In this document: positions 1 through 64,000 of the stretch, in pieces
Layout: the number at the start of each line of letters is the position of its first letter
Position numbering within the stretch: position 1 is the first letter of the stretch
Virus record (IMG/VR): IMGVR_UViG_3300024358_000010
Length of the DNA: 64,000 nt
Origin: a virus
Reading direction: 5' to 3' (one strand)
Notes under the pieces: model-generated
What the model saw: only the letters and a program-made list of their open reading frames with translations
Told to the model about the DNA's origin: nothing
Databases searched by the model: none
Made by a program: the position numbers and the translations under genes

Positions 1-1376
1 GTCTGCGCACCCGTAGTTACAGTACCTTGCGCTGTTGCAGATGCTGCGGTAACATTTGCGCCATCTACGCTTAATGGGAAATTCGTACCAACCGCTGGAG
101 CATTTAGTGCATAGTTGAAAGAGGCCGAAACATAACCGGCAATACTGGGAAGCGTCATTCTTACGTAGTTGCTTGCATAACTTACCGAGAAACCGGATGG
201 CGGCGTGTCGCCTGAGGTTTGATACGATACGTTGTAGTCAGTGCCTGCGCCGTTTTTAGAGAACTGGATCGAGATATAAAACCGCAAGTCAGTCGTGCCG
301 TCAATATACACCCAGCCAACCATTTCTCCTGCGTCGTATGCTGGAGCCACTAGTTGAACGTTCGTGGTTGCGTTGTTTGGCAAGCTTATTTGTGTTCTCG
401 CGTTTGCTCCACCAACGACTACACCGCGGTAGTTAAGCACATATGCGCTTGTTGCAGAATCAGCAATAAGCATTGGTTTGGAAATACTGCCAATCGTTGT
501 TGGTTCATTTACCGTCAGTCCGCCGGCTACAGAATCAGACAAGAAATAAACTTCACCCGGAGTCAGGCCGCTAAGTCCGGTGATATAACCAAGCTCAGTT
601 AACGTAAACTTGCTAGCAGAAGCCTTGCTTACGACACCGATAGCTTCTGCCGTATTAGCAGCGTTTGCCTGCGCTTTTGCGTAGGTGGATCCAGTGTAAT
701 AGACCACATCACCAACTGCAAATGAGTTAGCTTGGGTGATTTCTTTAGAAGCGCCAGAGCCGCCGCCAGATCCGCCACCGCCGACAAATTGATAGATGTT
801 TTCGTTGAGAACTTTAGAGTACGTGCTTGCGCCTTTGGTCATAACGATATAGCCAAGAGCAAAAGCATCGCTAGGCGGTACAGGAAGCACAGCAAGATCT
901 GCTGATGCTGCAGGTACACCGATCTCCATGCCGAACTGATAAACGCTTGCAGAGGTTGCACTTAGCCAAACCAGAACCTTAACAAACTGACCGTTAGTCA
1001 TCGAAGGAAGGCTGTAGCTACCTGCAAGGGTTAGGCCAGAAGCGGTTGCGGCGCCAGTTGTGGCGTTGAATTCGATGTAGCCGCTGCCGGTGTAGTTTGG
1101 AAGAACACCGCCGATAGGTGGGATCGTTCTGCTTCGCTCGTGGCCGCTGTCGGCGGCGCCAGTATCTAGCGTCTTAACAGCGATGCTGTCGATGTAGAGC
1201 CTTTGATCAGGCGATCCATCCACACCGGATCCCAGGTTTGCCCTCATCCTAAGGGGCATCGTGAGCTCATCGTTGATGAGGTTCATGATCGCGTCTAGGC
1301 GCAGATCAGTGGTTGTGCTTAATTGGTCGAGCTTTGAGCGCTGACGTGTTTGTCGTGAGTCTAACTTAAGTGCCAT
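1..1376 (-). CDS. Tail fibre / receptor-binding protein, runs off the window start (partial)
   Basis: Absent from the ORF track. Own translation from ATG 1376 (RBS GAGAGGGA) gives MALKLDSRQTRQRSKLDQL...GGGGSGGGSG...FAVGDVVYYTGSTYAKAQAN...EAIGVV, open to position 1. Gly/Ser/Thr-rich beta composition; last gene of the tail module. Confidence 0.75.
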   Translation of the reverse strand, partial: MALKLDSRQTRQRSKLDQLSTTTDLRLDAIMNLINDELTMPLRMRANLGSGVDGSPDQRLYIDSIAVKTLDTGAADSGHERSRTIPPIGGVLPNYTGSGYIEFNATTGAATASGLTLAGSYSLPSMTNGQFVKVLVWLSATSASVYQFGMEIGVPAASADLAVLPVPPSDAFALGYIVMTKGASTYSKVLNENIYQFVGGGGSGGGSGASKEITQANSFAVGDVVYYTGSTYAKAQANAANTAEAIGVVSKASASKFTLTELGYITGLSGLTPGEVYFLSDSVAGGLTVNEPTTIGSISKPMLIADSATSAYVLNYRGVVVGGANARTQISLPNNATTNVQLVAPAYDAGEMVGWVYIDGTTDLRFYISIQFSKNGAGTDYNVSYQTSGDTPPSGFSVSYASNYVRMTLPSIAGYVSASFNYALNAPAVGTNFPLSVDGANVTAASATAQGTVTTGAQ

Positions 1377-1492
1377 GAGCTATCCCTCTCTAGCTTTTGG
1401 TTGCGGGGGCAAAAGCGCACAGCGCGTCTCGTTTGCTCCCCGAGATCGTACTCTATATACTATATCATATCGCGTTATTTGCTATAAATCTA

Positions 1493-4400
1493 CTATAATA
1501 AACTCAAGGCCTTAAATAGCGCCTGACTCGCATCGATACGGTACTCTAAGACATCGCCAGTGTCAAGATCTTGCTGTATCGTGATCTGGTTCGAGTCTGC
1601 ACCCGCGACACCAACTTCTAAGTAATCGTCACCCAGCAGTAATTTCTGACCGTTCAAATAAACCGTCAAGAATCCTGCGCCGACCGTGTAATAACGGATC
1701 ACGTTACTTGCCCTTGAATCCACTGGTAAAGTTAAAGTGGCACCAGAGATTACCGCAGTTATCTGAGTGTCCGCTTCCTGGTAGATACTGGCGTTCACAC
1801 CGACCGTCTTAGGCTGAAGGACAATCTTGTTGTTGGCGACAGCGGTTCCCAATGAGAACACTGGAGTACCGTAAGTCGTCGGTCTGACGCCGGTCGCGAC
1901 GCCGGCAGATACGGTAGATAAATAAGCGGCTTGACCAACTGTCAAAGAGCTCGTAGCAACCGTGGCAACACCTGCGATCTGTACCTGACCGGTAGAGCCA
2001 TCGGCTATATTCTGGTACGCGACGCCGATAGTTTTCAGCGCGTTAGGCAGAGTAGACGCCGTAGCCAGAACTATTTGGTTGGTTACGGTGTCTGCCGCTA
2101 CAACGGCACCAACCGGGATCAGGGTTCCCGTGTTATTGGTGAACACTGCCAAAAGGTTGGGAACACCAGCAACCACTAATTGATTGCTTTGGATTTGGAT
2201 GGAGGTTCCGTCAACCGCGACGCCCAAACCGTTCGCACCGGTGACAATAGCACCAGCAGCATCCAGCTTCACGCCGAGCTGGTTGGTCGCAACTTGCAGA
2301 GTCGGGTTGACGGTCTCGAGGTTTACGCCGACACCGCTGGCGCCAGAAGTAATCGCTCTCGCGCCGTCTAGTTTAACGTCTAGAGCGTTAGCCGTAATCG
2401 CCAAACCAGGATTCGTGACGTTCAAATTAACGCCGATACCAGAAACACCAGAGGTAACCGCTCGTGCCGCATCCAATTTAACGTCTAATTTATTGGATGC
2501 AATCTTTAATCCTGGATCAACGGTTTCAAGATTTACGCCGACTCCAGTTGCGGCAGACACGATCGCGCCAGAGGTATCTAGATTAACGCCTAAACGGTTG
2601 GTGGTAATCTTAAGAGAAGGATTCGTGGCTTCTAGTTGAACGCCGATACCAGAAGCACCAGTAACAACCGCACCTGCGCCGTCTAACTTCACGCCGAGCT
2701 GGTTGGTGTCGATTTTAAGTGAAGGATTTGTCCCTTCCAAATTAACGCCGATACCGGACAAACCAGAAGTGATGGCTCTCGCACCATCCAGTTTAACGTC
2801 TAGTTGGTTCGCGGTGATTGCTAGACCCGGATTGCTGGTCGCCAAATTGACACCGATACCAGCGCCAAGAACGTCTGCAACGATAGCCTTTGCGGGATCG
2901 AGGTTGACAGATAAGTTGCTGCCTGACAGCTCCATCGAGTTCGCGTCTAGATTAAGCGAGATGCCAGTTGCGCCTAAAGTCAACGCGCCACCGGCTGGAA
3001 CTTTTGCTTTTAACTTGCCAGTAGCAAACTCTAATCCCGAGTTAGTTGCTAGATCCACAGATATCGTCGAGCCGGTGATGTCGACGCCGTTACCTTCGGT
3101 CAAGAAGGAGGTCGGGTTGACGATGGCGTTCGTGATATTTACCGTGTCTGGTACGAAACCAGGACGAGTATGCTTTAAATCACCGCTCGTATCTACCCAA
3201 AGACCGTTTTGCCCTAATGCTAACGGGTTTCCTGCCTGCGGAGTAAATTCAATACCGGCAGGGTCGATGACGCCCGTGATCGCCATATCGCCCGTAATCG
3301 AAAGCGCTTTACCAACACCGCCTGGCATATTCAGCGTAACCGGTGAACCAGAGGTAACCGCGATCACGTTGTTGTTGTTGTAGGCTTGCTGGAGAGTGGT
3401 GGTCGAGAAGCTCTGAGGCGTCGTATACATACCGCCAATGCTGCCGATCCTGAAGCTTAAAACGTCGCCTTCTATCAAATCCTGCAGGATCTCAATCTGG
3501 CTAGAAGCAGAATTCAGCGTTCCAAACTCATTGTAGTCTTCGCCGCGCTTCATGCGCTGACCATTGAGGAACATCTCGAGCTGACCAGATCCAACCATAT
3601 AGTAGCGGGTCGAGTTGTCGTTTCTGCTGTCGTTTGGAAGGTAGATCGTATCGCCAGACAGCTTTGGTGCTTGAAACTCGTTGCTGTTAGCTGGCGCACC
3701 CGACACGCCAATCTTATCTTCGTCGTATATGTTGCCGATCTGGAAGTCGTGCCTGAGTTTAATCAGCGCGCCCATCTTCGTCGTGTAGAGGACGATCACG
3801 TCCTGATCAGTCGGCACGTCTTCGTTGTTGGTGACGTAGAGTGCACCGGCGACGTCTGTGTCCTGGTAGGATGCCGACGTCTGAACCGTGTTGAAGGTTT
3901 TGTTGGCGCGGCGGTTGATCCGCACCCAAATAGATTTATTGTTTCCGACTGCAAAACCAGTGGGATACGTGGTATTGATCGCCGTGGTGTCGATCTCGTT
4001 GGTGACGTTGCTGCCGGGGATGATGATCCGCACGTAGCCATTGGTGTTGTAGTAGACGAATCCTGCACCAGAGTAGTTTACGCCGGCTTCATCGTGGATC
4101 ACCACGTTTCTATTCTGACCAGTCTCGTTGTCATTGCTGGTCCACGATCCGCCGTTAGGGATCTTAGATCCGTCCCACGTGTAGATCTCAGTACCAGTAA
4201 GGCGATACAAAAGAATAATTTTGTTTTCGCCGAGTTCAAATGATGAATCTAAGCTCTCAACTTGAGCATTTACCGTGCCAACTGCGTTTCTGTCAATCGT
4301 GGCAGTTAGTGCCTTGTTAGCTGCCATGTTGAACGGGCTAGCAGGCAAAGTTAGCTGTTGATTGCCAGTCCCAGGCAGCATCGCGTAGATGGGATCTCCA

Positions 4401-6583
4401 GCGTACGCGATAACTTGGTTGGCACCAGATGTTGTGTTCCTGAACGTGACTCGCCCAGTGATCTTAGTGTCGCGATCTTGAACTCTGTCGGCCATCATGG
4501 CCGTTAACTTAGCAGCGCGTTCAGTTAGACTGTCTGTTGCGCTGGCGTTGTAGTTGGCAAATCCAGCCAAAGCGTTATAGCTTTGTGGCAAGAAATAGTT
4601 CGGCGTTGTCTGGGCCAAGGAGTCCATGCCGATGTACTGCATGATATTCGCAGAATCAGGCTGGTTGATATCGATAGATTCGCCCTGAACTACCTCAACA
4701 GCGCCAAGCTCAGTCTTCATGATGACTTTAGCGCACGTTGCCGTACCTTCCGCACCGACATCCAGGTTCGTATCGAACGGGATTTGGAAGGCGGTGTCGC
4801 TTCTAAAATTGATAAGATATTTACCGCTTTGGTAAGAGTCGTACGCAGTTCCTGTGTTCTCGATAATCACTGTCTGGTTAGACGCAAAACCGTGACTCGA
4901 TGACTCTGCCACGAACCCTTGAGAACCTATGGTGCGGGACTGCGTGGTTACGACGGCCCAAGACACAGTAATGTTGCTTGGGTTGGTTGTCGCGGTGGTT
5001 TCGATATTTACTACGGTCGTGCTCTCAACTTCTACTTTGTACACCCCATCGTACGCGCCAGCGTTAGCGACCACAACCCTGTCGCCGTCAACCAGTCCGT
5101 GGGCCGATGAGAAGTTTAATTTGGCGCGCTTACCATCAGAGTCAGACACGTCTACGTCGTTCGCGTAAGTGGCGTCAATGGAGCCGATATCCATTATGGT
5201 GTCTGAGCGGTTTGCCAGCCAGTAAAAATCACCACCGACGGCATATGACGTCACAGAGTCTCTGTCATCGACGTTGATGTCTGGGTTTTCGTAAACACCT
5301 CTAGTGTAGACTGCGGAGTCAAGAGCAGAAGTGCCGGCGTATGGTTCCTCAAGAAGGATGGACACTGCAGTGCTTGGTGACGCTGGACTTCCACTGGCGC
5401 CCAGTGCGGCAAAAAAACCAACTACGCGGACGTACAAATTCTCATTGTCGCCCTTGCGCTTAATCCAGTCGCCGAGTTTCAAGTTTTGAAATAGTTCCGC
5501 CGCGCCGTTGACATAGTTTAAACCGTTGCTGAACGTGACTGGGGTATCGAGCGCGTTGATCTTGGCATTGCGGACCATCTGGATCCACATTACCTGCTCG
5601 TTGTCGAGCTGTATGCCTGTCGTAGGGTTTTCGCGAACGATGATATCCCGCTTATCGTTCATCTTGCGGTAGAGGATGTCTTCTGACCACGTCACCTTAC
5701 CCGGCGTGGATTCGTCATGGCTCCATTGACCCTTTGATTTCACGCTGCTCGCTAGCGCGTCGTCGAAAATGTTTACCAAGTTGAGTGCCTGAGTAGTCTC
5801 GTACCAGTAGGTGGTACCAGACAGTTCAAGCAACTTCGTCATCACGGCGTCCATCCAGTCCTTAAGATTCTGGATGTTCTTATCGCCGCCGAAGAACGGG
5901 CTGGGAGAAGCTGATGTTTGTATCGTAGATGGCGGTTCGTTTCGTGCGTACTGAGATTCTGGCAGAGGTGGGAATTGGAATGTGGCGTTAGAGTCTGGCG
6001 ATACACCGCCAGTTCCAAGCCTGAACATCATGTTTCTCGCGTCGGTGATCTTCTCTACTGTGGAAACGCTGCTGTACTCTATGATGGCAACTGGAACGGT
6101 ACCGTCTGGAAAACCAGACGTAGAAACACCTACTTGCACAACTAGCACGGACTCAGTGTTGATGTCTTGGTTGAATTCACCACCTTGCCCACCGTTCAAG
6201 TCGACGTCCCAGAAAGCCCTCGTGTCCTGCGCTGCTCCGGTGGTGGTTAGGGTCAAATAAACATAGTTGATTGCGCCAGGACGCAGCTCTGGAACTAATG
6301 GTGCCGATAGGGCGTTGCCGTCGGGAAGACCATAGAAAAAGCTTCCTGCCGAAGATCCTGGGTAGTAAATAACGGAATCAGAAACCTTAATCGTGACGCC
6401 AGCTGTATTGATTGCCTGAGGAGCGTCAATGATTTCAAAGCCTTTTAGTATTAGACCGCGATCGCCTACAAAGCTTCTTATCAGCTCTTTAAAGTCTGAC
6501 GCCACGTACGATTGCAGGGCCAAAAAATCTGGCAGGTCGATACGCTGCTGAGAGCCAATTAAAAGTCTTCCCAAGACCGCCAT
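1493..6583 (-). CDS. Large tail fibre / baseplate-attached fibre protein (~1696 aa)
   Basis: Start moved to ATG 6583 (GGAG upstream). Contains a 35-aa repeat shaft and a duplicated YxVGxGxLxxxLNGQ domain; follows the baseplate genes. Confidence 0.75.
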   Translation of the reverse strand: MAVLGRLLIGSQQRIDLPDFLALQSYVASDFKELIRSFVGDRGLILKGFEIIDAPQAINTAGVTIKVSDSVIYYPGSSAGSFFYGLPDGNALSAPLVPELRPGAINYVYLTLTTTGAAQDTRAFWDVDLNGGQGGEFNQDINTESVLVVQVGVSTSGFPDGTVPVAIIEYSSVSTVEKITDARNMMFRLGTGGVSPDSNATFQFPPLPESQYARNEPPSTIQTSASPSPFFGGDKNIQNLKDWMDAVMTKLLELSGTTYWYETTQALNLVNIFDDALASSVKSKGQWSHDESTPGKVTWSEDILYRKMNDKRDIIVRENPTTGIQLDNEQVMWIQMVRNAKINALDTPVTFSNGLNYVNGAAELFQNLKLGDWIKRKGDNENLYVRVVGFFAALGASGSPASPSTAVSILLEEPYAGTSALDSAVYTRGVYENPDINVDDRDSVTSYAVGGDFYWLANRSDTIMDIGSIDATYANDVDVSDSDGKRAKLNFSSAHGLVDGDRVVVANAGAYDGVYKVEVESTTVVNIETTATTNPSNITVSWAVVTTQSRTIGSQGFVAESSSHGFASNQTVIIENTGTAYDSYQSGKYLINFRSDTAFQIPFDTNLDVGAEGTATCAKVIMKTELGAVEVVQGESIDINQPDSANIMQYIGMDSLAQTTPNYFLPQSYNALAGFANYNASATDSLTERAAKLTAMMADRVQDRDTKITGRVTFRNTTSGANQVIAYAGDPIYAMLPGTGNQQLTLPASPFNMAANKALTATIDRNAVGTVNAQVESLDSSFELGENKIILLYRLTGTEIYTWDGSKIPNGGSWTSNDNETGQNRNVVIHDEAGVNYSGAGFVYYNTNGYVRIIIPGSNVTNEIDTTAINTTYPTGFAVGNNKSIWVRINRRANKTFNTVQTSASYQDTDVAGALYVTNNEDVPTDQDVIVLYTTKMGALIKLRHDFQIGNIYDEDKIGVSGAPANSNEFQAPKLSGDTIYLPNDSRNDNSTRYYMVGSGQLEMFLNGQRMKRGEDYNEFGTLNSASSQIEILQDLIEGDVLSFRIGSIGGMYTTPQSFSTTTLQQAYNNNNVIAVTSGSPVTLNMPGGVGKALSITGDMAITGVIDPAGIEFTPQAGNPLALGQNGLWVDTSGDLKHTRPGFVPDTVNITNAIVNPTSFLTEGNGVDITGSTISVDLATNSGLEFATGKLKAKVPAGGALTLGATGISLNLDANSMELSGSNLSVNLDPAKAIVADVLGAGIGVNLATSNPGLAITANQLDVKLDGARAITSGLSGIGVNLEGTNPSLKIDTNQLGVKLDGAGAVVTGASGIGVQLEATNPSLKITTNRLGVNLDTSGAIVSAATGVGVNLETVDPGLKIASNKLDVKLDAARAVTSGVSGIGVNLNVTNPGLAITANALDVKLDGARAITSGASGVGVNLETVNPTLQVATNQLGVKLDAAGAIVTGANGLGVAVDGTSIQIQSNQLVVAGVPNLLAVFTNNTGTLIPVGAVVAADTVTNQIVLATASTLPNALKTIGVAYQNIADGSTGQVQIAGVATVATSSLTVGQAAYLSTVSAGVATGVRPTTYGTPVFSLGTAVANNKIVLQPKTVGVNASIYQEADTQITAVISGATLTLPVDSRASNVIRYYTVGAGFLTVYLNGQKLLLGDDYLEVGVAGADSNQITIQQDLDTGDVLEYRIDASQALFKALSLL
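2230..2860 (-). repeat. About six tandem 35-aa (105 bp) coding repeats, fibre shaft
   Basis: GIGVNLATSNPGLAITANQLDVKLDGARAITSGLS and variants repeat in the translation; boundaries approximate. Confidence 0.85.
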
Positions 6584-6677
6584 ACATAACTCCAAAATAC
6601 TATTATGCTTTTTAAGCAGTAGAGGTCGATTTGCTTGACCCCGTCTAGTAGCTTATAGCATTATACAGTACCTATAA

Positions 6678-8813
6678 TTAATCCAACGGGTTGTCTGGCG
6701 TTTGGGAATAGACATCAAAAGCAGAATAATATAGAGTTGGGTACCGTACCATATACCGAAGGAACACACCCGCACTCTTAACCTCTTCGATGAGATTCTG
6801 CAGGATGACCCTCGCTGCCGACGGATCTGATACGTAGAACCCATATTCCTTGCCGAGTCCGCTCATGACGTGGGCACCTTTTCGCCTTATGGCGGTGATG
6901 GATGACCCGGGCGGATGGTCGTACTGAAATATGTAAGCAGGATCAAGAGCCAAGACACCTTCTGAGGCCTTATATAGATACCTAACTGGCCCTTCTTGGG
7001 TATTCAGACCGTAGTCGAATATCAGGAAACCTTGCTCCTCTGGGATGTTGTTTGGTGTTTGTATCTGCAGGTTTAGCACGATGTTACCGGCTTTTACATC
7101 TGTAATCACCTCGCCGACAAATGATGATATTACAAAAGCCGCCTTGGTGTCGTACAAATATGGACCTAAAACACCGGTATTAATATTCGCAGTGGTCAGG
7201 TACAATTTTGAATCGCTGTTTGCTAAACCAACCTTCTCAACCCTAATAGATCCGCCAGAGCCAACAGACGTGGTTCCGTTTGTCTGGAAAGTAAACTCAG
7301 TAGGAGAAACGATCTCGCCAGCTTCAAACACGCCGTTAAAGCTTCCTCCGACAACGTCGTATACTCTCAGGGATTGACCTACTTTTAGATCGTGGTTAGT
7401 TGAAGTGATAACCGACACCACTCCATTAGAGTCGCACGATATCGATGATATGGAGAGCTCGTAAACCTGAGCTAGATCTGGCAGGCTGGGTGTCACGCCT
7501 CCAAGAACGTATTTTTGAGTCAGTGGGTTTAGCGTCTTTGACGTGTATGAATACTTTTGCTCGTACGCGTCAAAGCTTCCAATTATATCCTGAGATGCGA
7601 GTGTGTCCTGGGTCGGCGTTACGATACGGTTTTTGATTTGCTCTAACTTTTCAAGCACAAACTGTCCAGCATTAGGCCAGTCTTCACCGTTCTCGATCTC
7701 AATTGACGAATTTGACGGCGTATCTGTCACGCTCGACACGACGCCGTTCAAATGCGCAGAACCCTTAAGTTCGCGCCTAACCACGGGCGGTGTTGCGGGC
7801 ATCTCAATTATTATCTCCCCAGGGGATACTTCCCAGACTATAGAGCGATTGTTTCTCGTATAGACGACAGATCTTTCCGGCCTAACAAACCTGACAAAAT
7901 AGTTGGGGATTAGACCGTGATCAAAAGATCCCGGGGTGGAAAACAAGTTATTGAATTCAAAGTAATCTTCTGTCAAGTTAACATTTATTATCTGGAACGT
8001 TCCAGAGTTACCCGGCATATCAATCACGACATTATCGCCGACCCGCACTAAACTCAACCCGATAGGAGATCCGCCTGCGTGCGTAAAACGCGTCGTGTCG
8101 CCAATCTTTGTGATAGTCCACTGCGTAGTCTCGCCAGATCCAGCGTCTGGAATAATCCCTTTAAATCTTAATGAGATGTCTACCCGACCACCAGTGACCT
8201 CTACTGAACCTTTAGACCCAATGGTTTTCGTAAAAATTCTTACGTAGCTTCTTTTGGTGATCTTGTTCTCAAATGAGACCGCAAAGCTATATTTTGCCTG
8301 GCGATTTATGGCAGAAACGATCTCCTCAGCTGACGCTGAAGATACGTCAGTAAATTCAGACGCGCTGAAAAGTATGCGCTCATAGTTGATCGCGTCCACC
8401 GTGTATTCGAGTTCCCATCCGTCCTTAAGAAAAAATGGTTCAAATTCAGTAGATTCAACAAGCGCAGTAGTTGACTCCCGGAAGAAGAAGATGTCTAATA
8501 GCTGGTCAATAACTAGTTTAACCTGTTTAGGTTGATACGCCAATATCGGCACGTACCGTCTGAGAGTTGCGTCGTCCATGCCGACAACTTTAGGTCTAGA
8601 AACTTTGTAGTTTGCCGCAAGGCGGTCGATATACGGTCTGCTTGCTGTAGCGATGAAGAACTGCTTTCTAACTTCCTCAATCAAATCCTGTGCATCCTGG
8701 TCAGACTCACCAATAGCCTCAACCAACGCCTTCCAATTTGGGTTAACCCGCGTGTTGAAGTACGGGTTAAGTAAATCGTGGATGTTATCAGTAGCTGTTC
8801 TATTGTTTGCCAT
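6678..8813 (-). CDS. Baseplate wedge subunit (711 aa)
   Basis: Directly downstream of the baseplate-J-like gene. N-terminal DRLAANYKVSRP..DDATLRR and C-terminal LIEEVKSAGV resemble P2 gpI/T4 gp7-type wedge partners. Confidence 0.6.
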   Translation of the reverse strand: MANNRTATDNIHDLLNPYFNTRVNPNWKALVEAIGESDQDAQDLIEEVRKQFFIATASRPYIDRLAANYKVSRPKVVGMDDATLRRYVPILAYQPKQVKLVIDQLLDIFFFRESTTALVESTEFEPFFLKDGWELEYTVDAINYERILFSASEFTDVSSASAEEIVSAINRQAKYSFAVSFENKITKRSYVRIFTKTIGSKGSVEVTGGRVDISLRFKGIIPDAGSGETTQWTITKIGDTTRFTHAGGSPIGLSLVRVGDNVVIDMPGNSGTFQIINVNLTEDYFEFNNLFSTPGSFDHGLIPNYFVRFVRPERSVVYTRNNRSIVWEVSPGEIIIEMPATPPVVRRELKGSAHLNGVVSSVTDTPSNSSIEIENGEDWPNAGQFVLEKLEQIKNRIVTPTQDTLASQDIIGSFDAYEQKYSYTSKTLNPLTQKYVLGGVTPSLPDLAQVYELSISSISCDSNGVVSVITSTNHDLKVGQSLRVYDVVGGSFNGVFEAGEIVSPTEFTFQTNGTTSVGSGGSIRVEKVGLANSDSKLYLTTANINTGVLGPYLYDTKAAFVISSFVGEVITDVKAGNIVLNLQIQTPNNIPEEQGFLIFDYGLNTQEGPVRYLYKASEGVLALDPAYIFQYDHPPGSSITAIRRKGAHVMSGLGKEYGFYVSDPSAARVILQNLIEEVKSAGVFLRYMVRYPTLYYSAFDVYSQTPDNPLD

Positions 8814-8822
8814 ATACTACTC

Positions 8823-11800
8823 TTAAGAGAGGCTGATTAGTTCTGGCGTGATGAACGCCTTTTCATCATCTGCTACCGGTATCCGCTCTTCGCTCGGTGC
8901 CGGAGTAGTAAATGTTACCGCGTCGATACCTATAATTGCTTTTACCCTCGCGATAATTTCTGAAAGCACAACGTCACCACCAACGCCCAAGGAGCTGATG
9001 TAGTTGATCACGGCTGACTTGATATCATTAGTGATATCTGTGAGGTTTACGCCCTCTTTGGTCGTGATCTTGAGAGCAATTTGAATCTGCTGGATAAGAG
9101 GAGGAAGAACCTCGATAGAAGACCCAACGGCACGCTGACCAGGATACGTAGAGGACTCGGGCTCATAGCCGTCGATGATTCTTTGAACTGTTCTCATCAG
9201 GCCAGTGTAGTACGAGTAACCATCAACACCGGTAGTGATGCCAAGAGGAAACTCCAGCTTTCCTAAAGATTTAACTTTAGTCTCGTAGGCTTGAGACATC
9301 TTGTATGCGCGGTCAGAAGGATTTAAGTAGAGAATTCGCTGCGTACTGCTGGTCTGGTTGATGGATGTATTGTACACTTGACGAATAGATTTGTATTTAT
9401 AATCTTCGCCTTCTAGCACGTAGAAGCCATCTAGTTTAAGACCAACCGTGCGGTTAGACTGTGATATACCGCTGGCGTTAGTTACTCGGATATAAGGCGA
9501 CAGATATGGCGTATCTATTCCGCTCGAACTTCCCCAGCTAACAACAGGTCTTGTCCCCGTGTTTACTTGGTTAAACCAGTTAAAGCTCGTAAACGCGTCG
9601 ACCACCAGGGAGTCGCCGACTATGACAGAGTCGCCTTCGTAGATTGCCAGATCGTCATCACTGAGGAGCAAGGTTCCTTGGCCGACGTCTGTTTCAAAGT
9701 TAGTAACGACACCAGTTGCAGATGCTGTCACGCCGCGGTAGTTCTGGCCGAGCGTGATGCTAGTGGATCCAACGGACTGAACTTGAACAAAGTAGTCATC
9801 GTCATCCTCGGTCTTCTTGACCCAGTCTCCAGAGCTCACGTTGGCAAAACTTCCAGCAGCTCCAATTACGGTCGACGAACCAGACGTCCACGTGACCGCT
9901 GTGTTGGACGGATAACTACCGTACGACAGCCAGCGATAGGTATTAAGCTCTTCGACGCCGCCAGCATTTTGAATTATAAGCGAGTCGTTGTCGACGGCTA
10001 AAATGCGGAATCTTCCGGCGTTGGCAGAGCTAAAGCTCGAACCGCCGATGACCACGAAGTCATCAACCGCTGCGCCGCAGTCTGCAAAGTACGGACTAGG
10101 ACCCGATGCCCTCGTGATCCTGAACAGATCCAGCATGCCAAGGCTTTCGATCTTGTATTTGGTAGATAAGGCAGAGTGTTTCAGTCTGAATCTTATAAAC
10201 GGTGTTGGGCTTACAGATATGGTCGCGTTTAGTCCAGAGAAAGAAGCACTGGCCATCGTGGCACCAGTTGGGTTCAGCACGTCAACATACCGAGATGCGG
10301 CATTGACGAATACCACTGGAAACCCAGACGCCTTCAAATCTCCAGCCGCGTAAGACTGGTTCGCAGAGGTCCAAGGTGCCGAGAATGTGCCGTAAGCGTT
10401 TAGAACGTCGCCGGCTAAAACATTACTCAAATTAGTTCCAGGTATAGATGCCGCATCAAAGTCTGTCAAGAAGGCAACAGCAGCTGGAGAAAGTGGATCT
10501 GTAAGCGCGATGTATGTCTTGGACACGATAGTGTTCAGCGAATCTGTGCTTAAAATATCTACTTTTACTTTATAGGTGGCGGAATTGTATGGACCGCTTA
10601 CCGTAGATGGCGTGGTTGCGTTTCCGTCTACGGCGTACCATACGGCGTAGGTGGAACCGTCATCCGCTTCAAAATAGAAGTAATCTGCCTGCGTTGGCAC
10701 CGCAGATATGGCCATCGAGAACTGCATCTTTTTACCAGGCACAGCCGGAGGACCTACAACGTCATCTACGCCTTGAGCGTATTCGTAAACTTGAAGCTTA
10801 GCTGATTCTGTTGAGCCATCCGCAATATAGTCTGTAGGAACAGTGGTGATCACGCCGTTTACTTTAGAAGTGATAATGACCTTGGCACCAGATTCTGTGT
10901 GCGTCCATCTCCAGACTAAACCAGCAACTTTTCCGTAAGACGCAGAGACGTCGGCGATAGTCCAGCCAGTAAACGGCCCAATCCTCGTAGTTCTTGGGTT
11001 GAATCGGTAGTAAGCGTTAGAGCCGCTCATTGATATCGAGATGGTGCTGTCACTTGTCAGTCTAGATCTTCTTTTTGCCGGTAGATCATTGTAGATCTCA
11101 ACCAGATCGTTTGAGTTTATGGTGGACGGAAACGCAGAAACCTTAAGCTCAAGGTAATTTACCGATCCTTCGCCAGGCGTCACGATGGCGTCGCCGAATA
11201 TAGAGAATTCGCCGATGTTTGCGCGACCACCAACAATCTCAACGCTTCCAGCGGTACCAAGCTTCTTAGACTTTATCTGTATCCTTCTGAACCTGTCGAC
11301 CACGTCCACTTCAGCAACAATTGGGAGCTGACTCAAAGCTTTCTGCGTTAGGTGGTGCTTGATATTCTTGATGGTTTTAGGTATCAGTTTAAAGAATTCA
11401 CCAAGATCAGCAGATTCTTGGTTGGGGCATGAGTTCATCGTGTAGATAGATGGAACTACGCCCGGCAGAACCAAAGGCTTTTTCAGCGTAAACTGCGGAC
11501 TAGAATTTGAGAAAGTCTGAACAAAAGATTCGCCATCGTGTAGAGACACGTAGCTGTTTAGGCCAGTTGTAGGATCTGGGTTGTGGCCGTACGCGAGCGC
11601 GCTTGGGTTGCCAGAATAAGCGTACACCTCTTCGCGCGTCGCCTTAGAGATCGCTAATGCTGGATCTCCGACCGGAACGGCGATAAGTGTCTGACTGGTA
11701 CTTATCGTGTTGCAAATGCTCGCAACATCGTTGTTAACCAGCGGAAACACACTGCAGGACGTCGTTGCGTTGATACCTTCTACGCCGTCGTCTACGCCTT

Positions 11801-14800
11801 GCTGAGATACGGCGATGGTGAATCCCGTAGAATACGGTGCTGTACCGTTGGCGGCATCTATACGGCTGCCATTTTCTGCGTCCGTGATCGTCGCCACTGA
11901 ACCAAGTACAGATGCTGAAAACTCAGAGTCAGCTCCAACGAAAGAAGCTGTAGCAGTGGCGACAGCGCTAGCGGAAGCGCCAGATGCTATCGCGACCTGT
12001 ATGGCGCGATCACAACCGTGTGGAGGTAGCGCACTGGATCCCGTGTTGTACCACACAGCAACGCTGCCAGATTTATCATAAATCTTAAAGTATTTGCCGC
12101 CCAGAGTTGCCTGCGCAACGCCGGGAACAGACGTGGCGAACACGAATGACAAGTTGGGACCATTTGAAGCCACCGTGACTGGACCCACAAAAGAATTCGT
12201 AACAGTTATCGTATTGCTTGCAGCGATAGCGCTAAACTTAAGATCACTCTCAATCATCGCCGCAGTTTTTGTGGCTACGTTCGCCGCAGAGTCGCCAACA
12301 AGGATCGTGGGGATCCTGATATACCGAGAGCCAGCTGGACCGGTTGGCTGTGCCGCGGAGCCACTGATGTCGTACCAAAAAACTACCGGACCAACATCGT
12401 CGTACAGGACGAAGTATCTGCTGTTGTCTACTTGACCAGCCGTTGAGCCCTGTTGAGTTGTCGTAATGGTCTGCTGCATCGCCATGCCCGGCACGTCTGC
12501 CACCGCAGTAACGTTGGTAATTTCTGGAAGCCCAACAGACGTAGCTGCTCCGTTTGGATTATATATATCAATGGTGCGGTTCACGCTGTCTTTGGCGTTG
12601 ATCCTGAACGTGCCTCGGTTTGCGGCAGACACGCCTGATGCAGCAGATAGTGAGATGATATCGCCAACAACGACAGACGACAAATCCACGTAGGACTGCT
12701 GAAACTTGTATCGCCAGTTGTTCGGCGACACTTGAGTAACCTTAAACGTAGTTCCACCCACGATACCGGTAGATCTCGCGGTTCCGGACGCAAATGAATA
12801 TGTTGTCAGCGTGTAGTCTGGCTGGTTATCATGGCGAACACTTGCGGATTGATCCGGCGTAGAAGGGTACTCTAATCTTAAGCGATGCTTATCGCCGGTT
12901 GGTCCATATTCTTTTGCCCTGACGATCATCGTGGCCGTAGATGCCAGTGCACCACCTGTGCGGTACCAGTTCCTGCTTCTCATCCAGAGCGCGTAGTCAC
13001 TAAAATCAGTGCCAGCGGTAGTGGTTGACCAGACCTGCAAAGTGCCAAAGTTTATGCCGCTTTCGTTGTCGGCGTCGTCCGCGGAGAACGCAGTGGCAGA
13101 CGGAGAGTACTGGTTGTTTACCCGACCAGTTCTCCACATATTAACGTTGATTGTCTTGTTAACAGCGTCGCCATCCATGATGAACACGATCGAGTCATCA
13201 GAAGAAAGGCTTAAGCCTCGCGCGACACCGACCTCATCTCCAGCGTGATAGCCGAACTCAGTTCTTGGGGTTGCAATCTGAGTTCCAACCTCGTCACCGA
13301 CTAAAAATTCTTTAACGTATCTGAACTGTGATTTGTTCGATCCTGACGTCACGTTTACCACGTCGTCATAGGACATGGTGGAGGAGTTAAACGTCCCAGA
13401 TGCTGTGATAGTCTCACTGTATCCCGATGGGTTTGGAACCGCGTCAACATCTAGCGCGTCTTTTACGTCTGCGTAGCGAAAGCGATCGAGCCACACGTTA
13501 GTTGACGTCGGTGCGGTTCGTTTAAACATAGAAAACAAATCTTTACCAGTAACTCTTGACGCAACGTGGGACTGGTTGCCTAACTCTAGCCCTTGACCGG
13601 TAGGAAAAGCGAGGGTCATACTTCCAACAGAAACTGGAGTCGCGATAGATCCACCGTTTTCAGTTGTGCTTGTAAGTCTTACAGAGTTTGTCTTAAAGAT
13701 ACTAGCGCCAACGTTTAGAAGCCTGGTCTGAATTGAAGATGCGATGTCTTTTAGCGAGGCGCTTGCCGGTGTCGGTAGATAAGAGCCGCGCCAGATCTGC
13801 GGATAGACATTGCAACCAAAAATCTGAACATCACTGTCTGAAATTACGGTCAGAGGGCCTTGGGCCGTTGCACCAATGTTTGCCACATCTAAGTACGTGT
13901 CTGTTGATGCTGTAAGATGGCTGCCCTTAGCCAGAATCTTAAAGAGCCCCGCGTTGTTAGACGCAACCCAGCCAGAACTGGCGCCTCTGTAGACGATGTA
14001 GATATAATCGCCGACCTGAGCGCGTTCAAAAGAAGACACCGCGTTAGACATCAATCGCATAACACCAGATGAGGGTGTTGATATTGTAACTGCGCTGCCG
14101 ATTGCTAAAATCACGGCAGATCTTGGCGTCACCAAGCTACCATCGGCTGCGATCACCAGCTCTGCCGGTCTAGACGCAGAATCAGTAGACAAATTAAACG
14201 TACCATTGCTTGTCTCTGCGCTGGTAACGCTGCCCTTTGCGTCCACCGTTCCTGCGGTGATTGTATCGCCCGGGCTAAGAGTTATTTTCAACTGCAAATT
14301 GCCAGTTTGACGATTTAGGGTGAATTGAGACTGTGTTCCCGTTGAGTACGTGGAAGATCCGCTAAAGACAGTTCCTAGCAAATTACCGCCCAGCAGCGCT
14401 AAAGACGACCCAGAACCCGACTTGTTAGAGCGTATCTGAATTTTGCCACTAGATGTCGGCGTCGCCGTAATCCCAGCGAACTTTAGATTAAAAACGCTCG
14501 CCCACTCTGTTAACGAGACAGCCGTAAGCGGCTTCCCGTTGAAGTCTGCTGGTGCAAAACTCGCGTTCTGGGGCGGGGTGCCGTCAACCTGGAGAATCAC
14601 GTTGCCGCTCGTGGGTAGAGACAACCAGGGTGTTGTAGCAGTCTCTAAAAGAGCAGGAAACTCTTTCTCGGTGAGAAGCTCGTTGTTTCTGTAGAGCGTG
14701 ATGTACGAGTATTTGTTTGTCGGAAACTTAAGAACCGAGTTAGCGTATGCCGACGGATCCTCGCCGTTCTTTATCGGTGATACTTGAATATACTCTGCGT

Positions 14801-16139
14801 CATGAGCGGTTGGGTAGATCAAGATCCTTGAGGAGTTCTCTGCGAGTCTAGCCCTGAAAGCGTAACCGTTCTCTGTTGCTTGATCGTTTATTGAAACAAC
14901 AATTTCTGCCAAAGTTGCCGCGGCGATATTCGTAAATTCGCCAGCAGAGAACGTAACTTCTTCCTCTGCCCCGTCTACAGACACCCTAAGTTTCATGCCA
15001 GCTGTCAACTCTAACGGACCGGATACCTGGTTGATAACTTGAGGTCTTGGCAGCGGAAAGTTTGCGAGCTGCAAGAATTCCTCATCACCGACAGCGGATG
15101 ATAGCAGGATATCGACAGACTGGCCGGCGAATGACGGCTGAAAACCACTGCCATCATCGATGTACACGATAGATGGAGTGCCAACATCTGCGGGCTCAGT
15201 AATTACGGCGGACGAGACCTGCTTGCCGTCAGTTGAATCTGACACGCCGATGATAGCGGCTAGTATTGCTGCGCGCGTACCGCGTGCCAGTGTAGAGGCG
15301 TAGTTTTTGATTCGCTCCCGAAGTTCATCGTCAGACTCTACGTCGCGCCCATCGGTAAGCGGCGAGGTATTGGTGACTGCAGCTGAACCAAAAGGAAGAC
15401 TTGCGAATTGAACAATAGTGTTTATTCCAGCATTGCCGCTGACACCAGCATTCTCGGCAACTATAGATATCTCAGCAGCAGAATCTTCACCGGCAGGAAG
15501 AACGGCATTTCTGAGCGTTACGAACCTAACTTCTGGCGTAAGATTGTTCGCTGGAATCTTAACGATTGTTCCTGCTGGAATCAGTCGATCAAGGGTTCCC
15601 TGACCGTCAATAACTGTGTCAGATACGAGATGGTCTTTCTGAAGAGCTGAACCTAAGCTGATAGTGTAGAAACTACCATTATTAACTATAGACGTGTACG
15701 TTACTGGGCCTTCAAACTGCTGAGTGCCGCGCCCGATATAAAGCGTGCCGCCGGCAGGATCCCAATCTGACGCGTCGTTTACGTATATGATAGTTGCGCC
15801 TGCGATAGGTGCTGGCTTTACACCGTAAAGCGTCGTACTTCGCTTAACGATTGAAGTGTCTTTTATTGTGACAAAACCAGTCGACCTGATTGCTGCTCTG
15901 CGAGACAGACCGTAATCTGCTGCGCGAGTATCTAGGTCAGAGTTTTTAAGTGCGTCTATGTTTAGCGTCTCAAGAACACTCAAAATAGATGAGTTGTTTT
16001 CAAAGTCTTGAGCAGCAACAGCTTCCAGCAGAGTAAGGAGCACAGATCCTGTATTGATATCGTTGACCGGCGTGTCTGCAATTATTTTTCTGACCAGTTT
16101 GCCGAGGATTTCATTGTATGTTTGAAGACTTACAGCCAT
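8823..16139 (-). CDS. Giant baseplate J / gp6-like wedge protein (2438 aa)
   Basis: N-terminal J-like motifs (GSVLLTLLEA, AENAGVSGN, DGRDVESDDELRERI, RGTRAAI) and C-terminal J-like end (YISSLGVGGDVVLSEII). Confidence 0.85.
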   Translation of the reverse strand: MAVSLQTYNEILGKLVRKIIADTPVNDINTGSVLLTLLEAVAAQDFENNSSILSVLETLNIDALKNSDLDTRAADYGLSRRAAIRSTGFVTIKDTSIVKRSTTLYGVKPAPIAGATIIYVNDASDWDPAGGTLYIGRGTQQFEGPVTYTSIVNNGSFYTISLGSALQKDHLVSDTVIDGQGTLDRLIPAGTIVKIPANNLTPEVRFVTLRNAVLPAGEDSAAEISIVAENAGVSGNAGINTIVQFASLPFGSAAVTNTSPLTDGRDVESDDELRERIKNYASTLARGTRAAILAAIIGVSDSTDGKQVSSAVITEPADVGTPSIVYIDDGSGFQPSFAGQSVDILLSSAVGDEEFLQLANFPLPRPQVINQVSGPLELTAGMKLRVSVDGAEEEVTFSAGEFTNIAAATLAEIVVSINDQATENGYAFRARLAENSSRILIYPTAHDAEYIQVSPIKNGEDPSAYANSVLKFPTNKYSYITLYRNNELLTEKEFPALLETATTPWLSLPTSGNVILQVDGTPPQNASFAPADFNGKPLTAVSLTEWASVFNLKFAGITATPTSSGKIQIRSNKSGSGSSLALLGGNLLGTVFSGSSTYSTGTQSQFTLNRQTGNLQLKITLSPGDTITAGTVDAKGSVTSAETSNGTFNLSTDSASRPAELVIAADGSLVTPRSAVILAIGSAVTISTPSSGVMRLMSNAVSSFERAQVGDYIYIVYRGASSGWVASNNAGLFKILAKGSHLTASTDTYLDVANIGATAQGPLTVISDSDVQIFGCNVYPQIWRGSYLPTPASASLKDIASSIQTRLLNVGASIFKTNSVRLTSTTENGGSIATPVSVGSMTLAFPTGQGLELGNQSHVASRVTGKDLFSMFKRTAPTSTNVWLDRFRYADVKDALDVDAVPNPSGYSETITASGTFNSSTMSYDDVVNVTSGSNKSQFRYVKEFLVGDEVGTQIATPRTEFGYHAGDEVGVARGLSLSSDDSIVFIMDGDAVNKTINVNMWRTGRVNNQYSPSATAFSADDADNESGINFGTLQVWSTTTAGTDFSDYALWMRSRNWYRTGGALASTATMIVRAKEYGPTGDKHRLRLEYPSTPDQSASVRHDNQPDYTLTTYSFASGTARSTGIVGGTTFKVTQVSPNNWRYKFQQSYVDLSSVVVGDIISLSAASGVSAANRGTFRINAKDSVNRTIDIYNPNGAATSVGLPEITNVTAVADVPGMAMQQTITTTQQGSTAGQVDNSRYFVLYDDVGPVVFWYDISGSAAQPTGPAGSRYIRIPTILVGDSAANVATKTAAMIESDLKFSAIAASNTITVTNSFVGPVTVASNGPNLSFVFATSVPGVAQATLGGKYFKIYDKSGSVAVWYNTGSSALPPHGCDRAIQVAIASGASASAVATATASFVGADSEFSASVLGSVATITDAENGSRIDAANGTAPYSTGFTIAVSQQGVDDGVEGINATTSCSVFPLVNNDVASICNTISTSQTLIAVPVGDPALAISKATREEVYAYSGNPSALAYGHNPDPTTGLNSYVSLHDGESFVQTFSNSSPQFTLKKPLVLPGVVPSIYTMNSCPNQESADLGEFFKLIPKTIKNIKHHLTQKALSQLPIVAEVDVVDRFRRIQIKSKKLGTAGSVEIVGGRANIGEFSIFGDAIVTPGEGSVNYLELKVSAFPSTINSNDLVEIYNDLPAKRRSRLTSDSTISISMSGSNAYYRFNPRTTRIGPFTGWTIADVSASYGKVAGLVWRWTHTESGAKVIITSKVNGVITTVPTDYIADGSTESAKLQVYEYAQGVDDVVGPPAVPGKKMQFSMAISAVPTQADYFYFEADDGSTYAVWYAVDGNATTPSTVSGPYNSATYKVKVDILSTDSLNTIVSKTYIALTDPLSPAAVAFLTDFDAASIPGTNLSNVLAGDVLNAYGTFSAPWTSANQSYAAGDLKASGFPVVFVNAASRYVDVLNPTGATMASASFSGLNATISVSPTPFIRFRLKHSALSTKYKIESLGMLDLFRITRASGPSPYFADCGAAVDDFVVIGGSSFSSANAGRFRILAVDNDSLIIQNAGGVEELNTYRWLSYGSYPSNTAVTWTSGSSTVIGAAGSFANVSSGDWVKKTEDDDDYFVQVQSVGSTSITLGQNYRGVTASATGVVTNFETDVGQGTLLLSDDDLAIYEGDSVIVGDSLVVDAFTSFNWFNQVNTGTRPVVSWGSSSGIDTPYLSPYIRVTNASGISQSNRTVGLKLDGFYVLEGEDYKYKSIRQVYNTSINQTSSTQRILYLNPSDRAYKMSQAYETKVKSLGKLEFPLGITTGVDGYSYYTGLMRTVQRIIDGYEPESSTYPGQRAVGSSIEVLPPLIQQIQIALKITTKEGVNLTDITNDIKSAVINYISSLGVGGDVVLSEIIARVKAIIGIDAVTFTTPAPSEERIPVADDEKAFITPELISLS

Positions 16140-16148
16140 TGCAGCCTC

Positions 16149-17759
16149 TTATTGAGGAACGTTAACACTGAACGATATTGGTATCACAGTATTTCCACCA
16201 CCGGCCAGAACAACACCCAATGTAACAAGATAGCCGGACGCAGCGGATCCTCTGCTTCCTAAGTATTCTACCGTTAAGTTATCTAGTCTTTCAAACCTTG
16301 CATCGTTAAGAACTTGACTCGCTATATTTTCTGCTATAAACCGCTTCACCTGGTTAATATTAAAGTTCTGCGAGCCCACTGGGCTTATGGTGCCGTACGC
16401 CGGGTGGCGAGAAAGAGAACCGGCCTCCGTTGATAGTAAAATCTTCAACGCTTGCAAGGCGTTATCTGCACCGTAAGATAATTTTAGATCGCCGGATGGC
16501 GTAAAGACTAAATCAGTATCGTCGTTGATCAAGACATCAACACCCGCATTCTTCTCGTCTTCGCTCTTACTCCTTAAAAACCACGGCTCTGGTTTGTTGA
16601 GCTTGGTTTCGATTGGCTCGATGGACGGTATTAACACGTAAAAGTTACTGTTGATAGTGTTTTTCTGAAACACGCGCAAGCTAGCCTGATCAGACGTCAG
16701 ATACTGCCCAAGATTGCTTTCGCCGCTCAGCTGAATTACTAACTCGCCAGATACGGGGACTTCTTTTATGGACTCTATAACTCGTTGATCTGGTTGAGTA
16801 TTTAAATTCGACTGAAGTATGACGATCTGGTTGATAAACACTTTATCTTTGTTGTAGCGTCCCATGATATCTGTGGCTGCTATATTGATCGTGCTATCCT
16901 TACCGTTGACTATTAACGGAATCTTTTCGCCAACCTCATCAATATAGGGTGGTTTTAAGCCGTTCGCAATAGCGATCTCGATCCAGCGGTCCGGGTCGCC
17001 CATCGTTCTGGCTGCAAGAGTTTGTAAAGATTCACCATAATTAAGTCTAGTCAAAGTACCAGACGCGTAGGACAGGATATCAATATCTGGATTGTTCGCG
17101 TTGGCCCTGGCAAAAGCAAAGGGATCTATATAGGCAGTACTGTTTAGTAGTGTTTCATTTGCCAGTATGGCATCTACAGTAAATATGCCAGTTTGAAACT
17201 GATAAGAAAATACTATATCTGTTATAGATTTGCTTAAAAGTTGGGGAAGAGATCCCCTGTTGTAGACTTTATTGTAAGTCGCGTCTGTTCCGCCAATAGT
17301 GTCCGCTACGGCATCTCGACCATCTACCAAATTCTTGCGCATCTCTACGAATTCGTTTTTTGTGAACGATGATACGCGCTGCTTTTCTGTATCTATGAGT
17401 TTTTGCTCTATTGGCGAGATTGCGAGTTCGCTAACGTACATATTGTCAAAAACTGTATAATACTTTGATATTAAAGTATTATTATTGATATTTTGCTTTA
17501 TGCTCGTAGACTGCGACCTGGTGGTCTCTACGAACTCGCTAAACAATTCAATCTCTCTTAAAAGTCTAGCAACATCATCATATTGTTCAGAGTTTCGCAG
17601 TATTTTAGTTTTTATTTGCTGCCAATTTTCAAAAATATACTCTAGGCGCAGAGAGATGAGTATGGGAATATCGGATAATTTTAACTGATCATTGTCTCTC
17701 AGTTTTAACCATAAACTAATATCAGATAGCGCAGAGTATGCCTTTGAAACGGCGTCCAT
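16149..17759 (-). CDS. Baseplate protein with LysM-like and C-terminal gp25-like segments
   Basis: GESLQTLAARTMGDPDRWIEIAIANGL (LysM/gp53-like); GDLKLSYGADNALQAL..GSLSRHPAYG (gp25/W-like). Confidence 0.65.
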   Translation of the reverse strand: MDAVSKAYSALSDISLWLKLRDNDQLKLSDIPILISLRLEYIFENWQQIKTKILRNSEQYDDVARLLREIELFSEFVETTRSQSTSIKQNINNNTLISKYYTVFDNMYVSELAISPIEQKLIDTEKQRVSSFTKNEFVEMRKNLVDGRDAVADTIGGTDATYNKVYNRGSLPQLLSKSITDIVFSYQFQTGIFTVDAILANETLLNSTAYIDPFAFARANANNPDIDILSYASGTLTRLNYGESLQTLAARTMGDPDRWIEIAIANGLKPPYIDEVGEKIPLIVNGKDSTINIAATDIMGRYNKDKVFINQIVILQSNLNTQPDQRVIESIKEVPVSGELVIQLSGESNLGQYLTSDQASLRVFQKNTINSNFYVLIPSIEPIETKLNKPEPWFLRSKSEDEKNAGVDVLINDDTDLVFTPSGDLKLSYGADNALQALKILLSTEAGSLSRHPAYGTISPVGSQNFNINQVKRFIAENIASQVLNDARFERLDNLTVEYLGSRGSAASGYLVTLGVVLAGGGNTVIPISFSVNVPQ

Positions 17760-17760
17760 G

Positions 17761-18702
17761 TCATGCTCCTAGTGTGCTGTAGGCGCCCACGGCTGAATTT
17801 GCTAGACTTTTTGCTTTGTTCGCAGTGTTTTTTAATTTAGAAAACAAAGAAGGTTTGCCGTCGAGTCCTAATTCAGCGACCCTGTCTTTAAGACTAGCAG
17901 GATCTTCCTCATCCTTCGTAATACCGGTGAGGTTGTAGGCTCTCAGCCTTATCACGTAATTATAGAGCATTGGATTCTCTGCGCTTCTTTCTAACGTGAA
18001 TGTCTGAACCGCGCAGGAATATTTATTGTTATCTTTGTAGTTTAGGAAATAAAGAAGACTTTCATTTTTAGAAGCTAGCGGTGATGCTGGTTTAGGTTTT
18101 TGCTTACCTTTTGCAGCTGATTTTTTATAATCTAGCAAAAACTTATAAAAGTTATGAAAAGCTGCATAACCTGAATTGTCGTTAAAAACGCCGGCTTCAA
18201 ACCCGTTGCCAGGTTTATCTCCCCAGATATTTTTTATATCTCCAGCTTGATTTAGCGCGTTGTCAACTTTGCCAAGCGTCTTGCTGAAAAAGCCACCTGC
18301 AAGCGAAGCTAAAGAAAACGCGCTGTAATTCTGCCTACCAGAATATGATTTTGTAACCTGCTGCGACCTATCCTCTACATATCGCGGCGAAAATCCAGTA
18401 GTACCTTGAATAGTGATATCAAAATATCTTTGCTCAGAATGCTCTTCAACAGTGCCGTGCAGCGTGGATATAACGTTTGTAGCATAATGCGTTGTTATTG
18501 TTAAGTTTTGTGGATTAATTGGCAGATAAAATATTTTAAATTTGCCGTCTATTTTAGCTTTAAATCCGTAGGGTAGTGATTTATACCAATACTCTGGTAC
18601 CGGGTTGTACGTGTCGCTCGTGTTAGAGATTATCTTAGGCTTTGACGCGCCTAACAAACTACTGGCCTTAGATTTTGCTGCTTCTAATGGGTTTTCGCTC
18701 AT
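17761..18702 (-). CDS. Baseplate / tail-tube initiator-like protein
   Basis: FYLPINPQNLTIT...DITIQGTTG...FTLERSAENPMLYNYVIRL pattern; lies between spike and wedge genes. Confidence 0.5.
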   Translation of the reverse strand: MSENPLEAAKSKASSLLGASKPKIISNTSDTYNPVPEYWYKSLPYGFKAKIDGKFKIFYLPINPQNLTITTHYATNVISTLHGTVEEHSEQRYFDITIQGTTGFSPRYVEDRSQQVTKSYSGRQNYSAFSLASLAGGFFSKTLGKVDNALNQAGDIKNIWGDKPGNGFEAGVFNDNSGYAAFHNFYKFLLDYKKSAAKGKQKPKPASPLASKNESLLYFLNYKDNNKYSCAVQTFTLERSAENPMLYNYVIRLRAYNLTGITKDEEDPASLKDRVAELGLDGKPSLFSKLKNTANKAKSLANSAVGAYSTLGA

Positions 18703-18734
18703 ATAGACCTCCTAATATATGATACCAGTTGATC

Positions 18735-19718
18735 TTATAAGCTTCCCTTAACCAGGGATAGTTTTGCCTTGATGGCTTCTATTTGAGCCCAAGTTGGCGC
18801 TGACTGCACAGGCGAGCACGGCCCCACTGGAGAGCTAACAACTAAGGTACCTATGGCATCTATCAATTTTATGATGGTATCAAATAGCTCAACGCTTCCA
18901 GAGCCTATGGCAATCTGGTTCGCCTTAATCTTTACCGACGCCGTAGCCTCGATCGATGCCTGGAGAGTTGACACGGACCACGATTTCTTAGCGTTTATGG
19001 AACTATCGACGCACTCCATCTCAAGCTTTCCACTTGTTTTGGTAAAATTTAAAGTCACAGGTCCAGAGGCGATTGTTATCTTCCCGCCTGGTTTGTCTAG
19101 TTTTATTGACTGAACTAGAGGATGCGCGTCGCTGACTTCAAAACTGCCATCTTTATCAAAGGTGAAGTAAGAACCAGACGAAACTGGATTATATTGGGCA
19201 GGCGGTATTTTCTGACCAGAGATCGCTTTTAAAAGTGGCGTGTTTACCGGTGTCCCCTTGAAGGTGACCTTATACGCGCCCTCATCGTCTATGGTCGTTT
19301 CGAGTCCGTTGAACTCCGAGATGTAAGAGATCTTGCCTTTTTCTAACTTTGACTTGCGTCCTGGGTGCCTAAGGCTACCCAATATTACGCCGTCTGCTGG
19401 TGATCCGTTTAGGTGCGCGACAACGACAACGTCACCTACCCGCGTGCCCCAGTTTGCAGGAAGAGGTGCGACAGTTTTTATATTTTGAGTTCTGGGCGAC
19501 CACTCTTCGTAGTTGTAAATATCGCCAAATCTAGACATCTGGCGGCATTCGAGAAAATATCTTAGACCGCGAGATTGAACTTCCACCTTGTAGAAGTAGA
19601 TATCCAGGTCGGTGTTGTAGTTTTCTTCCCTAACAAGACCCACGTGAACGTTGTTTATGGTCGCGTTCTGACGCGTGACGTTAGGATCTAACCATAGCGA
19701 TGAGTCGTTAATAATCAT
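18735..19718 (-). CDS. Central baseplate spike (gpV/gp5-like)
   Basis: OB-fold-like VGDVVVVAHLNG..GVILG followed by short beta repeats; immediately after the hub gene. Confidence 0.7.
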   Translation of the reverse strand: MIINDSSLWLDPNVTRQNATINNVHVGLVREENYNTDLDIYFYKVEVQSRGLRYFLECRQMSRFGDIYNYEEWSPRTQNIKTVAPLPANWGTRVGDVVVVAHLNGSPADGVILGSLRHPGRKSKLEKGKISYISEFNGLETTIDDEGAYKVTFKGTPVNTPLLKAISGQKIPPAQYNPVSSGSYFTFDKDGSFEVSDAHPLVQSIKLDKPGGKITIASGPVTLNFTKTSGKLEMECVDSSINAKKSWSVSTLQASIEATASVKIKANQIAIGSGSVELFDTIIKLIDAIGTLVVSSPVGPCSPVQSAPTWAQIEAIKAKLSLVKGSL

Positions 19719-21412
19719 TTTGTTGCATCTATTTGATATGAGTCTTTGACGATTTCATCTTCAGGCTTTAGGGCGTTCCCGTCGGTGTCGATTCCAAAAG
19801 ATTGACTATCGGTCAAAACTGACCCAGAAGGGTCTGCAAAAACACCGCGAACGAAATTCACAGTAGTAACGTACGAGCGGGAACCGTTTTCTGTGTAGCT
19901 AAATCTGTGACCTACGGCTTCGATATGCGCAACCATCTGGACGTTCGATGTTTTGTTCTTTACGCTGAGTCCAGCTTTAGCTTGCTCTTTAACAAAGTTA
20001 GTCATCCCAAGGGTAGACGCGTCGAAAGATATGTTCTCTCCGACGCCGACGTAATCGTCCAGCCCCATGAACGTCACCGATCCATTTAGCATCTTGTGTG
20101 TGTCAAAGTACCAATGCTTAAGAACTGGCAACCAGTTTTTCAATCTCGATGGATCTCCGGTGCCAGACTCATTAGGTGGCAAGAATGTCGTGGAAAACAT
20201 CATGGGTTTAAGGCCGTTCCTAGCAAAGGAGCCGCCGGACGTGTCATATATCGCAGCGTCAGCTTTTGTCCAGGCGCCCATAGCCGCTTTAGCAGCTTCT
20301 TCAGGAAGAGTTACGCTTGAAAAGTCCGGCATGAGCTCGATGAAGTTAACTAGATCCCTCCAGTTGTCGCCTGCGTTAACAGAAACGATCAGCTCTTGTG
20401 GAATCTTTGTCTTCTTAAGATTGAAGAAAGGGGAAGTAATTTTTAATGCGTCTGGGTTTGCTGGTGGTGTCGGGGACAACCAAAATGGTCTTGGTCTTTT
20501 AAAGAGGGAAAGCTGAGGTTTGTCACCTTCCCACCTCATCTCGCAGAACATCTCATTTACTACGTGAGCGCTATGTTCTGTGAGTATCTGCCACACACTG
20601 TGAACCCCAACAAGCGAGTTCGGATTCATGAATCCTGTAGCCTCAACTTCGCTACTTTCGTATTGCTCTTTATTGCTAGTAAAAGATATGCGACCAAATT
20701 TATAGTGAATATTATCGGCAAGATTGTAGCTAGGAATTGTCTTATCGACCTTGGCGGCAAGTGCGATCGGCAAGACAAACTGGGAAAGCGGCGCCCATCT
20801 GTTCATATCTGGCACGCCAGGTTCTATTGGCTGTTGAGATCCCCAGGCGCGTATGATGGACTTTATCAAAATGTTTGGAGAAAAAACCTGAGATACCGGG
20901 GTGGCTTTGTCAAACAGCTCTGAATTTGAGATTAATTTTATAACTTTATAAAATGCATCGTCGAGCGCGTTAGTTATGTATGGATCAATATACAGCATCG
21001 ACTCGAAGACCTGACCCCAGTCCTTACCTTCAAGCGTATATACGCTCCTTCTTGCGCCTGATGTCTGATCAACATCAATGTTCATCCTGACGCTGTCGAT
21101 GCGGCCGATCATCTTGAGTGTTTTAGAGCTAGATTTGTAGATATCTTCCGGCTTCATGTAGTCCGGCGACATATGGATCTCGATCCAGCTGCCGGGGGAG
21201 ATGGCTGCAACCCAATTTCGCGTTGGTGCAAGTTCCACCCTAAAAGATCCAGCAGGACTGGCTTTTGTCTTAGTCGTAGATATGGACACTATTGATTTAG
21301 TCGCGACTATGATTTCATTCTGCTGTGTCGTTATATTAGCAGATCCACCTCGATCTACGTATGTGTAGATCAATATCGCTGCCGTCGGTGTTCTTGTTAA
21401 TACTGGTGACAT
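19715..21412 (-). CDS. Baseplate hub (gp27/gp44-like)
   Basis: MIGRIDSVR...YTLEGKDWG and C-terminal HIEAVGHRFSY..YVTTVNFVRG; follows the tape measure gene. Confidence 0.7.
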   Translation of the reverse strand: MSPVLTRTPTAAILIYTYVDRGGSANITTQQNEIIVATKSIVSISTTKTKASPAGSFRVELAPTRNWVAAISPGSWIEIHMSPDYMKPEDIYKSSSKTLKMIGRIDSVRMNIDVDQTSGARRSVYTLEGKDWGQVFESMLYIDPYITNALDDAFYKVIKLISNSELFDKATPVSQVFSPNILIKSIIRAWGSQQPIEPGVPDMNRWAPLSQFVLPIALAAKVDKTIPSYNLADNIHYKFGRISFTSNKEQYESSEVEATGFMNPNSLVGVHSVWQILTEHSAHVVNEMFCEMRWEGDKPQLSLFKRPRPFWLSPTPPANPDALKITSPFFNLKKTKIPQELIVSVNAGDNWRDLVNFIELMPDFSSVTLPEEAAKAAMGAWTKADAAIYDTSGGSFARNGLKPMMFSTTFLPPNESGTGDPSRLKNWLPVLKHWYFDTHKMLNGSVTFMGLDDYVGVGENISFDASTLGMTNFVKEQAKAGLSVKNKTSNVQMVAHIEAVGHRFSYTENGSRSYVTTVNFVRGVFADPSGSVLTDSQSFGIDTDGNALKPEDEIVKDSYQIDATK

Positions 21413-21436
21413 ATGCCTGCTGCGTCTTAATTATTT

Positions 21437-24406
21437 TTATTTAAATGGTACGCCGCGTTTTTTTTGATCTTTACTCTCTGGCATTACCGCTGGAAGCGTA
21501 CCTGGACTTCCAAGAGGAGTTACGGCCTTAACAAAGGCTTCTACCGCAGTTTTAAAGTCTCCCACGCTCTCGTCAAATATTCTAGTATCTAATTTGATAT
21601 TAGTAGCTGCGGTCGTGGCGCGAATGGCGGCTTCGTTGGCGTCGGCACCAGTAGCAGCTTGAGATGCTATATCAGCCATCTCCTGCATGCTGAATGGTGC
21701 TTGAGCTATTTGGCCTGCAACACTCGCTGCGCCTGCTCTTTGAGCTTTAGCAGCAGCACCCATTTCTCCGCCAGGGCGTTTTGGATCAAATCTGCCTGGT
21801 ACTTTGCCACCGTGGCGTGTCATCTCTATTCCAGGTATGCCGCCTGGAAATTGGCCTGAATAATATATTGCTTCTGTGCTTAATTGATCGTAACTTATCT
21901 TGCCCTCGCGGTAGTCAGAAAGCTCTTTAGCAACCTTAGGTGTCAACAATGCTGTGGAGTAATCCATAGCCTTGCCGTACAAAGCCGATTCAGCTGCGCC
22001 AACAGCTCCCGGTCCTTTATATCTAAGATCTTTTGTTAAGAATGTTGGAATCGCACCTGGCACAGCAGAAAGTGCTGCAATGACAGCTGGACTAACTTTT
22101 TCGCCAGCTTTCATACCTTCAAAATATTGACCTTTAAGAGAGGCGACGATTTCAGGCCTCATCTTTGCCATATCTATGGCTTCTAGCATGCCGATATTAG
22201 GATCGTTTGCTTTAATCCTGTTGAAATATTTTATTGTTTGAATGTCCTGACCAGCGCGCGCAGATAGTCCTTGAACTTTTTCAAATGCGCCTGAAACAAG
22301 TGCCTGTTTAAGCATCTCGTTCATCGGCGTTCCGCTTAGAGCATCCAACCCTCTCGTAAGGGAGCGCTGAGTTTCTAGTGCGGTAGAGACACCCATACCT
22401 GCCCCAGATCTAGATAGCATCTGAGTCATATTGAATAGGCCTTCTAAAGATTTAGCGTCATCGACGCCACGGCGAACTGCGTTTGCCAATATCTCTTCGA
22501 CTTCTTTTTGTCCGCCGCCGACGTTTGACATCTGGCCGACGCGCCGAATATAATCATCGGCGCTCATTATACGAGCTTCTTGAAGTTGGGCACCGCGAGA
22601 TACTATTCCCGCTCCTTGGTCTCTAGATCTGACAAACTGCGCACCAATCGTTCTTGCGCCCAAACCAAACAGTGCTGCAGTTTGTTCTGGCATAAGGCCA
22701 TAATCTGCTAGCTGAGGAGCAGCCTCTATAGCGCGGTTGTATACATCACCCGCTCTGCTGCCAGCTCCCATCATCGATCCGTATGCAGACATTCTAAAGT
22801 CATAAAGCGCTTTGTTTGCCGCATCAAGAGTCGCATAAGACGCGTCTTCGACTCTTCGCTGCAAACCCGTGGCTTGAAGCGATGTAGATGCCTCTGTGAT
22901 GCCTTTTCCAAGTTCAATCGCACCCTGCCCAGCACTAAGAACATTGCTTGCCGCGGATCCGGCTAGATTTCCGGCAATCATCTTGCCAATAGAGCCGCCT
23001 CTAGCGGCTAAAAAACCAGCAACACCCGCTTGACCAATGCCTACTGCGCCTTTTACACCAGCATCTACAGCTGTTCCGATTACAGCTCTTTTCCCGTATG
23101 CCTGACCGGTTTCAATAGATCTTATATTCAGCTGCGTGTATAGACGACGCATAGCAGCAGTATCGCCGCGTGCTGCGCCGATTTGATCGAAGTAATCTTG
23201 GTTGGTCATTTCAGCAGCCTGGGCTCTAAGAGCTAGCTGCTGCATATCCGCGCCAACAAATCCATACTGCGCCAAACCTACAGCGGCACTAATGCTAGGA
23301 CCGATAGATGAAGCGCCAGATATGAATTTGCCAAATCTACCGCCACCACCACCTGCGTCCTCTATCTCTCTGAATATCTTGTTCTGCTTGTCGTACGCTT
23401 CGCTTGTTTTTTCAAACTCTTTTCTAGTTGATGCCGTTACTTTTCCAGTTTTTTCTAGTTCTTCGCGCATCTTGCCTAAACTAGATACAAATGCGTCTTC
23501 GGCAAGTTTAAGTCTCTGCGCGACTTCTTTAGAAGAACCATATTGACCTGAAGCGACACCTGCGCGTATCTCTTCCATGCCGCGGCGTTCGCCTATGTAG
23601 TCTGCGATTCTTTCGCCACGACCAATGAGATTTTCTGCAACTTGCCTATTTTTGACCAGCTTTCTCTGCGCTTCCTCAAGAGCCAGCTCTTTAAACCTTT
23701 TATCCTGATACTCTTTATCTAATCTAAAGAATCTTTCTCTACCCTCGGGTGTCTGAATGTTTCCAGGGGTAGCAGCAGCAGCAAGCTCAATTCCTAATCT
23801 TTCCCTCGACCTAGAAGCCCGCTCAATTCCTTTAGGTAAGTTAGAAGGAAGACTGATCTCTGCGTATTTTTCTACTGTTGCGGCAAAAGCGGGATCGGAC
23901 ATCATCCCCCTTATGCCTACTCTAGGATGAGCTATTTGCGCTATAACATGCTGCTCAAATTGTCGACCTGCGACCGATCTTGATGATGCGCGCTTTTCTT
24001 CGTACTGCGCAGCTAAAGCATTGGCAGTTTTTTTAATTTGATCTTCATATTGAAGAAGTTGGCGATCAATTACTCTACCAACCGAAGCTGGCGTCATTGG
24101 CAAACTAGTCGCCTGCGTCCTAGCTGCTTTTGCCTCCATGCCCGCGCTGATAAGCCATTTCTCTAGACCCTCTACGGCGGGAGATTGCTTAGCCAGTGCT
24201 GAGCTTCTAACAACTCGATCATACTGCTGTTCAAGATCACTTATGGCTTTCTTAATTTTTTGCATCTCGACAGTTTCGAGATTGCCGCGCTGTTCAGAGA
24301 GCGCTAAATCACGAGATAGACCGCTCTTAGTCTGCCGAGCACCAATGCGGTCTAATGAGTTAGGCTTTTTATTCATTAATGGATCGTCGTTATTATCCTT
24401 AGCCAT
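21437..24406 (-). CDS. Tape measure protein (~989 aa)
   Basis: Long helical Ala/Gly-rich ORF after the tube and chaperone genes. Start taken at ATG 24406; the track uses 24412. Confidence 0.8.
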   Translation of the reverse strand: MAKDNNDDPLMNKKPNSLDRIGARQTKSGLSRDLALSEQRGNLETVEMQKIKKAISDLEQQYDRVVRSSALAKQSPAVEGLEKWLISAGMEAKAARTQATSLPMTPASVGRVIDRQLLQYEDQIKKTANALAAQYEEKRASSRSVAGRQFEQHVIAQIAHPRVGIRGMMSDPAFAATVEKYAEISLPSNLPKGIERASRSRERLGIELAAAATPGNIQTPEGRERFFRLDKEYQDKRFKELALEEAQRKLVKNRQVAENLIGRGERIADYIGERRGMEEIRAGVASGQYGSSKEVAQRLKLAEDAFVSSLGKMREELEKTGKVTASTRKEFEKTSEAYDKQNKIFREIEDAGGGGGRFGKFISGASSIGPSISAAVGLAQYGFVGADMQQLALRAQAAEMTNQDYFDQIGAARGDTAAMRRLYTQLNIRSIETGQAYGKRAVIGTAVDAGVKGAVGIGQAGVAGFLAARGGSIGKMIAGNLAGSAASNVLSAGQGAIELGKGITEASTSLQATGLQRRVEDASYATLDAANKALYDFRMSAYGSMMGAGSRAGDVYNRAIEAAPQLADYGLMPEQTAALFGLGARTIGAQFVRSRDQGAGIVSRGAQLQEARIMSADDYIRRVGQMSNVGGGQKEVEEILANAVRRGVDDAKSLEGLFNMTQMLSRSGAGMGVSTALETQRSLTRGLDALSGTPMNEMLKQALVSGAFEKVQGLSARAGQDIQTIKYFNRIKANDPNIGMLEAIDMAKMRPEIVASLKGQYFEGMKAGEKVSPAVIAALSAVPGAIPTFLTKDLRYKGPGAVGAAESALYGKAMDYSTALLTPKVAKELSDYREGKISYDQLSTEAIYYSGQFPGGIPGIEMTRHGGKVPGRFDPKRPGGEMGAAAKAQRAGAASVAGQIAQAPFSMQEMADIASQAATGADANEAAIRATTAATNIKLDTRIFDESVGDFKTAVEAFVKAVTPLGSPGTLPAVMPESKDQKKRGVPFK

Positions 24407-24860
24407 CCTCAAAATCCTCGCTTATATCTTCGCCAAAATCGTCGCCGTATACTTCTTTGGCCTGCCTAAGCTGCTCTTCCATCCACGCTTTATCTTGTTC
24501 GTTAGGCTGCCATTGGGCTGATTGAGATTTTGCAGCGATCTCTGCTTCTCTCTTCTCCTCTGCTTCTGCCCAAGCTAAAGCGGCGTCTTCTTTAGCTTTA
24601 TCTATATTATCAGCTTCTTGCTCAATTTTTTCTTTAGCAGCCTTCTCGCGCTCGATATGCTCCCTGTATTCATAGTAGAGCTCCTCCAGCGTATACTGTG
24701 CAAGCATCGGATCCTTAAGGGGTCTAGAATATGTCTTGCACCACCAAAATGACAAAAAGCGTAGTTGAGAGACTTCAGAGTTAAGTTCTTCTCTGGTGAC
24801 TCTCTCTACGATAGCATCGATAGCATCAAAAGCCGACGTATAGTCGGCCTCTATTTTCCC
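24399..24860 (-). CDS. Tail assembly chaperone, C-terminal frameshift extension (lambda gpT-like)
   Basis: The -1 frame is open from the GGGAAAA site (GKIEADYTSAFDAIDAIVERVTREELNSEVSQLRFLSFWWCK...) into the 24399-24755 ORF, which has only a TTG start. Confidence 0.8.
   Translation of the reverse strand, partial: GKIEADYTSAFDAIDAIVERVTREELNSEVSQLRFLSFWWCKTYSRPLKDPMLAQYTLEELYYEYREHIEREKAAKEKIEQEADNIDKAKEDAALAWAEAEEKREAEIAAKSQSAQWQPNEQDKAWMEEQLRQAKEVYGDDFGEDISEDFEDG
24831..24860 (-). promoter_or_regulatory. Programmed -1 frameshift signal: G GGA AAA slippery heptamer plus downstream hairpin
   Basis: Minus strand reads CTG GGA AAA TAG AG-GCCGAC-TATAC-GTCGGC; same arrangement as lambda G/GT. Confidence 0.8.
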
Positions 24861-25228
24861 AGTTCCCTCTGGGAGGCTTTAGCTTTTTCTTCTAATTCTT
24901 TTCGCCAGTTTAAGGACTCTTCTTCGACCTTGTCGAACAAGGTTACCAGCGCATCTTCGTCTTCGATGCTGATTCCGCGACCCTGCGTCCACCAGTTAGG
25001 ACCGTCAACGATCTTAGTTCGCAGGGTGCTTAGCGCGATAGCCATGCCCATTAGCCCGTTGGTGGGGTTGGCCATGTCCGATATTAAGCGGCTTTTTTCA
25101 AGTTCGAGCTGGTACTTCTCTGCCACATTTAGTTTGCACTTTATAGTAAAAGTGCCCTCGTATGTGGTGCCGCTATCTTGACTAACGTATGAAAATGAAA
25201 AGGTTCTTTCTTTCTTTGGAAGATCCAT
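24851..25228 (-). CDS. Tail assembly chaperone (gpG-like)
   Basis: 125 aa between tube and tape measure genes, ending at the slippery site; GGAG RBS. Confidence 0.75.
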   Translation of the reverse strand: MDLPKKERTFSFSYVSQDSGTTYEGTFTIKCKLNVAEKYQLELEKSRLISDMANPTNGLMGMAIALSTLRTKIVDGPNWWTQGRGISIEDEDALVTLFDKVEEESLNWRKELEEKAKASQRELGK

Positions 25229-25269
25229 AAAGTCTCCTATTCAGACTTTATATTTATACAGCGTATTTA

Positions 25270-25863
25270 TTAAAAACCCATTTTTTTCTTAGCGGCATCC
25301 CAGGCGCTTTTTTGTCCGGGCGAAGATTGCAACTGATCATCGGGGATTGGGCTAGGCGGATTCTCTGCTCTCCACCCAACAGCGGTCCAGGTAAGAACTA
25401 CCGTAGACAATCTTTCAGCTGACACGTCGCCTTGTTGGCCTGTGACCATGGCCTTATTGGTTTGAAACAGAATATTGTCCGTTGCTGCATCTCTAACGTC
25501 GATAGTTATATATTTACCTGTAAGAAATGTAGCAATATCAGTTTGCATCTTTCTAGCCACAGGAGAGTCGCCGGGTAATTGAAAAAGACCCAAAGTACCA
25601 GATACTGAGATCCTTTTGGGTGCGACCTCCCAAGGAAGCGGATCATCGATGGTGTAGATCTCTGTCGCCTCTGTTCTTGCGCTCCACGTGATCTGAAACG
25701 CAAAGCCAATTATATTTCCGTTGACTTTAAGTACGGCTCGTGCACCTGTCATGTACTTTGCCTGAGGTCGCAAAGTGAATACAGTGCCTAATTGACCAGC
25801 AATGTTTTTGCCGACCTGTGTATCGGTTAGGCCGTCGTTTCTGCCAAAACCTCTGCGTGCCAT
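25270..25863 (-). CDS. Tail tube-like protein 3
   Basis: MTGARAVLKVNG..IGFA...ISVSGTL; paralogue of the two upstream genes. Confidence 0.7.
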   Translation of the reverse strand: MARRGFGRNDGLTDTQVGKNIAGQLGTVFTLRPQAKYMTGARAVLKVNGNIIGFAFQITWSARTEATEIYTIDDPLPWEVAPKRISVSGTLGLFQLPGDSPVARKMQTDIATFLTGKYITIDVRDAATDNILFQTNKAMVTGQQGDVSAERLSTVVLTWTAVGWRAENPPSPIPDDQLQSSPGQKSAWDAAKKKMGF

Positions 25864-25871
25864 AACCTACC

Positions 25872-26465
25872 TCACGTACTGATGCTTGAAGCGTCGGCCA
25901 AGAAACTATCTTCATCTAGAAACTGAGCGATAAACTGGAATGTTTGCGTCATATTGGATCGCTTGCTAATACTTGAATTCATAGATGTAATTCTAGCATT
26001 TCTCATTCTAGCGACACCAAGCGAATCACCATTTGGCATTTTTTGATATATTTCAATATCAAACGTCACGCCGTCCTGAAAGCTTGCTGGATTTAGAGAG
26101 CGATCTGCTCGCCCATCTACACCGTTACCTAGGCCGCTGAGCAAAATGCCCCCAGCCCTATTGTCGCGTAGCGTAGTCCAACCACCAACGCCATTGCCTA
26201 AATTTGACACGTTGTTAGGGATACCAAGACCTAAATTTTCTAGTCTACTTTTTAAATCGTCTACGTATCTAACAACCGTAAAAGATCCACTCACATCATA
26301 ACTAAGCGGCTCAAAAGAATTAGTTTCATAACTACCAAGACTTCTCGCCCTGGCATGCGGTATGGACACGTTGTAACTAAGATCAGTGGCGTAGGCCAAT
26401 GTCACGCCATTTATTTTGAGCTTGCAATTAGCTCCAGTAACAAAGAATGGTGCGACATTGGCCAT
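25872..26465 (-). CDS. Tail tube-like protein 2
   Basis: VTGANCKLKINGVTLAYATDLSY...YDVSGSFTVVRY; close paralogue of tube 1. Confidence 0.75.
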   Translation of the reverse strand: MANVAPFFVTGANCKLKINGVTLAYATDLSYNVSIPHARARSLGSYETNSFEPLSYDVSGSFTVVRYVDDLKSRLENLGLGIPNNVSNLGNGVGGWTTLRDNRAGGILLSGLGNGVDGRADRSLNPASFQDGVTFDIEIYQKMPNGDSLGVARMRNARITSMNSSISKRSNMTQTFQFIAQFLDEDSFLADASSIST

Positions 26466-26483
26466 GATAAACCATCAAATTAA

Positions 26484-27023
26484 TTAGGTAAGATCTGTAA
26501 TTGTGTTAGATGGACTTGCAGCGCCTGCAAACGACTCATCGCTGTATAGGATACCTACGAAGTCGTAGGACTCAGTCATAATTCCGCGCTTGTTGAGACC
26601 CGAAGATAATCGGGTAAGACGGCAATCGCTAATTTTTACTATCGAATCTACGCTTGACGCGGCGCCATCGGTACCGACTTGTGCTGATTTTTGAAAAATT
26701 TCAAGATCAACGGTAGATGTGCTGAGCATTTTTCCTGGATTGAACGCGTCAGTTTGACCGCCACCAAACCTACCTACTCCGTTTCCATCTTTAGCAGAGG
26801 CTGGTAAACCCGCATTTCCCTTTGCTGTATATCGAACGATCGTAAAAGATCCGCGCACGTTTACTGCTATTGGTTCGTTGGTGATAACCTCATAACTACC
26901 CATCACCTCAACAGGAACCACGGACACATCTACTGAATAAGATACGTCGGTAGCATACGCGAGCGTTTTTCCACCAAACTTCAATTTTGCATTACTACCT
27001 GTGACTAAACCTGGTTTCGCCAT
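26484..27023 (-). CDS. Tail tube protein 1 (probably the major tube)
   Basis: VTGSNAKLKFGGKTLAYATDVSY...VRGSFTIVRY; first gene after the sheath; GGAG RBS. Confidence 0.8.
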   Translation of the reverse strand: MAKPGLVTGSNAKLKFGGKTLAYATDVSYSVDVSVVPVEVMGSYEVITNEPIAVNVRGSFTIVRYTAKGNAGLPASAKDGNGVGRFGGGQTDAFNPGKMLSTSTVDLEIFQKSAQVGTDGAASSVDSIVKISDCRLTRLSSGLNKRGIMTESYDFVGILYSDESFAGAASPSNTITDLT

Positions 27024-27146
27024 GTTACATCTCCTGGGACCCTAGAGCCCAAATACGTTAGGGTTGCAGTGCACTATGCGACCGCACCATCTAAATATAC
27101 TATCACATCTGAGACTAGTGTTTAGCACAAGTATCTACATAGAGAA

Positions 27147-27177
27147 ATCCCCACTAGATTTGAAATCTAGTGGGGAT
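27147..27177 (-). terminator. Intrinsic terminator after the sheath gene
   Basis: 14-bp perfect inverted repeat ATCCCCACTAGATT-tga-AATCTAGTGGGGAT about 20 nt past the stop. Confidence 0.75.
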
Positions 27178-27196
27178 ATTTAACTAGCTAAAATAA

Positions 27197-29371
27197 TTAG
27201 GCAGTTTGGCTAGCGCGTTGCAGGGTGATATCGTTCAGTACGAAGTCAATACCTTCAACAAGCTTAATTGTCACAGAGATGTAGATCGTGTTACCCTCGA
27301 TCCTGACGCTTAGGTTTTTAAAGCCCTGCGGAGCATCAGCGGTACTCACCGTCACGCCTTGCGCAAGGAACGTAGCGAGCACGGACTCAGCAGTTCCTTT
27401 AACCTCGTTAGCGATAAGCGTGTTTTTAACGCCGATGTAACGAAGTTCCATTGTGTTGCGGAAGTTGTACGCAACAATATCAGCGGCGTATAGCACGTTA
27501 GCGCGGTTGTACACCCAGTTGTCGTCGATGCCGTAGGTCGTATTGTCGACTACTACTCGGAAACCACCAGTTCTCGGTGCTTCCAGGAAGGTGACGCCGG
27601 ACTGAATAGCGTCATCGTACTGCGTATCTGGATCGAAGTCAACCACGATGTCTGCTTCTGGCGTGTTCATGGATTGAGCAGTCTGGCGGATACCAGAGCA
27701 GTTCATAAACTTAAAAGTAAGCGGGAGACCGATTGGTGCGCCGCCGCGAGCGCCAGCCATCAAGCAGGATAGTGCCCAGGGCTGGAACCACTTGATAACG
27801 CCTTGAGTGTTAGTCTGGCGGATATCTTGGATAACCATTTGGACTCGAGCATCTGCCATGTTGCCGATCTTATCTTTACAGTCGCTGTAAGAAGCCTTGA
27901 CAGACAAATATCCTTGGCGCTCACTCTTCTTCTTGGTGGTTTTCATCAAGCTCAGGTGGGTCTTAACCGCTTGATGAATGCCGTCGATAGTGTACGTGGA
28001 ACCAGCATCAGTTAGACCATCAGCGATATCGGCGGTTGCGTTTCGTGAGAAAAGCGGCACGACAGAGTTGACGTGGAACTTCTCAAACTTAGATAGCGCG
28101 TTGACGACGTCGGTGGTTAAAGTTGCACCCTTAGAACCGCCGGCTAAGAGCGTCTCCGTTAGAGCTGCTGGCAAACCTTTTGAAGCTGCGTTTACCAGTT
28201 CTGCGACGTTGGATTGCTCAAACAGATCTTGAACCTCCATGGCGTCTTTTTTAAGACGTGCCGGTTTTCCACCAGTAGAGCTAAACGCGCCAACAGCTGA
28301 CACCTGATCAAGAGCATCAAGGCCTAATTGGTTGTAAACTGGACTAGTTACGCTTGCACTCCACCCAGGATACAGAGAGATAGATTCTGCTAATTGCTTA
28401 ATAGTTACGAAGGCAGCTTTATCAAACGTGTTGGATCCTGTTGAGTCAGTTAGAACAACTTGAGTTGCGGTAACAGCAACCGACGCGGAACTTGCACCAC
28501 CAGTTGAGTCGCGACCGATCTCAAGGATCACATGACCGCCAACGGTATCTTCTTCAGCGATAAGGTCGCGTTTTTGGTTGATCGTGATGGTGCAGCTAGG
28601 CTCGGATGAAGCCGAATAAAGACCAGCAGTCAAACCAAGCTTAGCGAGATCGCCAGGGGTTGAATCTACTAGTTCAAAAGAACGCCCCCATCCTTCTTGA
28701 TACTGCGAAGGTGCAGCATCCATCTGGAGTTTAACTGCCGAGCCGGCAGCAGAAGCAGTTACGCCAGCAGGTAAAATGGTATTTAGCTCATCCACTAGAT
28801 CGCCAAGAGTGCCATGATCAAGTGCAGTGGAGCTTAAAGTTATTACTGCAGCAGCGCCGCCATTCGTTCTGATTGAGAACGAAGCGTCGTCGAGCGCCAC
28901 GCCAAATGCAGCAGGTGCAATACCAGTTTTAGCCGGCGCAGTCTCAGCGGCAGCCAAAACTTTCAAAGAAACCTGATTGCCACCGACGCCCCACTCTCTT
29001 GCGCGGGCGGTGCCGTACGAGCCAGCTAGAGCTAAACTAGCACGCGAGGACGCGTTGGTTTTATAAACCCAAACTGTCTGGGCGCCATTTGCAATCGCGC
29101 CGTCAGATGCAGGAGCAAACAAAAAGTTAAGAGCATCCACGATTGGGCCAGACCGATATTTGTTGCGGGCTTCAATAAGGCGATCTGCCGTAAAGAAGTT
29201 GTCTGCGATATTGGTTTCAGCAGAGCCTGGAGCGCCAGCATCCGCTTCGCCAAAGATTGCAACCAGACCAGCAGGCCCAAGCGGCACGTTACCAGAAAGA
29301 TCGATAGTTGTTTTTGAGTACGCGCCGGGCTTGTAGATCGTAGCACCGTTGAATGATACGCTGATTGCCAT
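27197..29371 (-). CDS. Tail sheath protein
   Basis: N-terminal FNGATIYKPGAYS, GEADAG, WGVGGNQVS and C-terminal VVVDNTTY..; 724 aa, upstream of the tube genes. Confidence 0.9.
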   Translation of the reverse strand: MAISVSFNGATIYKPGAYSKTTIDLSGNVPLGPAGLVAIFGEADAGAPGSAETNIADNFFTADRLIEARNKYRSGPIVDALNFLFAPASDGAIANGAQTVWVYKTNASSRASLALAGSYGTARAREWGVGGNQVSLKVLAAAETAPAKTGIAPAAFGVALDDASFSIRTNGGAAAVITLSSTALDHGTLGDLVDELNTILPAGVTASAAGSAVKLQMDAAPSQYQEGWGRSFELVDSTPGDLAKLGLTAGLYSASSEPSCTITINQKRDLIAEEDTVGGHVILEIGRDSTGGASSASVAVTATQVVLTDSTGSNTFDKAAFVTIKQLAESISLYPGWSASVTSPVYNQLGLDALDQVSAVGAFSSTGGKPARLKKDAMEVQDLFEQSNVAELVNAASKGLPAALTETLLAGGSKGATLTTDVVNALSKFEKFHVNSVVPLFSRNATADIADGLTDAGSTYTIDGIHQAVKTHLSLMKTTKKKSERQGYLSVKASYSDCKDKIGNMADARVQMVIQDIRQTNTQGVIKWFQPWALSCLMAGARGGAPIGLPLTFKFMNCSGIRQTAQSMNTPEADIVVDFDPDTQYDDAIQSGVTFLEAPRTGGFRVVVDNTTYGIDDNWVYNRANVLYAADIVAYNFRNTMELRYIGVKNTLIANEVKGTAESVLATFLAQGVTVSTADAPQGFKNLSVRIEGNTIYISVTIKLVEGIDFVLNDITLQRASQTA

Positions 29372-29602
29372 GTGTTAGTCCTTCCTATATTATTGCTAGC
29401 TCTTTTAAGTCATTCTTTGCAAAGACTTTGGGTATCCGGACACTCCGCGCAGAACATATCCCATTTTACCTTAGCATTGGGCCTTAAATTGTCTTTATAT
29501 CAAAGACAACCCCAACTCTGGCAATAAATCTGATATATCTTATACGCGTTAATTTAAGAGTACGCATATAAGATATGTCTAGAGCTAACTAATTTAGTTA
29601 TA

Positions 29603-29881
29603 TTAAATACTTAGACCAAACTGCTTAGCTGCCCAATTCCATTTTTCTACTGTCTGCTGACCTTCCAGGCCTCTACCTTTGGCGTCAGCTTTTAAAATTT
29701 CTTTCATAGATGGATGTAGTTTGGCGTTGGCAAACGTATTGAGCCACCATTCATCAAAAGATACTATCGGCGAAGCCTCGGGGGCGGCCTTTGGCGCCTC
29801 TGACCGCATAGACTTTTCGTACTCTTTGATTGATTTCATATCGACTTTTTGTTTATTTTTACTAGACATATAAAACCTCAT
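29603..29881 (-). CDS. Hypothetical protein (tail module)
   Basis: Overlaps the upstream stop; start may be the internal MSSKNK. Confidence 0.55.
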   Translation of the reverse strand: MRFYMSSKNKQKVDMKSIKEYEKSMRSEAPKAAPEASPIVSFDEWWLNTFANAKLHPSMKEILKADAKGRGLEGQQTVEKWNWAAKQFGLSI

Positions 29882-30552
29882 ACTCTTTCTAAGATGAAAC
29901 CGTCTTCTGGGTTTTCGGGCAAATCTTCTGATATTACACTTGGCAACACTTCTATGTCCATATCAGTGGCTTCGGTAAATGCGTCAGCATCCCACGTATT
30001 AAACACAGTACACCGCATCCTTAGCCAGCGCGTCCAGATGTTTTCTGGCATCTTTGACGCGTCTTTTTGCCAATCTGAAGCGCTATAGGTCTGAATCTCT
30101 ATGCCAAGACTTCTAGCAATAGGCTTGTATTTAAACAGCACATACGAGAGTATGTAGTACATCCAAAGAACTTGATCTGCTGCCTTGCTGCCGTGGATGC
30201 CGATGTCTACTAAGACATTCATAGACGCTATCCCAACCTCAGCATCCTCCCCGTCTCCGTAGTAGTCACTTATGGCGGCCTTCGATTCGTCCTCATTCTC
30301 GTTCGAGAGATGGATACTAAAACAAGGAACTGTTTGCGGACTAAGAATCCATGCCTGAACCACGCGAATTCTTTCGGTTGTAAACCATGTCCAAATTTTG
30401 TCTACGTAGTTTTCGCCATATGATTCTGTGAGCAAAGGATGAGATCTCTGGTATGAGAATATCTCATCAAATGCAGCTTTATCCTGGCGGAGCTGATAGA
30501 TACCGTACTGCACAAGTCGCTGAACCGCAACCTCTGGCATTACCCACGCCAT
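29878..30552 (-). CDS. Neck / tail terminator-like protein
   Basis: VPCFSIHLSNENE motif; position upstream of the sheath. Confidence 0.55.
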   Translation of the reverse strand: MAWVMPEVAVQRLVQYGIYQLRQDKAAFDEIFSYQRSHPLLTESYGENYVDKIWTWFTTERIRVVQAWILSPQTVPCFSIHLSNENEDESKAAISDYYGDGEDAEVGIASMNVLVDIGIHGSKAADQVLWMYYILSYVLFKYKPIARSLGIEIQTYSASDWQKDASKMPENIWTRWLRMRCTVFNTWDADAFTEATDMDIEVLPSVISEDLPENPEDGFILERV

Positions 30553-31244
30553 TTTTTAGCCTCCGCTTGATATTTGTTTATAACTTCGTCGCAGGCCTTA
30601 TCGATTTCAGATCGTATAGTAGAATTAAGTGTCATAAGCGTGCCAGTCATATCAAGATCTTTCGCTGGCAAAACCCACTGTCTAGACGAATCTTGCTTAC
30701 TAGACGCTGTACGAAATTCAGGCTTTTCAGCAGAAACAGGCCTCTGCCTTTCGGTTATACTAGCAGATGCTCCAAGTCCAAAAGCAGACGCCATTGTTTC
30801 TGCCATGGCTGACGCAGGAGCAGTTTCTGATGCCATTGCATTCAGGCCTGATGCTATATCTCTAGCTTGCGGCGTTGGTTTGGGTTTCGAACTGACGCCG
30901 CCGACCGGTATTATTTTATAGCGACTACCGTCTTTGGACGTTTTTGCATTGTTCAACAACCAGGGGAGCATTGGAAACGGTGGCTGACTGAAATCAGTCT
31001 GACCAGAATCAGTTGATATTTGTATGTACCCAGAGCTGGCATCGAGTTTAATTTGCGCCAGGAACTCTTCTGCACCGATGGACGACCCGTAATCCTCGGC
31101 TTCATATACGGCTTTTTCAACTATCGAGTGAATCGACTGCCTGATCTCTTCAGAAGCGCTCTCTATCGCAGAATCTACTTCTTCTGGCGGCATATCAGAA
31201 GATGTTAGATAGTATCTAAGACTGTCAAGTCGTCTTGAGATCAT
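30540..31244 (-). CDS. Neck / tail completion-like protein
   Basis: AKTSKDGSRYKIIP...FRTASSK..WVLP; position in the head-tail joining block. Confidence 0.5.
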   Translation of the reverse strand: MISRRLDSLRYYLTSSDMPPEEVDSAIESASEEIRQSIHSIVEKAVYEAEDYGSSIGAEEFLAQIKLDASSGYIQISTDSGQTDFSQPPFPMLPWLLNNAKTSKDGSRYKIIPVGGVSSKPKPTPQARDIASGLNAMASETAPASAMAETMASAFGLGASASITERQRPVSAEKPEFRTASSKQDSSRQWVLPAKDLDMTGTLMTLNSTIRSEIDKACDEVINKYQAEAKKWRG

Positions 31245-32749
31245 TTTTTGCTCTTTTTGACAACTTTAGCGCGCATATCTTTTAAAAAGTTTTCACGATC
31301 GCCAGACATCCAATCAGAGCCAAAATCAATAGTAATGTGCCCAGTGGGGCTGATACTGACCCTTGGTTTTGACAGATACGCGTAATATTCAGAAAATACT
31401 TCTTTAGGATTCGCAGGATCCGCAGAAAACGCTTCAACCTGCGAGGGCTTTTTAGATATCTTGTCAATCGAATCCTGAAGAGCGATCAATTTTTTCTCAA
31501 TATCGTCAATCTCATCGCCCAGTCTGGAAGCAAGCGAATTGTGCTTATCTCTAAAGATATCTATGCGGTCTTCGAGTTTATCAAAAAGTGCCATAACTCG
31601 ATTTTCAATCTGTTGAAGATCGACGGCATTTCCGTGTCTTATTTCTTCACGGATAGACTCCATCTCGTCGTATATATCCGCGATGTTGTAAGAGCGATAG
31701 TTGTTTACTAACTTCTTTATGCCATCTTCAATCACATCGTCCGGCAGCATAGAGTCGTCGTGCACTTCAAACTTAGATTCTTTATCGTTCTCGTCGTCGT
31801 ACCACTCAAACACACTCATCAGCTCGCCAGTCAGAGCAGGAAGAGAGCGGTTGATAAACTGGTGAATAGTTTTCAAACCGTCGTCGATGCGGCCAGAATA
31901 AATATCGTTTACATGCTTTCTAACATGCAGCGTATAGTTTCCAAACTGGATATCCCTGATCTCATCGTCGCCCATGCCCTCAACGCCGCGCTTCAGCATT
32001 CTGAATACGCCGTTGCCCACTAGGCGCAGCGCGTCACCATGCCTAAACTCGTAAACCGCGTCCGCTACCTGACCAGAGCGAATAATGTTCTTGGATAAAG
32101 TTTCCAACTGCTCAACCTTAAGCAGATCTTTTATGGATTTGTTAGTTTTTGCCAGGCGAGATTTTAAATAGTGTGCCATAGAGTCAATACAGCAGTCGCG
32201 CAACTTATTAAAATCGATCTCATCGATGTCATAAAAACCAACGTCAGATAATTCCGGTGTCGCTCTAAAAGTCGGAGTGTGATCTAGTCGAACTACATAA
32301 GTACGATCTTTACCGTCTTCGTAAAGATCTCTCAGCAGATCCTTATCTATCTTGACACCGGTTTCTTCTTCTAATTCGCGAACAGCTGCATCTTTGTGAG
32401 ATTCACCGTCATCTACGTGGCCACCAGGAAAAGACCATCTATAGTCGTCTTTAACTTGACGACCCATGAGAAGCTGGCCTTTATCGTTAACCACTATTAC
32501 AGCAGCGCCACCTGCTGACTTTTCAAGTTTCTTTTTATGCTTTTCTTTATGCCGTTTATGAGCGCCATGGTTCCATTTTCCACCATGATGCGCTTTGCCT
32601 TTATCTTCCGGCAGATCTTTATCAGATCCAGAATATTTTTCTGCAATAGATTTTGGAGGCCCGTTGTCGCCGCGCGATGTGTTTCCTGACTTGCCATGAA
32701 GTATGGCCATCATCATGCGGTATTGTTTTTTAGAAGCGAACGCGGGCAT
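31241..32749 (-). CDS. NUDIX hydrolase domain protein with basic N-terminus and coiled-coil C-terminus
   Basis: Complete Nudix box GGHVDDGESHKDAAVRELEEETG. Confidence 0.85.
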   Translation of the reverse strand: MPAFASKKQYRMMMAILHGKSGNTSRGDNGPPKSIAEKYSGSDKDLPEDKGKAHHGGKWNHGAHKRHKEKHKKKLEKSAGGAAVIVVNDKGQLLMGRQVKDDYRWSFPGGHVDDGESHKDAAVRELEEETGVKIDKDLLRDLYEDGKDRTYVVRLDHTPTFRATPELSDVGFYDIDEIDFNKLRDCCIDSMAHYLKSRLAKTNKSIKDLLKVEQLETLSKNIIRSGQVADAVYEFRHGDALRLVGNGVFRMLKRGVEGMGDDEIRDIQFGNYTLHVRKHVNDIYSGRIDDGLKTIHQFINRSLPALTGELMSVFEWYDDENDKESKFEVHDDSMLPDDVIEDGIKKLVNNYRSYNIADIYDEMESIREEIRHGNAVDLQQIENRVMALFDKLEDRIDIFRDKHNSLASRLGDEIDDIEKKLIALQDSIDKISKKPSQVEAFSADPANPKEVFSEYYAYLSKPRVSISPTGHITIDFGSDWMSGDRENFLKDMRAKVVKKSKK

Positions 32750-32790
32750 ATCTTACAACCTCTTAGGACCATTATATATTAATGCAAAAG

Positions 32791-33609
32791 TTAACTACCG
32801 ATACCTGCTACTAATTTCTCTGGCTTATTAACCAAAAAGTCTCTCTTTATAACTAGTTGCTGCGGAAGTCTGACCGACATCTTTGTACCATCTGGCATCA
32901 TCTGCTGAGTCACGCGAAGCTCCCGCATCGGCTGCAGAACGATATAAACCGGGTTTGCCCAGTATGAAACTGAATACGTCTGACCAATGTCGCTTATGTG
33001 GTCGTAGTTAGGCGTATGCCCAGGAATCCACTTAATATGGCCGTCTTCTATTGTAAAGTCGACGCCCTGCACAAACTCAACAACTTCGCTATCCGTTGCG
33101 GTTATTAGATAACCTACTTTTTCTATTGGGTATCTCAACTGTTGAAGATTGTCTGGTCGAGGCTCGTACTCCTTCAACTCCCACAACCTAACAGTATAGT
33201 CTAAAACTTCTAATTTATCGTACAGCGTAAAGTCAGCCTGCTCACCATCAGGGTATTCAGACGGCATAGTCACCGTTGCGCTACCTATTTCCCATGCGCC
33301 CTGGTATTCAAACTGCTTCTCTACTGAATTTGAAGAGAGTATCCCTACTATTTCTTTTGGATCATAGTATATGATGCCAGACCCGTCACACTGCTCGCAT
33401 GTTGGGTCATGGGAGTTATTATCTAATACTTTTAGATTTGGGCAGGGTAAGCTTTTATAATGTCTGAATCTTATCCCCCTCGCTACAAGAAGCTGATCAA
33501 AGTTTTGCTTGTAGCTAGAAGGGTCAGGCAGGACCTGCGGAAACATCGGGGGAGTAGACGTCGCTCCGGGCGCGAACACATGGTTTGGTTTTGACATCGT
33601 CTCCGACAT
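32791..33609 (-). CDS. Head-tail connector / head closure protein
   Basis: CPN...CEQCDGSG Cys cluster, FVQGVDFTIEDGHIKW; first gene of the neck block; AGGAG RBS. Confidence 0.55.
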   Translation of the reverse strand: MSETMSKPNHVFAPGATSTPPMFPQVLPDPSSYKQNFDQLLVARGIRFRHYKSLPCPNLKVLDNNSHDPTCEQCDGSGIIYYDPKEIVGILSSNSVEKQFEYQGAWEIGSATVTMPSEYPDGEQADFTLYDKLEVLDYTVRLWELKEYEPRPDNLQQLRYPIEKVGYLITATDSEVVEFVQGVDFTIEDGHIKWIPGHTPNYDHISDIGQTYSVSYWANPVYIVLQPMRELRVTQQMMPDGTKMSVRLPQQLVIKRDFLVNKPEKLVAGIGS

Positions 33610-33650
33610 AAAATACTCCTAAGGTCTCTAATAAATTATACTGGGACTAA

Positions 33651-33917
33651 GTGGTGGACAAAGGCACAGATATACTTCAAAAAATAGCAGACACGGGCGA
33701 CTGCGAGCTTCTAGGGGAGAATCCCTGCTCCAAGTGTCCGCTTGCTAGACTGAAAAAACGTCCCGATGGTATGGGCTGGCTCAGCTGCTTTGAAGCTATT
33801 GGTGCCCCAGACTTCCAAGATATCCGCGCTAAGTATAAAAGAGCAGCTGAGGCCAAATTAATCGAGATGGCCATAGAGAGCGCGATAAATAATGAAGCGG
33901 AAAAATTGGATAACTGA
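33651..33917 (+). CDS. Hypothetical Cys-rich protein
   Basis: GDC..PCSKCPL..SC; divergent from the late module. Confidence 0.55.
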   Translation: MVDKGTDILQKIADTGDCELLGENPCSKCPLARLKKRPDGMGWLSCFEAIGAPDFQDIRAKYKRAAEAKLIEMAIESAINNEAEKLDN

Positions 33918-34024
33918 TATCTTTAACTTAGAAGCGTCCAATACGGTCTATTTCATGTTTACACTTTACCGAATGATGGTCGTAGGTAAGAGTGCGCCGC
34001 ATGACGCTATGAAGGTGGTGCAAG

Positions 34025-34570
34025 ATGGTGCGAAAATTAAACGGTAACGGTCTAACCCTCATAAAATCTTTCGAGGGGTGCAAATTAGAAGCCTATCCAG
34101 ATCCTGCATCCCCTTTGGCCATAGAGATGAGAAGGCCGCCGAACGCAAGAAGGCCTGGGTGGGAGTCGCTGTCGGGTTCACCTTGGACCATCGGGTGGGG
34201 TTCGACCGGCTTAGACACGTTCAACCTGACACCAGACGGAAAACCTAGCCAGATAGGTCCGGGCACCAAGTGGACGCAGGCTCAAGCGGATGAAAGAAAA
34301 TCTGCGGATCTTGATAAGTTTTGCTCAGACGTTTCTAAGCTGCTGAAGATTGAGGTGACTGATAACCAGTTCGCCGCGCTGGTAAGCTTCGCGTACAACG
34401 CAGGCGTGGGCAATTTGAAAAGCTCTACCTTACTTAGACTGGTCAACCAGGGCAAGCATCTTGAAGCGTCAAACGAGTTTCTCAGGTGGACCAAGGCTCA
34501 GGGCAAAGAGCTTCCGGGCCTAGTCAGAAGGCGCGAAGCCGAGCGCCGCCTTTTCCTCACGCCCGGCTGA
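34025..34570 (+). CDS. Endolysin, GH24 phage lysozyme
   Basis: LIKSFEGCKLEAYPD, WTIGWG, QFAALVSFAYNAG, LPGLVRRREAERRLF. Confidence 0.95.
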   Translation: MVRKLNGNGLTLIKSFEGCKLEAYPDPASPLAIEMRRPPNARRPGWESLSGSPWTIGWGSTGLDTFNLTPDGKPSQIGPGTKWTQAQADERKSADLDKFCSDVSKLLKIEVTDNQFAALVSFAYNAGVGNLKSSTLLRLVNQGKHLEASNEFLRWTKAQGKELPGLVRRREAERRLFLTPG

Positions 34571-34626
34571 TCGGTTTTTAGTTTTTATTTTGTGTTTTAA
34601 TCTAGTAATTTTAACTATTTACCACA

Positions 34627-35232
34627 ATGCCACGCTTAAGCTTGCAGCAAAAACGACAAGAAAACATATCGATCCTATCGCAGTCGCTGCCGTCAACTGA
34701 CCCGAATGCCTACGTGATCGAGCGGCGCGACTATTCCCGGAGCAACTCCGACGAGCGCCTCTACAAAACTAAGTGGTGGCCGACGCTGATGCGGCTCTAC
34801 GACTGCCGGTGCGCGCTGTGCGGTGCGGACCGCGACGGTATCGAGCTGGATCACTTCTGGATACCCAAGTCCCACGGCGGCAACCTCCTCCTCCGTCACC
34901 AGCTGACCAACCAGATCATCAACAACGGCGTGCCACTCTGCACGGCCTGCAACCGCCACAAGCAAGAGTCGATCGCCAAGCTCAACGATTCCCAGCTCGT
35001 GCGGATCGCCGACGCCAACCGCGAGATCACGGCCATGATAAACGGCGTTGCCGCCGTGGAGCCGCTGGCCAAGCTTCACCGCTATGAACCCGGCGATGAG
35101 CGTCGAGCGCTGGGCGTTGAGTCGGGCAGCGTGCTGTATATGGCTAGACTTTACAAAGCAGACCCCAGGCCGGAAACGCTTGAAAGTTTAAAAAGATATA
35201 TAGATCACTATCTACTGGTCCGGGAGGACTGA
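34627..35232 (+). CDS. HNH endonuclease
   Basis: CALCG...ELDHFWIPKSHGG...NGVPLCTACNRHK. Confidence 0.85.
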   Translation: MPRLSLQQKRQENISILSQSLPSTDPNAYVIERRDYSRSNSDERLYKTKWWPTLMRLYDCRCALCGADRDGIELDHFWIPKSHGGNLLLRHQLTNQIINNGVPLCTACNRHKQESIAKLNDSQLVRIADANREITAMINGVAAVEPLAKLHRYEPGDERRALGVESGSVLYMARLYKADPRPETLESLKRYIDHYLLVRED

Positions 35233-35234
35233 GC

Positions 35235-35411
35235 ATGGACTCGGCATATCTGGAGAATTACCTCAAGCGCGAGGGTCTCAGCGTGTGGCGGCTGCGCAGG
35301 CTGATACTGACCGTGAGGGTGCTGCGCCTTGCATCGTTCGATCCCGCGAACGGCGGACTAGCAGACATGGAAGCCTCGTTCAGCAGGAGGTGGGCAGATG
35401 CGCACGCATGA
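35235..35411 (+). CDS. Microprotein (58 aa)
   Basis: Own translation MDSAYLENYLKREGLSVWRLRRLILTVRVLRLAS...; GGAGG upstream. Confidence 0.55.
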   Translation: MDSAYLENYLKREGLSVWRLRRLILTVRVLRLASFDPANGGLADMEASFSRRWADAHA

Positions 35412-35514
35412 TTTTTGGCGCTTGGATAGCTTTTTAGATGTTGCCCTGAAGATGAGGATGCTGAGCAAGAGGTCGGCCGCTTTGGTAGCGTATGGCTTTG
35501 CGGATGTACTTTAG
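35398..35514 (+). CDS. Microprotein (38 aa)
   Basis: MRTHDFWRLDSFLDVALKMRMLSKR...; AGGAGG RBS. Confidence 0.5.
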   Translation: MRTHDFWRLDSFLDVALKMRMLSKRSAALVAYGFADVL

Positions 35515-35552
35515 CCGCTGAGAGCATGCAACAAGGGACCCTACTTTTATTA

Positions 35553-35581
35553 GGGAGGGTAGCGGGTGGGTATGGGCCGGG
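35553..35581 (+). other. Six GGG tracts, potential G-quadruplex
   Basis: GGGAGGGTAGCGGGTGGGTATGGGCCGGG in non-coding DNA. Confidence 0.5.
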
Positions 35582-35685
35582 CCTTTAATCGGGTGGTTCC
35601 ACCTTTATAGAGTATTTGCGCTGCGGGGACCCCATTTTCCGAGGGATTCCTTAGTGTTCTGGAGGCTAGCGGGTATTTCCGAGTC

Positions 35686-35808
35686 TATTATTAAATATAA
35701 TTAATTAAATAATTAAAATTAATTAATTATTAAATTTAATTAAAATTAATTATATAAATCTGAAACTATTAATATATATAATTAAATAATAATAAATATT
35801 ATTATATA
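35686..35808. other. Almost pure A/T tract containing two tandem promoter-like motifs
   Basis: About 120 bp with only a few G/C bases; CCGA/CTGA-N13-TATAAT at 35679 and 35760. Confidence 0.8.
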
Positions 35809-35845
35809 GAGACTGGTGCCAATCAACACTATTGGGAGGTGTACT

Positions 35846-36217
35846 ATGGACAAGTTTGCCAGCCAACAAGCAGCCTTGCGTGCAGCCCTGACAATTGTGC
35901 TTGGATCCGAGCCTGTCAAGGGCCAACTGGTCATCACCGACGAGCAGCGTGCCGCCGTGGGACAATTGATGATGCAGTGGTTGAGGGAGGAGCGCTGGAC
36001 GATCAAGGAGGGTACGCGCGCCGCGGCCGAACCTATGATGTACATAACTGGTCGCAGGCCGACCGACCTGATCCAAGCCTGGGTGAACCCCAGGAAGAAG
36101 GAGAAGAGTGAGGAGGTTGGTGGTGACAAGCTCGCCCTCATCAAGCAGGCAGTTGACGCTGGGCTGATGAGCAAGGAGCAGGCGCAAGAGCTGATCATGA
36201 AGTTCCTGGCTGCGTGA
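35846..36217 (+). CDS. Early protein, divergent member of the SQ-x-x-A paralogue family
   Basis: GGGAGGT RBS; SQQAAL...YITG..LIQAW aligns loosely with 37714, 41518 and 57968. Confidence 0.75.
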   Translation: MDKFASQQAALRAALTIVLGSEPVKGQLVITDEQRAAVGQLMMQWLREERWTIKEGTRAAAEPMMYITGRRPTDLIQAWVNPRKKEKSEEVGGDKLALIKQAVDAGLMSKEQAQELIMKFLAA

Positions 36218-36220
36218 TCT

Positions 36221-36232
36221 GTAGCAGTGTCG
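36221..36232. repeat. 12-bp motif GTAGCAGTGTCG / CGACACTGCTAC (copy 1 of 5)
   Basis: Exact copies at 36221 and 37054 (one orientation) and 39344, 41360 and 51558 (reverse orientation). Confidence 0.85.
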
Positions 36233-36287
36233 GGCGGGACTCACGGATCCGAGTCCCCTAGAGGCAACCCGAAACTAGGAGGTAGCT

Positions 36288-36356
36288 ATGATCATTGAGA
36301 TAGCGCTGACGATAGCGACGATCATCGTGTGCAACCTGCTGCTCCGCGCAGCGTAA
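36288..36356 (+). CDS. 22-aa hydrophobic peptide
   Basis: MIIEIALTIATIIVCNLLLRAA with AGGAGGT RBS. Confidence 0.6.
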   Translation: MIIEIALTIATIIVCNLLLRAA

Positions 36357-36370
36357 CCAGGAGGTCCGAT

Positions 36371-36595
36371 ATGAGAGTGCAGTTCAAGTCAAGGCACGAG
36401 GCAACCATCTCCTTCACGGCCGAGTCGTTCGAGAAGCTGATGTCTAAGCAGTTCGACGAGCTCGAGTGCGTGATGGTCGACGAGCGGGTGATCGTGATCA
36501 CGAGGTCGCAGCTCGTGTTCCTGTGGGCTAAGACGCGCGACTGGCGCAAGGTGCCGCACTCCAGCACTATGGTGAAGATACTGAAAGTAGCGTAG
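36371..36595 (+). CDS. Hypothetical early protein
   Basis: AGGAGG RBS before MRVQFKSR. Confidence 0.7.
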   Translation: MRVQFKSRHEATISFTAESFEKLMSKQFDELECVMVDERVIVITRSQLVFLWAKTRDWRKVPHSSTMVKILKVA

Positions 36596-36650
36596 CTGTT
36601 ATGGGCTCACGGATGAGCCCCTAGAGGCAACCCGAAACTAGGAGGTTATT

Positions 36651-37025
36651 ATGAGCAGCAACAACGACATCATCCAAGTGATCATGAACGACCTCAACGC
36701 CCACCCGCAGCGCGGCCGCATCGACGTGATGGACCCGCTGGCGGATGAAATGGGCCTCGACAGCGTTCTGCCCGGCGACGTCGTGATCGCGCCCGACTTC
36801 GATGACGATGAGCTGTGTGCCGCCGGCGACACCGACGGCGTGAACGAGCTGGCCGAATGGTACAACGGCACGCTGTACATCCAGATCGACCGGGTGATGA
36901 ACTCGCTCGGGTACGAGATGATCCACGAGAACGACGGCAGCGGCGGCGGACTCTACTACGGCATAGTCCAGTACCGCAAGCGGTTTCTGACCGACACCAC
37001 GACCCGGCTGCGCATCGTCAAGTAA
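36651..37025 (+). CDS. Acidic early protein ending in LRIVK
   Basis: AGGAGGT RBS; cassette position. Confidence 0.75.
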   Translation: MSSNNDIIQVIMNDLNAHPQRGRIDVMDPLADEMGLDSVLPGDVVIAPDFDDDELCAAGDTDGVNELAEWYNGTLYIQIDRVMNSLGYEMIHENDGSGGGLYYGIVQYRKRFLTDTTTRLRIVK

Positions 37026-37117
37026 TCTTTGTGGGCTCACGGATGAGCCTTCTGTAGCAGTGTCGCCCGCATTCGCCATCCCCGAAACTATTATCAAGTA
37101 TAATAAGGAGATGCAAC

Positions 37118-37387
37118 ATGAGCAACCAAAACCTTATCACCCAGATCAAGCAGTTCTTGGACTCAAACGACTCAGCACCTGGCGCTCGCTGCTTTGTGCT
37201 GCAGCACATCCGCGATGTGCCTGATACTGAGTTCAGTGCGATCTATGAAGAGTCTGAGGGTGTCAATGACACAGAGCGCAACGCGCTGATCGATTCCATG
37301 ACTGATGCGCAATTGCTGGAGCTGTCTGCGAGCTTGCTCGAGATCGCCAGCGAGAAGATCCTGTATCTTGAAGACTCTGTACGGTAA
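37118..37387 (+). CDS. Hypothetical early protein
   Basis: AAGGAG RBS after the promoter motif. Confidence 0.75.
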   Translation: MSNQNLITQIKQFLDSNDSAPGARCFVLQHIRDVPDTEFSAIYEESEGVNDTERNALIDSMTDAQLLELSASLLEIASEKILYLEDSVR

Positions 37388-37410
37388 CCAACTCAACTAA
37401 GGAGGTCAAC

Positions 37411-37611
37411 ATGTACGCCTTGAATGTCCGCTCTCCTGACTATGAGACTGCTATCGGGTTCGGGCCCACATGCGACGGTGTTGTCAAGATTATGCTGGTC
37501 GACGTGATGAGCGTCCGCGATCAAGTCTACTTCTACATCGCTGAGGATCTACTTGCCAACCTCGCTGAGGGTGAGATCTTGCCGCCAAACAGTCTACTGA
37601 CTATCTGCTGA
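37411..37611 (+). CDS. Hypothetical early protein
   Basis: AAGGAGGT RBS. Confidence 0.7.
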   Translation: MYALNVRSPDYETAIGFGPTCDGVVKIMLVDVMSVRDQVYFYIAEDLLANLAEGEILPPNSLLTIC

Positions 37612-37713
37612 TTATCTCGGGCTCACGGATGAGCCCAACTATCTCCGAAATTAACATTAAATATAAATGATGACGATCAAGTTAATCAACCAACCAAATA
37701 TCAGGAGAACAAC

Positions 37714-38220
37714 ATGAGCAAGCTATCACAACACGCCGCAGTCGTCCAAGTCACCCAAGCCCACTTCGGTGAGCGCTTCATCCCCGGCTCCGACATCAAA
37801 GAGATCGCGACCAAGTCCGACAAGCAAGTCATCGCCACCAAGATCGCCGAGATGATGCTCGAAGGTGCGGTCGAGCTGAGCGATGGCGCCCGAGCCAAGT
37901 ACGGCGAGTCCGCCGAGACCCTAACGAGCAAGTACGTGGTCGGCATGGTCACCAACTGGTTCAACAAGTCCAAGGAGCTTAACGGTGGCGTCAAGTACGA
38001 AGCCAAGAATCCTGGCTCGCGGTTCGGTGCCGGTGATGCGCAGCTGAAAGAGCTCAACCTCCTCCGCAAGCAGCTCGTCGAGATCGGCAACGAAGACGGC
38101 GTCGCGCGGTGTGACGAAGCCATCGCGCAGCGCAAAGAGTTCCTGCGCGAACAGAACCAGCCGAAAGTTGAGATCAACGCAGACAACCTCCCAGCTAACC
38201 TTCGCGATCTAGTCGGTTAA
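37714..38220 (+). CDS. Early protein, paralogue family (NWFNK..LNGG.KYEAKNPGSR)
   Basis: C-terminal half nearly identical to 41518-42033; AGGAG RBS. Confidence 0.85.
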   Translation: MSKLSQHAAVVQVTQAHFGERFIPGSDIKEIATKSDKQVIATKIAEMMLEGAVELSDGARAKYGESAETLTSKYVVGMVTNWFNKSKELNGGVKYEAKNPGSRFGAGDAQLKELNLLRKQLVEIGNEDGVARCDEAIAQRKEFLREQNQPKVEINADNLPANLRDLVG

Positions 38221-38318
38221 TCAGCAGCGCGGATGAGCTCACGGACGAGCTCATCCTTCGCTTCTTCTGATCTTATTAATTAATATGATCAACAACTAAC
38301 TACGAAAGCGAGATCAAC

Positions 38319-38576
38319 ATGAGCAACGCACAGCACATCTTAGACAACTGTGATCTTCTCGTTAAAGCTGACTGCAAGATCGTTGATGACGTTGTGTACG
38401 AGCGCTGTAAGTTTGTTGACCCTCTGTTTACAAAGTCTGAGTTCGTAAATACTGATACTGAGACATACTATCTGAACGACGATGATCACGTGTATCGCTT
38501 CTTCATCACTGACGACGACTACGACTATGTGACTGACGCTGAGACTGTAAGCAAGCTCAACGATCTCTTCAAGTGA
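38319..38576 (+). CDS. Hypothetical acidic early protein
   Basis: ORF filling the space between two hairpins. Confidence 0.7.
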   Translation: MSNAQHILDNCDLLVKADCKIVDDVVYERCKFVDPLFTKSEFVNTDTETYYLNDDDHVYRFFITDDDYDYVTDAETVSKLNDLFK

Positions 38577-38642
38577 TCTGATCGCGAGCTCGAAGATGAG
38601 CTCGCTTCTCTTCTCAAACCCAGCAACCACTCAGGAGACGCT

Positions 38643-38804
38643 ATGAAAATCAATGATCGAGTGTCTACTCCAGAAGGTGATGGTGTTGTTGTTAGTTTAT
38701 CCATAGACAATGATATGTTTGAGAGCGAAGAAGGACCCAACATCTGTGTTCAACTAGATTCTGGGGATGTGCTTTACTTTTATAGCGATGAGTTAACTAC
38801 TTAA
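38643..38804 (+). CDS. Small SH3/KOW-like protein (53 aa)
   Basis: Own translation MKINDRVSTPEGDGVVVSL...ICVQLDSGDVLYFYSDEL; AGGAG RBS. Confidence 0.65.
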   Translation: MKINDRVSTPEGDGVVVSLSIDNDMFESEEGPNICVQLDSGDVLYFYSDELTT

Positions 38805-38835
38805 GCTTAGACTCACAACCGCTCAGGAGGTCAGC

Positions 38836-39111
38836 ATGTTTACGAGTGAAGATCTTGGTGGTCACGTCATTAAAGTTGATACTGTACTCCGCTATGATGA
38901 CAGCGACCGATCCCATATCCTCGTGCTGTCTGATACTGACTCTGATGGTCTAGTCCACATCTACTACGGACCAAGTCTGGCAGATGCGCTGCAAGAAATA
39001 TCTGAGCTGGTTGACTCCTCTGAGATGGCAACCTTAAGCAACCAGCTCAATACGTACCTGAGTGAGTATCACTCCAGCTTCTTAGCTCAACAACAAAGGA
39101 GGTCAACATGA
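38836..39111 (+). CDS. Hypothetical early protein
   Basis: AGGAGGT RBS. Confidence 0.7.
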   Translation: MFTSEDLGGHVIKVDTVLRYDDSDRSHILVLSDTDSDGLVHIYYGPSLADALQEISELVDSSEMATLSNQLNTYLSEYHSSFLAQQQRRST

Positions 39112-39317
39112 TAACCAAGCGAGACATAGTGCGGATGGCGATGGTGTCGGCTGACAGCATGACAACCAACGTGTATGATCTTGACTACTACCGAGCGCGG
39201 ATCAAGTTCGTCGACGACTACCAGCCAAGCAAACCAACCACCAAGTTCAAGACCGACCGCGAGCGAGTTAAAGAGTTGCAGAAGAAGAATAACAACTACA
39301 AAGATATCCGCAGTTAA
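39108..39317 (+). CDS. Hypothetical early protein
   Basis: AGGAGGT RBS; ATGA overlap with the upstream gene. Confidence 0.7.
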   Translation: MITKRDIVRMAMVSADSMTTNVYDLDYYRARIKFVDDYQPSKPTTKFKTDRERVKELQKKNNNYKDIRS

Positions 39318-39422
39318 CCGTCTGGTGCAGCCTCAAGCTGCACCGACACTGCTACGCCCAAGCCCGCCACAGCGCGCCGGTTGTTTCCGAAACTATTAAT
39401 TAATATAATTAAGGAGGTCAAA

Positions 39423-39590
39423 ATGAAAGTTATACTGTCGAACAGTGACGATAGTCTAGGGATCGGTAAAATCCTAGTCTTTGAAGAAAACGACGTGTCG
39501 ATATCGATCTCCTCAGAAGAGGAGTGGTGTGTAGTCGATCACTCCGATAATGATCGTTGTTACTACGGGTACGATCTGGTTAAACTCTAA
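39423..39590 (+). CDS. Hypothetical early protein
   Basis: AAGGAGGT RBS before MKVILS. Confidence 0.65.
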   Translation: MKVILSNSDDSLGIGKILVFEENDVSISISSEEEWCVVDHSDNDRCYYGYDLVKL

Positions 39591-39666
39591 AGTAAATTGG
39601 GGTCATGGATGACCCCACTTGAGTTTCCGAAACCAATCTTACATGTGAATAACTCAGGAGGTCAAA

Positions 39667-39936
39667 ATGATAGCAAATGTCAAACTTGAAGGCACTATCA
39701 ACCGCATCGTTACTCTTGCTGGACACCGCTTTGAAGCGTTTGATGAGTCATTCCGCTTCGCAGATGGCCCTAACTGCGACGAGTACGTAGCCGACCATGA
39801 TCTCAAACTAGCCGAACAATTAGACTCACTGTGTGAATTGTTTGCTGTCACCGATAACCAAGACGTCAGCTATGATGTTGACCTTGCAACAAAACAGATC
39901 TCCAACCTTAAAGTTGAATTAGTTGATCTCGACTAG
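39667..39936 (+). CDS. Hypothetical early protein
   Basis: AGGAGGT RBS. Confidence 0.7.
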   Translation: MIANVKLEGTINRIVTLAGHRFEAFDESFRFADGPNCDEYVADHDLKLAEQLDSLCELFAVTDNQDVSYDVDLATKQISNLKVELVDLD

Positions 39937-40015
39937 ACCTTCGGAGGGCGCTCGGGACTCACGGATGAGTCCCACTACCTCCGAATCAATTAGAGGGTAT
40001 AAATAGGAGGTCAAC

Positions 40016-40598
40016 ATGGACAATGCGCAGCTCAAGTCTCTCGAAGAGATCCTGACTTATCTCAACTCGATCGACATAGCTGAAGATCCAGACACTTTCG
40101 AGTATTTATCTGGCATACGCGACCAAGCCAGCCGTATCATGCGCGACACTATACAGTGGGTCGAAAGGGGATCACTATGAAAGTGGTATTCACCGACGAC
40201 GAGCTGATGCTGATGGCCGACCTCGTCGAGGATGCGCTGACTCGAGAGCCGAACCGAGACGATCTCAAGCAGCTGATGTCGCGGCTCGCTTACTTAACCA
40301 CCACCAAGTGGGAGGTCTAGCATGGATATTAACCAGGAGAAAGTGCTGCTGCTCAACGGCATCGCACACCTCAAATACGAGCTCATGCTGACTCGCGGTC
40401 CAAGAAGTATCGACATCCTCGAAAGGCTTGAGACGCTGCGTAATTGCCTCGAGATCTTGATCAGCAAAGAACTTCGAATCTTTTCCAAGGAGATCTAATA
40501 TGAAAGCGTTGACTAGCGCCGAACTCAAGAGGATCTACAAGGGTAAGCGTCCCAAGTCAGCCTGGGAAGTTCTTCTAACCCCGCCAAAGAAAGGATAG
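40016..40598 (+). other. Run of four coupled small ORFs (40016-40180, 40177-40320, 40322-40498, 40500-40598)
   Basis: Own translations MDNAQLKS.., MKVVFTDD.., MDINQEKV.., MKALTSAE..; each has a GGAG/GGGG RBS and abutting start and stop. Confidence 0.65.
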
Positions 40599-40728
40599 CG
40601 TGATGCTTGCTATGCAGATCATCAAAGCCACCGCTGTAGCAGCGACCATGCTGCTGATCGTCGCCGCGGTGAACATCGCTGTAAAGATCATCCGAATCAA
40701 TAAGTAAGTATAATAAACAGGAGGTTAT

Positions 40729-40965
40729 ATGGCTTACTCATCCATCCACAACGTCGATACTTCACTCAAATATGTCGTCCGCCTCGACGGCGAAGTGATC
40801 CGCAGGGATGTTCAACCGCACCACGTCAACTCGATCGTCTACTCGCTCGAGTCCGAAGGTATCAGCATCAGTGACGAGATCTGGAACGACGACGAGATGG
40901 CGGTTGATCTCATGACCACCACAGTCTTCGACGACTTCGAAACTGACGACGACTACATCGACTAA
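40729..40965 (+). CDS. Hypothetical acidic early protein
   Basis: Promoter motif and AGGAGGT RBS. Confidence 0.7.
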   Translation: MAYSSIHNVDTSLKYVVRLDGEVIRRDVQPHHVNSIVYSLESEGISISDEIWNDDEMAVDLMTTTVFDDFETDDDYID

Positions 40966-40974
40966 GGAGCGACC

Positions 40975-41289
40975 ATGAGATACTTAGCTATCGCGCTGCT
41001 GCTCGGCGGCTGCGCCACGACCAAAGACGCAGACCAGCTCAGAACAGAGTTGACCACGACCCGGCTCCGCCTGGACGAGACGCGCTACCACGTTCAGATT
41101 GAATCCTGCCGAACCACCGCGCTCGTTTGTGGCCTTGTGACTAAGAACGAGGAGAAGTGTATCGATTCTTTCTCCGACTGCGTGACCTCGGCTATTGAAG
41201 GTTTCCGCATCCGATACGGCAAAGAACCCTCCGACCTCTTTGACAAGCTTGAAGTAGTAGACAAACTCGACCCCAAGCGTGCTCGCTAG
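40975..41289 (+). CDS. Putative lipoprotein
   Basis: MRYLAIALLLGG-C lipobox-like signal; AAGGAG RBS. Confidence 0.65.
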   Translation: MRYLAIALLLGGCATTKDADQLRTELTTTRLRLDETRYHVQIESCRTTALVCGLVTKNEEKCIDSFSDCVTSAIEGFRIRYGKEPSDLFDKLEVVDKLDPKRAR

Positions 41290-41517
41290 GGCGACCTCCT
41301 GATAAACCTCGGGGATCTACTCGGTCCCCGGGGTACTTCCCAACACAGCCGGGCCTCGCCGACACTGCTACGCCCACAGCCCACGCCCGACTATTTCCGA
41401 ATCTATCATTGAGTATAAGATGATGATGAAATTAAAATAATTGCTGCTGAGTTTATCCGATCCTATCTTTAACCATCGGGCAAATGTTATTGCCCAGCAA
41501 ACCAAGGAGTGTTATCC

Positions 41518-42033
41518 ATGGCTATGAAGCAACGTGAAGCAGTCTACCAAGTCACCACCGAAGTCCTCGCCGCCAAAGGCATCGAGTTCATGCCCACCGT
41601 CACCGACGTGCGCGACCTCGTCAACTCCGAGATCCGCTCGGAGATCACCGACAAGATCGTGACCATGTTCCAAGAAGGTCAAGTGGAGTTCAAGTCTACC
41701 GAGTCCAACCAGGAGAAGATGTCCGACACCAAGAAGCTCCGCAGCTACGTCACCGGCCTCATCACCAACTGGTTCAACAAGGATACGCAGCTCAACGGCG
41801 GCGCCAAGTACGAAGCCAAAAACCCCGGTTCCCGCTCACCCGACGCCCAGCTGAAAGAGCTCCGCATCCTCAAGAAGCACCTCGAAGCCAAAGGTGACGC
41901 TGACGGTGTCAGCCGCTGCGACGAAGCGATCGCCCAGCGGATCGAGTTCCTCAAGGCAGAGAAAGCTCCAACTTCCCTCCCAGCCGTAGACCCAGACAAC
42001 CTCCCCGACTTCCTGAAGGACCTGGCTGTCTAA
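41518..42033 (+). CDS. Early protein, paralogue family
   Basis: QREAVYQ...YVTGLITNWFNKDTQLNGGAKYEAKNPGSR; AAGGAG RBS. Confidence 0.85.
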   Translation: MAMKQREAVYQVTTEVLAAKGIEFMPTVTDVRDLVNSEIRSEITDKIVTMFQEGQVEFKSTESNQEKMSDTKKLRSYVTGLITNWFNKDTQLNGGAKYEAKNPGSRSPDAQLKELRILKKHLEAKGDADGVSRCDEAIAQRIEFLKAEKAPTSLPAVDPDNLPDFLKDLAV

Positions 42034-42041
42034 TCCTCCTA

Positions 42042-42068
42042 GGGAGGGAGACTAAACCTCTCCCTCCC
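42042..42068 (+). terminator. Hairpin closing the cassette region (possible terminator or processing site)
   Basis: GGGAGGGAGA-ctaaacc-TCTCCCTCCC; no clear U tract. Confidence 0.45.
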
Positions 42069-42082
42069 CTCCTTCTAAGGAT

Positions 42083-42626
42083 ATGAACCTTATGGCCGCG
42101 AAGCTATACCGCAAAGAACTAGTGCACAGAACTAAGTTCAACAAGATATACTCCATAAGGCCGGTGCAGAAGGTCCGCAAGTTCATCATGGCGCTCCATT
42201 TCTTAAATCTCGGTATAGATATCTCGCTGAACGCACCTAGAGTAAAAGTCGTCGACCAGAGACCCCGACCATGAAACCTGACCTATACGAAAAAGAAGCA
42301 GTCGGCCACAGTCGGACAGAAACGGTATACATGGTTAAACCCGTGCCCAAAGCTATACTGTTCATGCGAGTCCTACACCGTATTCGGGTAGAAAAGCAGA
42401 AAGCTTTCTGCAAGCTTGACTACGTGGAACGGAAGGATAGGTCGTGATGCGCAACCGCACCCCAAAGCCCCTATTCTCCAGGGAGAAGCTGCACAGCGGT
42501 CCCAGCAACCTGATCTACGTCGTCTCCCCAGTAGAGGAAGCCAGGAAGTTCCTGCTTACCCTCCACCTACTCTCCGTAGAGAGGAAGAACTTCTGGTCCA
42601 AGGTGGACTACCTGAAGAAGGGATAG
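42083..42626 (+). other. Three tandem paralogous ~60-aa ORFs (42083-42274, 42271-42447, 42444-42626)
   Basis: Shared L[YF].[KR]E...[IV]Y...PV.....F...LH.[LI]; the middle copy was translated by hand. Confidence 0.75.
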
Positions 42627-43893
42627 AGAGATGGACTTTGCCGACCACTACTACTCTTCAGACTCACTCTATATCTGCAAGAAGTTTATGGATCTACTCC
42701 AGGGCCTTAAGCTAGCTAAGCAAGAACCCTTCCCCTAGGAGAAGAGATGGACGACCGAACCGATCTGCTCAAGAAGAAGCTTGAGGAGATAAATGACCTG
42801 GCGCACCTGAAGATGATCTTCTTCACGCTGGCCCGCCTAGGTTTGGACATAGTGAAATATTAAGTGTTCCACTTAGTGGAAGTTGTTGGTTGGTGGGCGT
42901 CGCCACACCCCTCCCCTTTCCACTACACAACCATCGGCACCTTCTAAACCTAGAAGATACTACTTGCCCCAAAGACAGGGTGGAAAGCTTGACTACTTTT
43001 CCATTGCGATACTCTTCCCGGCTAGGAAAGCTGAGAAGTCTCTCTTTACCTATCCCATAAAAGGATGTTTATATGTCTGCTAGATGCTATGACGAGAACT
43101 GCATGGTTCACTTCTTAGAACTTGAAAGTTCTTTTGCCCACGTCTCTCCCCAGTTTGGTAACGTGAGGTGCTTGTGCTCCATCTCCGATAAGGAGACTTG
43201 GAGAGCCGCCCTTGCTGCTACGCTTGCGTATCGCTACCGCTTTCTTGAGGACATATAACAAGAGTTTGTTGCTTAGACCGTTATTTGGTAGAAGCCTAAC
43301 ATCCCAGGAGTATTGCTATGAACTATCAGCTCCAAATGGTTGAGCTTATTAAGGCCATTGCTCTTCTTTGCCAGACTGAGCTTGGAACAGAGTCGCCAGG
43401 GAGAGTGCTTGAAACCAGAAGGTTGTCTTGCATGTCCTACTATCTAACCTGCAGCTGTGATACCTCGCCTTCCGGCAACTTGACGTGCAACCCTAATATG
43501 TTTGAGAGGTTGACTGGTTGTATCTTGGAAAGAGCCCCGGTTAAGAGTAGGTGAAAGTATGGATGACCCTATTTCTAGTGAGGCTGAGAAATCTTTTGTT
43601 AAGGTGACTGGTCTTTTATGTAAAGTGAAGCTGGTTGACACAGAGACCTGGGTGGATCTGGTCGTAGATTTCCGATCCGAGGAATACGCACGTTCGTAAG
43701 CTTACTCAAACAGTAAACAAGGAGATTAAAGTGATCTTCGACATCCTCAACGTTATCGGCATTGTCATCACTGTAGTTCTTTTGTTTGGAGCTGTGAGCT
43801 TGTACCGCACCGTTCGCTCCTGGTTCCAACCCAAAGACTAGATCTCTTTACCTAAAGAGTGACGGAGGGTGAGCTTGTTTCTAATACTGTGAG

Positions 43894-44232
43894 GTGGGGT
43901 GCTTTGTGCAAATAAAAAGAGCTTACTGCGACATACTCTTAGATGGGTCAGATAGACCATACGTCGCCCTTCCTGAAGGTAATTTCATAGCAATATCAGT
44001 GCCGGATGGCGTTAGCTCTGGGTGGTTCACCTACCACCCCGAAGACCAGTTCGCCTACTACGAGTTTGATCCGTATCCACGTGACAAAGATCACTTTAGA
44101 TATCTTAGGTACCGAGCTTTCATGGGTTTAGGCTATACGCTTAAATTTTTGCACTTAATTAGCATAGGTGAGGCAGTTAGCTTGACCGGTGGCGTGTTTG
44201 ACGCGGTAGAAGAAAAAGATCTTAAAAAGTGA
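43894..44232 (+). CDS. Hypothetical protein
   Basis: Plus-strand ORF in the gene run; start uncertain. Confidence 0.5.
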   Translation: MGCFVQIKRAYCDILLDGSDRPYVALPEGNFIAISVPDGVSSGWFTYHPEDQFAYYEFDPYPRDKDHFRYLRYRAFMGLGYTLKFLHLISIGEAVSLTGGVFDAVEEKDLKK

Positions 44233-44620
44233 GTTGTTCTATCTATTTTCAGATAGTCTTCCAAGAAGGTATTTGGACTATGAGCCGGGGCTGATGTCTG
44301 ACCGAACGGGCTATGTCTTCACGGGCTGCCGCATCTACCGCAAAGAGATCCTCGGTAAAGATGAGGCGTTCGCCTTTGTTTCGACTAGCGATCTCAAGAA
44401 GATATTGCGGAAAAGATTGGGTCACAAGGCTAACCAGTGCCAAAAGTAGGTCGATAGGTTGGGAGAGTACGGTGAGTATAGGTTCAGAACTAGCCCGCAT
44501 CAAGAAGATAGATCCGGACTACTACCGGTACGTGTGGCTGGCGATAGCCCTCGGTCTTGGCACTTATAAGAAGTTAAGGCTGATGAGGCATAAACTTAAG
44601 TAGGAACTTTGGGAGGGCTT

Positions 44621-44968
44621 ATGCACTATCACGCGCACGTTTACTGGTCCAGCGAGGGTGAGCGGGAAACCGCACTCTCGCTCAGAAAAGACTTAGAAGA
44701 TCTCGGTCTTAGCTTGGGCCGAGTCTGGGATGTCGAGGTAGGACCGCACCCGCTCCCGATGTACCAGGTGAACTACTCCGACTCGGACGCTTATGTAGTG
44801 GAGGAGTTGCTGTCGTCTTCGGGGCTTAGTGTTTTACTCCATGAGGACACGGGCGACGACCTGCGTGATCATACCGAAGGTGCCCGGTGGCTGGGTAAGC
44901 CGCTGGATCTAGACCTGGAATGGCTGCGCGCCTACGCCGAGATGAAGCTGGACAATAAGGAAGTTTAA
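44621..44968 (+). CDS. DOPA 4,5-dioxygenase family protein
   Basis: YHAHVY, VGPHPLPMYQV, LSVLLH, DHTEGARWLGKPLDL are the family motifs; GGAGG RBS. Confidence 0.85.
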   Translation: MHYHAHVYWSSEGERETALSLRKDLEDLGLSLGRVWDVEVGPHPLPMYQVNYSDSDAYVVEELLSSSGLSVLLHEDTGDDLRDHTEGARWLGKPLDLDLEWLRAYAEMKLDNKEV

Positions 44969-45809
44969 GCGTTGAAAACCTTAATAATCAAAACTTTAAC
45001 CGCCTGGGTGGTCGTAAACTGCGGTGACGGCTCTGCCAAGAGCGGTGCTGAAGTTGATTCCGCGTCGGACCACGTGGTGGTGATCTGTGTTCCGCCTGAT
45101 GGCGCCAACTCTTATTTGAGGGTCGCTCGCCTAGGCGGTGAGATGTGCCCCAAGAACCACGTTGCTCTTGACTGGTGCAGTCTAGCAAAATAATCAAGCA
45201 AGTATAATCCCTTAGCTTTCAAGGGGGAATACGATGTACATCCAGATATACGCTTGGTTTATATTGATTACTTGGCTGGGTTTGGCTTATTACTTCCACG
45301 GCAAAGAAGTCCCAGAGGACATGCGGGTCATCGACTTCCGCCGGACATTCACCTCGATCCTAGCTCATCTGCCGATTTTTGGCCGCGTGTTTGGTTGGTG
45401 GTGATCAATGGATGAGCGCTCCGTCAGGATATGGCAGCTCGCCCACACGCAAGATGCGCTTGAGATCCAGCGTTGTAACTCGCTGATATGGCGACTGCTG
45501 ATCACAGTTATCCGCCTGAAGATGGTGGCAGAATGAGGAAGTACGTCGCCTGCAAAGCATTACCAGTTTACGAGTGCGCCATGCTTTTTGGTGGCCGAAA
45601 CGGTTTTCAGAGGGCCAACCGCGCGTTGTGGATGCTGGTTCTCACAGCGACAAGATTAAAGATCCTGCCGCAAGGCGAGCCGTTAAGATGGCCGTAGCGA
45701 ATCCTTTTGGCCATTTTAATGAACAATCCATGTCTTACCGCGAATATCTTGCCCGCGGTAAGATGCGTGTTTCCGATCATATAATTCCTTACGAATTAGG
45801 AGGTTGCAC

Positions 45810-46397
45810 ATGAACATGGAAAGCTACGAAGAATACAAAGAAGTTAGACAGAAAATAAAAGCGCTTCTCGCTGAAAAAGAAGAGTGGCTTTCTGAGCATT
45901 GGCTTGAAGCTCATGAAGACCTGGTGCGGGATCAGTTCGCGGAGGAATTGAGTTCGCAGCCCGATGACGCGGTTAATCGACTGATATCCGAGCTAGACGA
46001 TGCTCACAGAAAACTATTCCATTATCTTTCTGGTAAAGAAATCGTAAACTTACTGAGATCTAAGATAACTGACGAGCAGATCGCAGATGTTCTCATCGAC
46101 GCTGGCGAGATCTATGAACGAAAACCAACTTCCTACTTGTCTATTGCTTGTTTTGCACGCTCCGACTTTGAAGCAGATGTCTTTATTGACGATCATAAAG
46201 ACTTAGCCGATCTCGTTGATCTGCTTCCCGACGATAGCATTTTCAAGAAAGATATGTTCACAGTTAACGTAGACATTGGTCCGTTTTATTTCTGTGTCAA
46301 AGCAGACGCTTTTCTTAAAGAAGTTGAACACTTAATAAATAATGCTCTAGCAGAAGGTTACATCAAAGAATTGCTTGAGATTGGCTCAGATGCGTAA
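45810..46397 (+). CDS. Hypothetical acidic protein
   Basis: Promoter-like motif and AGGAGGT RBS. Confidence 0.7.
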   Translation: MNMESYEEYKEVRQKIKALLAEKEEWLSEHWLEAHEDLVRDQFAEELSSQPDDAVNRLISELDDAHRKLFHYLSGKEIVNLLRSKITDEQIADVLIDAGEIYERKPTSYLSIACFARSDFEADVFIDDHKDLADLVDLLPDDSIFKKDMFTVNVDIGPFYFCVKADAFLKEVEHLINNALAEGYIKELLEIGSDA

Positions 46398-46670
46398 CGG
46401 CCAAGATCCATTAGTGCCAAGAAGGTTTCTCAAATCTTTGGAAAGACTCAGGGTGTTCTCGGTCCCATTGGGTAGATTAATCTGGTTAAAGGCCGGTTTT
46501 AACGACTTAAAAAGTCCTTGGAGCGATAACTTCGTCGACGATTGGACATAATTTGGAAAACGAATTTCGCATATTAAATATCGCTGAGACCATGAAAGAT
46601 CTTCGTATAATATCCCCAGAATATTTCTGGGAAATTTGGCATTATCTAGCTCTGAGGATTGCAAGGGATT

Positions 46671-47033
46671 ATGACTCAAAACCATGAACGACGAGTTATG
46701 ATGTACAGTGCTGCCGCCATCTTCTTTGTGTTCGCGATGTACTTGACGTTCTCTTTTTCTTTTATAAAGCCAAAGACTACGGTTCAGGTTTACAAGGGTG
46801 ACGTGGTTAAGTTTGGGTGGACGCCAGACAATGTCTTCTACAGCAAGACGTGCACCGACTACGGCACAGCGATCGACCAGTACGGAGGAGCGGACCACCC
46901 CGCTTATAAGGTGATGATCGTCTGTACCTCAAAGAACAAAGTGGAATTTATTCCAATACTTATCCAACCTGAAAATGTTGTGTCCTCTTCGCGGGAACCG
47001 CTCCCAACGCCGATAGATGACTTAGTAGAATGA
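46671..47033 (+). CDS. Membrane-anchored small beta protein, paralogue of 47319
   Basis: N-terminal hydrophobic helix, then F.W....F...C...G....YG......Y.V...C. Confidence 0.6.
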   Translation: MTQNHERRVMMYSAAAIFFVFAMYLTFSFSFIKPKTTVQVYKGDVVKFGWTPDNVFYSKTCTDYGTAIDQYGGADHPAYKVMIVCTSKNKVEFIPILIQPENVVSSSREPLPTPIDDLVE

Positions 47034-47318
47034 GGTACGGAGTAAAGTCAATACTGATTGACAGTGTGATCAAAGGTACTTATTCCGAGCGATCTACGGT
47101 TGGCGGATTTGCTTGGATACTTTTAAAGTTAAACTTATCTAGATACCCCATCGTAACTCGCTGGATGAACAGGGAGTTTTACAACAACAGATGATAAAGA
47201 GTAAACCGAATCCTGAAACAGCGTGGAAACTCCTCTTGGCCGCTAAGAGGCTGAAAATATATAGTCTTTCCGATAGAAAAGCCATGGCGTGGGCAATATC
47301 ACTTTACGAGTCTTTAGC

Positions 47319-47675
47319 ATGAAAAAGTACATATCAATCATATTGGCGGCATTCTTTCTGGTAGGCGCCGGACATGTCCCTACAAATAAGAAGTATTTTA
47401 AAAAGCCGTCTTTCTCAAGAAAAAGACCAAAGAACATACCAATCAGAAAACCTAAACTATATAAAACACATAAACTAATTTACTTTACGTGGCCTATGGG
47501 TCTCGAAATGTTTGGGGCGGAATGTCCCAACAAAGGTTTTGTGCAGGAAGTTTACGGTCAACCACCTAATCTCCTTTACGAGGTGCGGGTAGAGTGCAAA
47601 GGTGACATCGAAAAGTACGAACACTTCTTTCTAATTCATCAGTCGCAGATAATCAAGATCATAAAGCGCGGATGA
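47319..47675 (+). CDS. Signal-peptide protein, paralogue of 46671
   Basis: MKKYISIILAAFFLVGA; same Cys/Gly/Tyr pattern. Confidence 0.6.
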   Translation: MKKYISIILAAFFLVGAGHVPTNKKYFKKPSFSRKRPKNIPIRKPKLYKTHKLIYFTWPMGLEMFGAECPNKGFVQEVYGQPPNLLYEVRVECKGDIEKYEHFFLIHQSQIIKIIKRG

Positions 47676-47816
47676 CAGAAACCGCACTAGATTTAATTTA
47701 GTGCGCAATGGCAATTTACCCCATAGCAAATGATTTGCTCTTAGTTTAAAGACTGATTCTGCGATTCTGAATTTATTTCCGATCATATTATGATCCATAA
47801 CACAGACGGAGGTTTT

Positions 47817-48254
47817 ATGTCGAGTTCGTCAATGGGGTTCTCGATGCCGAGATTAGTAAAAGCAAACCTTCAACTGATACTTGGAGATAAATATGACTCA
47901 TTTCTGTACGGGAGCATCCTCGCCTTCAAGGAAGCTTTGGCGGTTAAAATTAATAAAATTCGCATCGATAAACCTAATGATAAGTATTACACAACATTCA
48001 GCAAATCGTATAAAATACCAAACACAAACCTGAAACTTAAGTTTCAATCAACTATCTCTTTCAGAGATTATTCTAAGTTCTCAGGGCATGCTTCGTCTAA
48101 TCGGCAGGAAGAATATTGGTTTGATCCCAAGGCGACCCATGTTAAAGTCACAATACCGGCTTTTCAAGGAACAGACCACTACGGCTTCAATGATGTGCTT
48201 AACGAAGCTATCGCACACGCTTTCGATAAAGAAATACTGGGAGTAGGCAAATGA
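47817..48254 (+). CDS. Hypothetical protein
   Basis: Promoter-like motif and GGAGGT RBS. Confidence 0.7.
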   Translation: MSSSSMGFSMPRLVKANLQLILGDKYDSFLYGSILAFKEALAVKINKIRIDKPNDKYYTTFSKSYKIPNTNLKLKFQSTISFRDYSKFSGHASSNRQEEYWFDPKATHVKVTIPAFQGTDHYGFNDVLNEAIAHAFDKEILGVGK

Positions 48255-48324
48255 TACCGTTCGCTTTATTCTTTTTGTGCGTGATGTTTGGTGTTTACGT
48301 AATATTCGTACCATGAGGCTTACC

Positions 48325-48513
48325 ATGAAACATAGTATCGGCGATACTGTCTCCTACCAAGAATTAACTGGAAAAATCATCAACGTGTTTGATGCTCCAG
48401 CTGGAACTGTGCTTGAGATCGAGTGCCCAGCCAAAGTTGAAGGTGACCTCGACACCATCCTGTGGATACCTGAGGCAGAGCTCTCTGCCCCTAAAAAGGG
48501 GATCACGACATGA
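48325..48513 (+). CDS. Small SH3/KOW-like protein
   Basis: IGDTVSY..LTGKII...WIPEAEL. Confidence 0.55.
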   Translation: MKHSIGDTVSYQELTGKIINVFDAPAGTVLEIECPAKVEGDLDTILWIPEAELSAPKKGITT

Positions 48514-48819
48514 GCTTTAACGGCTTGCTTTTATTACTGTTGCTGGCCGTGCTACTCTCGTTGCCGGGGCTCACAATGGCCGACATTATTTCGCCGTTCA
48601 TGGCCAGCATGATCAGCCTTGGATCTACTTACTTAGTCTTAATATTTTGGCAATCTTAATGAAACACGACTCGGATATATACCAAGAATACTACAAGCAA
48701 ATTCTCGACCAGAAGAAGATGAATTTCTTTATCAGAACACTCACAACCCTCCGTCTCTCGGAGGATGTCCGATCTTATCCTGATTTTAATGATTTTGCCG
48801 TTTCATAATGGGGGTTTAT

Positions 48820-49089
48820 ATGCTTTGCCGTGATTGCGGTTTTGACATGGAAAAACCTAAGAGATGGGGCTATGCCACGCTGTGCGACGCGTGTGACGAA
48901 GCCAGATACGAAGCGAAGCATGTCGGCGTCATGATTGCCGATGGTAAAACTGATTATGGAATTCAACTAGTTAGAAATCCAACCAAAGCTCAGGCCGAGA
49001 AGATCAGGAGTCTAGGGTTGGCGCACGACCCAAGAACTCAGTTGAGATTCACGGGCAAAGGTCAGCATAATGAGCGGGAAGAAAAGTAA
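48820..49089 (+). CDS. C4 zinc-finger protein (DksA/TraR-like finger)
   Basis: CRDCG...KR.....LCDAC. Confidence 0.5.
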   Translation: MLCRDCGFDMEKPKRWGYATLCDACDEARYEAKHVGVMIADGKTDYGIQLVRNPTKAQAEKIRSLGLAHDPRTQLRFTGKGQHNEREEK

Positions 49090-49651
49090 TCTTATTGAAA
49101 CGACAGATCTTAATGTCGCCGACGCCGTGTGCATCGACCTTATGAACGTGGTGTTGTGCGATCTTCGTTTGCTGAGCCGCATATCGTGCGCTCAAATATC
49201 CGAGCGCCTCGACAATATCGTCCTCTTTGAGATTCAGTCTATATGAATGATTTTTACCGACGAGACGCAGAGCATTCAGCTTACTTTTTCGACTCGACCT
49301 ATCGACTGGGTCTTCTGGGTAAAAATGATTACGACAGAGTTTGGCGCGTGACGCGGAACATCATACTTTTCGAGATAGTCACGAGGAACGTTTGAGGTAT
49401 GGGCTAGGTGCCAGTTCGGGTACTTTGCTGAGTAAAATCAAATACAATTTTAGGTTGTTCCATCACAAAATAAATTTAGTGGATTCAACCGGTTATAACT
49501 TTTAACCGTTTATATTTTTCTGCTCAGAAGTGGAAACATAAAAGTCAACGATTTCAACTACTTTAAAATTAAATATTTTGACTCGACATCTGGCCGCTGG
49601 GGGTGTTAAAATAGAAATCAGTGAGTACAACTCTCCCAACCGGAGACACAG

Positions 49652-50473
49652 ATGATAAAGCATATCGCGGTCGTTGAGGGGTTTGAGAACTGGAACCAGT
49701 GGTACCAAGAGGGGCGAGTTGAGCTGACTAGCCTGACCTACGAAGGCGCCTTCCACCCCAACCAGGGCGTGGTACTCAAAGGCGGCGGGGCTAAGGATCA
49801 TGGTCTAGTCAAAGGTGACTACGTAGTACGAGTCGCTCAGTACTTCCCTTCCGGGGTCTCGCCTAAAAACACCGAGCAGACAATCGCGCTCGGTCTGCTT
49901 AACGATCCAGGCGTCCCACTCACCATACTCAGCGGGGTCGCAGGATCTGGTAAGACGATGCTGGCGTGCGCCCACGCTCTTGAGCGATTGGACCGCAGGA
50001 ATGACAATATCACCAAGATTGTCATCGCCAAGAGCATGACGCCGGTTGGCCGCGAGATCGGGTTCTTGCCCGGCGACATGCAAGAGAAGGTGCTGCCCTG
50101 GCTCGGTCCGTACCTAGACAATTTTATCAACTGCGGTTACGAACCGTATCGCATTGAGAAAATGATTGAAGAAGGCGTGCTTGAAATTACCCCAGTTACT
50201 TTTATTCAAGGCCGTTCAATTACCAATGCTGTCATCCTTATCGACGAGGTCCAGAACTTGGACATCAACGTTATTAAGCAGATCGTGACGCGCGCTGCTG
50301 CTGGTACGCAGATCATCTTGCTTGGCGATCAGACCCAGGTGTTTGAGCGACTCAACGGAAAGTCTATCGACTATCTTCTGCAAAAGGGTAAGTCGTCGCC
50401 GCTAGTTGGATCTATCCACCTGGAGAAGACCTTGAGATCACCGATCGCTGACTGGGCTGTCCACAATCTTTAG
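49652..50473 (+). CDS. phoH: PhoH-like ATPase
   Basis: GVAGSGKT Walker A, IGFLPGDMQEK, QGRSI, IDEVQN, LLGDQTQ. Confidence 0.95.
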   Translation: MIKHIAVVEGFENWNQWYQEGRVELTSLTYEGAFHPNQGVVLKGGGAKDHGLVKGDYVVRVAQYFPSGVSPKNTEQTIALGLLNDPGVPLTILSGVAGSGKTMLACAHALERLDRRNDNITKIVIAKSMTPVGREIGFLPGDMQEKVLPWLGPYLDNFINCGYEPYRIEKMIEEGVLEITPVTFIQGRSITNAVILIDEVQNLDINVIKQIVTRAAAGTQIILLGDQTQVFERLNGKSIDYLLQKGKSSPLVGSIHLEKTLRSPIADWAVHNL

Positions 50474-50503
50474 ACATGATAAAATTGCTTAGGAGGAATT
50501 GTC

Positions 50504-51589
50504 ATGACGCTTCTAAGCGATAAGTTAAAAAGACGCATTGTCATTGCCGTAACTAGTGAAAAGTACGGCAAAGAGCTTATCGATGCTATTGAGGGCATAC
50601 ATGAAGCTGTCGACACAGTGTTTGAAGGCATCGAACAACCTGTTGGTCTTAAAACCCCTAGCGCAGTTGGTCTGTCGGTTAACGATGCAAGCCGCACACT
50701 GACATTGACTCCGCTAACTGGCTCATATACGTACTACGTTGCTGGCAAAGAGATTGAGATTAAGTCAACACTGACAGCTCAGTGGTCAGCTGCGCACGGA
50801 CCGAATTACTTCTATCTAGACGAGAACAGCGAACTAAAGGTCGCGCAAACCTTTATGGAAGACATCATAACCAAGTACGCATTTGTGTCGATCGTGTACT
50901 GGGATCCGACCGCCGGCAAGCACATCTACTTTGCCAACGAGCGCCACGGCATACACATGGGCGATTACACCCATCTGTATCTGCACAGGACTCGCGGTGC
51001 TGCATTTGACTTCGGCTGTAAATTAGTAAATTTTGTAGTCGACGGCTCTGGATCCTTAGCAACAGAAGCGCAGTTCGCAGCACAATCCGGCCAAATCTGG
51101 GATGAGGATATTAAGCTCCCAATATCAGCACAAACAACGTTTCCAATCTTTTATCGCTCTGGTGCTACAAATTGGAAGCGCAAAGATCCAGATGCTTATC
51201 CAGTAATTTATTCTGGAAAAGAAGGCTATGCGGGAACAACGCTTCCGTATAATAGTTTTGACGGCACCAACTGGACTTTAACGCCGGTCGACGCAAATAA
51301 ATTCGTTCTGGTTCACGTGTTTGCTACTAATGATATCGACTATCCGTATGTTGGCATTCAGGGCCAAGCACAGTATACTTCAAAGTCCGAAGCTCGCGAC
51401 GGGGCGGTTGCCGAGATTAAAGCGCTGTCTGGTTTGCCTGTAGCAGAGTTCTGTCCTGTTGGTTCTGTTATCTTTCAAACCTCCGCCGCATACACCAACG
51501 CGCCGAAGGCAAAAATCGTGTCAACTTCAACCGGCGCTAACTACGAAGATCACCGAGCGACACTGCTACGGCCGGGCTCGCTGGCATAA
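50504..51589 (+). CDS. Virion fibre/decoration-like protein outside the structural module
   Basis: Beta-rich Thr/Gly/Tyr composition; own TGATAAAAT element and AGGAGG RBS. Confidence 0.45.
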   Translation: MTLLSDKLKRRIVIAVTSEKYGKELIDAIEGIHEAVDTVFEGIEQPVGLKTPSAVGLSVNDASRTLTLTPLTGSYTYYVAGKEIEIKSTLTAQWSAAHGPNYFYLDENSELKVAQTFMEDIITKYAFVSIVYWDPTAGKHIYFANERHGIHMGDYTHLYLHRTRGAAFDFGCKLVNFVVDGSGSLATEAQFAAQSGQIWDEDIKLPISAQTTFPIFYRSGATNWKRKDPDAYPVIYSGKEGYAGTTLPYNSFDGTNWTLTPVDANKFVLVHVFATNDIDYPYVGIQGQAQYTSKSEARDGAVAEIKALSGLPVAEFCPVGSVIFQTSAAYTNAPKAKIVSTSTGANYEDHRATLLRPGSLA

Positions 51590-51628
51590 ATCCGAATCAA
51601 ATCTTCCCATGTAATATGGGGAGGTTTT

Positions 51629-52012
51629 ATGCACGGCATCAACAATATCGTGCTCAATGAAATATGCTGGATCGTGCAGCAGCGAAACGAGTGGGCAAAG
51701 CGCCGTCAACACTACCGCAATAAGTTTCGCCGCATCTTGAAGATGTCGCCCGCTGAGCAAATGCAGCTTCATACAGATTATAAAACCGTAAACGCAGAGA
51801 GCGCAAAGCTCAACAAATACACGAAGCGACTCAAATCTCTTCTTAAGAGGGTAGACGCCCGCCTTGGCTCAGACCATAATGCAGGGTATGCTCGCATTGT
51901 ATTTAACCCAACCCCGGACTCAATAGAGATCATCCATCGCGATGAGATCGCTGTCCGCGCTAAAGATTACGAAGTTGATCTGTATATGACCAATTTCTTC
52001 AAAGGTGCATGA
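51629..52012 (+). CDS. Hypothetical basic protein
   Basis: Promoter-like motif and GGAGGT RBS. Confidence 0.7.
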   Translation: MHGINNIVLNEICWIVQQRNEWAKRRQHYRNKFRRILKMSPAEQMQLHTDYKTVNAESAKLNKYTKRLKSLLKRVDARLGSDHNAGYARIVFNPTPDSIEIIHRDEIAVRAKDYEVDLYMTNFFKGA

Positions 52013-52051
52013 AGCGCTTCCGAATCAATTTATTCCTCAATGGAGGTTCTT

Positions 52052-52666
52052 ATGACAAACAAATATGTTATTTTAGCCGCACTGTGCAGTGCAGGAACGT
52101 CATATGCGTACGACGACCACGCGTCTTGGTCCCAGAGCAGAGGCTCATACAGCGGATCTTACCAGTACATCACAGAAACAGAAGCTTGGCAGTCAAACGC
52201 TACTCTCTTATCAAAAGACCCTTACGGCAAGGAAACCGTCATGTCCACCCCGTACAAAGGGTTGGGTTTCCGCGTCGGAGTTGGAACTGAGTTAGCCAGG
52301 TTCGTGCGGTTCACTGCGTACTCATCTTCGCGCGATCTGTCTAATTCGCTTACCGACTCATTAAGATCCTACCAAATCGGTGGCGAAACCGCAGTGTCTT
52401 TCTACGGTCCCGTACTTAATCTCCAGTTTGGGTTAGGTCTGTTTGCAAGCAGGCAGCACCAGCAGAAACCCAACGAGGGACGAACGTTTATTGGCTCAGG
52501 TTTCACAGGGTCGGTTGGTTTTGAAAAGTTTATTTCACAGAAAGCATCTGTAATGTTTACCGTGCGGGGTCAGCAAGAAACGCTTAGACCTGATGAAAGC
52601 GAGTCCCGCGACGTGCTCGGCGTATCGTCCACCGGCGCCGCTTTCGCTCTTGTCCTCTGGATGTAA
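52052..52666 (+). CDS. Outer-membrane beta-barrel-like protein
   Basis: Signal peptide, alternating amphipathic strands (GLGFRVGVG, LNLQFGLGLF, FTGSVGFEKF) and a hydrophobic terminal strand. Confidence 0.65.
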   Translation: MTNKYVILAALCSAGTSYAYDDHASWSQSRGSYSGSYQYITETEAWQSNATLLSKDPYGKETVMSTPYKGLGFRVGVGTELARFVRFTAYSSSRDLSNSLTDSLRSYQIGGETAVSFYGPVLNLQFGLGLFASRQHQQKPNEGRTFIGSGFTGSVGFEKFISQKASVMFTVRGQQETLRPDESESRDVLGVSSTGAAFALVLWM

Positions 52667-52675
52667 GGGGTGTTT

Positions 52676-53131
52676 ATGAGTTTCAAATGGGTAAACTGCC
52701 GAAAACAATTTGAGAAGTCAAATCTCACGTTCTGTCCAGAAACCGGTCGTGGACACTCATACGGATGGTACCGTATTGTAGACAGGATTGGTGACAAAAT
52801 CGTGCTAAATACCTATAACTACTCTAGAACAACTGTCGGCCATATTGGCGACATAAAAGCTCTTCTTCGCAGTCTTGAAATAAAGATAGATGTCGAGATT
52901 GAGGCGCCACATGGGTTGTCTAACCACGCTTCAATACAAAGACACTATGCGTCCATGATAGACGCCCATAAAGCGAAAATGGCCGCAAAAGGCTCGCGCA
53001 GTTCTAAAAATCAAGAACGGCAGAAGATCATCGGGTGGCTTAATCAAGAGTTGGCGCGCTATAACGAGGTTTACGCCGGGCATCTCTTTGAGAAAGAGAT
53101 ATCAAACCTTTTATCTGAGGAGGCGGTATGA
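52676..53131 (+). CDS. Hypothetical protein
   Basis: SYGWY...YNYSRTTVGH; GGGGTG RBS. Confidence 0.7.
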   Translation: MSFKWVNCRKQFEKSNLTFCPETGRGHSYGWYRIVDRIGDKIVLNTYNYSRTTVGHIGDIKALLRSLEIKIDVEIEAPHGLSNHASIQRHYASMIDAHKAKMAAKGSRSSKNQERQKIIGWLNQELARYNEVYAGHLFEKEISNLLSEEAV

Positions 53132-53247
53132 CGATCGATACGTTTCTCGCCATAGTTGGGTTCTGTCTGCTTCCACTGGTAGTCTCGTTCCTTTTCATCG
53201 CCAAGGGTTGAATCCGAATCAAATATTCCTCATGAATGGAGGGCAGT

Positions 53248-53717
53248 ATGAGATACGTGTATAAAGTATGGTCTGATAATTTTGACGGTGATTTTTTATC
53301 AGTCGAAGCATATGAGGAAGCTATGCTTCACATGAGCGCGGCTGATTACGTTTTGCATAGGTCTCGTATGGTACGCTCTAATGACATCCCGTCCCGAGCG
53401 GATATTCTTTGCTACGATTTGCGCGAGGACGCGTGGTTCACGGTTTTAATTGAGGAGATGAGCGCATGAGCACGAAAGAAATTGTCTCTCTTAAAGACAC
53501 AGTTTTCCTTGGTTCCTTCCTGGACGAAGACGTGAAATACTTCTTTTACGAGGCGAAAGTCGCAGAATCTGCGTCCGACGCCGACATCGCAAACTTTCTT
53601 AAACTTAGGTATCAAAAATACGGTGACGTGATTTTTCAAAGAAAACCGGCCGAAGATAACCGCGTACTTTTTACTTTGATGGAAGCCGTGCCCAGATCGC
53701 TTTTTGAAGTTAACTAA
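53248..53717 (+). other. Two coupled hypothetical ORFs (53248-53469, 53466-53717)
   Basis: GGAGG and GAGGAG RBSs; ATGA overlap. Confidence 0.65.
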
Positions 53718-53727
53718 CGGAGTAGAC

Positions 53728-53925
53728 ATGAGCAACATCGTCAGCTTTTCTGACTTTAAAAAGAAACGTCAAAAAGATCCAGATTTTAAAGTCGAGCTTA
53801 ACAAGAAAAAAGTAAAAGATATCCAAGAGTCTCTCAGGAGAATTAACGATCTCATGAGGGAGATAAAGGCAGACGCACGTCGTCAGATTGATGCCTTGGA
53901 TAATAAAGGTAAAAAAGATGTTTAG
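53728..53925 (+). CDS. Small coiled-coil protein with N-terminal NIVSFSDFKKK
   Basis: GGAG RBS. Confidence 0.65.
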   Translation: MSNIVSFSDFKKKRQKDPDFKVELNKKKVKDIQESLRRINDLMREIKADARRQIDALDNKGKKDV

Positions 53926-54449
53926 CGACAACAGGATCGTTATCGTTGCTGTTTTATGTGTTCTGGTGTTCTTTGGCACGGTTTTTGGATTTTATCGCTT
54001 AGTCAAGCCTCTGGTCGAAGTTGAGAAGAAACTTGAGCCAATCGAATGCCAGCAGGCCTACGCTAAAGCAAAAGCTTGCATTGAGATGGAGTCGCGATAT
54101 CCAGAAAGGTTCAAGTATAACCCGTAGTGATGCGGGTTTTACATGAAAAACTTTGATAAGTACATAATTATTCTAATGTTTGCTGATTACACTGTGACAA
54201 TTGCGCAGTTAGTTTTTGGTAAACTTGTACCCCTTGAAAGGTACAGAGGGCGCCCAATATACGGCAGGTGGGTGTATGATTTTGGATTTGTGTTCTCGGT
54301 GGATGAGCCTTTCCATATACATTACAACCCGATGTATTTCATCACGATCGAGTCTGCAAGGCGATTCATAGACTCAGACGAAAAGCAGCAATTTGAATTC
54401 GAGTGCAGAAAACTGACTAAAGTCATGAAAAGAATGAAAGTTGTAAAAA

Positions 54450-54719
54450 GTGAATATTACCGCTAAAATCCTGTTCACCTCCATGCTAATTGCGGCAGGA
54501 TGCGCGCACCAAGAGCCGCACCGACCAGCGGTAAACACTTTTACCTGCCCGAGGCCTGCAATTAAAACATTAAAAGAAGCCTGGTCGAAGGAAGACGAGA
54601 GCATGATCCCTCATTTTAACGAGGGTTGCGCGAGGCATTTCACAAAGGACCACTGCCCTGTAAGGGTTTTGAAATCAAAAAAGTTGTCATATCGAGTGAC
54701 GTGCAAGAAAGTCAGGTAA
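54450..54719 (+). CDS. Putative Cys-rich lipoprotein
   Basis: LIAAG-C lipobox plus four further Cys. Confidence 0.6.
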   Translation: MNITAKILFTSMLIAAGCAHQEPHRPAVNTFTCPRPAIKTLKEAWSKEDESMIPHFNEGCARHFTKDHCPVRVLKSKKLSYRVTCKKVR

Positions 54720-54925
54720 ATGTTCACAGATCTCATACACAACTCCTCTCTCACCGAGAAAATCAGACTTTTCGCTTGGTTTGTGTTGGCTGTCTATATG
54801 CTCGCTAAGTTCTCCTTCTGGATCTTTGATATCCGAAACAATTCATTAATAGAAAATTCATGCCGTCTTGGGGGCGGTACGAAAACACAAATGTTCGTGG
54901 TAGTCGACGGCGAGGTAATAGATAT

Positions 54926-55489
54926 ATGTTTAAGACATTAACGATTGTGTCTGCATTTTTATTGACCGCCTGCGGCGCGGAGGAAACTCTCCACGTTTCC
55001 CGCGGTCAGCGAGACATATCGTTTGACCGCCACCTAGAGTCGGCAGTGGATGCGCCAATCAGACCGCATCTCGTTGAGTTTGTTGAGTTCTGCAAACTTT
55101 CCAGCCAGAGCGATTCCGATACTTGCCTGGCAAACCTTCCAAAACTTAAAAACGTGCGCCTTAAATCAGGCGTGCTCGACCCAGCAAATCCGACCGTGAT
55201 CGGCCTGTGTGAGATGGCCATAGACAGAACCGTAACTATACGGTCTGACTTCTTTGACCACAGATCGATAGCTTTTAAAGCGCTAGTCTGGCATGAGCTC
55301 GGTCACTGTTTATTAGACCTCGACCACATTGACGGTACAAATAATCACATAATGAACGCGAACCTACCGTCAAGTAAAGTACTACAGTCGTCTTGGGAAA
55401 TCTTTATCAAAGATTTCTTTGAATCAAAAGTAAAATTATCTCTGCTTGGCTTTTTGGTATCTGACTCTTTCGAGGAAATTCATGAGTGA
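54926..55489 (+). CDS. Lipoprotein zinc metalloprotease (metzincin-like)
   Basis: LLTA-C lipobox; HELGHCLLDLDH zinc motif; IMN Met-turn. Confidence 0.8.
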   Translation: MFKTLTIVSAFLLTACGAEETLHVSRGQRDISFDRHLESAVDAPIRPHLVEFVEFCKLSSQSDSDTCLANLPKLKNVRLKSGVLDPANPTVIGLCEMAIDRTVTIRSDFFDHRSIAFKALVWHELGHCLLDLDHIDGTNNHIMNANLPSSKVLQSSWEIFIKDFFESKVKLSLLGFLVSDSFEEIHE

Positions 55490-55784
55490 TGATGCGCCTG
55501 ATCTGAGAGTTGAACGCGTAAAATCTGCACTTAACTCAACGGTGGGGCGTTTTTGCTTCACAACCGCAGTAACCCTGGCGGCAACTTTCCTGATGAAAGA
55601 GTCTCTTGAAAAAGAACCTAACGCATTGAAATGGTTATTGATTACGATATGGGTCGACGTTGCAGCGTACTTTTTCGGATACATGAACGGATACAAAGGC
55701 GGAGTTTTTGGACTGTATGACGCCCTTGTCGATTCTAGCAAAAATGATATAATAGGCGGTAAGGGAGACCGCCATGAAGAGTAA
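55482..55784 (+). CDS. Membrane protein
   Basis: Two hydrophobic segments. Confidence 0.55.
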   Translation: MSDDAPDLRVERVKSALNSTVGRFCFTTAVTLAATFLMKESLEKEPNALKWLLITIWVDVAAYFFGYMNGYKGGVFGLYDALVDSSKNDIIGGKGDRHEE

Positions 55785-55995
55785 ACTATCGTTTATACTA
55801 ACGCTTATATCCGTTATTGGTATATTTATCCTCGCGTGGTTCAAGAACATCGATATTCAAATGCTTTTACCATCGGTTCTCGGCATATACATTATCGGAA
55901 GAACCACGACGAACGTTTCTACAGCTTGGGCTGCATCCAAGGACCCTCAGGCAGACACAATCAAAGCCTGTGAGATGATTGATAAAAAAGAATAG
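55774..55995 (+). CDS. Two-TM membrane protein, holin-like
   Basis: 73 aa, two TM helices, charged C-terminus. Confidence 0.45.
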   Translation: MKSKLSFILTLISVIGIFILAWFKNIDIQMLLPSVLGIYIIGRTTTNVSTAWAASKDPQADTIKACEMIDKKE

Positions 55996-56212
55996 GTGAG
56001 GATAAAGATGATTTTCTTCTTCTTTGTCGGCGTCGGCCTGGTTGTGGTGCCGTCTCTGATTTATTGTCTGATGTCTGATGCGTCTCATGGCGGATATATT
56101 GCTGCAAATTACAGCAGAATGCAGTCTGTGCACGAGACTCAGAAAATATCTCAAATGCTGAAGCAACATATGTTCAATTCAACATTTGGCATATACCACT
56201 CAGGAGATAGAC

Positions 56213-56500
56213 ATGTATCAGATCAGATACAAAGACCCCATGACAGGAACAATCCTGGAAACTCAGGCCCATTCACTAACTGATGCAGTAACTGCAATTC
56301 AGAAAGCTAAAGACGATCTTTATTATCGCGGCCACTCCTTGCAGAAAAGCGAAGATCTTTCGACTCAAACTTCTGAAGATTCTGCCTCCGAGCAAGAACC
56401 GTCTTTAAACGAAGATGATTCAGTCGAGGATGACGATCACGCAGAAGACGATCAAGATTTAGACGAATTTCTATATCCGTATGGAGTTACCTTATGGTAA
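56213..56500 (+). CDS. Hypothetical protein with acidic tail
   Basis: AGGAG RBS. Confidence 0.6.
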   Translation: MYQIRYKDPMTGTILETQAHSLTDAVTAIQKAKDDLYYRGHSLQKSEDLSTQTSEDSASEQEPSLNEDDSVEDDDHAEDDQDLDEFLYPYGVTLW

Positions 56501-56931
56501 GGTCGATATTAGTTGCGACGCTGGTAGCGTCAGCCATAAAAGCTGAAGCGCGAGATCTCTATCTCCTAGAACCCAGAGATATCTACATTGACGCCTTTAA
56601 ATACGAGTCGATGCACGATCCGTATCTCGCGCCGATAGATAAAGATCTTCTTTACGGTGCGGCTTTTAACACGGATTTCAATGTCTTTCGCTACGGAAAC
56701 ATAGCTTTACATTGGAAAAATAGATTACATTTTGACCAGGTCGGATCAAGTGGGCACATAAAGCACGCTGGCTGGGAGTATGAACTTGGGTTGCCGCTCT
56801 GGATAGATAAGGGAAAGCCTAAAATAGAACTCTTCAAGCAGCACCATAGTCGACACGTTCTTGAAGAAGTTAGAGATACACACTTCCCTGTATACGACCG
56901 GATCGGCGTAAGAATAAGGTTGCTGCCGTGA
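56494..56931 (+). CDS. Secreted / OMP-like beta protein
   Basis: Signal peptide; GWEYELG, HHSRH and terminal IGVRIRL strand. Confidence 0.55.
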   Translation: MVRSILVATLVASAIKAEARDLYLLEPRDIYIDAFKYESMHDPYLAPIDKDLLYGAAFNTDFNVFRYGNIALHWKNRLHFDQVGSSGHIKHAGWEYELGLPLWIDKGKPKIELFKQHHSRHVLEEVRDTHFPVYDRIGVRIRLLP

Positions 56932-57568
56932 ATTCAAAACAAATTCAAGCGCTGTGTGACAGAATAAGTTTCTCACTTTTGTACGAGGATTATGACTCAT
57001 GCGACGGTGAGCACATCTTGCTCCTGATCGAGGAGGCTCGAGAGATGCTTTCTGAGCTTAGAATTTCGGATCAGAAAGTATAATCTTTATATCAATATCG
57101 GTGGTAAAGTGACCCCCTTCTGGAAAAATTTGGTGATATATGCCCGCATCATCGTGATGGAGCCGGACGATGGGGCATTTAACCATCTTCTTCAATTAAA
57201 GATGGTGAACCGCCAGGACTATTTGGTTTCATATACTGGCCCAATAGCTCTCGGCCAAGAAGGCCGTGAAGTCAGGTTGCGTCTGCAAGACGTCTCCTGC
57301 AAAGAGGTTATAGGATGCGAAGAGCATCCCACCATTGGTCCTATCGGATACCGCGCGTGGATTTGCGATGCGGAAAAAGCAACATTATTGGAGGATTGAC
57401 ATGAGTTCGATGATGGGTACGCCTTCTAAGAAATTTTCGTGGATCAAAAAAATGGATGCGAAGATCAAGAAATCTTTGTCGAAAGAAGACTCGACTTCAG
57501 ATGAGCCACGGCGCGTCAAGTCTGCGCCGTCTGAAGGCGTGGAAATTGTCCGTAAATCGGAGTAATAT

Positions 57569-57958
57569 ATGTCTTTTGAAGTCGTAAAAAATGGATTGTA
57601 TGTGACAGAAAAAGGCCATCTAGTGCGCATTTTGAGCACCGCAGACGGCTCAAAGCACAAATTATTTGATTTTGCGGTCGGATGGGTTACTGACTCTAAG
57701 ACTGGTGAGAAAAGAGTCTATCATTGTACTAGGGGCGGGGATGCTGGCGCTTTGTCTGTTGCAGACGGAAGCATAGTTGAACATGCAGTCAAAGGACTTG
57801 AGATTGAGACATACGCGGTTGTTGCCACCGGACTAGGTAAGTATCCCAAAGGATTTATCCTCAATCTCACAGACTCTCCAGATAAAACCGAAAACTCGTC
57901 AATGCTCAATGATAATCCAGGTCATTGGGCTATAGTAAAACTAACCGGAAAACTATAG
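57569..57958 (+). CDS. Hypothetical protein
   Basis: GGAG RBS; GLYVTEKGHLVRIL. Confidence 0.65.
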   Translation: MSFEVVKNGLYVTEKGHLVRILSTADGSKHKLFDFAVGWVTDSKTGEKRVYHCTRGGDAGALSVADGSIVEHAVKGLEIETYAVVATGLGKYPKGFILNLTDSPDKTENSSMLNDNPGHWAIVKLTGKL

Positions 57959-57967
57959 GTGATAAAG

Positions 57968-58261
57968 ATGCTTTCTCAAAAAGAGGCCGTATACCAGGCC
58001 ACGTTAGAAGTGCTAACTCAAGCAAACCTGAAAACTAACGGTCTTCCAGTTTCACAAGTCATTCCCAGAGAGCTTAGGAAAATGGTTACTAGCAAAGTGC
58101 TAGAGCTTGTCAAGCAGGGTCAGGTTACCTTTAAGGGCACGGCTTCCAACTCTATGAAACACAAAGATCCCAGTAGAATGTCTGCGTATGTTAGCGGGTT
58201 GGTTTCTAACCACTGGAAACGCGACCCAAGATTAAACGGATCTCAAGCAACAGAAAAATGA
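57968..58261 (+). CDS. Short member of the early paralogue family
   Basis: SQKEAVYQATLEVL...QGQVTFK...YVSGLVSNHWKRDPRLNG; lacks the C-terminal helical part. Confidence 0.8.
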   Translation: MLSQKEAVYQATLEVLTQANLKTNGLPVSQVIPRELRKMVTSKVLELVKQGQVTFKGTASNSMKHKDPSRMSAYVSGLVSNHWKRDPRLNGSQATEK

Positions 58262-58662
58262 GCAAGCATAAAATAGCAAAAGACTATGAGAGTTCTGTAC
58301 GAGAATTGTATGAGTCTTTTCCAATTGTAATGCGCACGCGACCCTACATCTCTGTTGATGTAGGGTGGCATTCTCTTATAGAAGACTTGTGTTTTGGCTT
58401 AGAGAAGCTTTGTGAAAACGAAATACAAAATAACGATAATCTTCCATACATAAACGATATGAAAGAGAAGTATGGATCTTTGTCCATATCAGTTTACGGC
58501 GTATTGCTGAACGATGAGCTCGGCGAGAAAATGTGGAAATTGATCGACGAGTGCGAAGAATTGTCATCTAGGACTTGTGAAGAATGCGGTAGACCCGGTA
58601 GTCCTACGCAACGCGGCTGGATTAAAACCTTATGCAAGGAGCACAACCATGAACGAAAATAA
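58258..58662 (+). CDS. Phage hypothetical protein with C-terminal Zn ribbon
   Basis: GWHSLI, KEKYGSL, CEECGRPG..GWIKTLCKEH. Confidence 0.7.
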   Translation: MSKHKIAKDYESSVRELYESFPIVMRTRPYISVDVGWHSLIEDLCFGLEKLCENEIQNNDNLPYINDMKEKYGSLSISVYGVLLNDELGEKMWKLIDECEELSSRTCEECGRPGSPTQRGWIKTLCKEHNHERK

Positions 58663-58840
58663 AGTTATTAGTATCTTTTCGAAGCGAAATGCAGAAGATG
58701 AAGAGAATAAATCCGACAAGGCCATAGATCTCGAAGAAGTGCAAAAGGCTAACGCAGCAAAAGCAGAGCGGCTATCCCAAGAGAGAAAGCAGCACAACAG
58801 ACGAGTTAAAAACGAGTACAAGTTGTCGCCTAAAAAGTAA
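58649..58840 (+). CDS. Small charged protein
   Basis: AAGGAG RBS before MNENKVISIF. Confidence 0.65.
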   Translation: MNENKVISIFSKRNAEDEENKSDKAIDLEEVQKANAAKAERLSQERKQHNRRVKNEYKLSPKK

Positions 58841-58843
58841 ACT

Positions 58844-58867
58844 AAACCCACCTAAACGTGGGTTTTT
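58844..58867. terminator. Terminator between convergent genes, probably bidirectional
   Basis: AAACCCAC-ctaaac-GTGGGTTTTT. Confidence 0.7.
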
Positions 58868-59132
58868 AAAGTATCTTGCCCGGTGCTACAGTTGCACCGG
58901 TTTGTGCCGCAGCAGATCCAGCAGTCGTAACAGGTATGCCTGGTGCAACCTCTGCTTGAGTCTGAATTGCTTCAATGATTACTCCAGCGATCTCAGCGGC
59001 AATTTTTGCTTGCTTCTGCCAGCTTTGGATGGCCTCTGGATTATTGGCCTGTAGATCGCCAAACTCGCGTTGATAAGCTGCAAGAACCTTGGCTTCTACA
59101 AGTTTTTTAATTACTGGCGCTACTAGTGCCAT
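58866..59132 (-). CDS. Small protein, possible spike-tip-like virion component
   Basis: C-terminal VAPGIPVTTAGSAAAQTGATVAPGKI. Confidence 0.45.
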   Translation of the reverse strand: MALVAPVIKKLVEAKVLAAYQREFGDLQANNPEAIQSWQKQAKIAAEIAGVIIEAIQTQAEVAPGIPVTTAGSAAAQTGATVAPGKIL

Positions 59133-59165
59133 ATTGGGCCCCACTCTAATCGTTAAAATTTATAC

Positions 59166-60128
59166 TTAAAAGTCCGCGTTGAGACTGAGTTCTGAACTCT
59201 CGGAGAGCGAGTACTCAGACACCCTCTTCTCAAAGAAGTTGACTTTGGTCTCCATATCATTCATGCGCATGAAATCAAACGGATTTTCTACGCCATAAAT
59301 CGCAGCAAAACCAAAGCGCCTAGATACGAGATCTGCGACATACTCGATATACTGGCACATCAGATCCGCGTTCATGCCTATCAGGCCGACGGGAAGAGCT
59401 TCGCGCACAAACTCTTTCTCAATCTCTACCGCGTCCATCATGATGTCCCCAAAGTCCTTTGGGGAAATCTTTAGGCCGAGAGTGTGGTACAAAAGCACCG
59501 CGAATTCCCAGTGCATCCCCTCGTCCCTCGAGATCCAGTTGTTGGCGGTTGCAAGCCCAGGCAAAAGCCCCCTCTTCCTGAACCAGAAGATAGCGCAGAA
59601 ACTGCCGCTGAAGAAGACGCCCTCGACCACGGCGAAAGCAACCAAGCGCTTGACAAACTCATCTTGCGAATCGATCCAGCGAAGCGCCCACTCTGCCTTT
59701 TTCTTTACCGCGGGTACGGACTCTATGGCATTGAATAGTCTTTGCTTCTCGATCTGGTCTTTAACGTACGTGTCGATAAGTAGAGAGTACATCCAGGCGT
59801 GGACTGCCTCGCGCTGAATCTGGTCGGCGTAGAACGCCCTCGCCTCTGGGATGTCGACCTCGTTATAGAACCGCACGGCGAGGTTTTCGTTTACTATACC
59901 GTCGGACTGCGCAAAGAAAGCTAGAACATGCGTGATGTAGTGGATCTCATCTTTACTCAACGATTTGAGCTGGGACAGATCTTGCGAAAGGTCTACATCC
60001 TTGATGGTCCAGAACGACTTATGGTGCGTCTCAAACGCGTCCCAGAGTCCTTTGTACCGTATCGGGAATATGGAATATTTGTTGTTAGATACTGAAATAC
60101 CGCTCATCGGGTTTCGGGCCTCGCTCAT
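59166..60128 (-). CDS. nrdB: Ribonucleotide reductase class Ia beta subunit
   Basis: FFAQSDGIVNEN, EAVHAWMY, EGVFFSGSF, DEGMH, NFFEKRVSEY. Confidence 0.97.
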   Translation of the reverse strand: MSEARNPMSGISVSNNKYSIFPIRYKGLWDAFETHHKSFWTIKDVDLSQDLSQLKSLSKDEIHYITHVLAFFAQSDGIVNENLAVRFYNEVDIPEARAFYADQIQREAVHAWMYSLLIDTYVKDQIEKQRLFNAIESVPAVKKKAEWALRWIDSQDEFVKRLVAFAVVEGVFFSGSFCAIFWFRKRGLLPGLATANNWISRDEGMHWEFAVLLYHTLGLKISPKDFGDIMMDAVEIEKEFVREALPVGLIGMNADLMCQYIEYVADLVSRRFGFAAIYGVENPFDFMRMNDMETKVNFFEKRVSEYSLSESSELSLNADF

Positions 60129-60348
60129 CTATTGCCATCTTGTTCCAGTTGCAGACGTCTTCTTGCTTGATGTGGATGTGTTGACTTACACCCATCGGCC
60201 ACGGTTTGTGGCAATGACCAATGTTCCACCAGGATACGTAAAGTTTATAGCGACCGTCCTCATCCGGAGTTGTCTTTCCGTGAACAACTTCGAACGCGAC
60301 ATCCCTGTTGTTATTGTGCCTGTACAGACAGTCCTCTTCCCACCGCAT
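60085..60348 (-). CDS. Hypothetical protein between nrdA and nrdB
   Basis: GAGGT RBS; 87 aa. Confidence 0.6.
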   Translation of the reverse strand: MRWEEDCLYRHNNNRDVAFEVVHGKTTPDEDGRYKLYVSWWNIGHCHKPWPMGVSQHIHIKQEDVCNWNKMAIDERGPKPDERYFSI

Positions 60349-60357
60349 ATTGTTACC

Positions 60358-62700
60358 TCACGAGCTGCAGACTACGCAGTCTTCTGGATTATCAATTGAA
60401 CATGCCGTGACGTCGTTTGCTTTCTGCTCTTGGACCGTAACCTTCACGGACTCTTTAGCTGCCTTGGTGCGCAGATAATACATCCCAGTCTTCAGACCTT
60501 TCTTCCACGCGTAGAGATGCAGCGAAGCGATCTGGTCTAGCGTGGGGTTGGCCATGTGGATGTTCATACTTTGACTCTGGCAGATAAATACTCCGCGGTC
60601 GGCGGCCATGTCTATCACGACCTTTTGGGATGTTTCCCACACGGTCTTGTAGATCTTCCTGACGTCCTCTGGTATCTCTTCTATACCCTGGACTGATCCG
60701 TTGCTGGAGATGATCTTGTCGACCATCTTGCGGTTCCACAGACCTAGTTCCTGCATATGCTTGACGAGGTGCTTGTTGACGACGACAAATTCGCCAGCGA
60801 GCGTTTCGCGCTTATAGAGATTGCTGGTGTGAATCTCAAACGCCTCATAGTTATCAAAGATCTGCGACGTCGAAGCGGTTGGCATTGGTGCTAGGAGAAG
60901 AGAGTTTCTTGCACCGTGCTTCTTAAGTTTCTCGCGAACAGTTTTCCAATGCTCTTCCCAAGTCAGTGGACCTTTATATCCCCACAGGTCGAACTGCAAA
61001 AGTCCTCGTGACAAAGGGCTGCCATCGTATGACTCATATGCACCATATTTTTCAGCTAGATCGATAGATGCCTGCATAGAACCCAAATAGATAGTCTCGA
61101 ACATTGACCGATTTAGCTCGCGAGCCTCAGGCGAGTCATAGGGAATACGCAGCATCATGAAGGCGTCTGCTAGACCTTGCACGCCGATCCCGATAGGGCG
61201 ATGCTTCTCGTTAGAGTTCTCAGTCGCTGGTGTGGGGTAATAGTTCTTGTCGATAACGCGGTTGAGGTTTACTGTGGCATCGTATGCAACTTGGCGAAGG
61301 TGTTCGACATCAATGCCGCCGTTCTTGACGAATTTAGGAAGACAGATCGAGGCTAGGTTGCACACAGCGGTCTCTTCAGCAGAAGAGTACTCGATGATCT
61401 CAGTGCAGAGGTTTGAGGATTTGATGGTGCCGAGATTTTGCTGATTAGACTTCTTATTCGCCGCGTCCTTGTACAGCATGTACGGTGTCCCAGTCTCCTT
61501 CTGGGACATCGCTATCCGGCGCATTAACTCAGAAGCCTTGACAGTTTTGCGGCCTCGACCTTCTTGCTCGTATTTTGTGTACAGCTTCTCAAACTCTTCG
61601 CCCCAGACCTCGTGTAGATCTGGCGCTTCATCAGGCGAGAATAGCGTCCAATCCTCGTTGTTTTCTAGGCGCTTCATGAATAGATCTGGGATCCACATCG
61701 CTGGGAAAAGATCATGGCATCTTCTCTCGTCGTCGCCGGTGGTCTTGCGGATATCGATGAAGTCCTCGATGTCGGCGTGCCAAGGCTCAAGATAAATTGC
61801 AGCTGAGCCTCGACGCTTTCCGCCCTGGTTCACGTATCGGAACGTCGCGTTGACGTGGCGGAGCATCGGGATTAGTCCATCGCCAAAGCGCTGGCTAGAA
61901 TTAATCACTGCGCCATCTGCGCGGACATTGTGAACCCACATCCCGACGCCACCGCTGTTCTTACTGATGAGTGCGCACTCCTTATCGGTGTCGTAGATGC
62001 CTTCGAGTGAGTCATCTTTCATGGCAATGAGGAAGCACGATGACATCTGCGGTCTAGCTGTTCCGGCGTTGAACAAGGTTGGCGTTGCGTGCGTGTAGTA
62101 TCCCAAAGACAAATAGTCATAAAGCTTTTTGACCTCGTTGAGGTCGACGCCGCAGATTGACACTGCTACACGCAGAAATAGAGTCTGTGGGCGTTCTAAG
62201 ACTTTTCTCTCAGCAGACCAGGATCCATCTGCTAGCTTCTTTCTCTTAGATTTGTCGATTATTCCCAGTAAATATCTGGATTCAAGAGTTTTAAAACCAA
62301 AATACGAAAATGTGAAATCCCGATCATAATCGATCACAGATCGAAGATCATCGCCCAAAGACTCTACGGTTTCCATAAAGTCGTCAGATAAAACGCCTAC
62401 AGAATAGAGATCTTTCCAAGCCTGAATGAAATCATCAGGAGTTTCTTTGTGCAGAGCTGAGGCAGCAATAGCTGAAGCTAATTTGTCATAATCTGGGTGC
62501 TCTGGTGCTAAAGATGCTGCTGTTTCAATTAGTAACCTATCTGTTTCGCGCGTAGTCACATTGTCATACAACCCCGCAACTACTTTTTGAGCGATCAAAA
62601 CCGGTTCGACCTGCAAACCTTTCGCGTGATTCCTTACCCGATTTAGTATTTTGTCGAATGAAACTTCTTCTGTGCTTCCGTTCCGCTTTACTACGCGCAT
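60358..62700 (-). CDS. nrdA: Ribonucleotide reductase class Ia alpha subunit with ATP cone
   Basis: Start MRVVKRNG (AGGA RBS); SSCF, SNLCTEI, CNLAS, PTAS, MYYLR, C-terminal CxxC. Confidence 0.97.
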   Translation of the reverse strand: MRVVKRNGSTEEVSFDKILNRVRNHAKGLQVEPVLIAQKVVAGLYDNVTTRETDRLLIETAASLAPEHPDYDKLASAIAASALHKETPDDFIQAWKDLYSVGVLSDDFMETVESLGDDLRSVIDYDRDFTFSYFGFKTLESRYLLGIIDKSKRKKLADGSWSAERKVLERPQTLFLRVAVSICGVDLNEVKKLYDYLSLGYYTHATPTLFNAGTARPQMSSCFLIAMKDDSLEGIYDTDKECALISKNSGGVGMWVHNVRADGAVINSSQRFGDGLIPMLRHVNATFRYVNQGGKRRGSAAIYLEPWHADIEDFIDIRKTTGDDERRCHDLFPAMWIPDLFMKRLENNEDWTLFSPDEAPDLHEVWGEEFEKLYTKYEQEGRGRKTVKASELMRRIAMSQKETGTPYMLYKDAANKKSNQQNLGTIKSSNLCTEIIEYSSAEETAVCNLASICLPKFVKNGGIDVEHLRQVAYDATVNLNRVIDKNYYPTPATENSNEKHRPIGIGVQGLADAFMMLRIPYDSPEARELNRSMFETIYLGSMQASIDLAEKYGAYESYDGSPLSRGLLQFDLWGYKGPLTWEEHWKTVREKLKKHGARNSLLLAPMPTASTSQIFDNYEAFEIHTSNLYKRETLAGEFVVVNKHLVKHMQELGLWNRKMVDKIISSNGSVQGIEEIPEDVRKIYKTVWETSQKVVIDMAADRGVFICQSQSMNIHMANPTLDQIASLHLYAWKKGLKTGMYYLRTKAAKESVKVTVQEQKANDVTACSIDNPEDCVVCSS

Positions 62701-62858
62701 TAATCCTGCTCCGGATAGATATTTAATCAACAATATTAAAAATATACACTGCACAGCGCAGCAATCAAACAGACAAGTATATAATACCCTGCCGCACCGC
62801 CGAGGCAGTATATAAATCCGAATGTATAAATATCACAAATCGCAATGAAAGGATTGTT

Positions 62859-63221
62859 ATGTCGATTACGGATCAAAAGCAAGATGAGGTTCAATTTACG
62901 CCGTTAACAGATCTTTGCATTGACGGCGATGACTGCAAAAACATTAAAGATTTTTATACGCATTTTGGAATTGATATGGAGGCTGCTCTTAAAGAATCTA
63001 TTGCCGCTTTCGAAGATGCAGTTAAAGAGCATGCTCCGAAAGAAAAACTCATCGAACTTCAAAACAATTTAAGAGTTCAACTCTGCGTGTCCGTGTGCAG
63101 CTCCGAGCATCCTCTCTTCAAAGACCAACTATTCACTGAGGTGCGCGACAACGCGAAGCAGGTCGCGTTTCTATCAAATTTCAACAAACAACTAGAAGAA
63201 TTAGTCACCGAAAACGATTAA
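62859..63221 (+). CDS. Hypothetical acidic helical protein
   Basis: AAGGA RBS; TCCGAA motif upstream. Confidence 0.65.
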   Translation: MSITDQKQDEVQFTPLTDLCIDGDDCKNIKDFYTHFGIDMEAALKESIAAFEDAVKEHAPKEKLIELQNNLRVQLCVSVCSSEHPLFKDQLFTEVRDNAKQVAFLSNFNKQLEELVTEND

Positions 63222-63715
63222 GATTTTTTGTAAATCTTGTCGTACAGGTCGTGCAGATGCGCCGGTATCATTGATTTATCAACTGCTGCCGGTGCTGCAG
63301 GTGTTGCTACCGGTGCCGGTGTAGCTGAAACTGCCGGTATTGCTGGTGCCGGAGCCGGTTGACTAGGTTTTGCAGATTTAATCTGGGGTGCTTCTTGTTT
63401 CTGTTGTCTTTCGTATTGTTTTGCTGCCGTGCGAACACTTTTAGGTACTTTGTATTGCTTATCGGCATGAGCTATTAAAGCATAGCGTATGTTTTGCTCA
63501 GCGTGCTTGGTGAAATCACCGAATTCTGGTTTGTAGGTGTGTATCGCTCTTAAAAGAGCCTGTTGACCAATATTATGCCATTCGCTTGGATTTTTGGTTG
63601 CGTCAGGTGGTAGTTTACCGGTTTTTAAGAGACCATTGTAATGTTTATTGACGTAAGGAGCATACGTCATGTAAACATAAGACAAAAGATCATCTGGATC
63701 GTCTATTTTAGCCAT
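63218..63715 (-). CDS. Sigma-70 region-2-like protein with Pro/Ala-rich tail (165 aa)
   Basis: Start MAKIDD (GGAGG RBS); IGQQALLRAIHTYKPEFGDFTKHAEQNIRYAL resembles sigma regions 2.2-2.4. Confidence 0.55.
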   Translation of the reverse strand: MAKIDDPDDLLSYVYMTYAPYVNKHYNGLLKTGKLPPDATKNPSEWHNIGQQALLRAIHTYKPEFGDFTKHAEQNIRYALIAHADKQYKVPKSVRTAAKQYERQQKQEAPQIKSAKPSQPAPAPAIPAVSATPAPVATPAAPAAVDKSMIPAHLHDLYDKIYKKS

Positions 63716-63758
63716 AAAATCCTCCACTAGTATTATATACCAAAACGCAGGAGAAGTC

Positions 63759-64000
63759 ATGATAACTAAGCCCATGCTTGCTGTGGCCGCAGAGGATCTA
63801 GAAAAGATAGTATTTCCAGTGCTTTGCTCTCCAAAGCTTGACGGCATAAGGGCGCTGAAGGTCAACGGCAAACTGCTCAGCAGATCGTTTAAGCCGATAC
63901 CCAACGACTTCATCAGAACCGTGGTCGAGCATGTTCTGCCAGATGGAGTTGACGGCGAGCTGCTGGTTGGTCATACTTTTCATGAATCTTCTTCAGGTGT
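63759..64000 (+). CDS. ATP-dependent DNA ligase (partial, runs off the window end)
   Basis: Own translation MITKPMLA...SPKLDGIRA...LSRSFKPIPN...VDGEL: motifs I (KxDGxR) and III; AGGAG RBS. Confidence 0.92.
   Translation, partial: MITKPMLAVAAEDLEKIVFPVLCSPKLDGIRALKVNGKLLSRSFKPIPNDFIRTVVEHVLPDGVDGELLVGHTFHESSSG

Follow-up and report, generated by a model that had tools for sequence, protein, structure and literature searches.

A 64,000-nt stretch of viral DNA (IMG/VR record IMGVR_UViG_3300024358_000010), hereafter the window, carries 15 tiny plus-strand ORFs between positions 35235 and 49395. Are these ORFs genes, and are they built around one shared helix? A first-pass annotation had described them as a hidden family of diversified microproteins, in which a common docking helix is surrounded by variable flanks. 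The source is a novel large myovirus of ~140–154 kb, known from metagenomes alone, and the part of the window with these ORFs is the accessory (probably early/middle) plus-strand region of its genome.

The 15 ORFs are conserved genes

The 15 tiny ORFs are genuine conserved accessory genes, under purifying selection and translationally coupled (Table 1). They are judged real because their orthologs are intact, dN/dS is low with a third-position excess, and start and stop codons are coupled. Orthologs of each ORF are intact in as many as five related phages from metagenomes, with 55–100% amino acid identity, and they are still open in L001, L002, and L008–L010. The dN/dS ratios range from 0.02 to 0.55 and are mostly <0.3; these values, well under 1, were measured at dS of 0.3–2. 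Thirteen of the ORFs begin −20 to +8 nt relative to the preceding stop, and five ATGA overlaps were located.

When re-read from the sequence, all coordinates, start codons, lengths, and the 15 peptide strings quoted by the first-pass annotation proved correct. Its description of translationally coupled, diversified microproteins also agrees with the start/stop positions, the orthologs, and dN/dS. The ORFs are not hidden, however. Most appear in public gene calls of related contigs and are thus visible to ordinary pipelines.

Table 1. Microgenes and associated elements of the window. Motif denotes the strict pattern defined in the text; SD, Shine–Dalgarno sequence.
Position	Strand	Product	Context	Motif	Orthologs and relationships
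35235–35411	+	58 aa	Directly 3′ of HNH gene; SD-like GGGAGGA upstream; third-position excess (24, 16, 36)	LILTVRVLRL, mid-protein; strict in 4/4 group members	L001, L002, L009, L010; 55–100% aa identity
35398–35514	+	38 aa	14-nt overlap with preceding gene; SD AGGAGGT	Strict in 0/6 members	5 loci; dN/dS 0.09–0.55
41509–42033	+	174 aa	Heads micro-array operon; repeated early-promoter unit at 41392–41423		Paralogs at 37714–38220 and ~57959–58258 (blastp 1e-38 and 3e-17); no Pfam or PHROGs family
42040–42075	+		GC-rich hairpin (GGGAGGGAGA..TCTCCCTCCC), conserved 5′ flank of array		Kept in L002, L008, L009, L010 despite different downstream genes
42083–42274	+	63 aa, pI 11.4	Triplet member 1		Member 3: blastp 1e-9, hhalign 1e-7; dN/dS 0.34 against L002; orthologs P0003, P0008, P0012, P0025
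42271–42447	+	58 aa	Triplet member 2; ATGA overlap with member 1	Strict variants in orthologs: FMRVLHRLRV, FMTAFHRLKV, FMEALRLLKV	Member 3: blastp 3e-10, hhalign 7e-13; dN/dS 0.20
42444–42626	+	59–60 aa	Triplet member 3; start GTG 42444 or ATG 42447	Strict in no group member	dN/dS 0.28
42631–42738	+	35 aa		FMDLLQGLKL	L002, L003, L006, L007; 82% identity, dN/dS 0.16; weak match to triplet profile, not significant (hhalign P 3.6e-3)
42747–42863	+	38 aa	Last array gene; SD TAGGAGA	Strict in no group member	Only C-terminal 15 aa (LFMTLRRLGLDIVKY) common to 45-aa gene at equivalent site in L002/L006/L007
42867–42917	+		Array 3′ flank: terminator-like hairpin TTCCACTTAGTGGAA and conserved GGTGGGCGTCGCCACACCCCTCCCC element		GGTGGGCGTCGCCACACCCCTCCCC kept in L002, L008, L010; partly in L009
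45408–45536	+	42 aa	Trio	C-terminal	76–95% identity, dN/dS 0.06–0.14; hhalign 4.6e-6 to 45533
45533–45697	+	54 aa from ATG 45533	Trio; ATGA overlap; public calls begin at ATG 45488		P0015, P0017, P0019, L008, L010, which stop 6–8 codons sooner
46390–46551	+	53 aa	Singleton; 8-nt overlap with end of 197-aa gene	FLKSLERLRV	L008, L009; dN/dS 0.05–0.16
47030–47194	+	54 aa	ATGA overlap at either side	Strict in no group member	74–94% identity, dN/dS 0.14–0.20
47191–47322	+	43 aa	Trio; ATGA overlap		dN/dS 0.04–0.20; hhalign 1e-3 and 3e-3 to remaining trio members; longer 68-aa relatives P0021, P0022 with N-terminal VRFVQLSH, resembling VRIWQLAH of 45408
48659–48808	+	49 aa	Singleton	FIRTLTTLRL	73–94% identity, dN/dS 0.02–0.17
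49070–49246	+	58 aa, acidic		Strict in no group member	61–72% identity, dN/dS 0.18–0.33; weak link to 49243 via C-terminal NI[VI]LFEI (hhalign 5.6e-4)
49243–49395	+	50 aa	ATGA-coupled to 49070	Strict in L008 and L010 orthologs (FFDSIWRLRV), absent from window copy	80–84% identity, dN/dS 0.19–0.54

A cassette-like array at 42.04–42.92 kb

The array at 42.1–42.9 kb is a cassette-like variable locus. It lies between conserved flanks, and its gene content differs from phage to phage. L004 carries an MDHKPRD::KYSP chimera, which demonstrates recombination between members of the array. In a set of 1.84 billion proteins, the triplet family of the array has no more than 10 cluster representatives; nine are 55–85 aa in length.

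The microproteins fall into several groups

The proposal of one family is contradicted by HMM, hhalign, and iterative searches, which never join the groups. Profile and iterative searches recover the tandem triplet 42083/42271/42444, the trio 45408/45533/47191, the weak pair 49070/49243, and six singletons. Window-wide HMM searches with the triplet and trio profiles retrieved no other listed ORF. An all-versus-all hhalign comparison of 47 ortholog profiles (1081 pairs) was significant only inside the triplet, the trio, and the 49070/49243 pair. Iterative HMM searches unite 45533 with 45408 and converge without fusing families. At the family level, hhalign E-values of 0.02, 0.21, and 0.08 do not join the families; the triplet and KYSP profiles are colinear over 37 columns, but the match is not significant (E 0.02). 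Sequence and profile comparison also bears out the earlier statement that the flanks are unrelated outside local pairs.

None of the 15 proteins comes near the cut-off for a Pfam or PHROGs family, nor do the 10 that were run against NCBIfam, and no known fold was matched at significance. The first-pass annotation, likewise, had not recognised a described system.

The motif recurs beyond composition

The strict form of the motif is [FWL]-h-x-x-h-x-x-L-[RK]-h. It had been presented as shared by the listed ORFs; seven of them fit it in the window and the other eight do not. At least one fitting member is present in 10 of the 15 ortholog groups, and none in the other five (Table 1).

The motif is commoner than composition predicts. 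The pre-stated regex matches 7 of 65 plus-strand ORFs of 30–75 aa and 0 of 68 minus-strand ORFs. Markov DNA shuffles give an expectation of 0.25 and residue shuffles 0.45; the highest count among 2000 residue shuffles was 4. The motif occurs once per 14,226 aa in the long proteins of this phage. The T4 rate is one per 14,977 aa, and none of 18 small T4 proteins contains it. The motif is ~50-fold commoner in the small ORFs than in either the long proteins or T4.

An unbiased search of 6-of-10-position patterns was meant to allow for post-hoc choice of the motif. With the window alone and paralogs collapsed, the best related pattern reached about the 90th percentile of shuffles. Among 88 family representatives from the window and five related loci, h-x-x-polar-h-x-x-L-R-h emerged de novo as the top pattern, present in eight families, with a −log10p of 7.55 versus a null maximum of 6.85 (40 shuffles). 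When only the 46 conserved families were used, the value was 6.28, and 28 shuffles reached at most 5.89. Every top pattern is of the amphipathic-helix type, and shuffling residues destroys such patterns. Because the shuffles lose helical periodicity, and because 45408 and 45533 were still entered as separate families, the true significance of this recurrence of a helix-like motif beyond composition is borderline.

Small genes that lack similarity to the window also contain the motif. They occupy the equivalent site of the array, as defined by its flanks, in related phages and comprise the KYSP family, the MDxKPRD minis, and one further triplet-like gene, the fourth. Among such non-homologous array genes, the motif occurs in 5 of 82 plus-strand ORFs versus 0 of 99 minus-strand ORFs (Fisher p 0.018; 0.47 expected from shuffles).

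Conservation, position, and predicted structure of the motif

A common docking helix between variable flanks is not borne out by conservation. Within ortholog groups, the motif window does not exceed other windows in conservation, with a mean percentile of 0.49 (Wilcoxon p 0.52). The motif lies as early as residue 12 or as late as the C terminus, and in 13 of the ORFs its location is not C-terminal.

The one confident AF2 model is that of the triplet protein 42444 (pLDDT 84), which is predicted to contain a β-hairpin (residues 10–17 and 22–28) and a helix (residues 30–58). The motif, residues 33–43, constitutes the opening turns of this sole long helix, directly after the hairpin. Within it, L39 is invariant in the family and F34 nearly so. 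By inference from the model, the triplet motif would belong to the hydrophobic core of the protein itself and would not be a free docking peptide. When the triplet family is enlarged, its consensus fits the motif (FMRVLHRLRV, FLLTLYRLRI, LLISLRSLKV).

The triplet model superposes on the wing and C-terminal helix of PadR/MarR-type winged-helix regulators. Foldseek gives a TM of 0.57–0.73 against LmrR/PadR, and the Atlas search a TM of 0.62; the matches are not significant (Foldseek E >2; VIA Z ≤4.0). Unlike these regulators, the 59-aa triplet protein lacks the helix-turn-helix part, and it has no Pfam match.

Interpretation

The case is slightly better than even that the locus encodes several unrelated, or undetectably related, families of fast-evolving, mostly basic helical microproteins, with a similar main helix rather than a transferable docking module. 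The pattern h-x-x-[polar]-h-x-x-L-[RK]-h would be the hydrophobic face of the single main helix possible in tiny basic proteins, and its apparent sharing may have been amplified by paralogy and by the selection of examples. The motif is not privileged, since its conservation is average, five groups lack it, and its position varies. Each protein would act alone, through binding to some macromolecule of the host or the phage, in host take-over, regulation, or counter-defence. The target of the basic members may be nucleic acid or an acidic protein, and the helix may serve folding or self-association. Set against this explanation, the de novo emergence of the pattern, its ~50-fold excess, its recurrence in dissimilar array genes, and the triplet/KYSP colinearity fit a real superfamily or shared function better than pure coincidence.

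Such a relationship, less probable but well worth considering, is the model of the first-pass annotation or a narrower form of it. It would make the array genes (the triplet, 42631, 42747, and the KYSP/MDxKPRD genes that correspond to them), together with the trio and some singletons, one rapidly diversifying superfamily or a convergent set, whose conserved basic helix docks on a common host or phage target while the variable remainder gives each protein its specific effect. The motif as the top family-level pattern (p below ~0.03 against shuffles), its replication in non-homologous array genes, the fitting consensus of the enlarged triplet family, and the L004 chimera all argue for it, and variable content between conserved flanks is expected of an arms-race locus. 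However, no profile-level homology was found between families, conservation of the motif does not exceed that of its flanks, five listed groups lack the motif, and its position and predicted context vary by family. The excess (9 observed versus 2.0 expected) may be largely generic, given a null without helical periodicity. A stronger version is rather doubtful. It holds that a lineage-specific basic superfamily was spread by tandem duplication and cassette exchange over the 42.04–42.92 kb array, its counterparts, and dispersed sites, and that the helix h-x-x-[S/T]-h-x-x-L-[R/K]-h docks on a single host or phage hub. If true, the variable remainder would tune the effect, and the locus would be a modular counter-host 'arsenal'. 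It is unlikely that the trio, perhaps with 49070, consists of minimal helix-turn-helix DNA-binding proteins with the motif as recognition helix. The proteins are basic, and the trio alignment YECAMLFGG...ANRALWMLV can be read as resembling the helix 2/helix 3 layout of excisionase or MerR-type domains. Yet no Pfam, PHROGs, or NCBIfam helix-turn-helix family was matched even at E 0.1, AF2 predicts just one helix for 45533, with a pLDDT of only 68, and longer relatives with annotated domains were not found. Hardly credible is the reading that the ORFs are chance frames or non-coding RNA/DNA elements and the motif a by-product of nucleotide composition or a repeated DNA signal. Codon-usage scores place most listed ORFs within the lowest 10% of true-gene windows, and many ORFs have no clear SD. 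In related phages, the C-terminal L-R-I-S of KYSP is encoded by CTGAGGATCAGT, which is also the SD of the next gene; such embedding is inapplicable to the 13 ORFs in which the motif is not C-terminal. The substitution patterns of the open orthologs contradict chance frames, the codons encoding the motif differ from gene to gene, no DNA repeats underlie the motif segments, and there are no tRNA or Rfam matches.

Comparison with known systems

SPO1's module for host takeover contains 26 small early genes in a 12.4-kb terminal region (PMC6873191). The SPO1 module and the present locus are both clusters of mostly small genes in short operons of a large myovirus. In the neighbouring part of the window, at 35.7–41.4 kb, the SPO1 hallmarks of a strong promoter unit in repeated copies, ribosome sites reading AGGAGGT, and terminator hairpins are also present, and the tail sheath of the window phage is distantly SPO1/Mx1-like. 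However, the proteins show no sequence similarity to those of SPO1 (the PHROGs search was empty), and most listed ORFs lack a strong promoter or SD and rely on start/stop overlap with upstream genes.

The microgenes also resemble the broader class of small phage proteins (<100 aa). According to a review, small phage genes number more than 2 million, and for many of them the function is unknown (PMC11323111). Like other members of this class, the microgenes here are short, conserved, lineage-restricted, and unannotated, and are likely host or phage modulators. They differ in that several families contain a recognisable common helix pattern, which the passages of the review considered here do not describe, and in that one flank-defined cassette array varies in content between relatives.

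Most of the 15 proteins are basic and Leu-rich. The pI is at least 9.7 in 10 of them; it is 4.1–4.4 in the SD-led early genes at 36.6–41 kb.

Coding status of the small ORFs

The first-pass annotation singled out 15 plus-strand ORFs of 35–60 aa between 35235 and 49395, and all of them have the starts and peptides that it quoted. The coupling that it described is also present: 13 of the 15 start −20 to +8 nt from the preceding stop, five as ATGA. Codon usage and ribosome-binding sites of these ORFs are unconvincing as coding evidence, and a codon-usage score did not separate them from open off-frames. Comparative evidence was therefore used, with dN/dS as the preferred measure.

Profile searches with two groups of these ORFs, a triplet (42083, 42271, 42444) and a trio (45408, 45533, 47191), each returned a dozen small proteins, whose contigs supplied four loci that are syntenic but divergent (L002, L008, L009, and L010); a further locus, L001, was taken from IMG/VR. 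L001 and L002 are uninformative for substitution analysis in blocks identical to the window (42034–43635 and about 43560–49650), so L008–L010 were brought in.

Intact orthologs with 55–100% amino acid identity exist for every listed ORF except 42747, whose similarity to the gene in the corresponding position of relatives is confined to the C-terminal 15 aa. Pairwise dN/dS of the listed ORFs is 0.02–0.55, mostly 0.05–0.3, at dS 0.3–2. Substitutions show a clear third-position excess, and the values match those of unlisted neighbours. Given the intact orthologs, low dN/dS, and third-position excess, the listed ORFs are genuine protein-coding genes. Most are already in public gene calls as unnamed products.

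Two nearby ORFs may be mentioned here. A basic 43-aa ORF at 44472–44603 (pI 10.2), missing from the original list, carries a similar YKKLRLMRHKLK tail and is conserved in L008 and L009 with dN/dS of 0.22–0.25. An alternative-frame ORF at 45574–45813 (public call about 45628–45813) overlaps the end of 45533–45697; L002 and L009 both have it as a called gene. Across codon positions its substitutions are flat (10, 11, 10; dN/dS 0.53), and its coding status is therefore doubtful.

Family relationships

The listed ORFs fall into a triplet, a trio, a pair, and singletons (Table). A fourth triplet type is found in L002 (10304–10504; hhalign 1.4e-4). Searched exhaustively with a profile of the triplet family, 1.84 billion representatives yielded only 10 clusters, none of them containing fused members. 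Nine are of 55–85 aa; the tenth, of 784 aa, was judged spurious, since the match spans a 20-residue repeat. In the trio, two 68-aa relatives of 47191 (P0021 and P0022) have an additional N-terminal segment with VRFVQLSH, matching VRIWQLAH of 45408. In the corresponding stretch of the window (47143–47322), only the 43-aa C-terminal part of this form is present, starting at an ATGA overlap. A separate search for longer, fused relatives of the trio gave none, which is weak evidence.

Table. Features of the window and of related loci. Single numbers are ORF starts; coordinates refer to the window unless a locus is named.
Feature	Position	Strand	Description	Score
Tail sheath	27197–29371	minus	nearest relative Myxococcus phage Mx1	31% identity
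Triplet	42083, 42271, 42444	plus	tandem paralogs	blastp 3e-10 and 1e-9; hhalign 7e-13 to 1e-7
Trio, first two members	45408, 45533	plus	paralogs; merged by iterative HMM	hhalign 4.6e-6
Trio, third member	47191	plus	weaker link to 45408 and 45533	1e-3 and 3e-3
Pair	49070, 49243	plus	common C-terminal NI[VI]LFEI	5.6e-4
Singletons	35235, 35398, 42631, 42747, 46390, 47030, 48659	plus	orthologs only	
Array between conserved non-coding flanks	42034–42920; L002 9589–10760; L008 4571–5310; L009 7034–7470; L010 6296–6900			
5′ flank	42040–42075		GC hairpin plus CTAGAGGAnCATAAGGATATG	
3′ flank	42867–42917 (hairpin 42867–42881)		terminator-like hairpin, plus GGTGGGCGTnGCCACACCCCTCCCC	
KYSP family	L008 4792–5213, 5701–5850, 7131–7447; L009 7197–7364, 9021–9158; L010 6500–6787; L004 4528–4845		12 members; tandem copies in relatives	

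The first-pass annotation regarded all of these as one hidden family. HMM, hhalign, and iterative HMM searches never join the triplet, trio, pair, and singletons, and a single family is thus not shown. Family-level hhalign comparisons among the triplet, the trio, and KYSP, a small-gene family of the relatives, are non-significant (triplet–KYSP E 0.02, triplet–trio 0.21, KYSP–trio 0.08); all three alignments fall over the motif helix. What does hold is that the microproteins are real and diversified.

None of the listed ORFs has a match in Pfam, PHROGs, or NCBIfam (the last run on 10 of the 15), and the families are new and without names. Among known systems, they come closest to the SPO1 host-takeover module (PMC6873191) and to phage small proteins in general (PMC11323111). 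The analysis adds at least twelve microprotein families that had no name before and that substitution patterns validate, along with two clear paralog families and one hypervariable array of cassette type. Phages hold a large reservoir of small proteins that manipulate the host, most of it unexplored; as concrete candidates, these families and the array could enter screens for toxicity, counter-defence, and interactions.

Frequency of the motif

The motif [FWL]-h-x-x-h-x-x-L-[RK]-h, proposed as common to all 15 ORFs, is present in seven; the other eight had been admitted by relaxing one or two positions. As a pre-stated regular expression it is strongly enriched, matching 7 of 65 plus-strand small ORFs versus 0 of 68 on the minus strand, with 0.25 expected from DNA shuffles and 0.45 from residue shuffles. 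It occurs once per 14,226 aa in the long proteins of this phage and once per 14,977 aa in T4, whose small-protein control is tiny (1,075 aa).

As the motif was derived from the same sequences, an unbiased search was run over all patterns constraining 6 of 10 positions. When the search is limited to the window and paralogs are collapsed, the top related pattern is h-h-x-T-h-x-x-L-x-h (7 ORFs), whose −log10p of 5.9 is not significant against the shuffle null (mean 5.15, 90th percentile 5.9). Clustering greedy gene calls from the window and from five related loci at blastp 1e-3 gave 88 family representatives. Here the top pattern, h-x-x-polar-h-x-x-L-R-h, is found in 8 families, with 45408 and 45533 counted as two, and scores 7.55 versus a maximum of 6.85 in 40 shuffles. 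An analogous pattern occurs in 7 of 46 conserved families (6.28 versus a maximum of 5.89 in 28 shuffles). The finding was replicated independently in small ORFs of the related loci without similarity to the window: the strict motif matches 5 of 82 on the plus strand, as against none of 99 minus-strand ORFs (Fisher p 0.018; shuffle expectation 0.47). With orthologs collapsed and one off-frame match dropped, the count is 3 (p 0.013 versus shuffles, Fisher p 0.087). In this phage lineage, roughly 8–10 small-gene families carry the motif as a genuine feature that is moderately over-represented; the 15 ORFs do not all share it.

Other sources of the pattern were considered. No DNA-level repeat was found behind the motif, and codons differ between genes. 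The L-[RK]-h segment could serve as the Shine–Dalgarno (SD) sequence of the next gene, but this is true only of the C-terminal LRIS in the KYSP genes of relatives, whose codons (CTGAGGATCAGT) double in this way, and not of the mid-protein motifs in the window. A statistic based on BLOSUM seed neighbours lacked power (z < 1).

The motif helix and a common docking function

The first-pass annotation read the motif as one common docking helix with variable flanks. The alternative is that it reflects amphipathic helices in general. Residue shuffles destroy helical periodicity, so any real helical protein set beats them, which qualifies the enrichment over shuffles; the top patterns of the unbiased search are all of amphipathic-helix type, and the general form of the motif is only 4.5-fold over shuffles (9 versus 2.0). 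Within ortholog groups, the motif window is conserved no more strongly than the rest of the protein's windows (mean percentile 0.49). Its position varies from residue 12 of 53 to the C terminus, and five ortholog groups never meet the strict motif. The helix as a conserved core is not upheld by these results, and the tests run speak against a privileged module. Taken together, the first-pass observation is partly confirmed and its interpretation as a whole partly supported: the motif recurs among real, diversified microproteins, but no support emerges for one family or for a common docking function.

The only confident structural model, of triplet member 42444 (pLDDT 84), contains a β-hairpin and, after it, a single long helix that has the motif as its first turns. 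Motif positions in the triplet include the family-invariant L39 and near-invariant F34. The motif face of this 59-aa protein probably forms its own core, as judged from the model. Foldseek searches against PDB, VIA wide, and Atlas fold searches gave no significant structural neighbour, and the model resembles PadR/MarR regulators only in their wing and C-terminal helix. The AF2 model of 45533 is poor, with low confidence, and an ESM Atlas search by features gave scores of at most 0.76, equal to noise.

Should the recurrent helix turn out to be a docking element common to these proteins, many phage effectors would be using one and the same modular binding motif, a rare situation. Otherwise, the case illustrates how readily tiny basic proteins with amphipathic-helix patterns can be taken for a family.

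A hypervariable micro-array locus

Five genes (42083–42863) follow a 174-aa gene (41509–42033) in one apparent operon, with a promoter unit at 41392. The non-coding flanks of this micro-array are kept in divergent relatives, and the gene content between them varies. The window, L001, and L002 contain triplet-type genes, while L008, L009, and L010 contain the KYSP family and MDxKPRD mini-genes. L004 contains both gene types plus a chimera (4528–4701) that joins the N terminus of an MDHKPRD mini-gene to a KYSP body. The KYSP consensus is FFxFRELAxKYSP with h-h-x-L-R-h-S-[KR] at the C-terminal end; the family is absent from the window. Because the flanks are conserved and the content between them differs, the micro-array is a cassette-type hypervariable locus. 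It provides the best argument for a narrower form of the proposed peptide arsenal, and likewise for an arms-race role.

Identity to relatives is mosaic, with sharp breakpoints. The block shared with L001 (42034–43635) contains 2 differences and that shared with L002 (about 43560–49650) contains none. Both abut regions of 76–92% identity, and the stop codon of the 174-aa gene marks one sharp breakpoint. Such near-identical blocks beside more divergent regions indicate recent recombinational exchange of accessory modules.

Phage context

The window comes from a novel tailed phage. Large structural genes occupy the minus strand from 1 to 33.6 kb. The plus strand from 34 kb encodes a lysozyme, an HNH endonuclease, dozens of small genes, and PhoH (49652). 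GenBank phages gave no nucleotide-level match to the window, and distant matches were found only for PhoH and the tail sheath. Related metagenomic contigs are 63–140 kb long, and the proteins are found on contigs of up to 154 kb. No tRNA genes or Rfam families were detected within the window, including under regularly spaced ORFs, and an IMG/VR scan with a 197-aa protein as query gave no match.

An unannotated protein of ~170 aa is present as three paralogs (37714–38220, 41509–42033, and about 57959–58258; blastp 1e-38, 3e-17, and 3e-5), and the 41509 paralog has counterparts upstream of the micro-array in all relatives examined. The 115-aa product of 44621–44968 has an L002 ortholog with a precomputed match to PF08883 (DOPA 4,5-dioxygenase), an unusual auxiliary gene in a phage.

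At 35674–41423, and also at 45189 and 47774, a ~30-nt repeated unit, TTTCCGAAACTATTAATTAATATAAT, lies upstream of AGGAGGT ribosome sites, and a repeated hairpin, GGGCTCACGGATGAGCC, is located after genes. The two elements are likely early promoters and terminators. Of the 15 listed proteins, ten are strongly basic, whereas the SD-led early proteins at 36.6–41 kb are very acidic. Nearly all of these early genes (36651–40965) encode strongly acidic products (pI 4.1–4.4, net charge −4 to −15), and most microproteins from 42 kb onward are basic, so that there seem to be two compositional classes of accessory proteins.

Follow-up and report, generated by a model that had tools for sequence, protein, structure and literature searches.

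Hairpins between small genes of an uncultured phage resemble mobile regulatory cassettes and carry loops that match the CsrA recognition code

Phage T4 reportedly carries intercistronic hairpins with C(UUCG)G loops, and SPO1 is said to have a host-takeover module of a comparable kind. As at the locus described here, stable hairpins in these systems lie between small early genes, many of which have their own signals. Their loop identity is thermodynamic rather than a protein code, and neither has an A-N-GGA-N family. The PeSL/PmSL elements of T4-type phages are cassettes in which a stem-loop and a promoter are combined around ORFans; a reporter assay showed that the PeSL stem-loop terminates transcription effectively, and one crossover has been mapped to the interior of a loop (PMC2839356; PMC4122927). 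For the loops themselves, the closest comparison is the ANGGAN hexaloop recognized by RsmE and CsrA, whose A and GGA make the protein contacts and whose N positions are free; the SELEX consensus is RUACARGGAUGU, and most SELEX ligands have four or fewer contiguous pairs (PMC7652899). CsrA can bridge GGA sites that lie 10-63 nt apart, and the CsrB RNA carries approximately 18 sites (PMC7652899).

The window, by which we mean the whole 64,000-nucleotide stretch analyzed, belongs to a large uncultured myovirus from a lake, and its clade recurs widely in metagenome assemblies. Seven perfect hairpins with stems of 6-10 contiguous pairs and loops of 4-8 nt span positions 36236-39973, between short early-type genes. 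At the head of this small-gene block, between diverging late and early-type gene sets, lies a very AT-rich stretch (35690-35810). All seven hairpins are on the plus (coding) strand and start 6-18 nt past a stop codon, the gap being exactly 7 nt in four of the seven; they form the dominant element of the predicted folds in most spacers, and each presents GGA in its loop. The original prediction had listed seven hairpins directly after stop codons with covarying stems, and both points were confirmed. The stems are perfect apart from one G.U pair at the base of 37033-37050, both sides had changed in five of eight stem pairs, and 86.8% of cells were paired, compared with 26-41% when the partner was slid.

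The prediction had also held that the GGA core is kept, which was true of a longer motif. The 10-mer TCA-N-GGA-Y-GA occurs six times, always on the plus strand and within 36607-39968, against 0.87 copies expected on both strands of the 64 kb, and none of 100 shuffles reached six; the corresponding UCA-N-GGA-Y-GA is present in six of the seven hairpins. In contrast, the loose core CAYGGAY was not enriched over the whole window (30 seen, 24 expected). A covariance model of the family found no additional copy elsewhere in the window; in unrelated viral contigs totalling 0.9 Mb, which had been pre-selected for the presence of the 14-nt core, it matched in full only three times.

The first hairpin, IG1 (36236-36257), begins 18 nt past the stop at 36215 and has a 7-bp stem and an 8-nt loop (A-C-GGA-U with a 2-nt insertion); it scored 22.1 bits with the covariance model and is identical in the relative G001. 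IG2 (36603-36620) has a 7-bp stem and a CGGA tetraloop; opening of the A-U pair would turn this loop into the hexaloop A-C-GGA-U. The same core is found in IG3 (37033-37050) and IG4 (37619-37636), and all three start 7 nt past a stop codon; a UCCGAA box begins 7 nt downstream of IG4. IG5 (38231-38256) follows the gene for a conserved 168-aa protein and has a 10-bp stem, a hexaloop of A-C-GGA-C and a fold z-score of -4.6. IG8 (39598-39617) has a UGGA loop and an 8-bp stem in which a C-G pair has become G-C by compensatory change. IG9 (39954-39973) has an 8-bp stem, a CGGA loop and a z-score of -3.1, and sits inside a longer imperfect palindrome in which an upstream UUCGGAGG pairs with a downstream CCUCCGAA box. 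Two more post-stop hairpins of the series on the plus strand lack GGA. IG6 (38584-38605), 7 nt past a stop, has the same stem type (16.5 bits) and the loop GAAGAU, with no GGA in the usual register. IG7, a hairpin of a second class (feature 39324-39355, hairpin 39324-39344), has a GGUGCAGC-type stem followed directly by the 12-mer CGACACTGCTAC; in relatives, UCCG or CCGA-type loops are found at this place.

Most spacers share one order of elements: a stop codon, a GC-rich hairpin approximately 7 nt on, a UCCGAA-type box (often CCGA-N13-TATAA) 6-9 nt further, a strong Shine-Dalgarno sequence (AGGAGG) and the next small gene. The gap of 6-9 nt between hairpin and box was also seen in relatives. 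CCGA-N13-TATAA has seven matches in the window, all on the plus strand, where 0.34 were expected (a 20-fold enrichment); one lies in the cassette of IG3 (37082-37103) and the others are at 35679, 37645, 39387, 39981, 40692 and 41397. We infer that this box is a promoter. It differs from the sigma-70 consensus, and because the TATAA hexamer abuts the Shine-Dalgarno sequence in several spacers, TATAA may not serve as a -10 element. At IG1 and IG2, no TATAA box lies between the loop and the Shine-Dalgarno sequence. None of the ten genes that flank the hairpins had a significant PHROG or Pfam family.

The original prediction had set terminators aside on the ground that the hairpins have no U tract. 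The observation itself was in essence correct: the hairpins have mixed or C/T-rich tails, of which only that of 39598-39617 passed a lenient 5-of-8 T test, counts that equal those of shuffled sequence. The argument drawn from it fails. Canonical intrinsic terminators with a U run did not exceed their shuffled-sequence frequency anywhere in the window, and a 14-bp hairpin that follows the sheath gene likewise ends in a C/U-type tail with no U run. The missing U run is a rule of this genome and not a peculiarity of these hairpins.

Comparison with relatives indicated that the block is plastic. G001 lacks one whole unit of the window, comprising a small gene, IG8 and its box (39426-39649, plus strand), and the break points fall in the repeated sequence at the Shine-Dalgarno and start; the gene order of the window also differs from that of G002 and G003. 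In relatives, the IG9-type hairpin and its box stay with the downstream gene while the upstream gene changes. The slot after the 168-aa gene family was surveyed at 33 loci, of which 30 have a paired stem, mostly GC-rich, and two have none; the remaining contig ended too soon. The loops in this slot vary widely and include A-N-GGA-N, UCCG, UUCG, GCAA and TGAA, among others. Because distant relatives keep a hairpin in the slot with UUCG, GCAA or other loops, its basic job is probably structural, as a transcript end or an insulator.

These features correspond to those of PeSLs, which are likewise short composite intergenic repeats of a GC-rich stem-loop, a promoter-type box and a Shine-Dalgarno sequence (PMC2839356; PMC4122927). 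As with PeSLs, the elements cluster among ORFans in a region that is plastic (the flanking genes have no family, and the hairpins are absent from the rest of the window), the indels and rearrangements of close relatives (G001, G002 and G003) fall at the repeats, and the stem-loop sequence varies between phage lineages. The systems also differ. PeSL phages are T4-type, whereas the sheath protein of this phage is 31% identical to that of Myxococcus phage Mx1 and 23% to the SPO1 type; the box here is not a sigma-70 promoter, and the hairpin precedes the box instead of being part of the promoter. A base-specific loop constraint, as described below, has not been reported for PeSLs, and terminator activity, seen in a reporter for PeSLs, is putative for the cassettes here, as is promoter activity. 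Our best explanation, which we consider about evenly balanced, is that a mobile regulatory cassette recurs in the intergenic spaces of a plastic block of small ORFan genes and that each hairpin is the stem-loop half of such a cassette. Within the message, a hairpin would fold into a stable 3' structure by which the transcript upstream is ended, attenuated or protected, and it would insulate each gene unit; the box would act as a promoter. The repeated cassette sequences would serve as recombination points at which gene units are added, removed or reordered, as with PeSL elements. On top of this structural role, the A-N-GGA-N tip is probably read by a sequence-specific factor, for which a CsrA-family protein is the leading candidate.

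That the hairpins fold as RNA rather than as DNA is suggested by their position and orientation. The wobble pairs (two G.U against three A.C) favor neither strand, which suits a function at the DNA level, such as extruded hairpins or cruciforms used as recombination or nicking sites, a part of the adjoining promoter, or hairpin promoters of the N4 type. Such a function would also account for the exact inversion of a loop between close relatives, a DNA-level event at a palindrome, and is in keeping with the 6-9 nt spacing of hairpin and box, with the loop complement TCCG being identical to the loops of the second hairpin class and to the first letters of the recurring TCCGAA box, and with an HNH endonuclease-like gene just upstream, whose Pfam match is under the curated cut-off (19.5 vs 27.5 bits). 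However, the copies are strongly biased in orientation, with approximately 30 in sense and one inverted site, and the hairpins lie directly after stop codons. Stems of 6-10 bp with loops of 4-6 nt would be short for cruciform extrusion, and integron attC sites are far larger than these elements. N4-type hairpin promoters have 3-nt loops and depend on a giant virion RNA polymerase; the loops here are 4-8 nt, and no such polymerase is present, the two very large proteins of the window being baseplate and fibre proteins. Taken as a whole, a DNA-level function is very unlikely.

The loops are more constrained than a structural element would need. The loop census covered 16 stem/loop combinations in five stem families at approximately 40 related loci, and when the class-1 scaffold was searched with no assumed loop content, 14 of the 16 combinations were A-N-GGA-N. 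Within the sub-clade, nine changes were inferred at the two N positions (5 + 4), compared with two at the A, G, G and A positions, both in one hairpin, plus one inversion; a rough binomial on these counts gave approximately 0.001. In alignment A1 the only invariant positions are A13, G15, G16 and A17, and the loop A is kept even where its pairing partner U became C. A structural role alone would not explain the constancy of the A, G, G and A or an A kept with no partner. This A-N-GGA-N constraint is the CsrA/RsmE recognition code; a sequence-specific reader of the tip is therefore likely, with CsrA as the best candidate.

The hairpin family occurs only in one block, within one sub-clade, and conservation of its loops is limited to that range. 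The original prediction had proposed loop conservation and a covariance-model search in related phages as a check; A-N-GGA-N was retained within the sub-clade, but close kin show individual loops that have been inverted or exchanged, and distant kin have unrelated loops (UUCG, GCAA or TGAA), which on the prediction's own terms count in part against it. The loop orthologous to that of IG5 is the reverse complement, UCCG, in G001 and also in the locus L147. Close relatives carry the same stems with CTA, CAG or GCAGU loops, one of these types in several copies per genome. At a flanking-gene identity of approximately 50% and below, and in the loci L123 and L124, the loops are not of the A-N-GGA-N type.

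Binding of the A-N-GGA-N loops by host CsrA, as the function for which these candidate sites were selected, can be proposed only tentatively. Six of the seven loops fit UCA-N-GGA-Y-GA, and the changes at the N positions with A and GGA spared (9 vs 2), together with the loop A kept opposite a C, are what the published code predicts. As in CsrA/RsmE sites such as the glgC leader, with its hairpin and Shine-Dalgarno site, the tip is closed by C-G, varies only at N, and is followed by a second GGA in the Shine-Dalgarno sequence, which lies 30-77 nt downstream here (PMC7652899). In four spacers the distance from the loop to the Shine-Dalgarno GGA is 30, 33, 43 and 50 nt, within the bridging range; it is 30-33 nt at IG1 and IG2, with 30 nt at IG2. 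CsrA tethered at a hairpin could bridge to the GGA of the next Shine-Dalgarno sequence and, on read-through messages, set how well the downstream gene is translated or how stable it is. A gammaproteobacterial host is weakly hinted at by the best endolysin relatives, from Enterobacteriaceae and Stenotrophomonas (40-47% identity).

Several observations set the hairpins apart from known CsrA sites or count against CsrA. A U here replaces the first A of the ACA in the consensus, the hairpins lie between cistrons after stop codons, and the stems, with 7-10 contiguous pairs, are much longer and more stable than those of most SELEX ligands, which have four or fewer. The inverted loops of G001 and L147, the CTA, CAG and GCAGU loops that persist on the same stems, and the other loops of L123, L124 and lower-identity relatives would all dispense with the code. 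Of 14 control genomes only 3 yielded CsrA, no csrA was found in the contigs of the eight relatives searched, and tblastn of the window and the fetched loci with an approximate CsrA query, a weak probe, gave no match. Transcripts that begin at the box, should it be a promoter, would not contain the hairpin. The original prediction of CsrA binding is partly supported: it agrees with the loop sequences and is weakened by their replacement in relatives and by the csrA search.

The prediction had further proposed that abundant early messages act as a distributed decoy in the manner of CsrB/RsmZ, soaking up CsrA and shifting host physiology. CsrB/CsrC and RsmX/Y/Z also present multiple GGA loops on hairpins, but they are dedicated non-coding RNAs with approximately 8-22 sites in 120-370 nt, whereas the seven sites here are spread over 3.7 kb of coding RNA. 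With sites 366-1364 nt apart on coding messages and no match to an Rfam Csr/Rsm family even at E<=10, a sponge sRNA was ruled against, and the site density is far below that of a sponge; the decoy proposal is weakened. In the literature searched, no account of phage messages designed for CsrA binding turned up. That a lytic phage of an uncultured environmental bacterium has turned insulator hairpins into consensus CsrA docking sites, kept by selection, is an attractive but doubtful extension of the loop evidence.

Because the loop constraint argues for some reader, the tip may instead be recognized by another phage or host RNA-binding protein or endoribonuclease, for example one that cleaves or silences the small-gene messages at a fixed stage. 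A precedent is T4 RegB, a phage nuclease with a similar action at GGAG in early messages (PMC1702504), and limitation of the family to one block of one sub-clade, in a region full of ORFans with no family, fits a co-evolving phage-specific factor. The motif here is GGA-U/C and not the GGAG of RegB, no candidate protein was found (the conserved 168-aa early protein is predicted to be all-helical, with no structural relative), and the CsrA code would in that case be matched exactly by chance. We regard such a reader as improbable, though less so than a DNA-level function.

Mobile regulatory cassettes of the PeSL type have until now been described only in T4-type phages, and the structural reading would add an unrelated clade; the T4-like UUCG loops appear in the same slot in distant relatives of this phage, and repeated, putative terminator-promoter units are tied to ORFan shuffling here as in PeSLs. 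The loop constraint, with A and GGA fixed, N free and the A kept with no partner, is a signature that points to a protein reader using the CsrA code. If the docking of CsrA is true, a global translational regulator of the host would be tethered beside downstream ribosome-binding sites, or drawn off host messages.

Seven post-stop hairpins predicted among the early genes were found to be real: their stems are perfect, all of them (7/7) lie on the coding strand, and they are located 6-18 nt 3' of stop codons. The 10-mer TCA-N-GGA-Y-GA was present six times within 36607-39968, always on the plus strand, against an expected 0.87. Two members of the hairpin series, at 38584-38605 and 39324-39344, lack GGA, and an Rfam search returned no matching family. 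The stem covariation originally described was also borne out, with double changes in 5 of 8 pairs and 86.8% paired cells, compared to 26-41% with slid partners. In an 18-copy alignment, the only four invariant columns were the loop A, G, G and A.

The window derives from a large myovirus, whose late genes, among them tail sheath, baseplate and a 1700-aa fibre, occupy the minus strand up to ~33.6 kb. From ~34 kb the plus strand encodes an endolysin and an HNH-like gene; a very AT-rich stretch (35690-35810) separates these from a long series of small genes. No tRNA genes were found in the window. The closest tail-sheath match was Myxococcus phage Mx1 (31% identity), and neither megablast of the window against phages nor a sheath search of bacterial genomes returned a match. 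Endolysin matches were taxonomically mixed, the top one being from Enterobacteriaceae (47%). The RNR was closest to those of Flavobacteriia phages (~50%), an affinity that agrees poorly with the strong use of Shine-Dalgarno (SD) sequences by the phage. The clade is common in metagenome assemblies: the exact 168-aa early protein turned up in the index of 120 collection blocks, and sheath relatives number in the hundreds; the sample of one distant relative (G006) was a Sphagnum peat metagenome. Two paralogues of this protein, the sole early protein conserved clade-wide, are encoded at 37714-38220 and 41518-42033; they are 47% identical to each other and have the invariant motif NWFNK...LNGG...KNPGSR in common. 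A G-rich 10-bp hairpin (GGGAGGGAGA arm) lies at 42042-42068, after the paralogue of the 168-aa gene, and its stem is identical, with different loops, in the related contigs G001 and G002, in locus L160 and in the complete distant relative G006. Among the small genes, a 22-codon ORF (36288-36356) has its own strong SD, encodes a purely hydrophobic peptide and is kept in G001.

Relatives were gathered by a 14-nt core search and by protein-anchored searches, which yielded G001 (~90% identical) and ~40 more loci, with the flanking 168-aa protein ranging from 98% to 29% identity. The covariance-model search of related phages proposed in the original prediction, run with a model built on the 18-copy alignment, gave strong matches in the closer relatives only, on the coding strand only and in the small-gene block only. 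Such matches were absent from the 135-kb contig of one relative (sheath identity 78%) and from a distant relative complete at 177 kb, and they were almost absent from the 0.9 Mb of unrelated viral sequence sharing the core 14-mer.

Across the wider family, 33 loci were surveyed for the slot that follows the 168-aa gene or its paralogue. A paired stem, GC-rich in most, was present in 30/33 loci; two had no stem and one contig was too short. Loops in this slot included A-N-GGA-N, UCCG, UUCG (four times), GCAA, TGAA and others. C(UUCG)G, a classic extra-stable tetraloop, caps the positionally equivalent hairpin after the 168-aa homologue in distant relatives L158, L161, L164 and L165. Since the stem is retained in the wider family while the loops are diverse, the ancestral, general role of the hairpin is, as read from this sequence comparison, structural.

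Within the sub-clade, the scaffold of the GGA-loop (class-1) hairpins was searched without presupposing loop content. A-N-GGA-N was kept in 14/16 stem/loop combinations, the other two being an exact inversion and a GAAGAU loop; loop conservation in relatives therefore stood for the sub-clade and did not hold across the wider family. The minimum number of changes within stem families was 5 at one N position and 4 at the other, versus 2 at A/G/G/A, both in the single GAAGAU hairpin (rough binomial ~0.001, indicative rather than exact because the copies are related). The loop A was retained in every copy in which its partner U had become C, and never changed to G to regain the pair. Such retention of A without a pairing partner is not what structure alone would predict. 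Recognition of the loop by some reader other than CsrA is possible, with low probability. The 168-aa protein was considered as a candidate loop reader; its AlphaFold model is all-helical and confident (pLDDT 85.6) and had no structural match in the PDB.

CsrA may dock at the hairpin loops as a real addition to their structural role, and we regard the loops tentatively as candidate binding sites. In the published CsrA/RsmE code, protein contacts are made by the A and GGA of an ANGGAN hexaloop, and its N positions are variable (PMC7652899); the sub-clade loop pattern matches this code. The distance from the loop GGA to the SD GGA was 33 nt at 36236-36257, 30 nt at 36603-36620, 50 nt at 39598-39617 and 43 nt at 39954-39973, inside the reported bridging range (PMC7652899). 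Because no TATAA box precedes the SD in the spacers of the first two hairpins, both sites would there necessarily be on one message. Against CsrA, the loop of the orthologous hairpin 3' of the 168-aa gene is the exact reverse complement in G001 and L147, so that UCCG is displayed in the RNA. Moreover, the same stems persist with CTA, CAG or GCAGU loops, and stem stability is far above that of typical SELEX ligands. The CTA triloops form a sub-family on the stem type of the 39598-39617 hairpin, with 2-3 copies per genome ~280-360 nt apart (L155:2315-2344, 2673-2702 and 2950-2979; L154:2740-2769 and 3098-3127). No csrA (PF02599) was found in eight related contigs, and a weak tblastn with an E. 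coli CsrA query likewise found none in the window or the fetched loci; CsrA was detected in only 3/14 control genomes. The proposal that the array acts as a CsrA sponge is weakened by site density, since a sponge would be expected to have more than seven sites over 3.7 kb (compare PMC7652899).

A function of the palindromes at the DNA level is unlikely, although the loop is inverted between relatives and its complement is identical to the start of a UCCGAA box that follows the hairpins. In L119:6523-6553 (the G001 locus) and L147:2178-2208, the six central palindrome bases are exactly flipped relative to 38231-38256 of the window, with the stem intact, in relatives ~90% identical. The post-stop position and near-uniform sense orientation instead favour RNA; a wobble-pair comparison of the strands, at 2 versus 3, favoured neither. 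A second hairpin class, at 39324-39355, has a CGGUGCA-type stem, which in relatives carries a UCCG or CCGA-type loop, and is always followed immediately by the 12-mer CGACACTGCTAC. This 12-mer is reversed at 36220-36232 and 37053-37065, beside class-1 hairpins, which suggests that it is a putative orientation-free DNA-binding site.

The original prediction had also held that hairpins with no U tract are not typical terminators. The absent U run carries no meaning here, because canonical terminator-like sites, as well as sigma-70-like promoters, are no more frequent in the whole window than in shuffled sequence, and because a 14-bp perfect hairpin directly after the tail-sheath gene (27147-27177, minus strand) has the same kind of tail, a UUCUCU-type C/U mix rather than a U run. 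Several other identities were set aside. The loops have the wrong size for N4-type hairpin promoters, and a virion polymerase is absent; the elements are much too small for integron attC sites; the stems are too short for RNase III sites; the hairpin motif differs from the GGAG of RegB sites; and an array is unlike Lambda boxB-type nut sites, which number one or two. Pairing of the loop GGA with the UCC of the downstream box, as a 3-bp pseudoknot, is allowed by geometry and present in about half of the cassettes, and was set aside as inseparable from the box itself.

Each hairpin is part of a larger cassette. The UCCGAA-type box usually lies 6-9 nt 3' of the hairpin, often with TATAA added at a fixed 13-nt spacing, and a strong AGGAGG and then the next start codon lie downstream of the box. 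CCGA-N13-TATAA at exact spacing was found 7 times, where 0.34 copies would be expected; each copy is on the plus strand and lies within 35679-41418. In several of these boxes TATAA directly touches the SD, making it a poor fit to a normal -10 element. In predicted folds at 37641-37709, 38606-38639, 39618-39657 and 39936-40012, a pyrimidine-rich stretch just 3' of the hairpin, which overlaps the UCCGAA box in part, pairs with the downstream SD; such pairing might mask the ribosome site on read-through messages.

The cassettes also differ in arrangement between relatives. The gene at 39423-39590 and its following hairpin (39598-39617) are missing from G001, with break points in repeated SD-start sequence. 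Homologues of three genes that the window has 5' of the 168-aa gene are 3' of it in G002 and G003. The spacer containing the 39954-39973 hairpin, box and SD travels with the downstream gene, while the upstream gene varies. The PeSL/PmSL cassettes of T4-type phages have the same anatomy and behaviour, as stem-loop/box/SD units that are gained, lost and reordered; in a reporter, the PeSL stem-loop terminated transcription effectively, and the interior of a loop was the mapped site of one crossover (PMC2839356, PMC4122927). The best-supported account, which we hold with moderate confidence, is that the hairpin is a PeSL-like putative insulator or terminator inside mobile regulatory cassettes.
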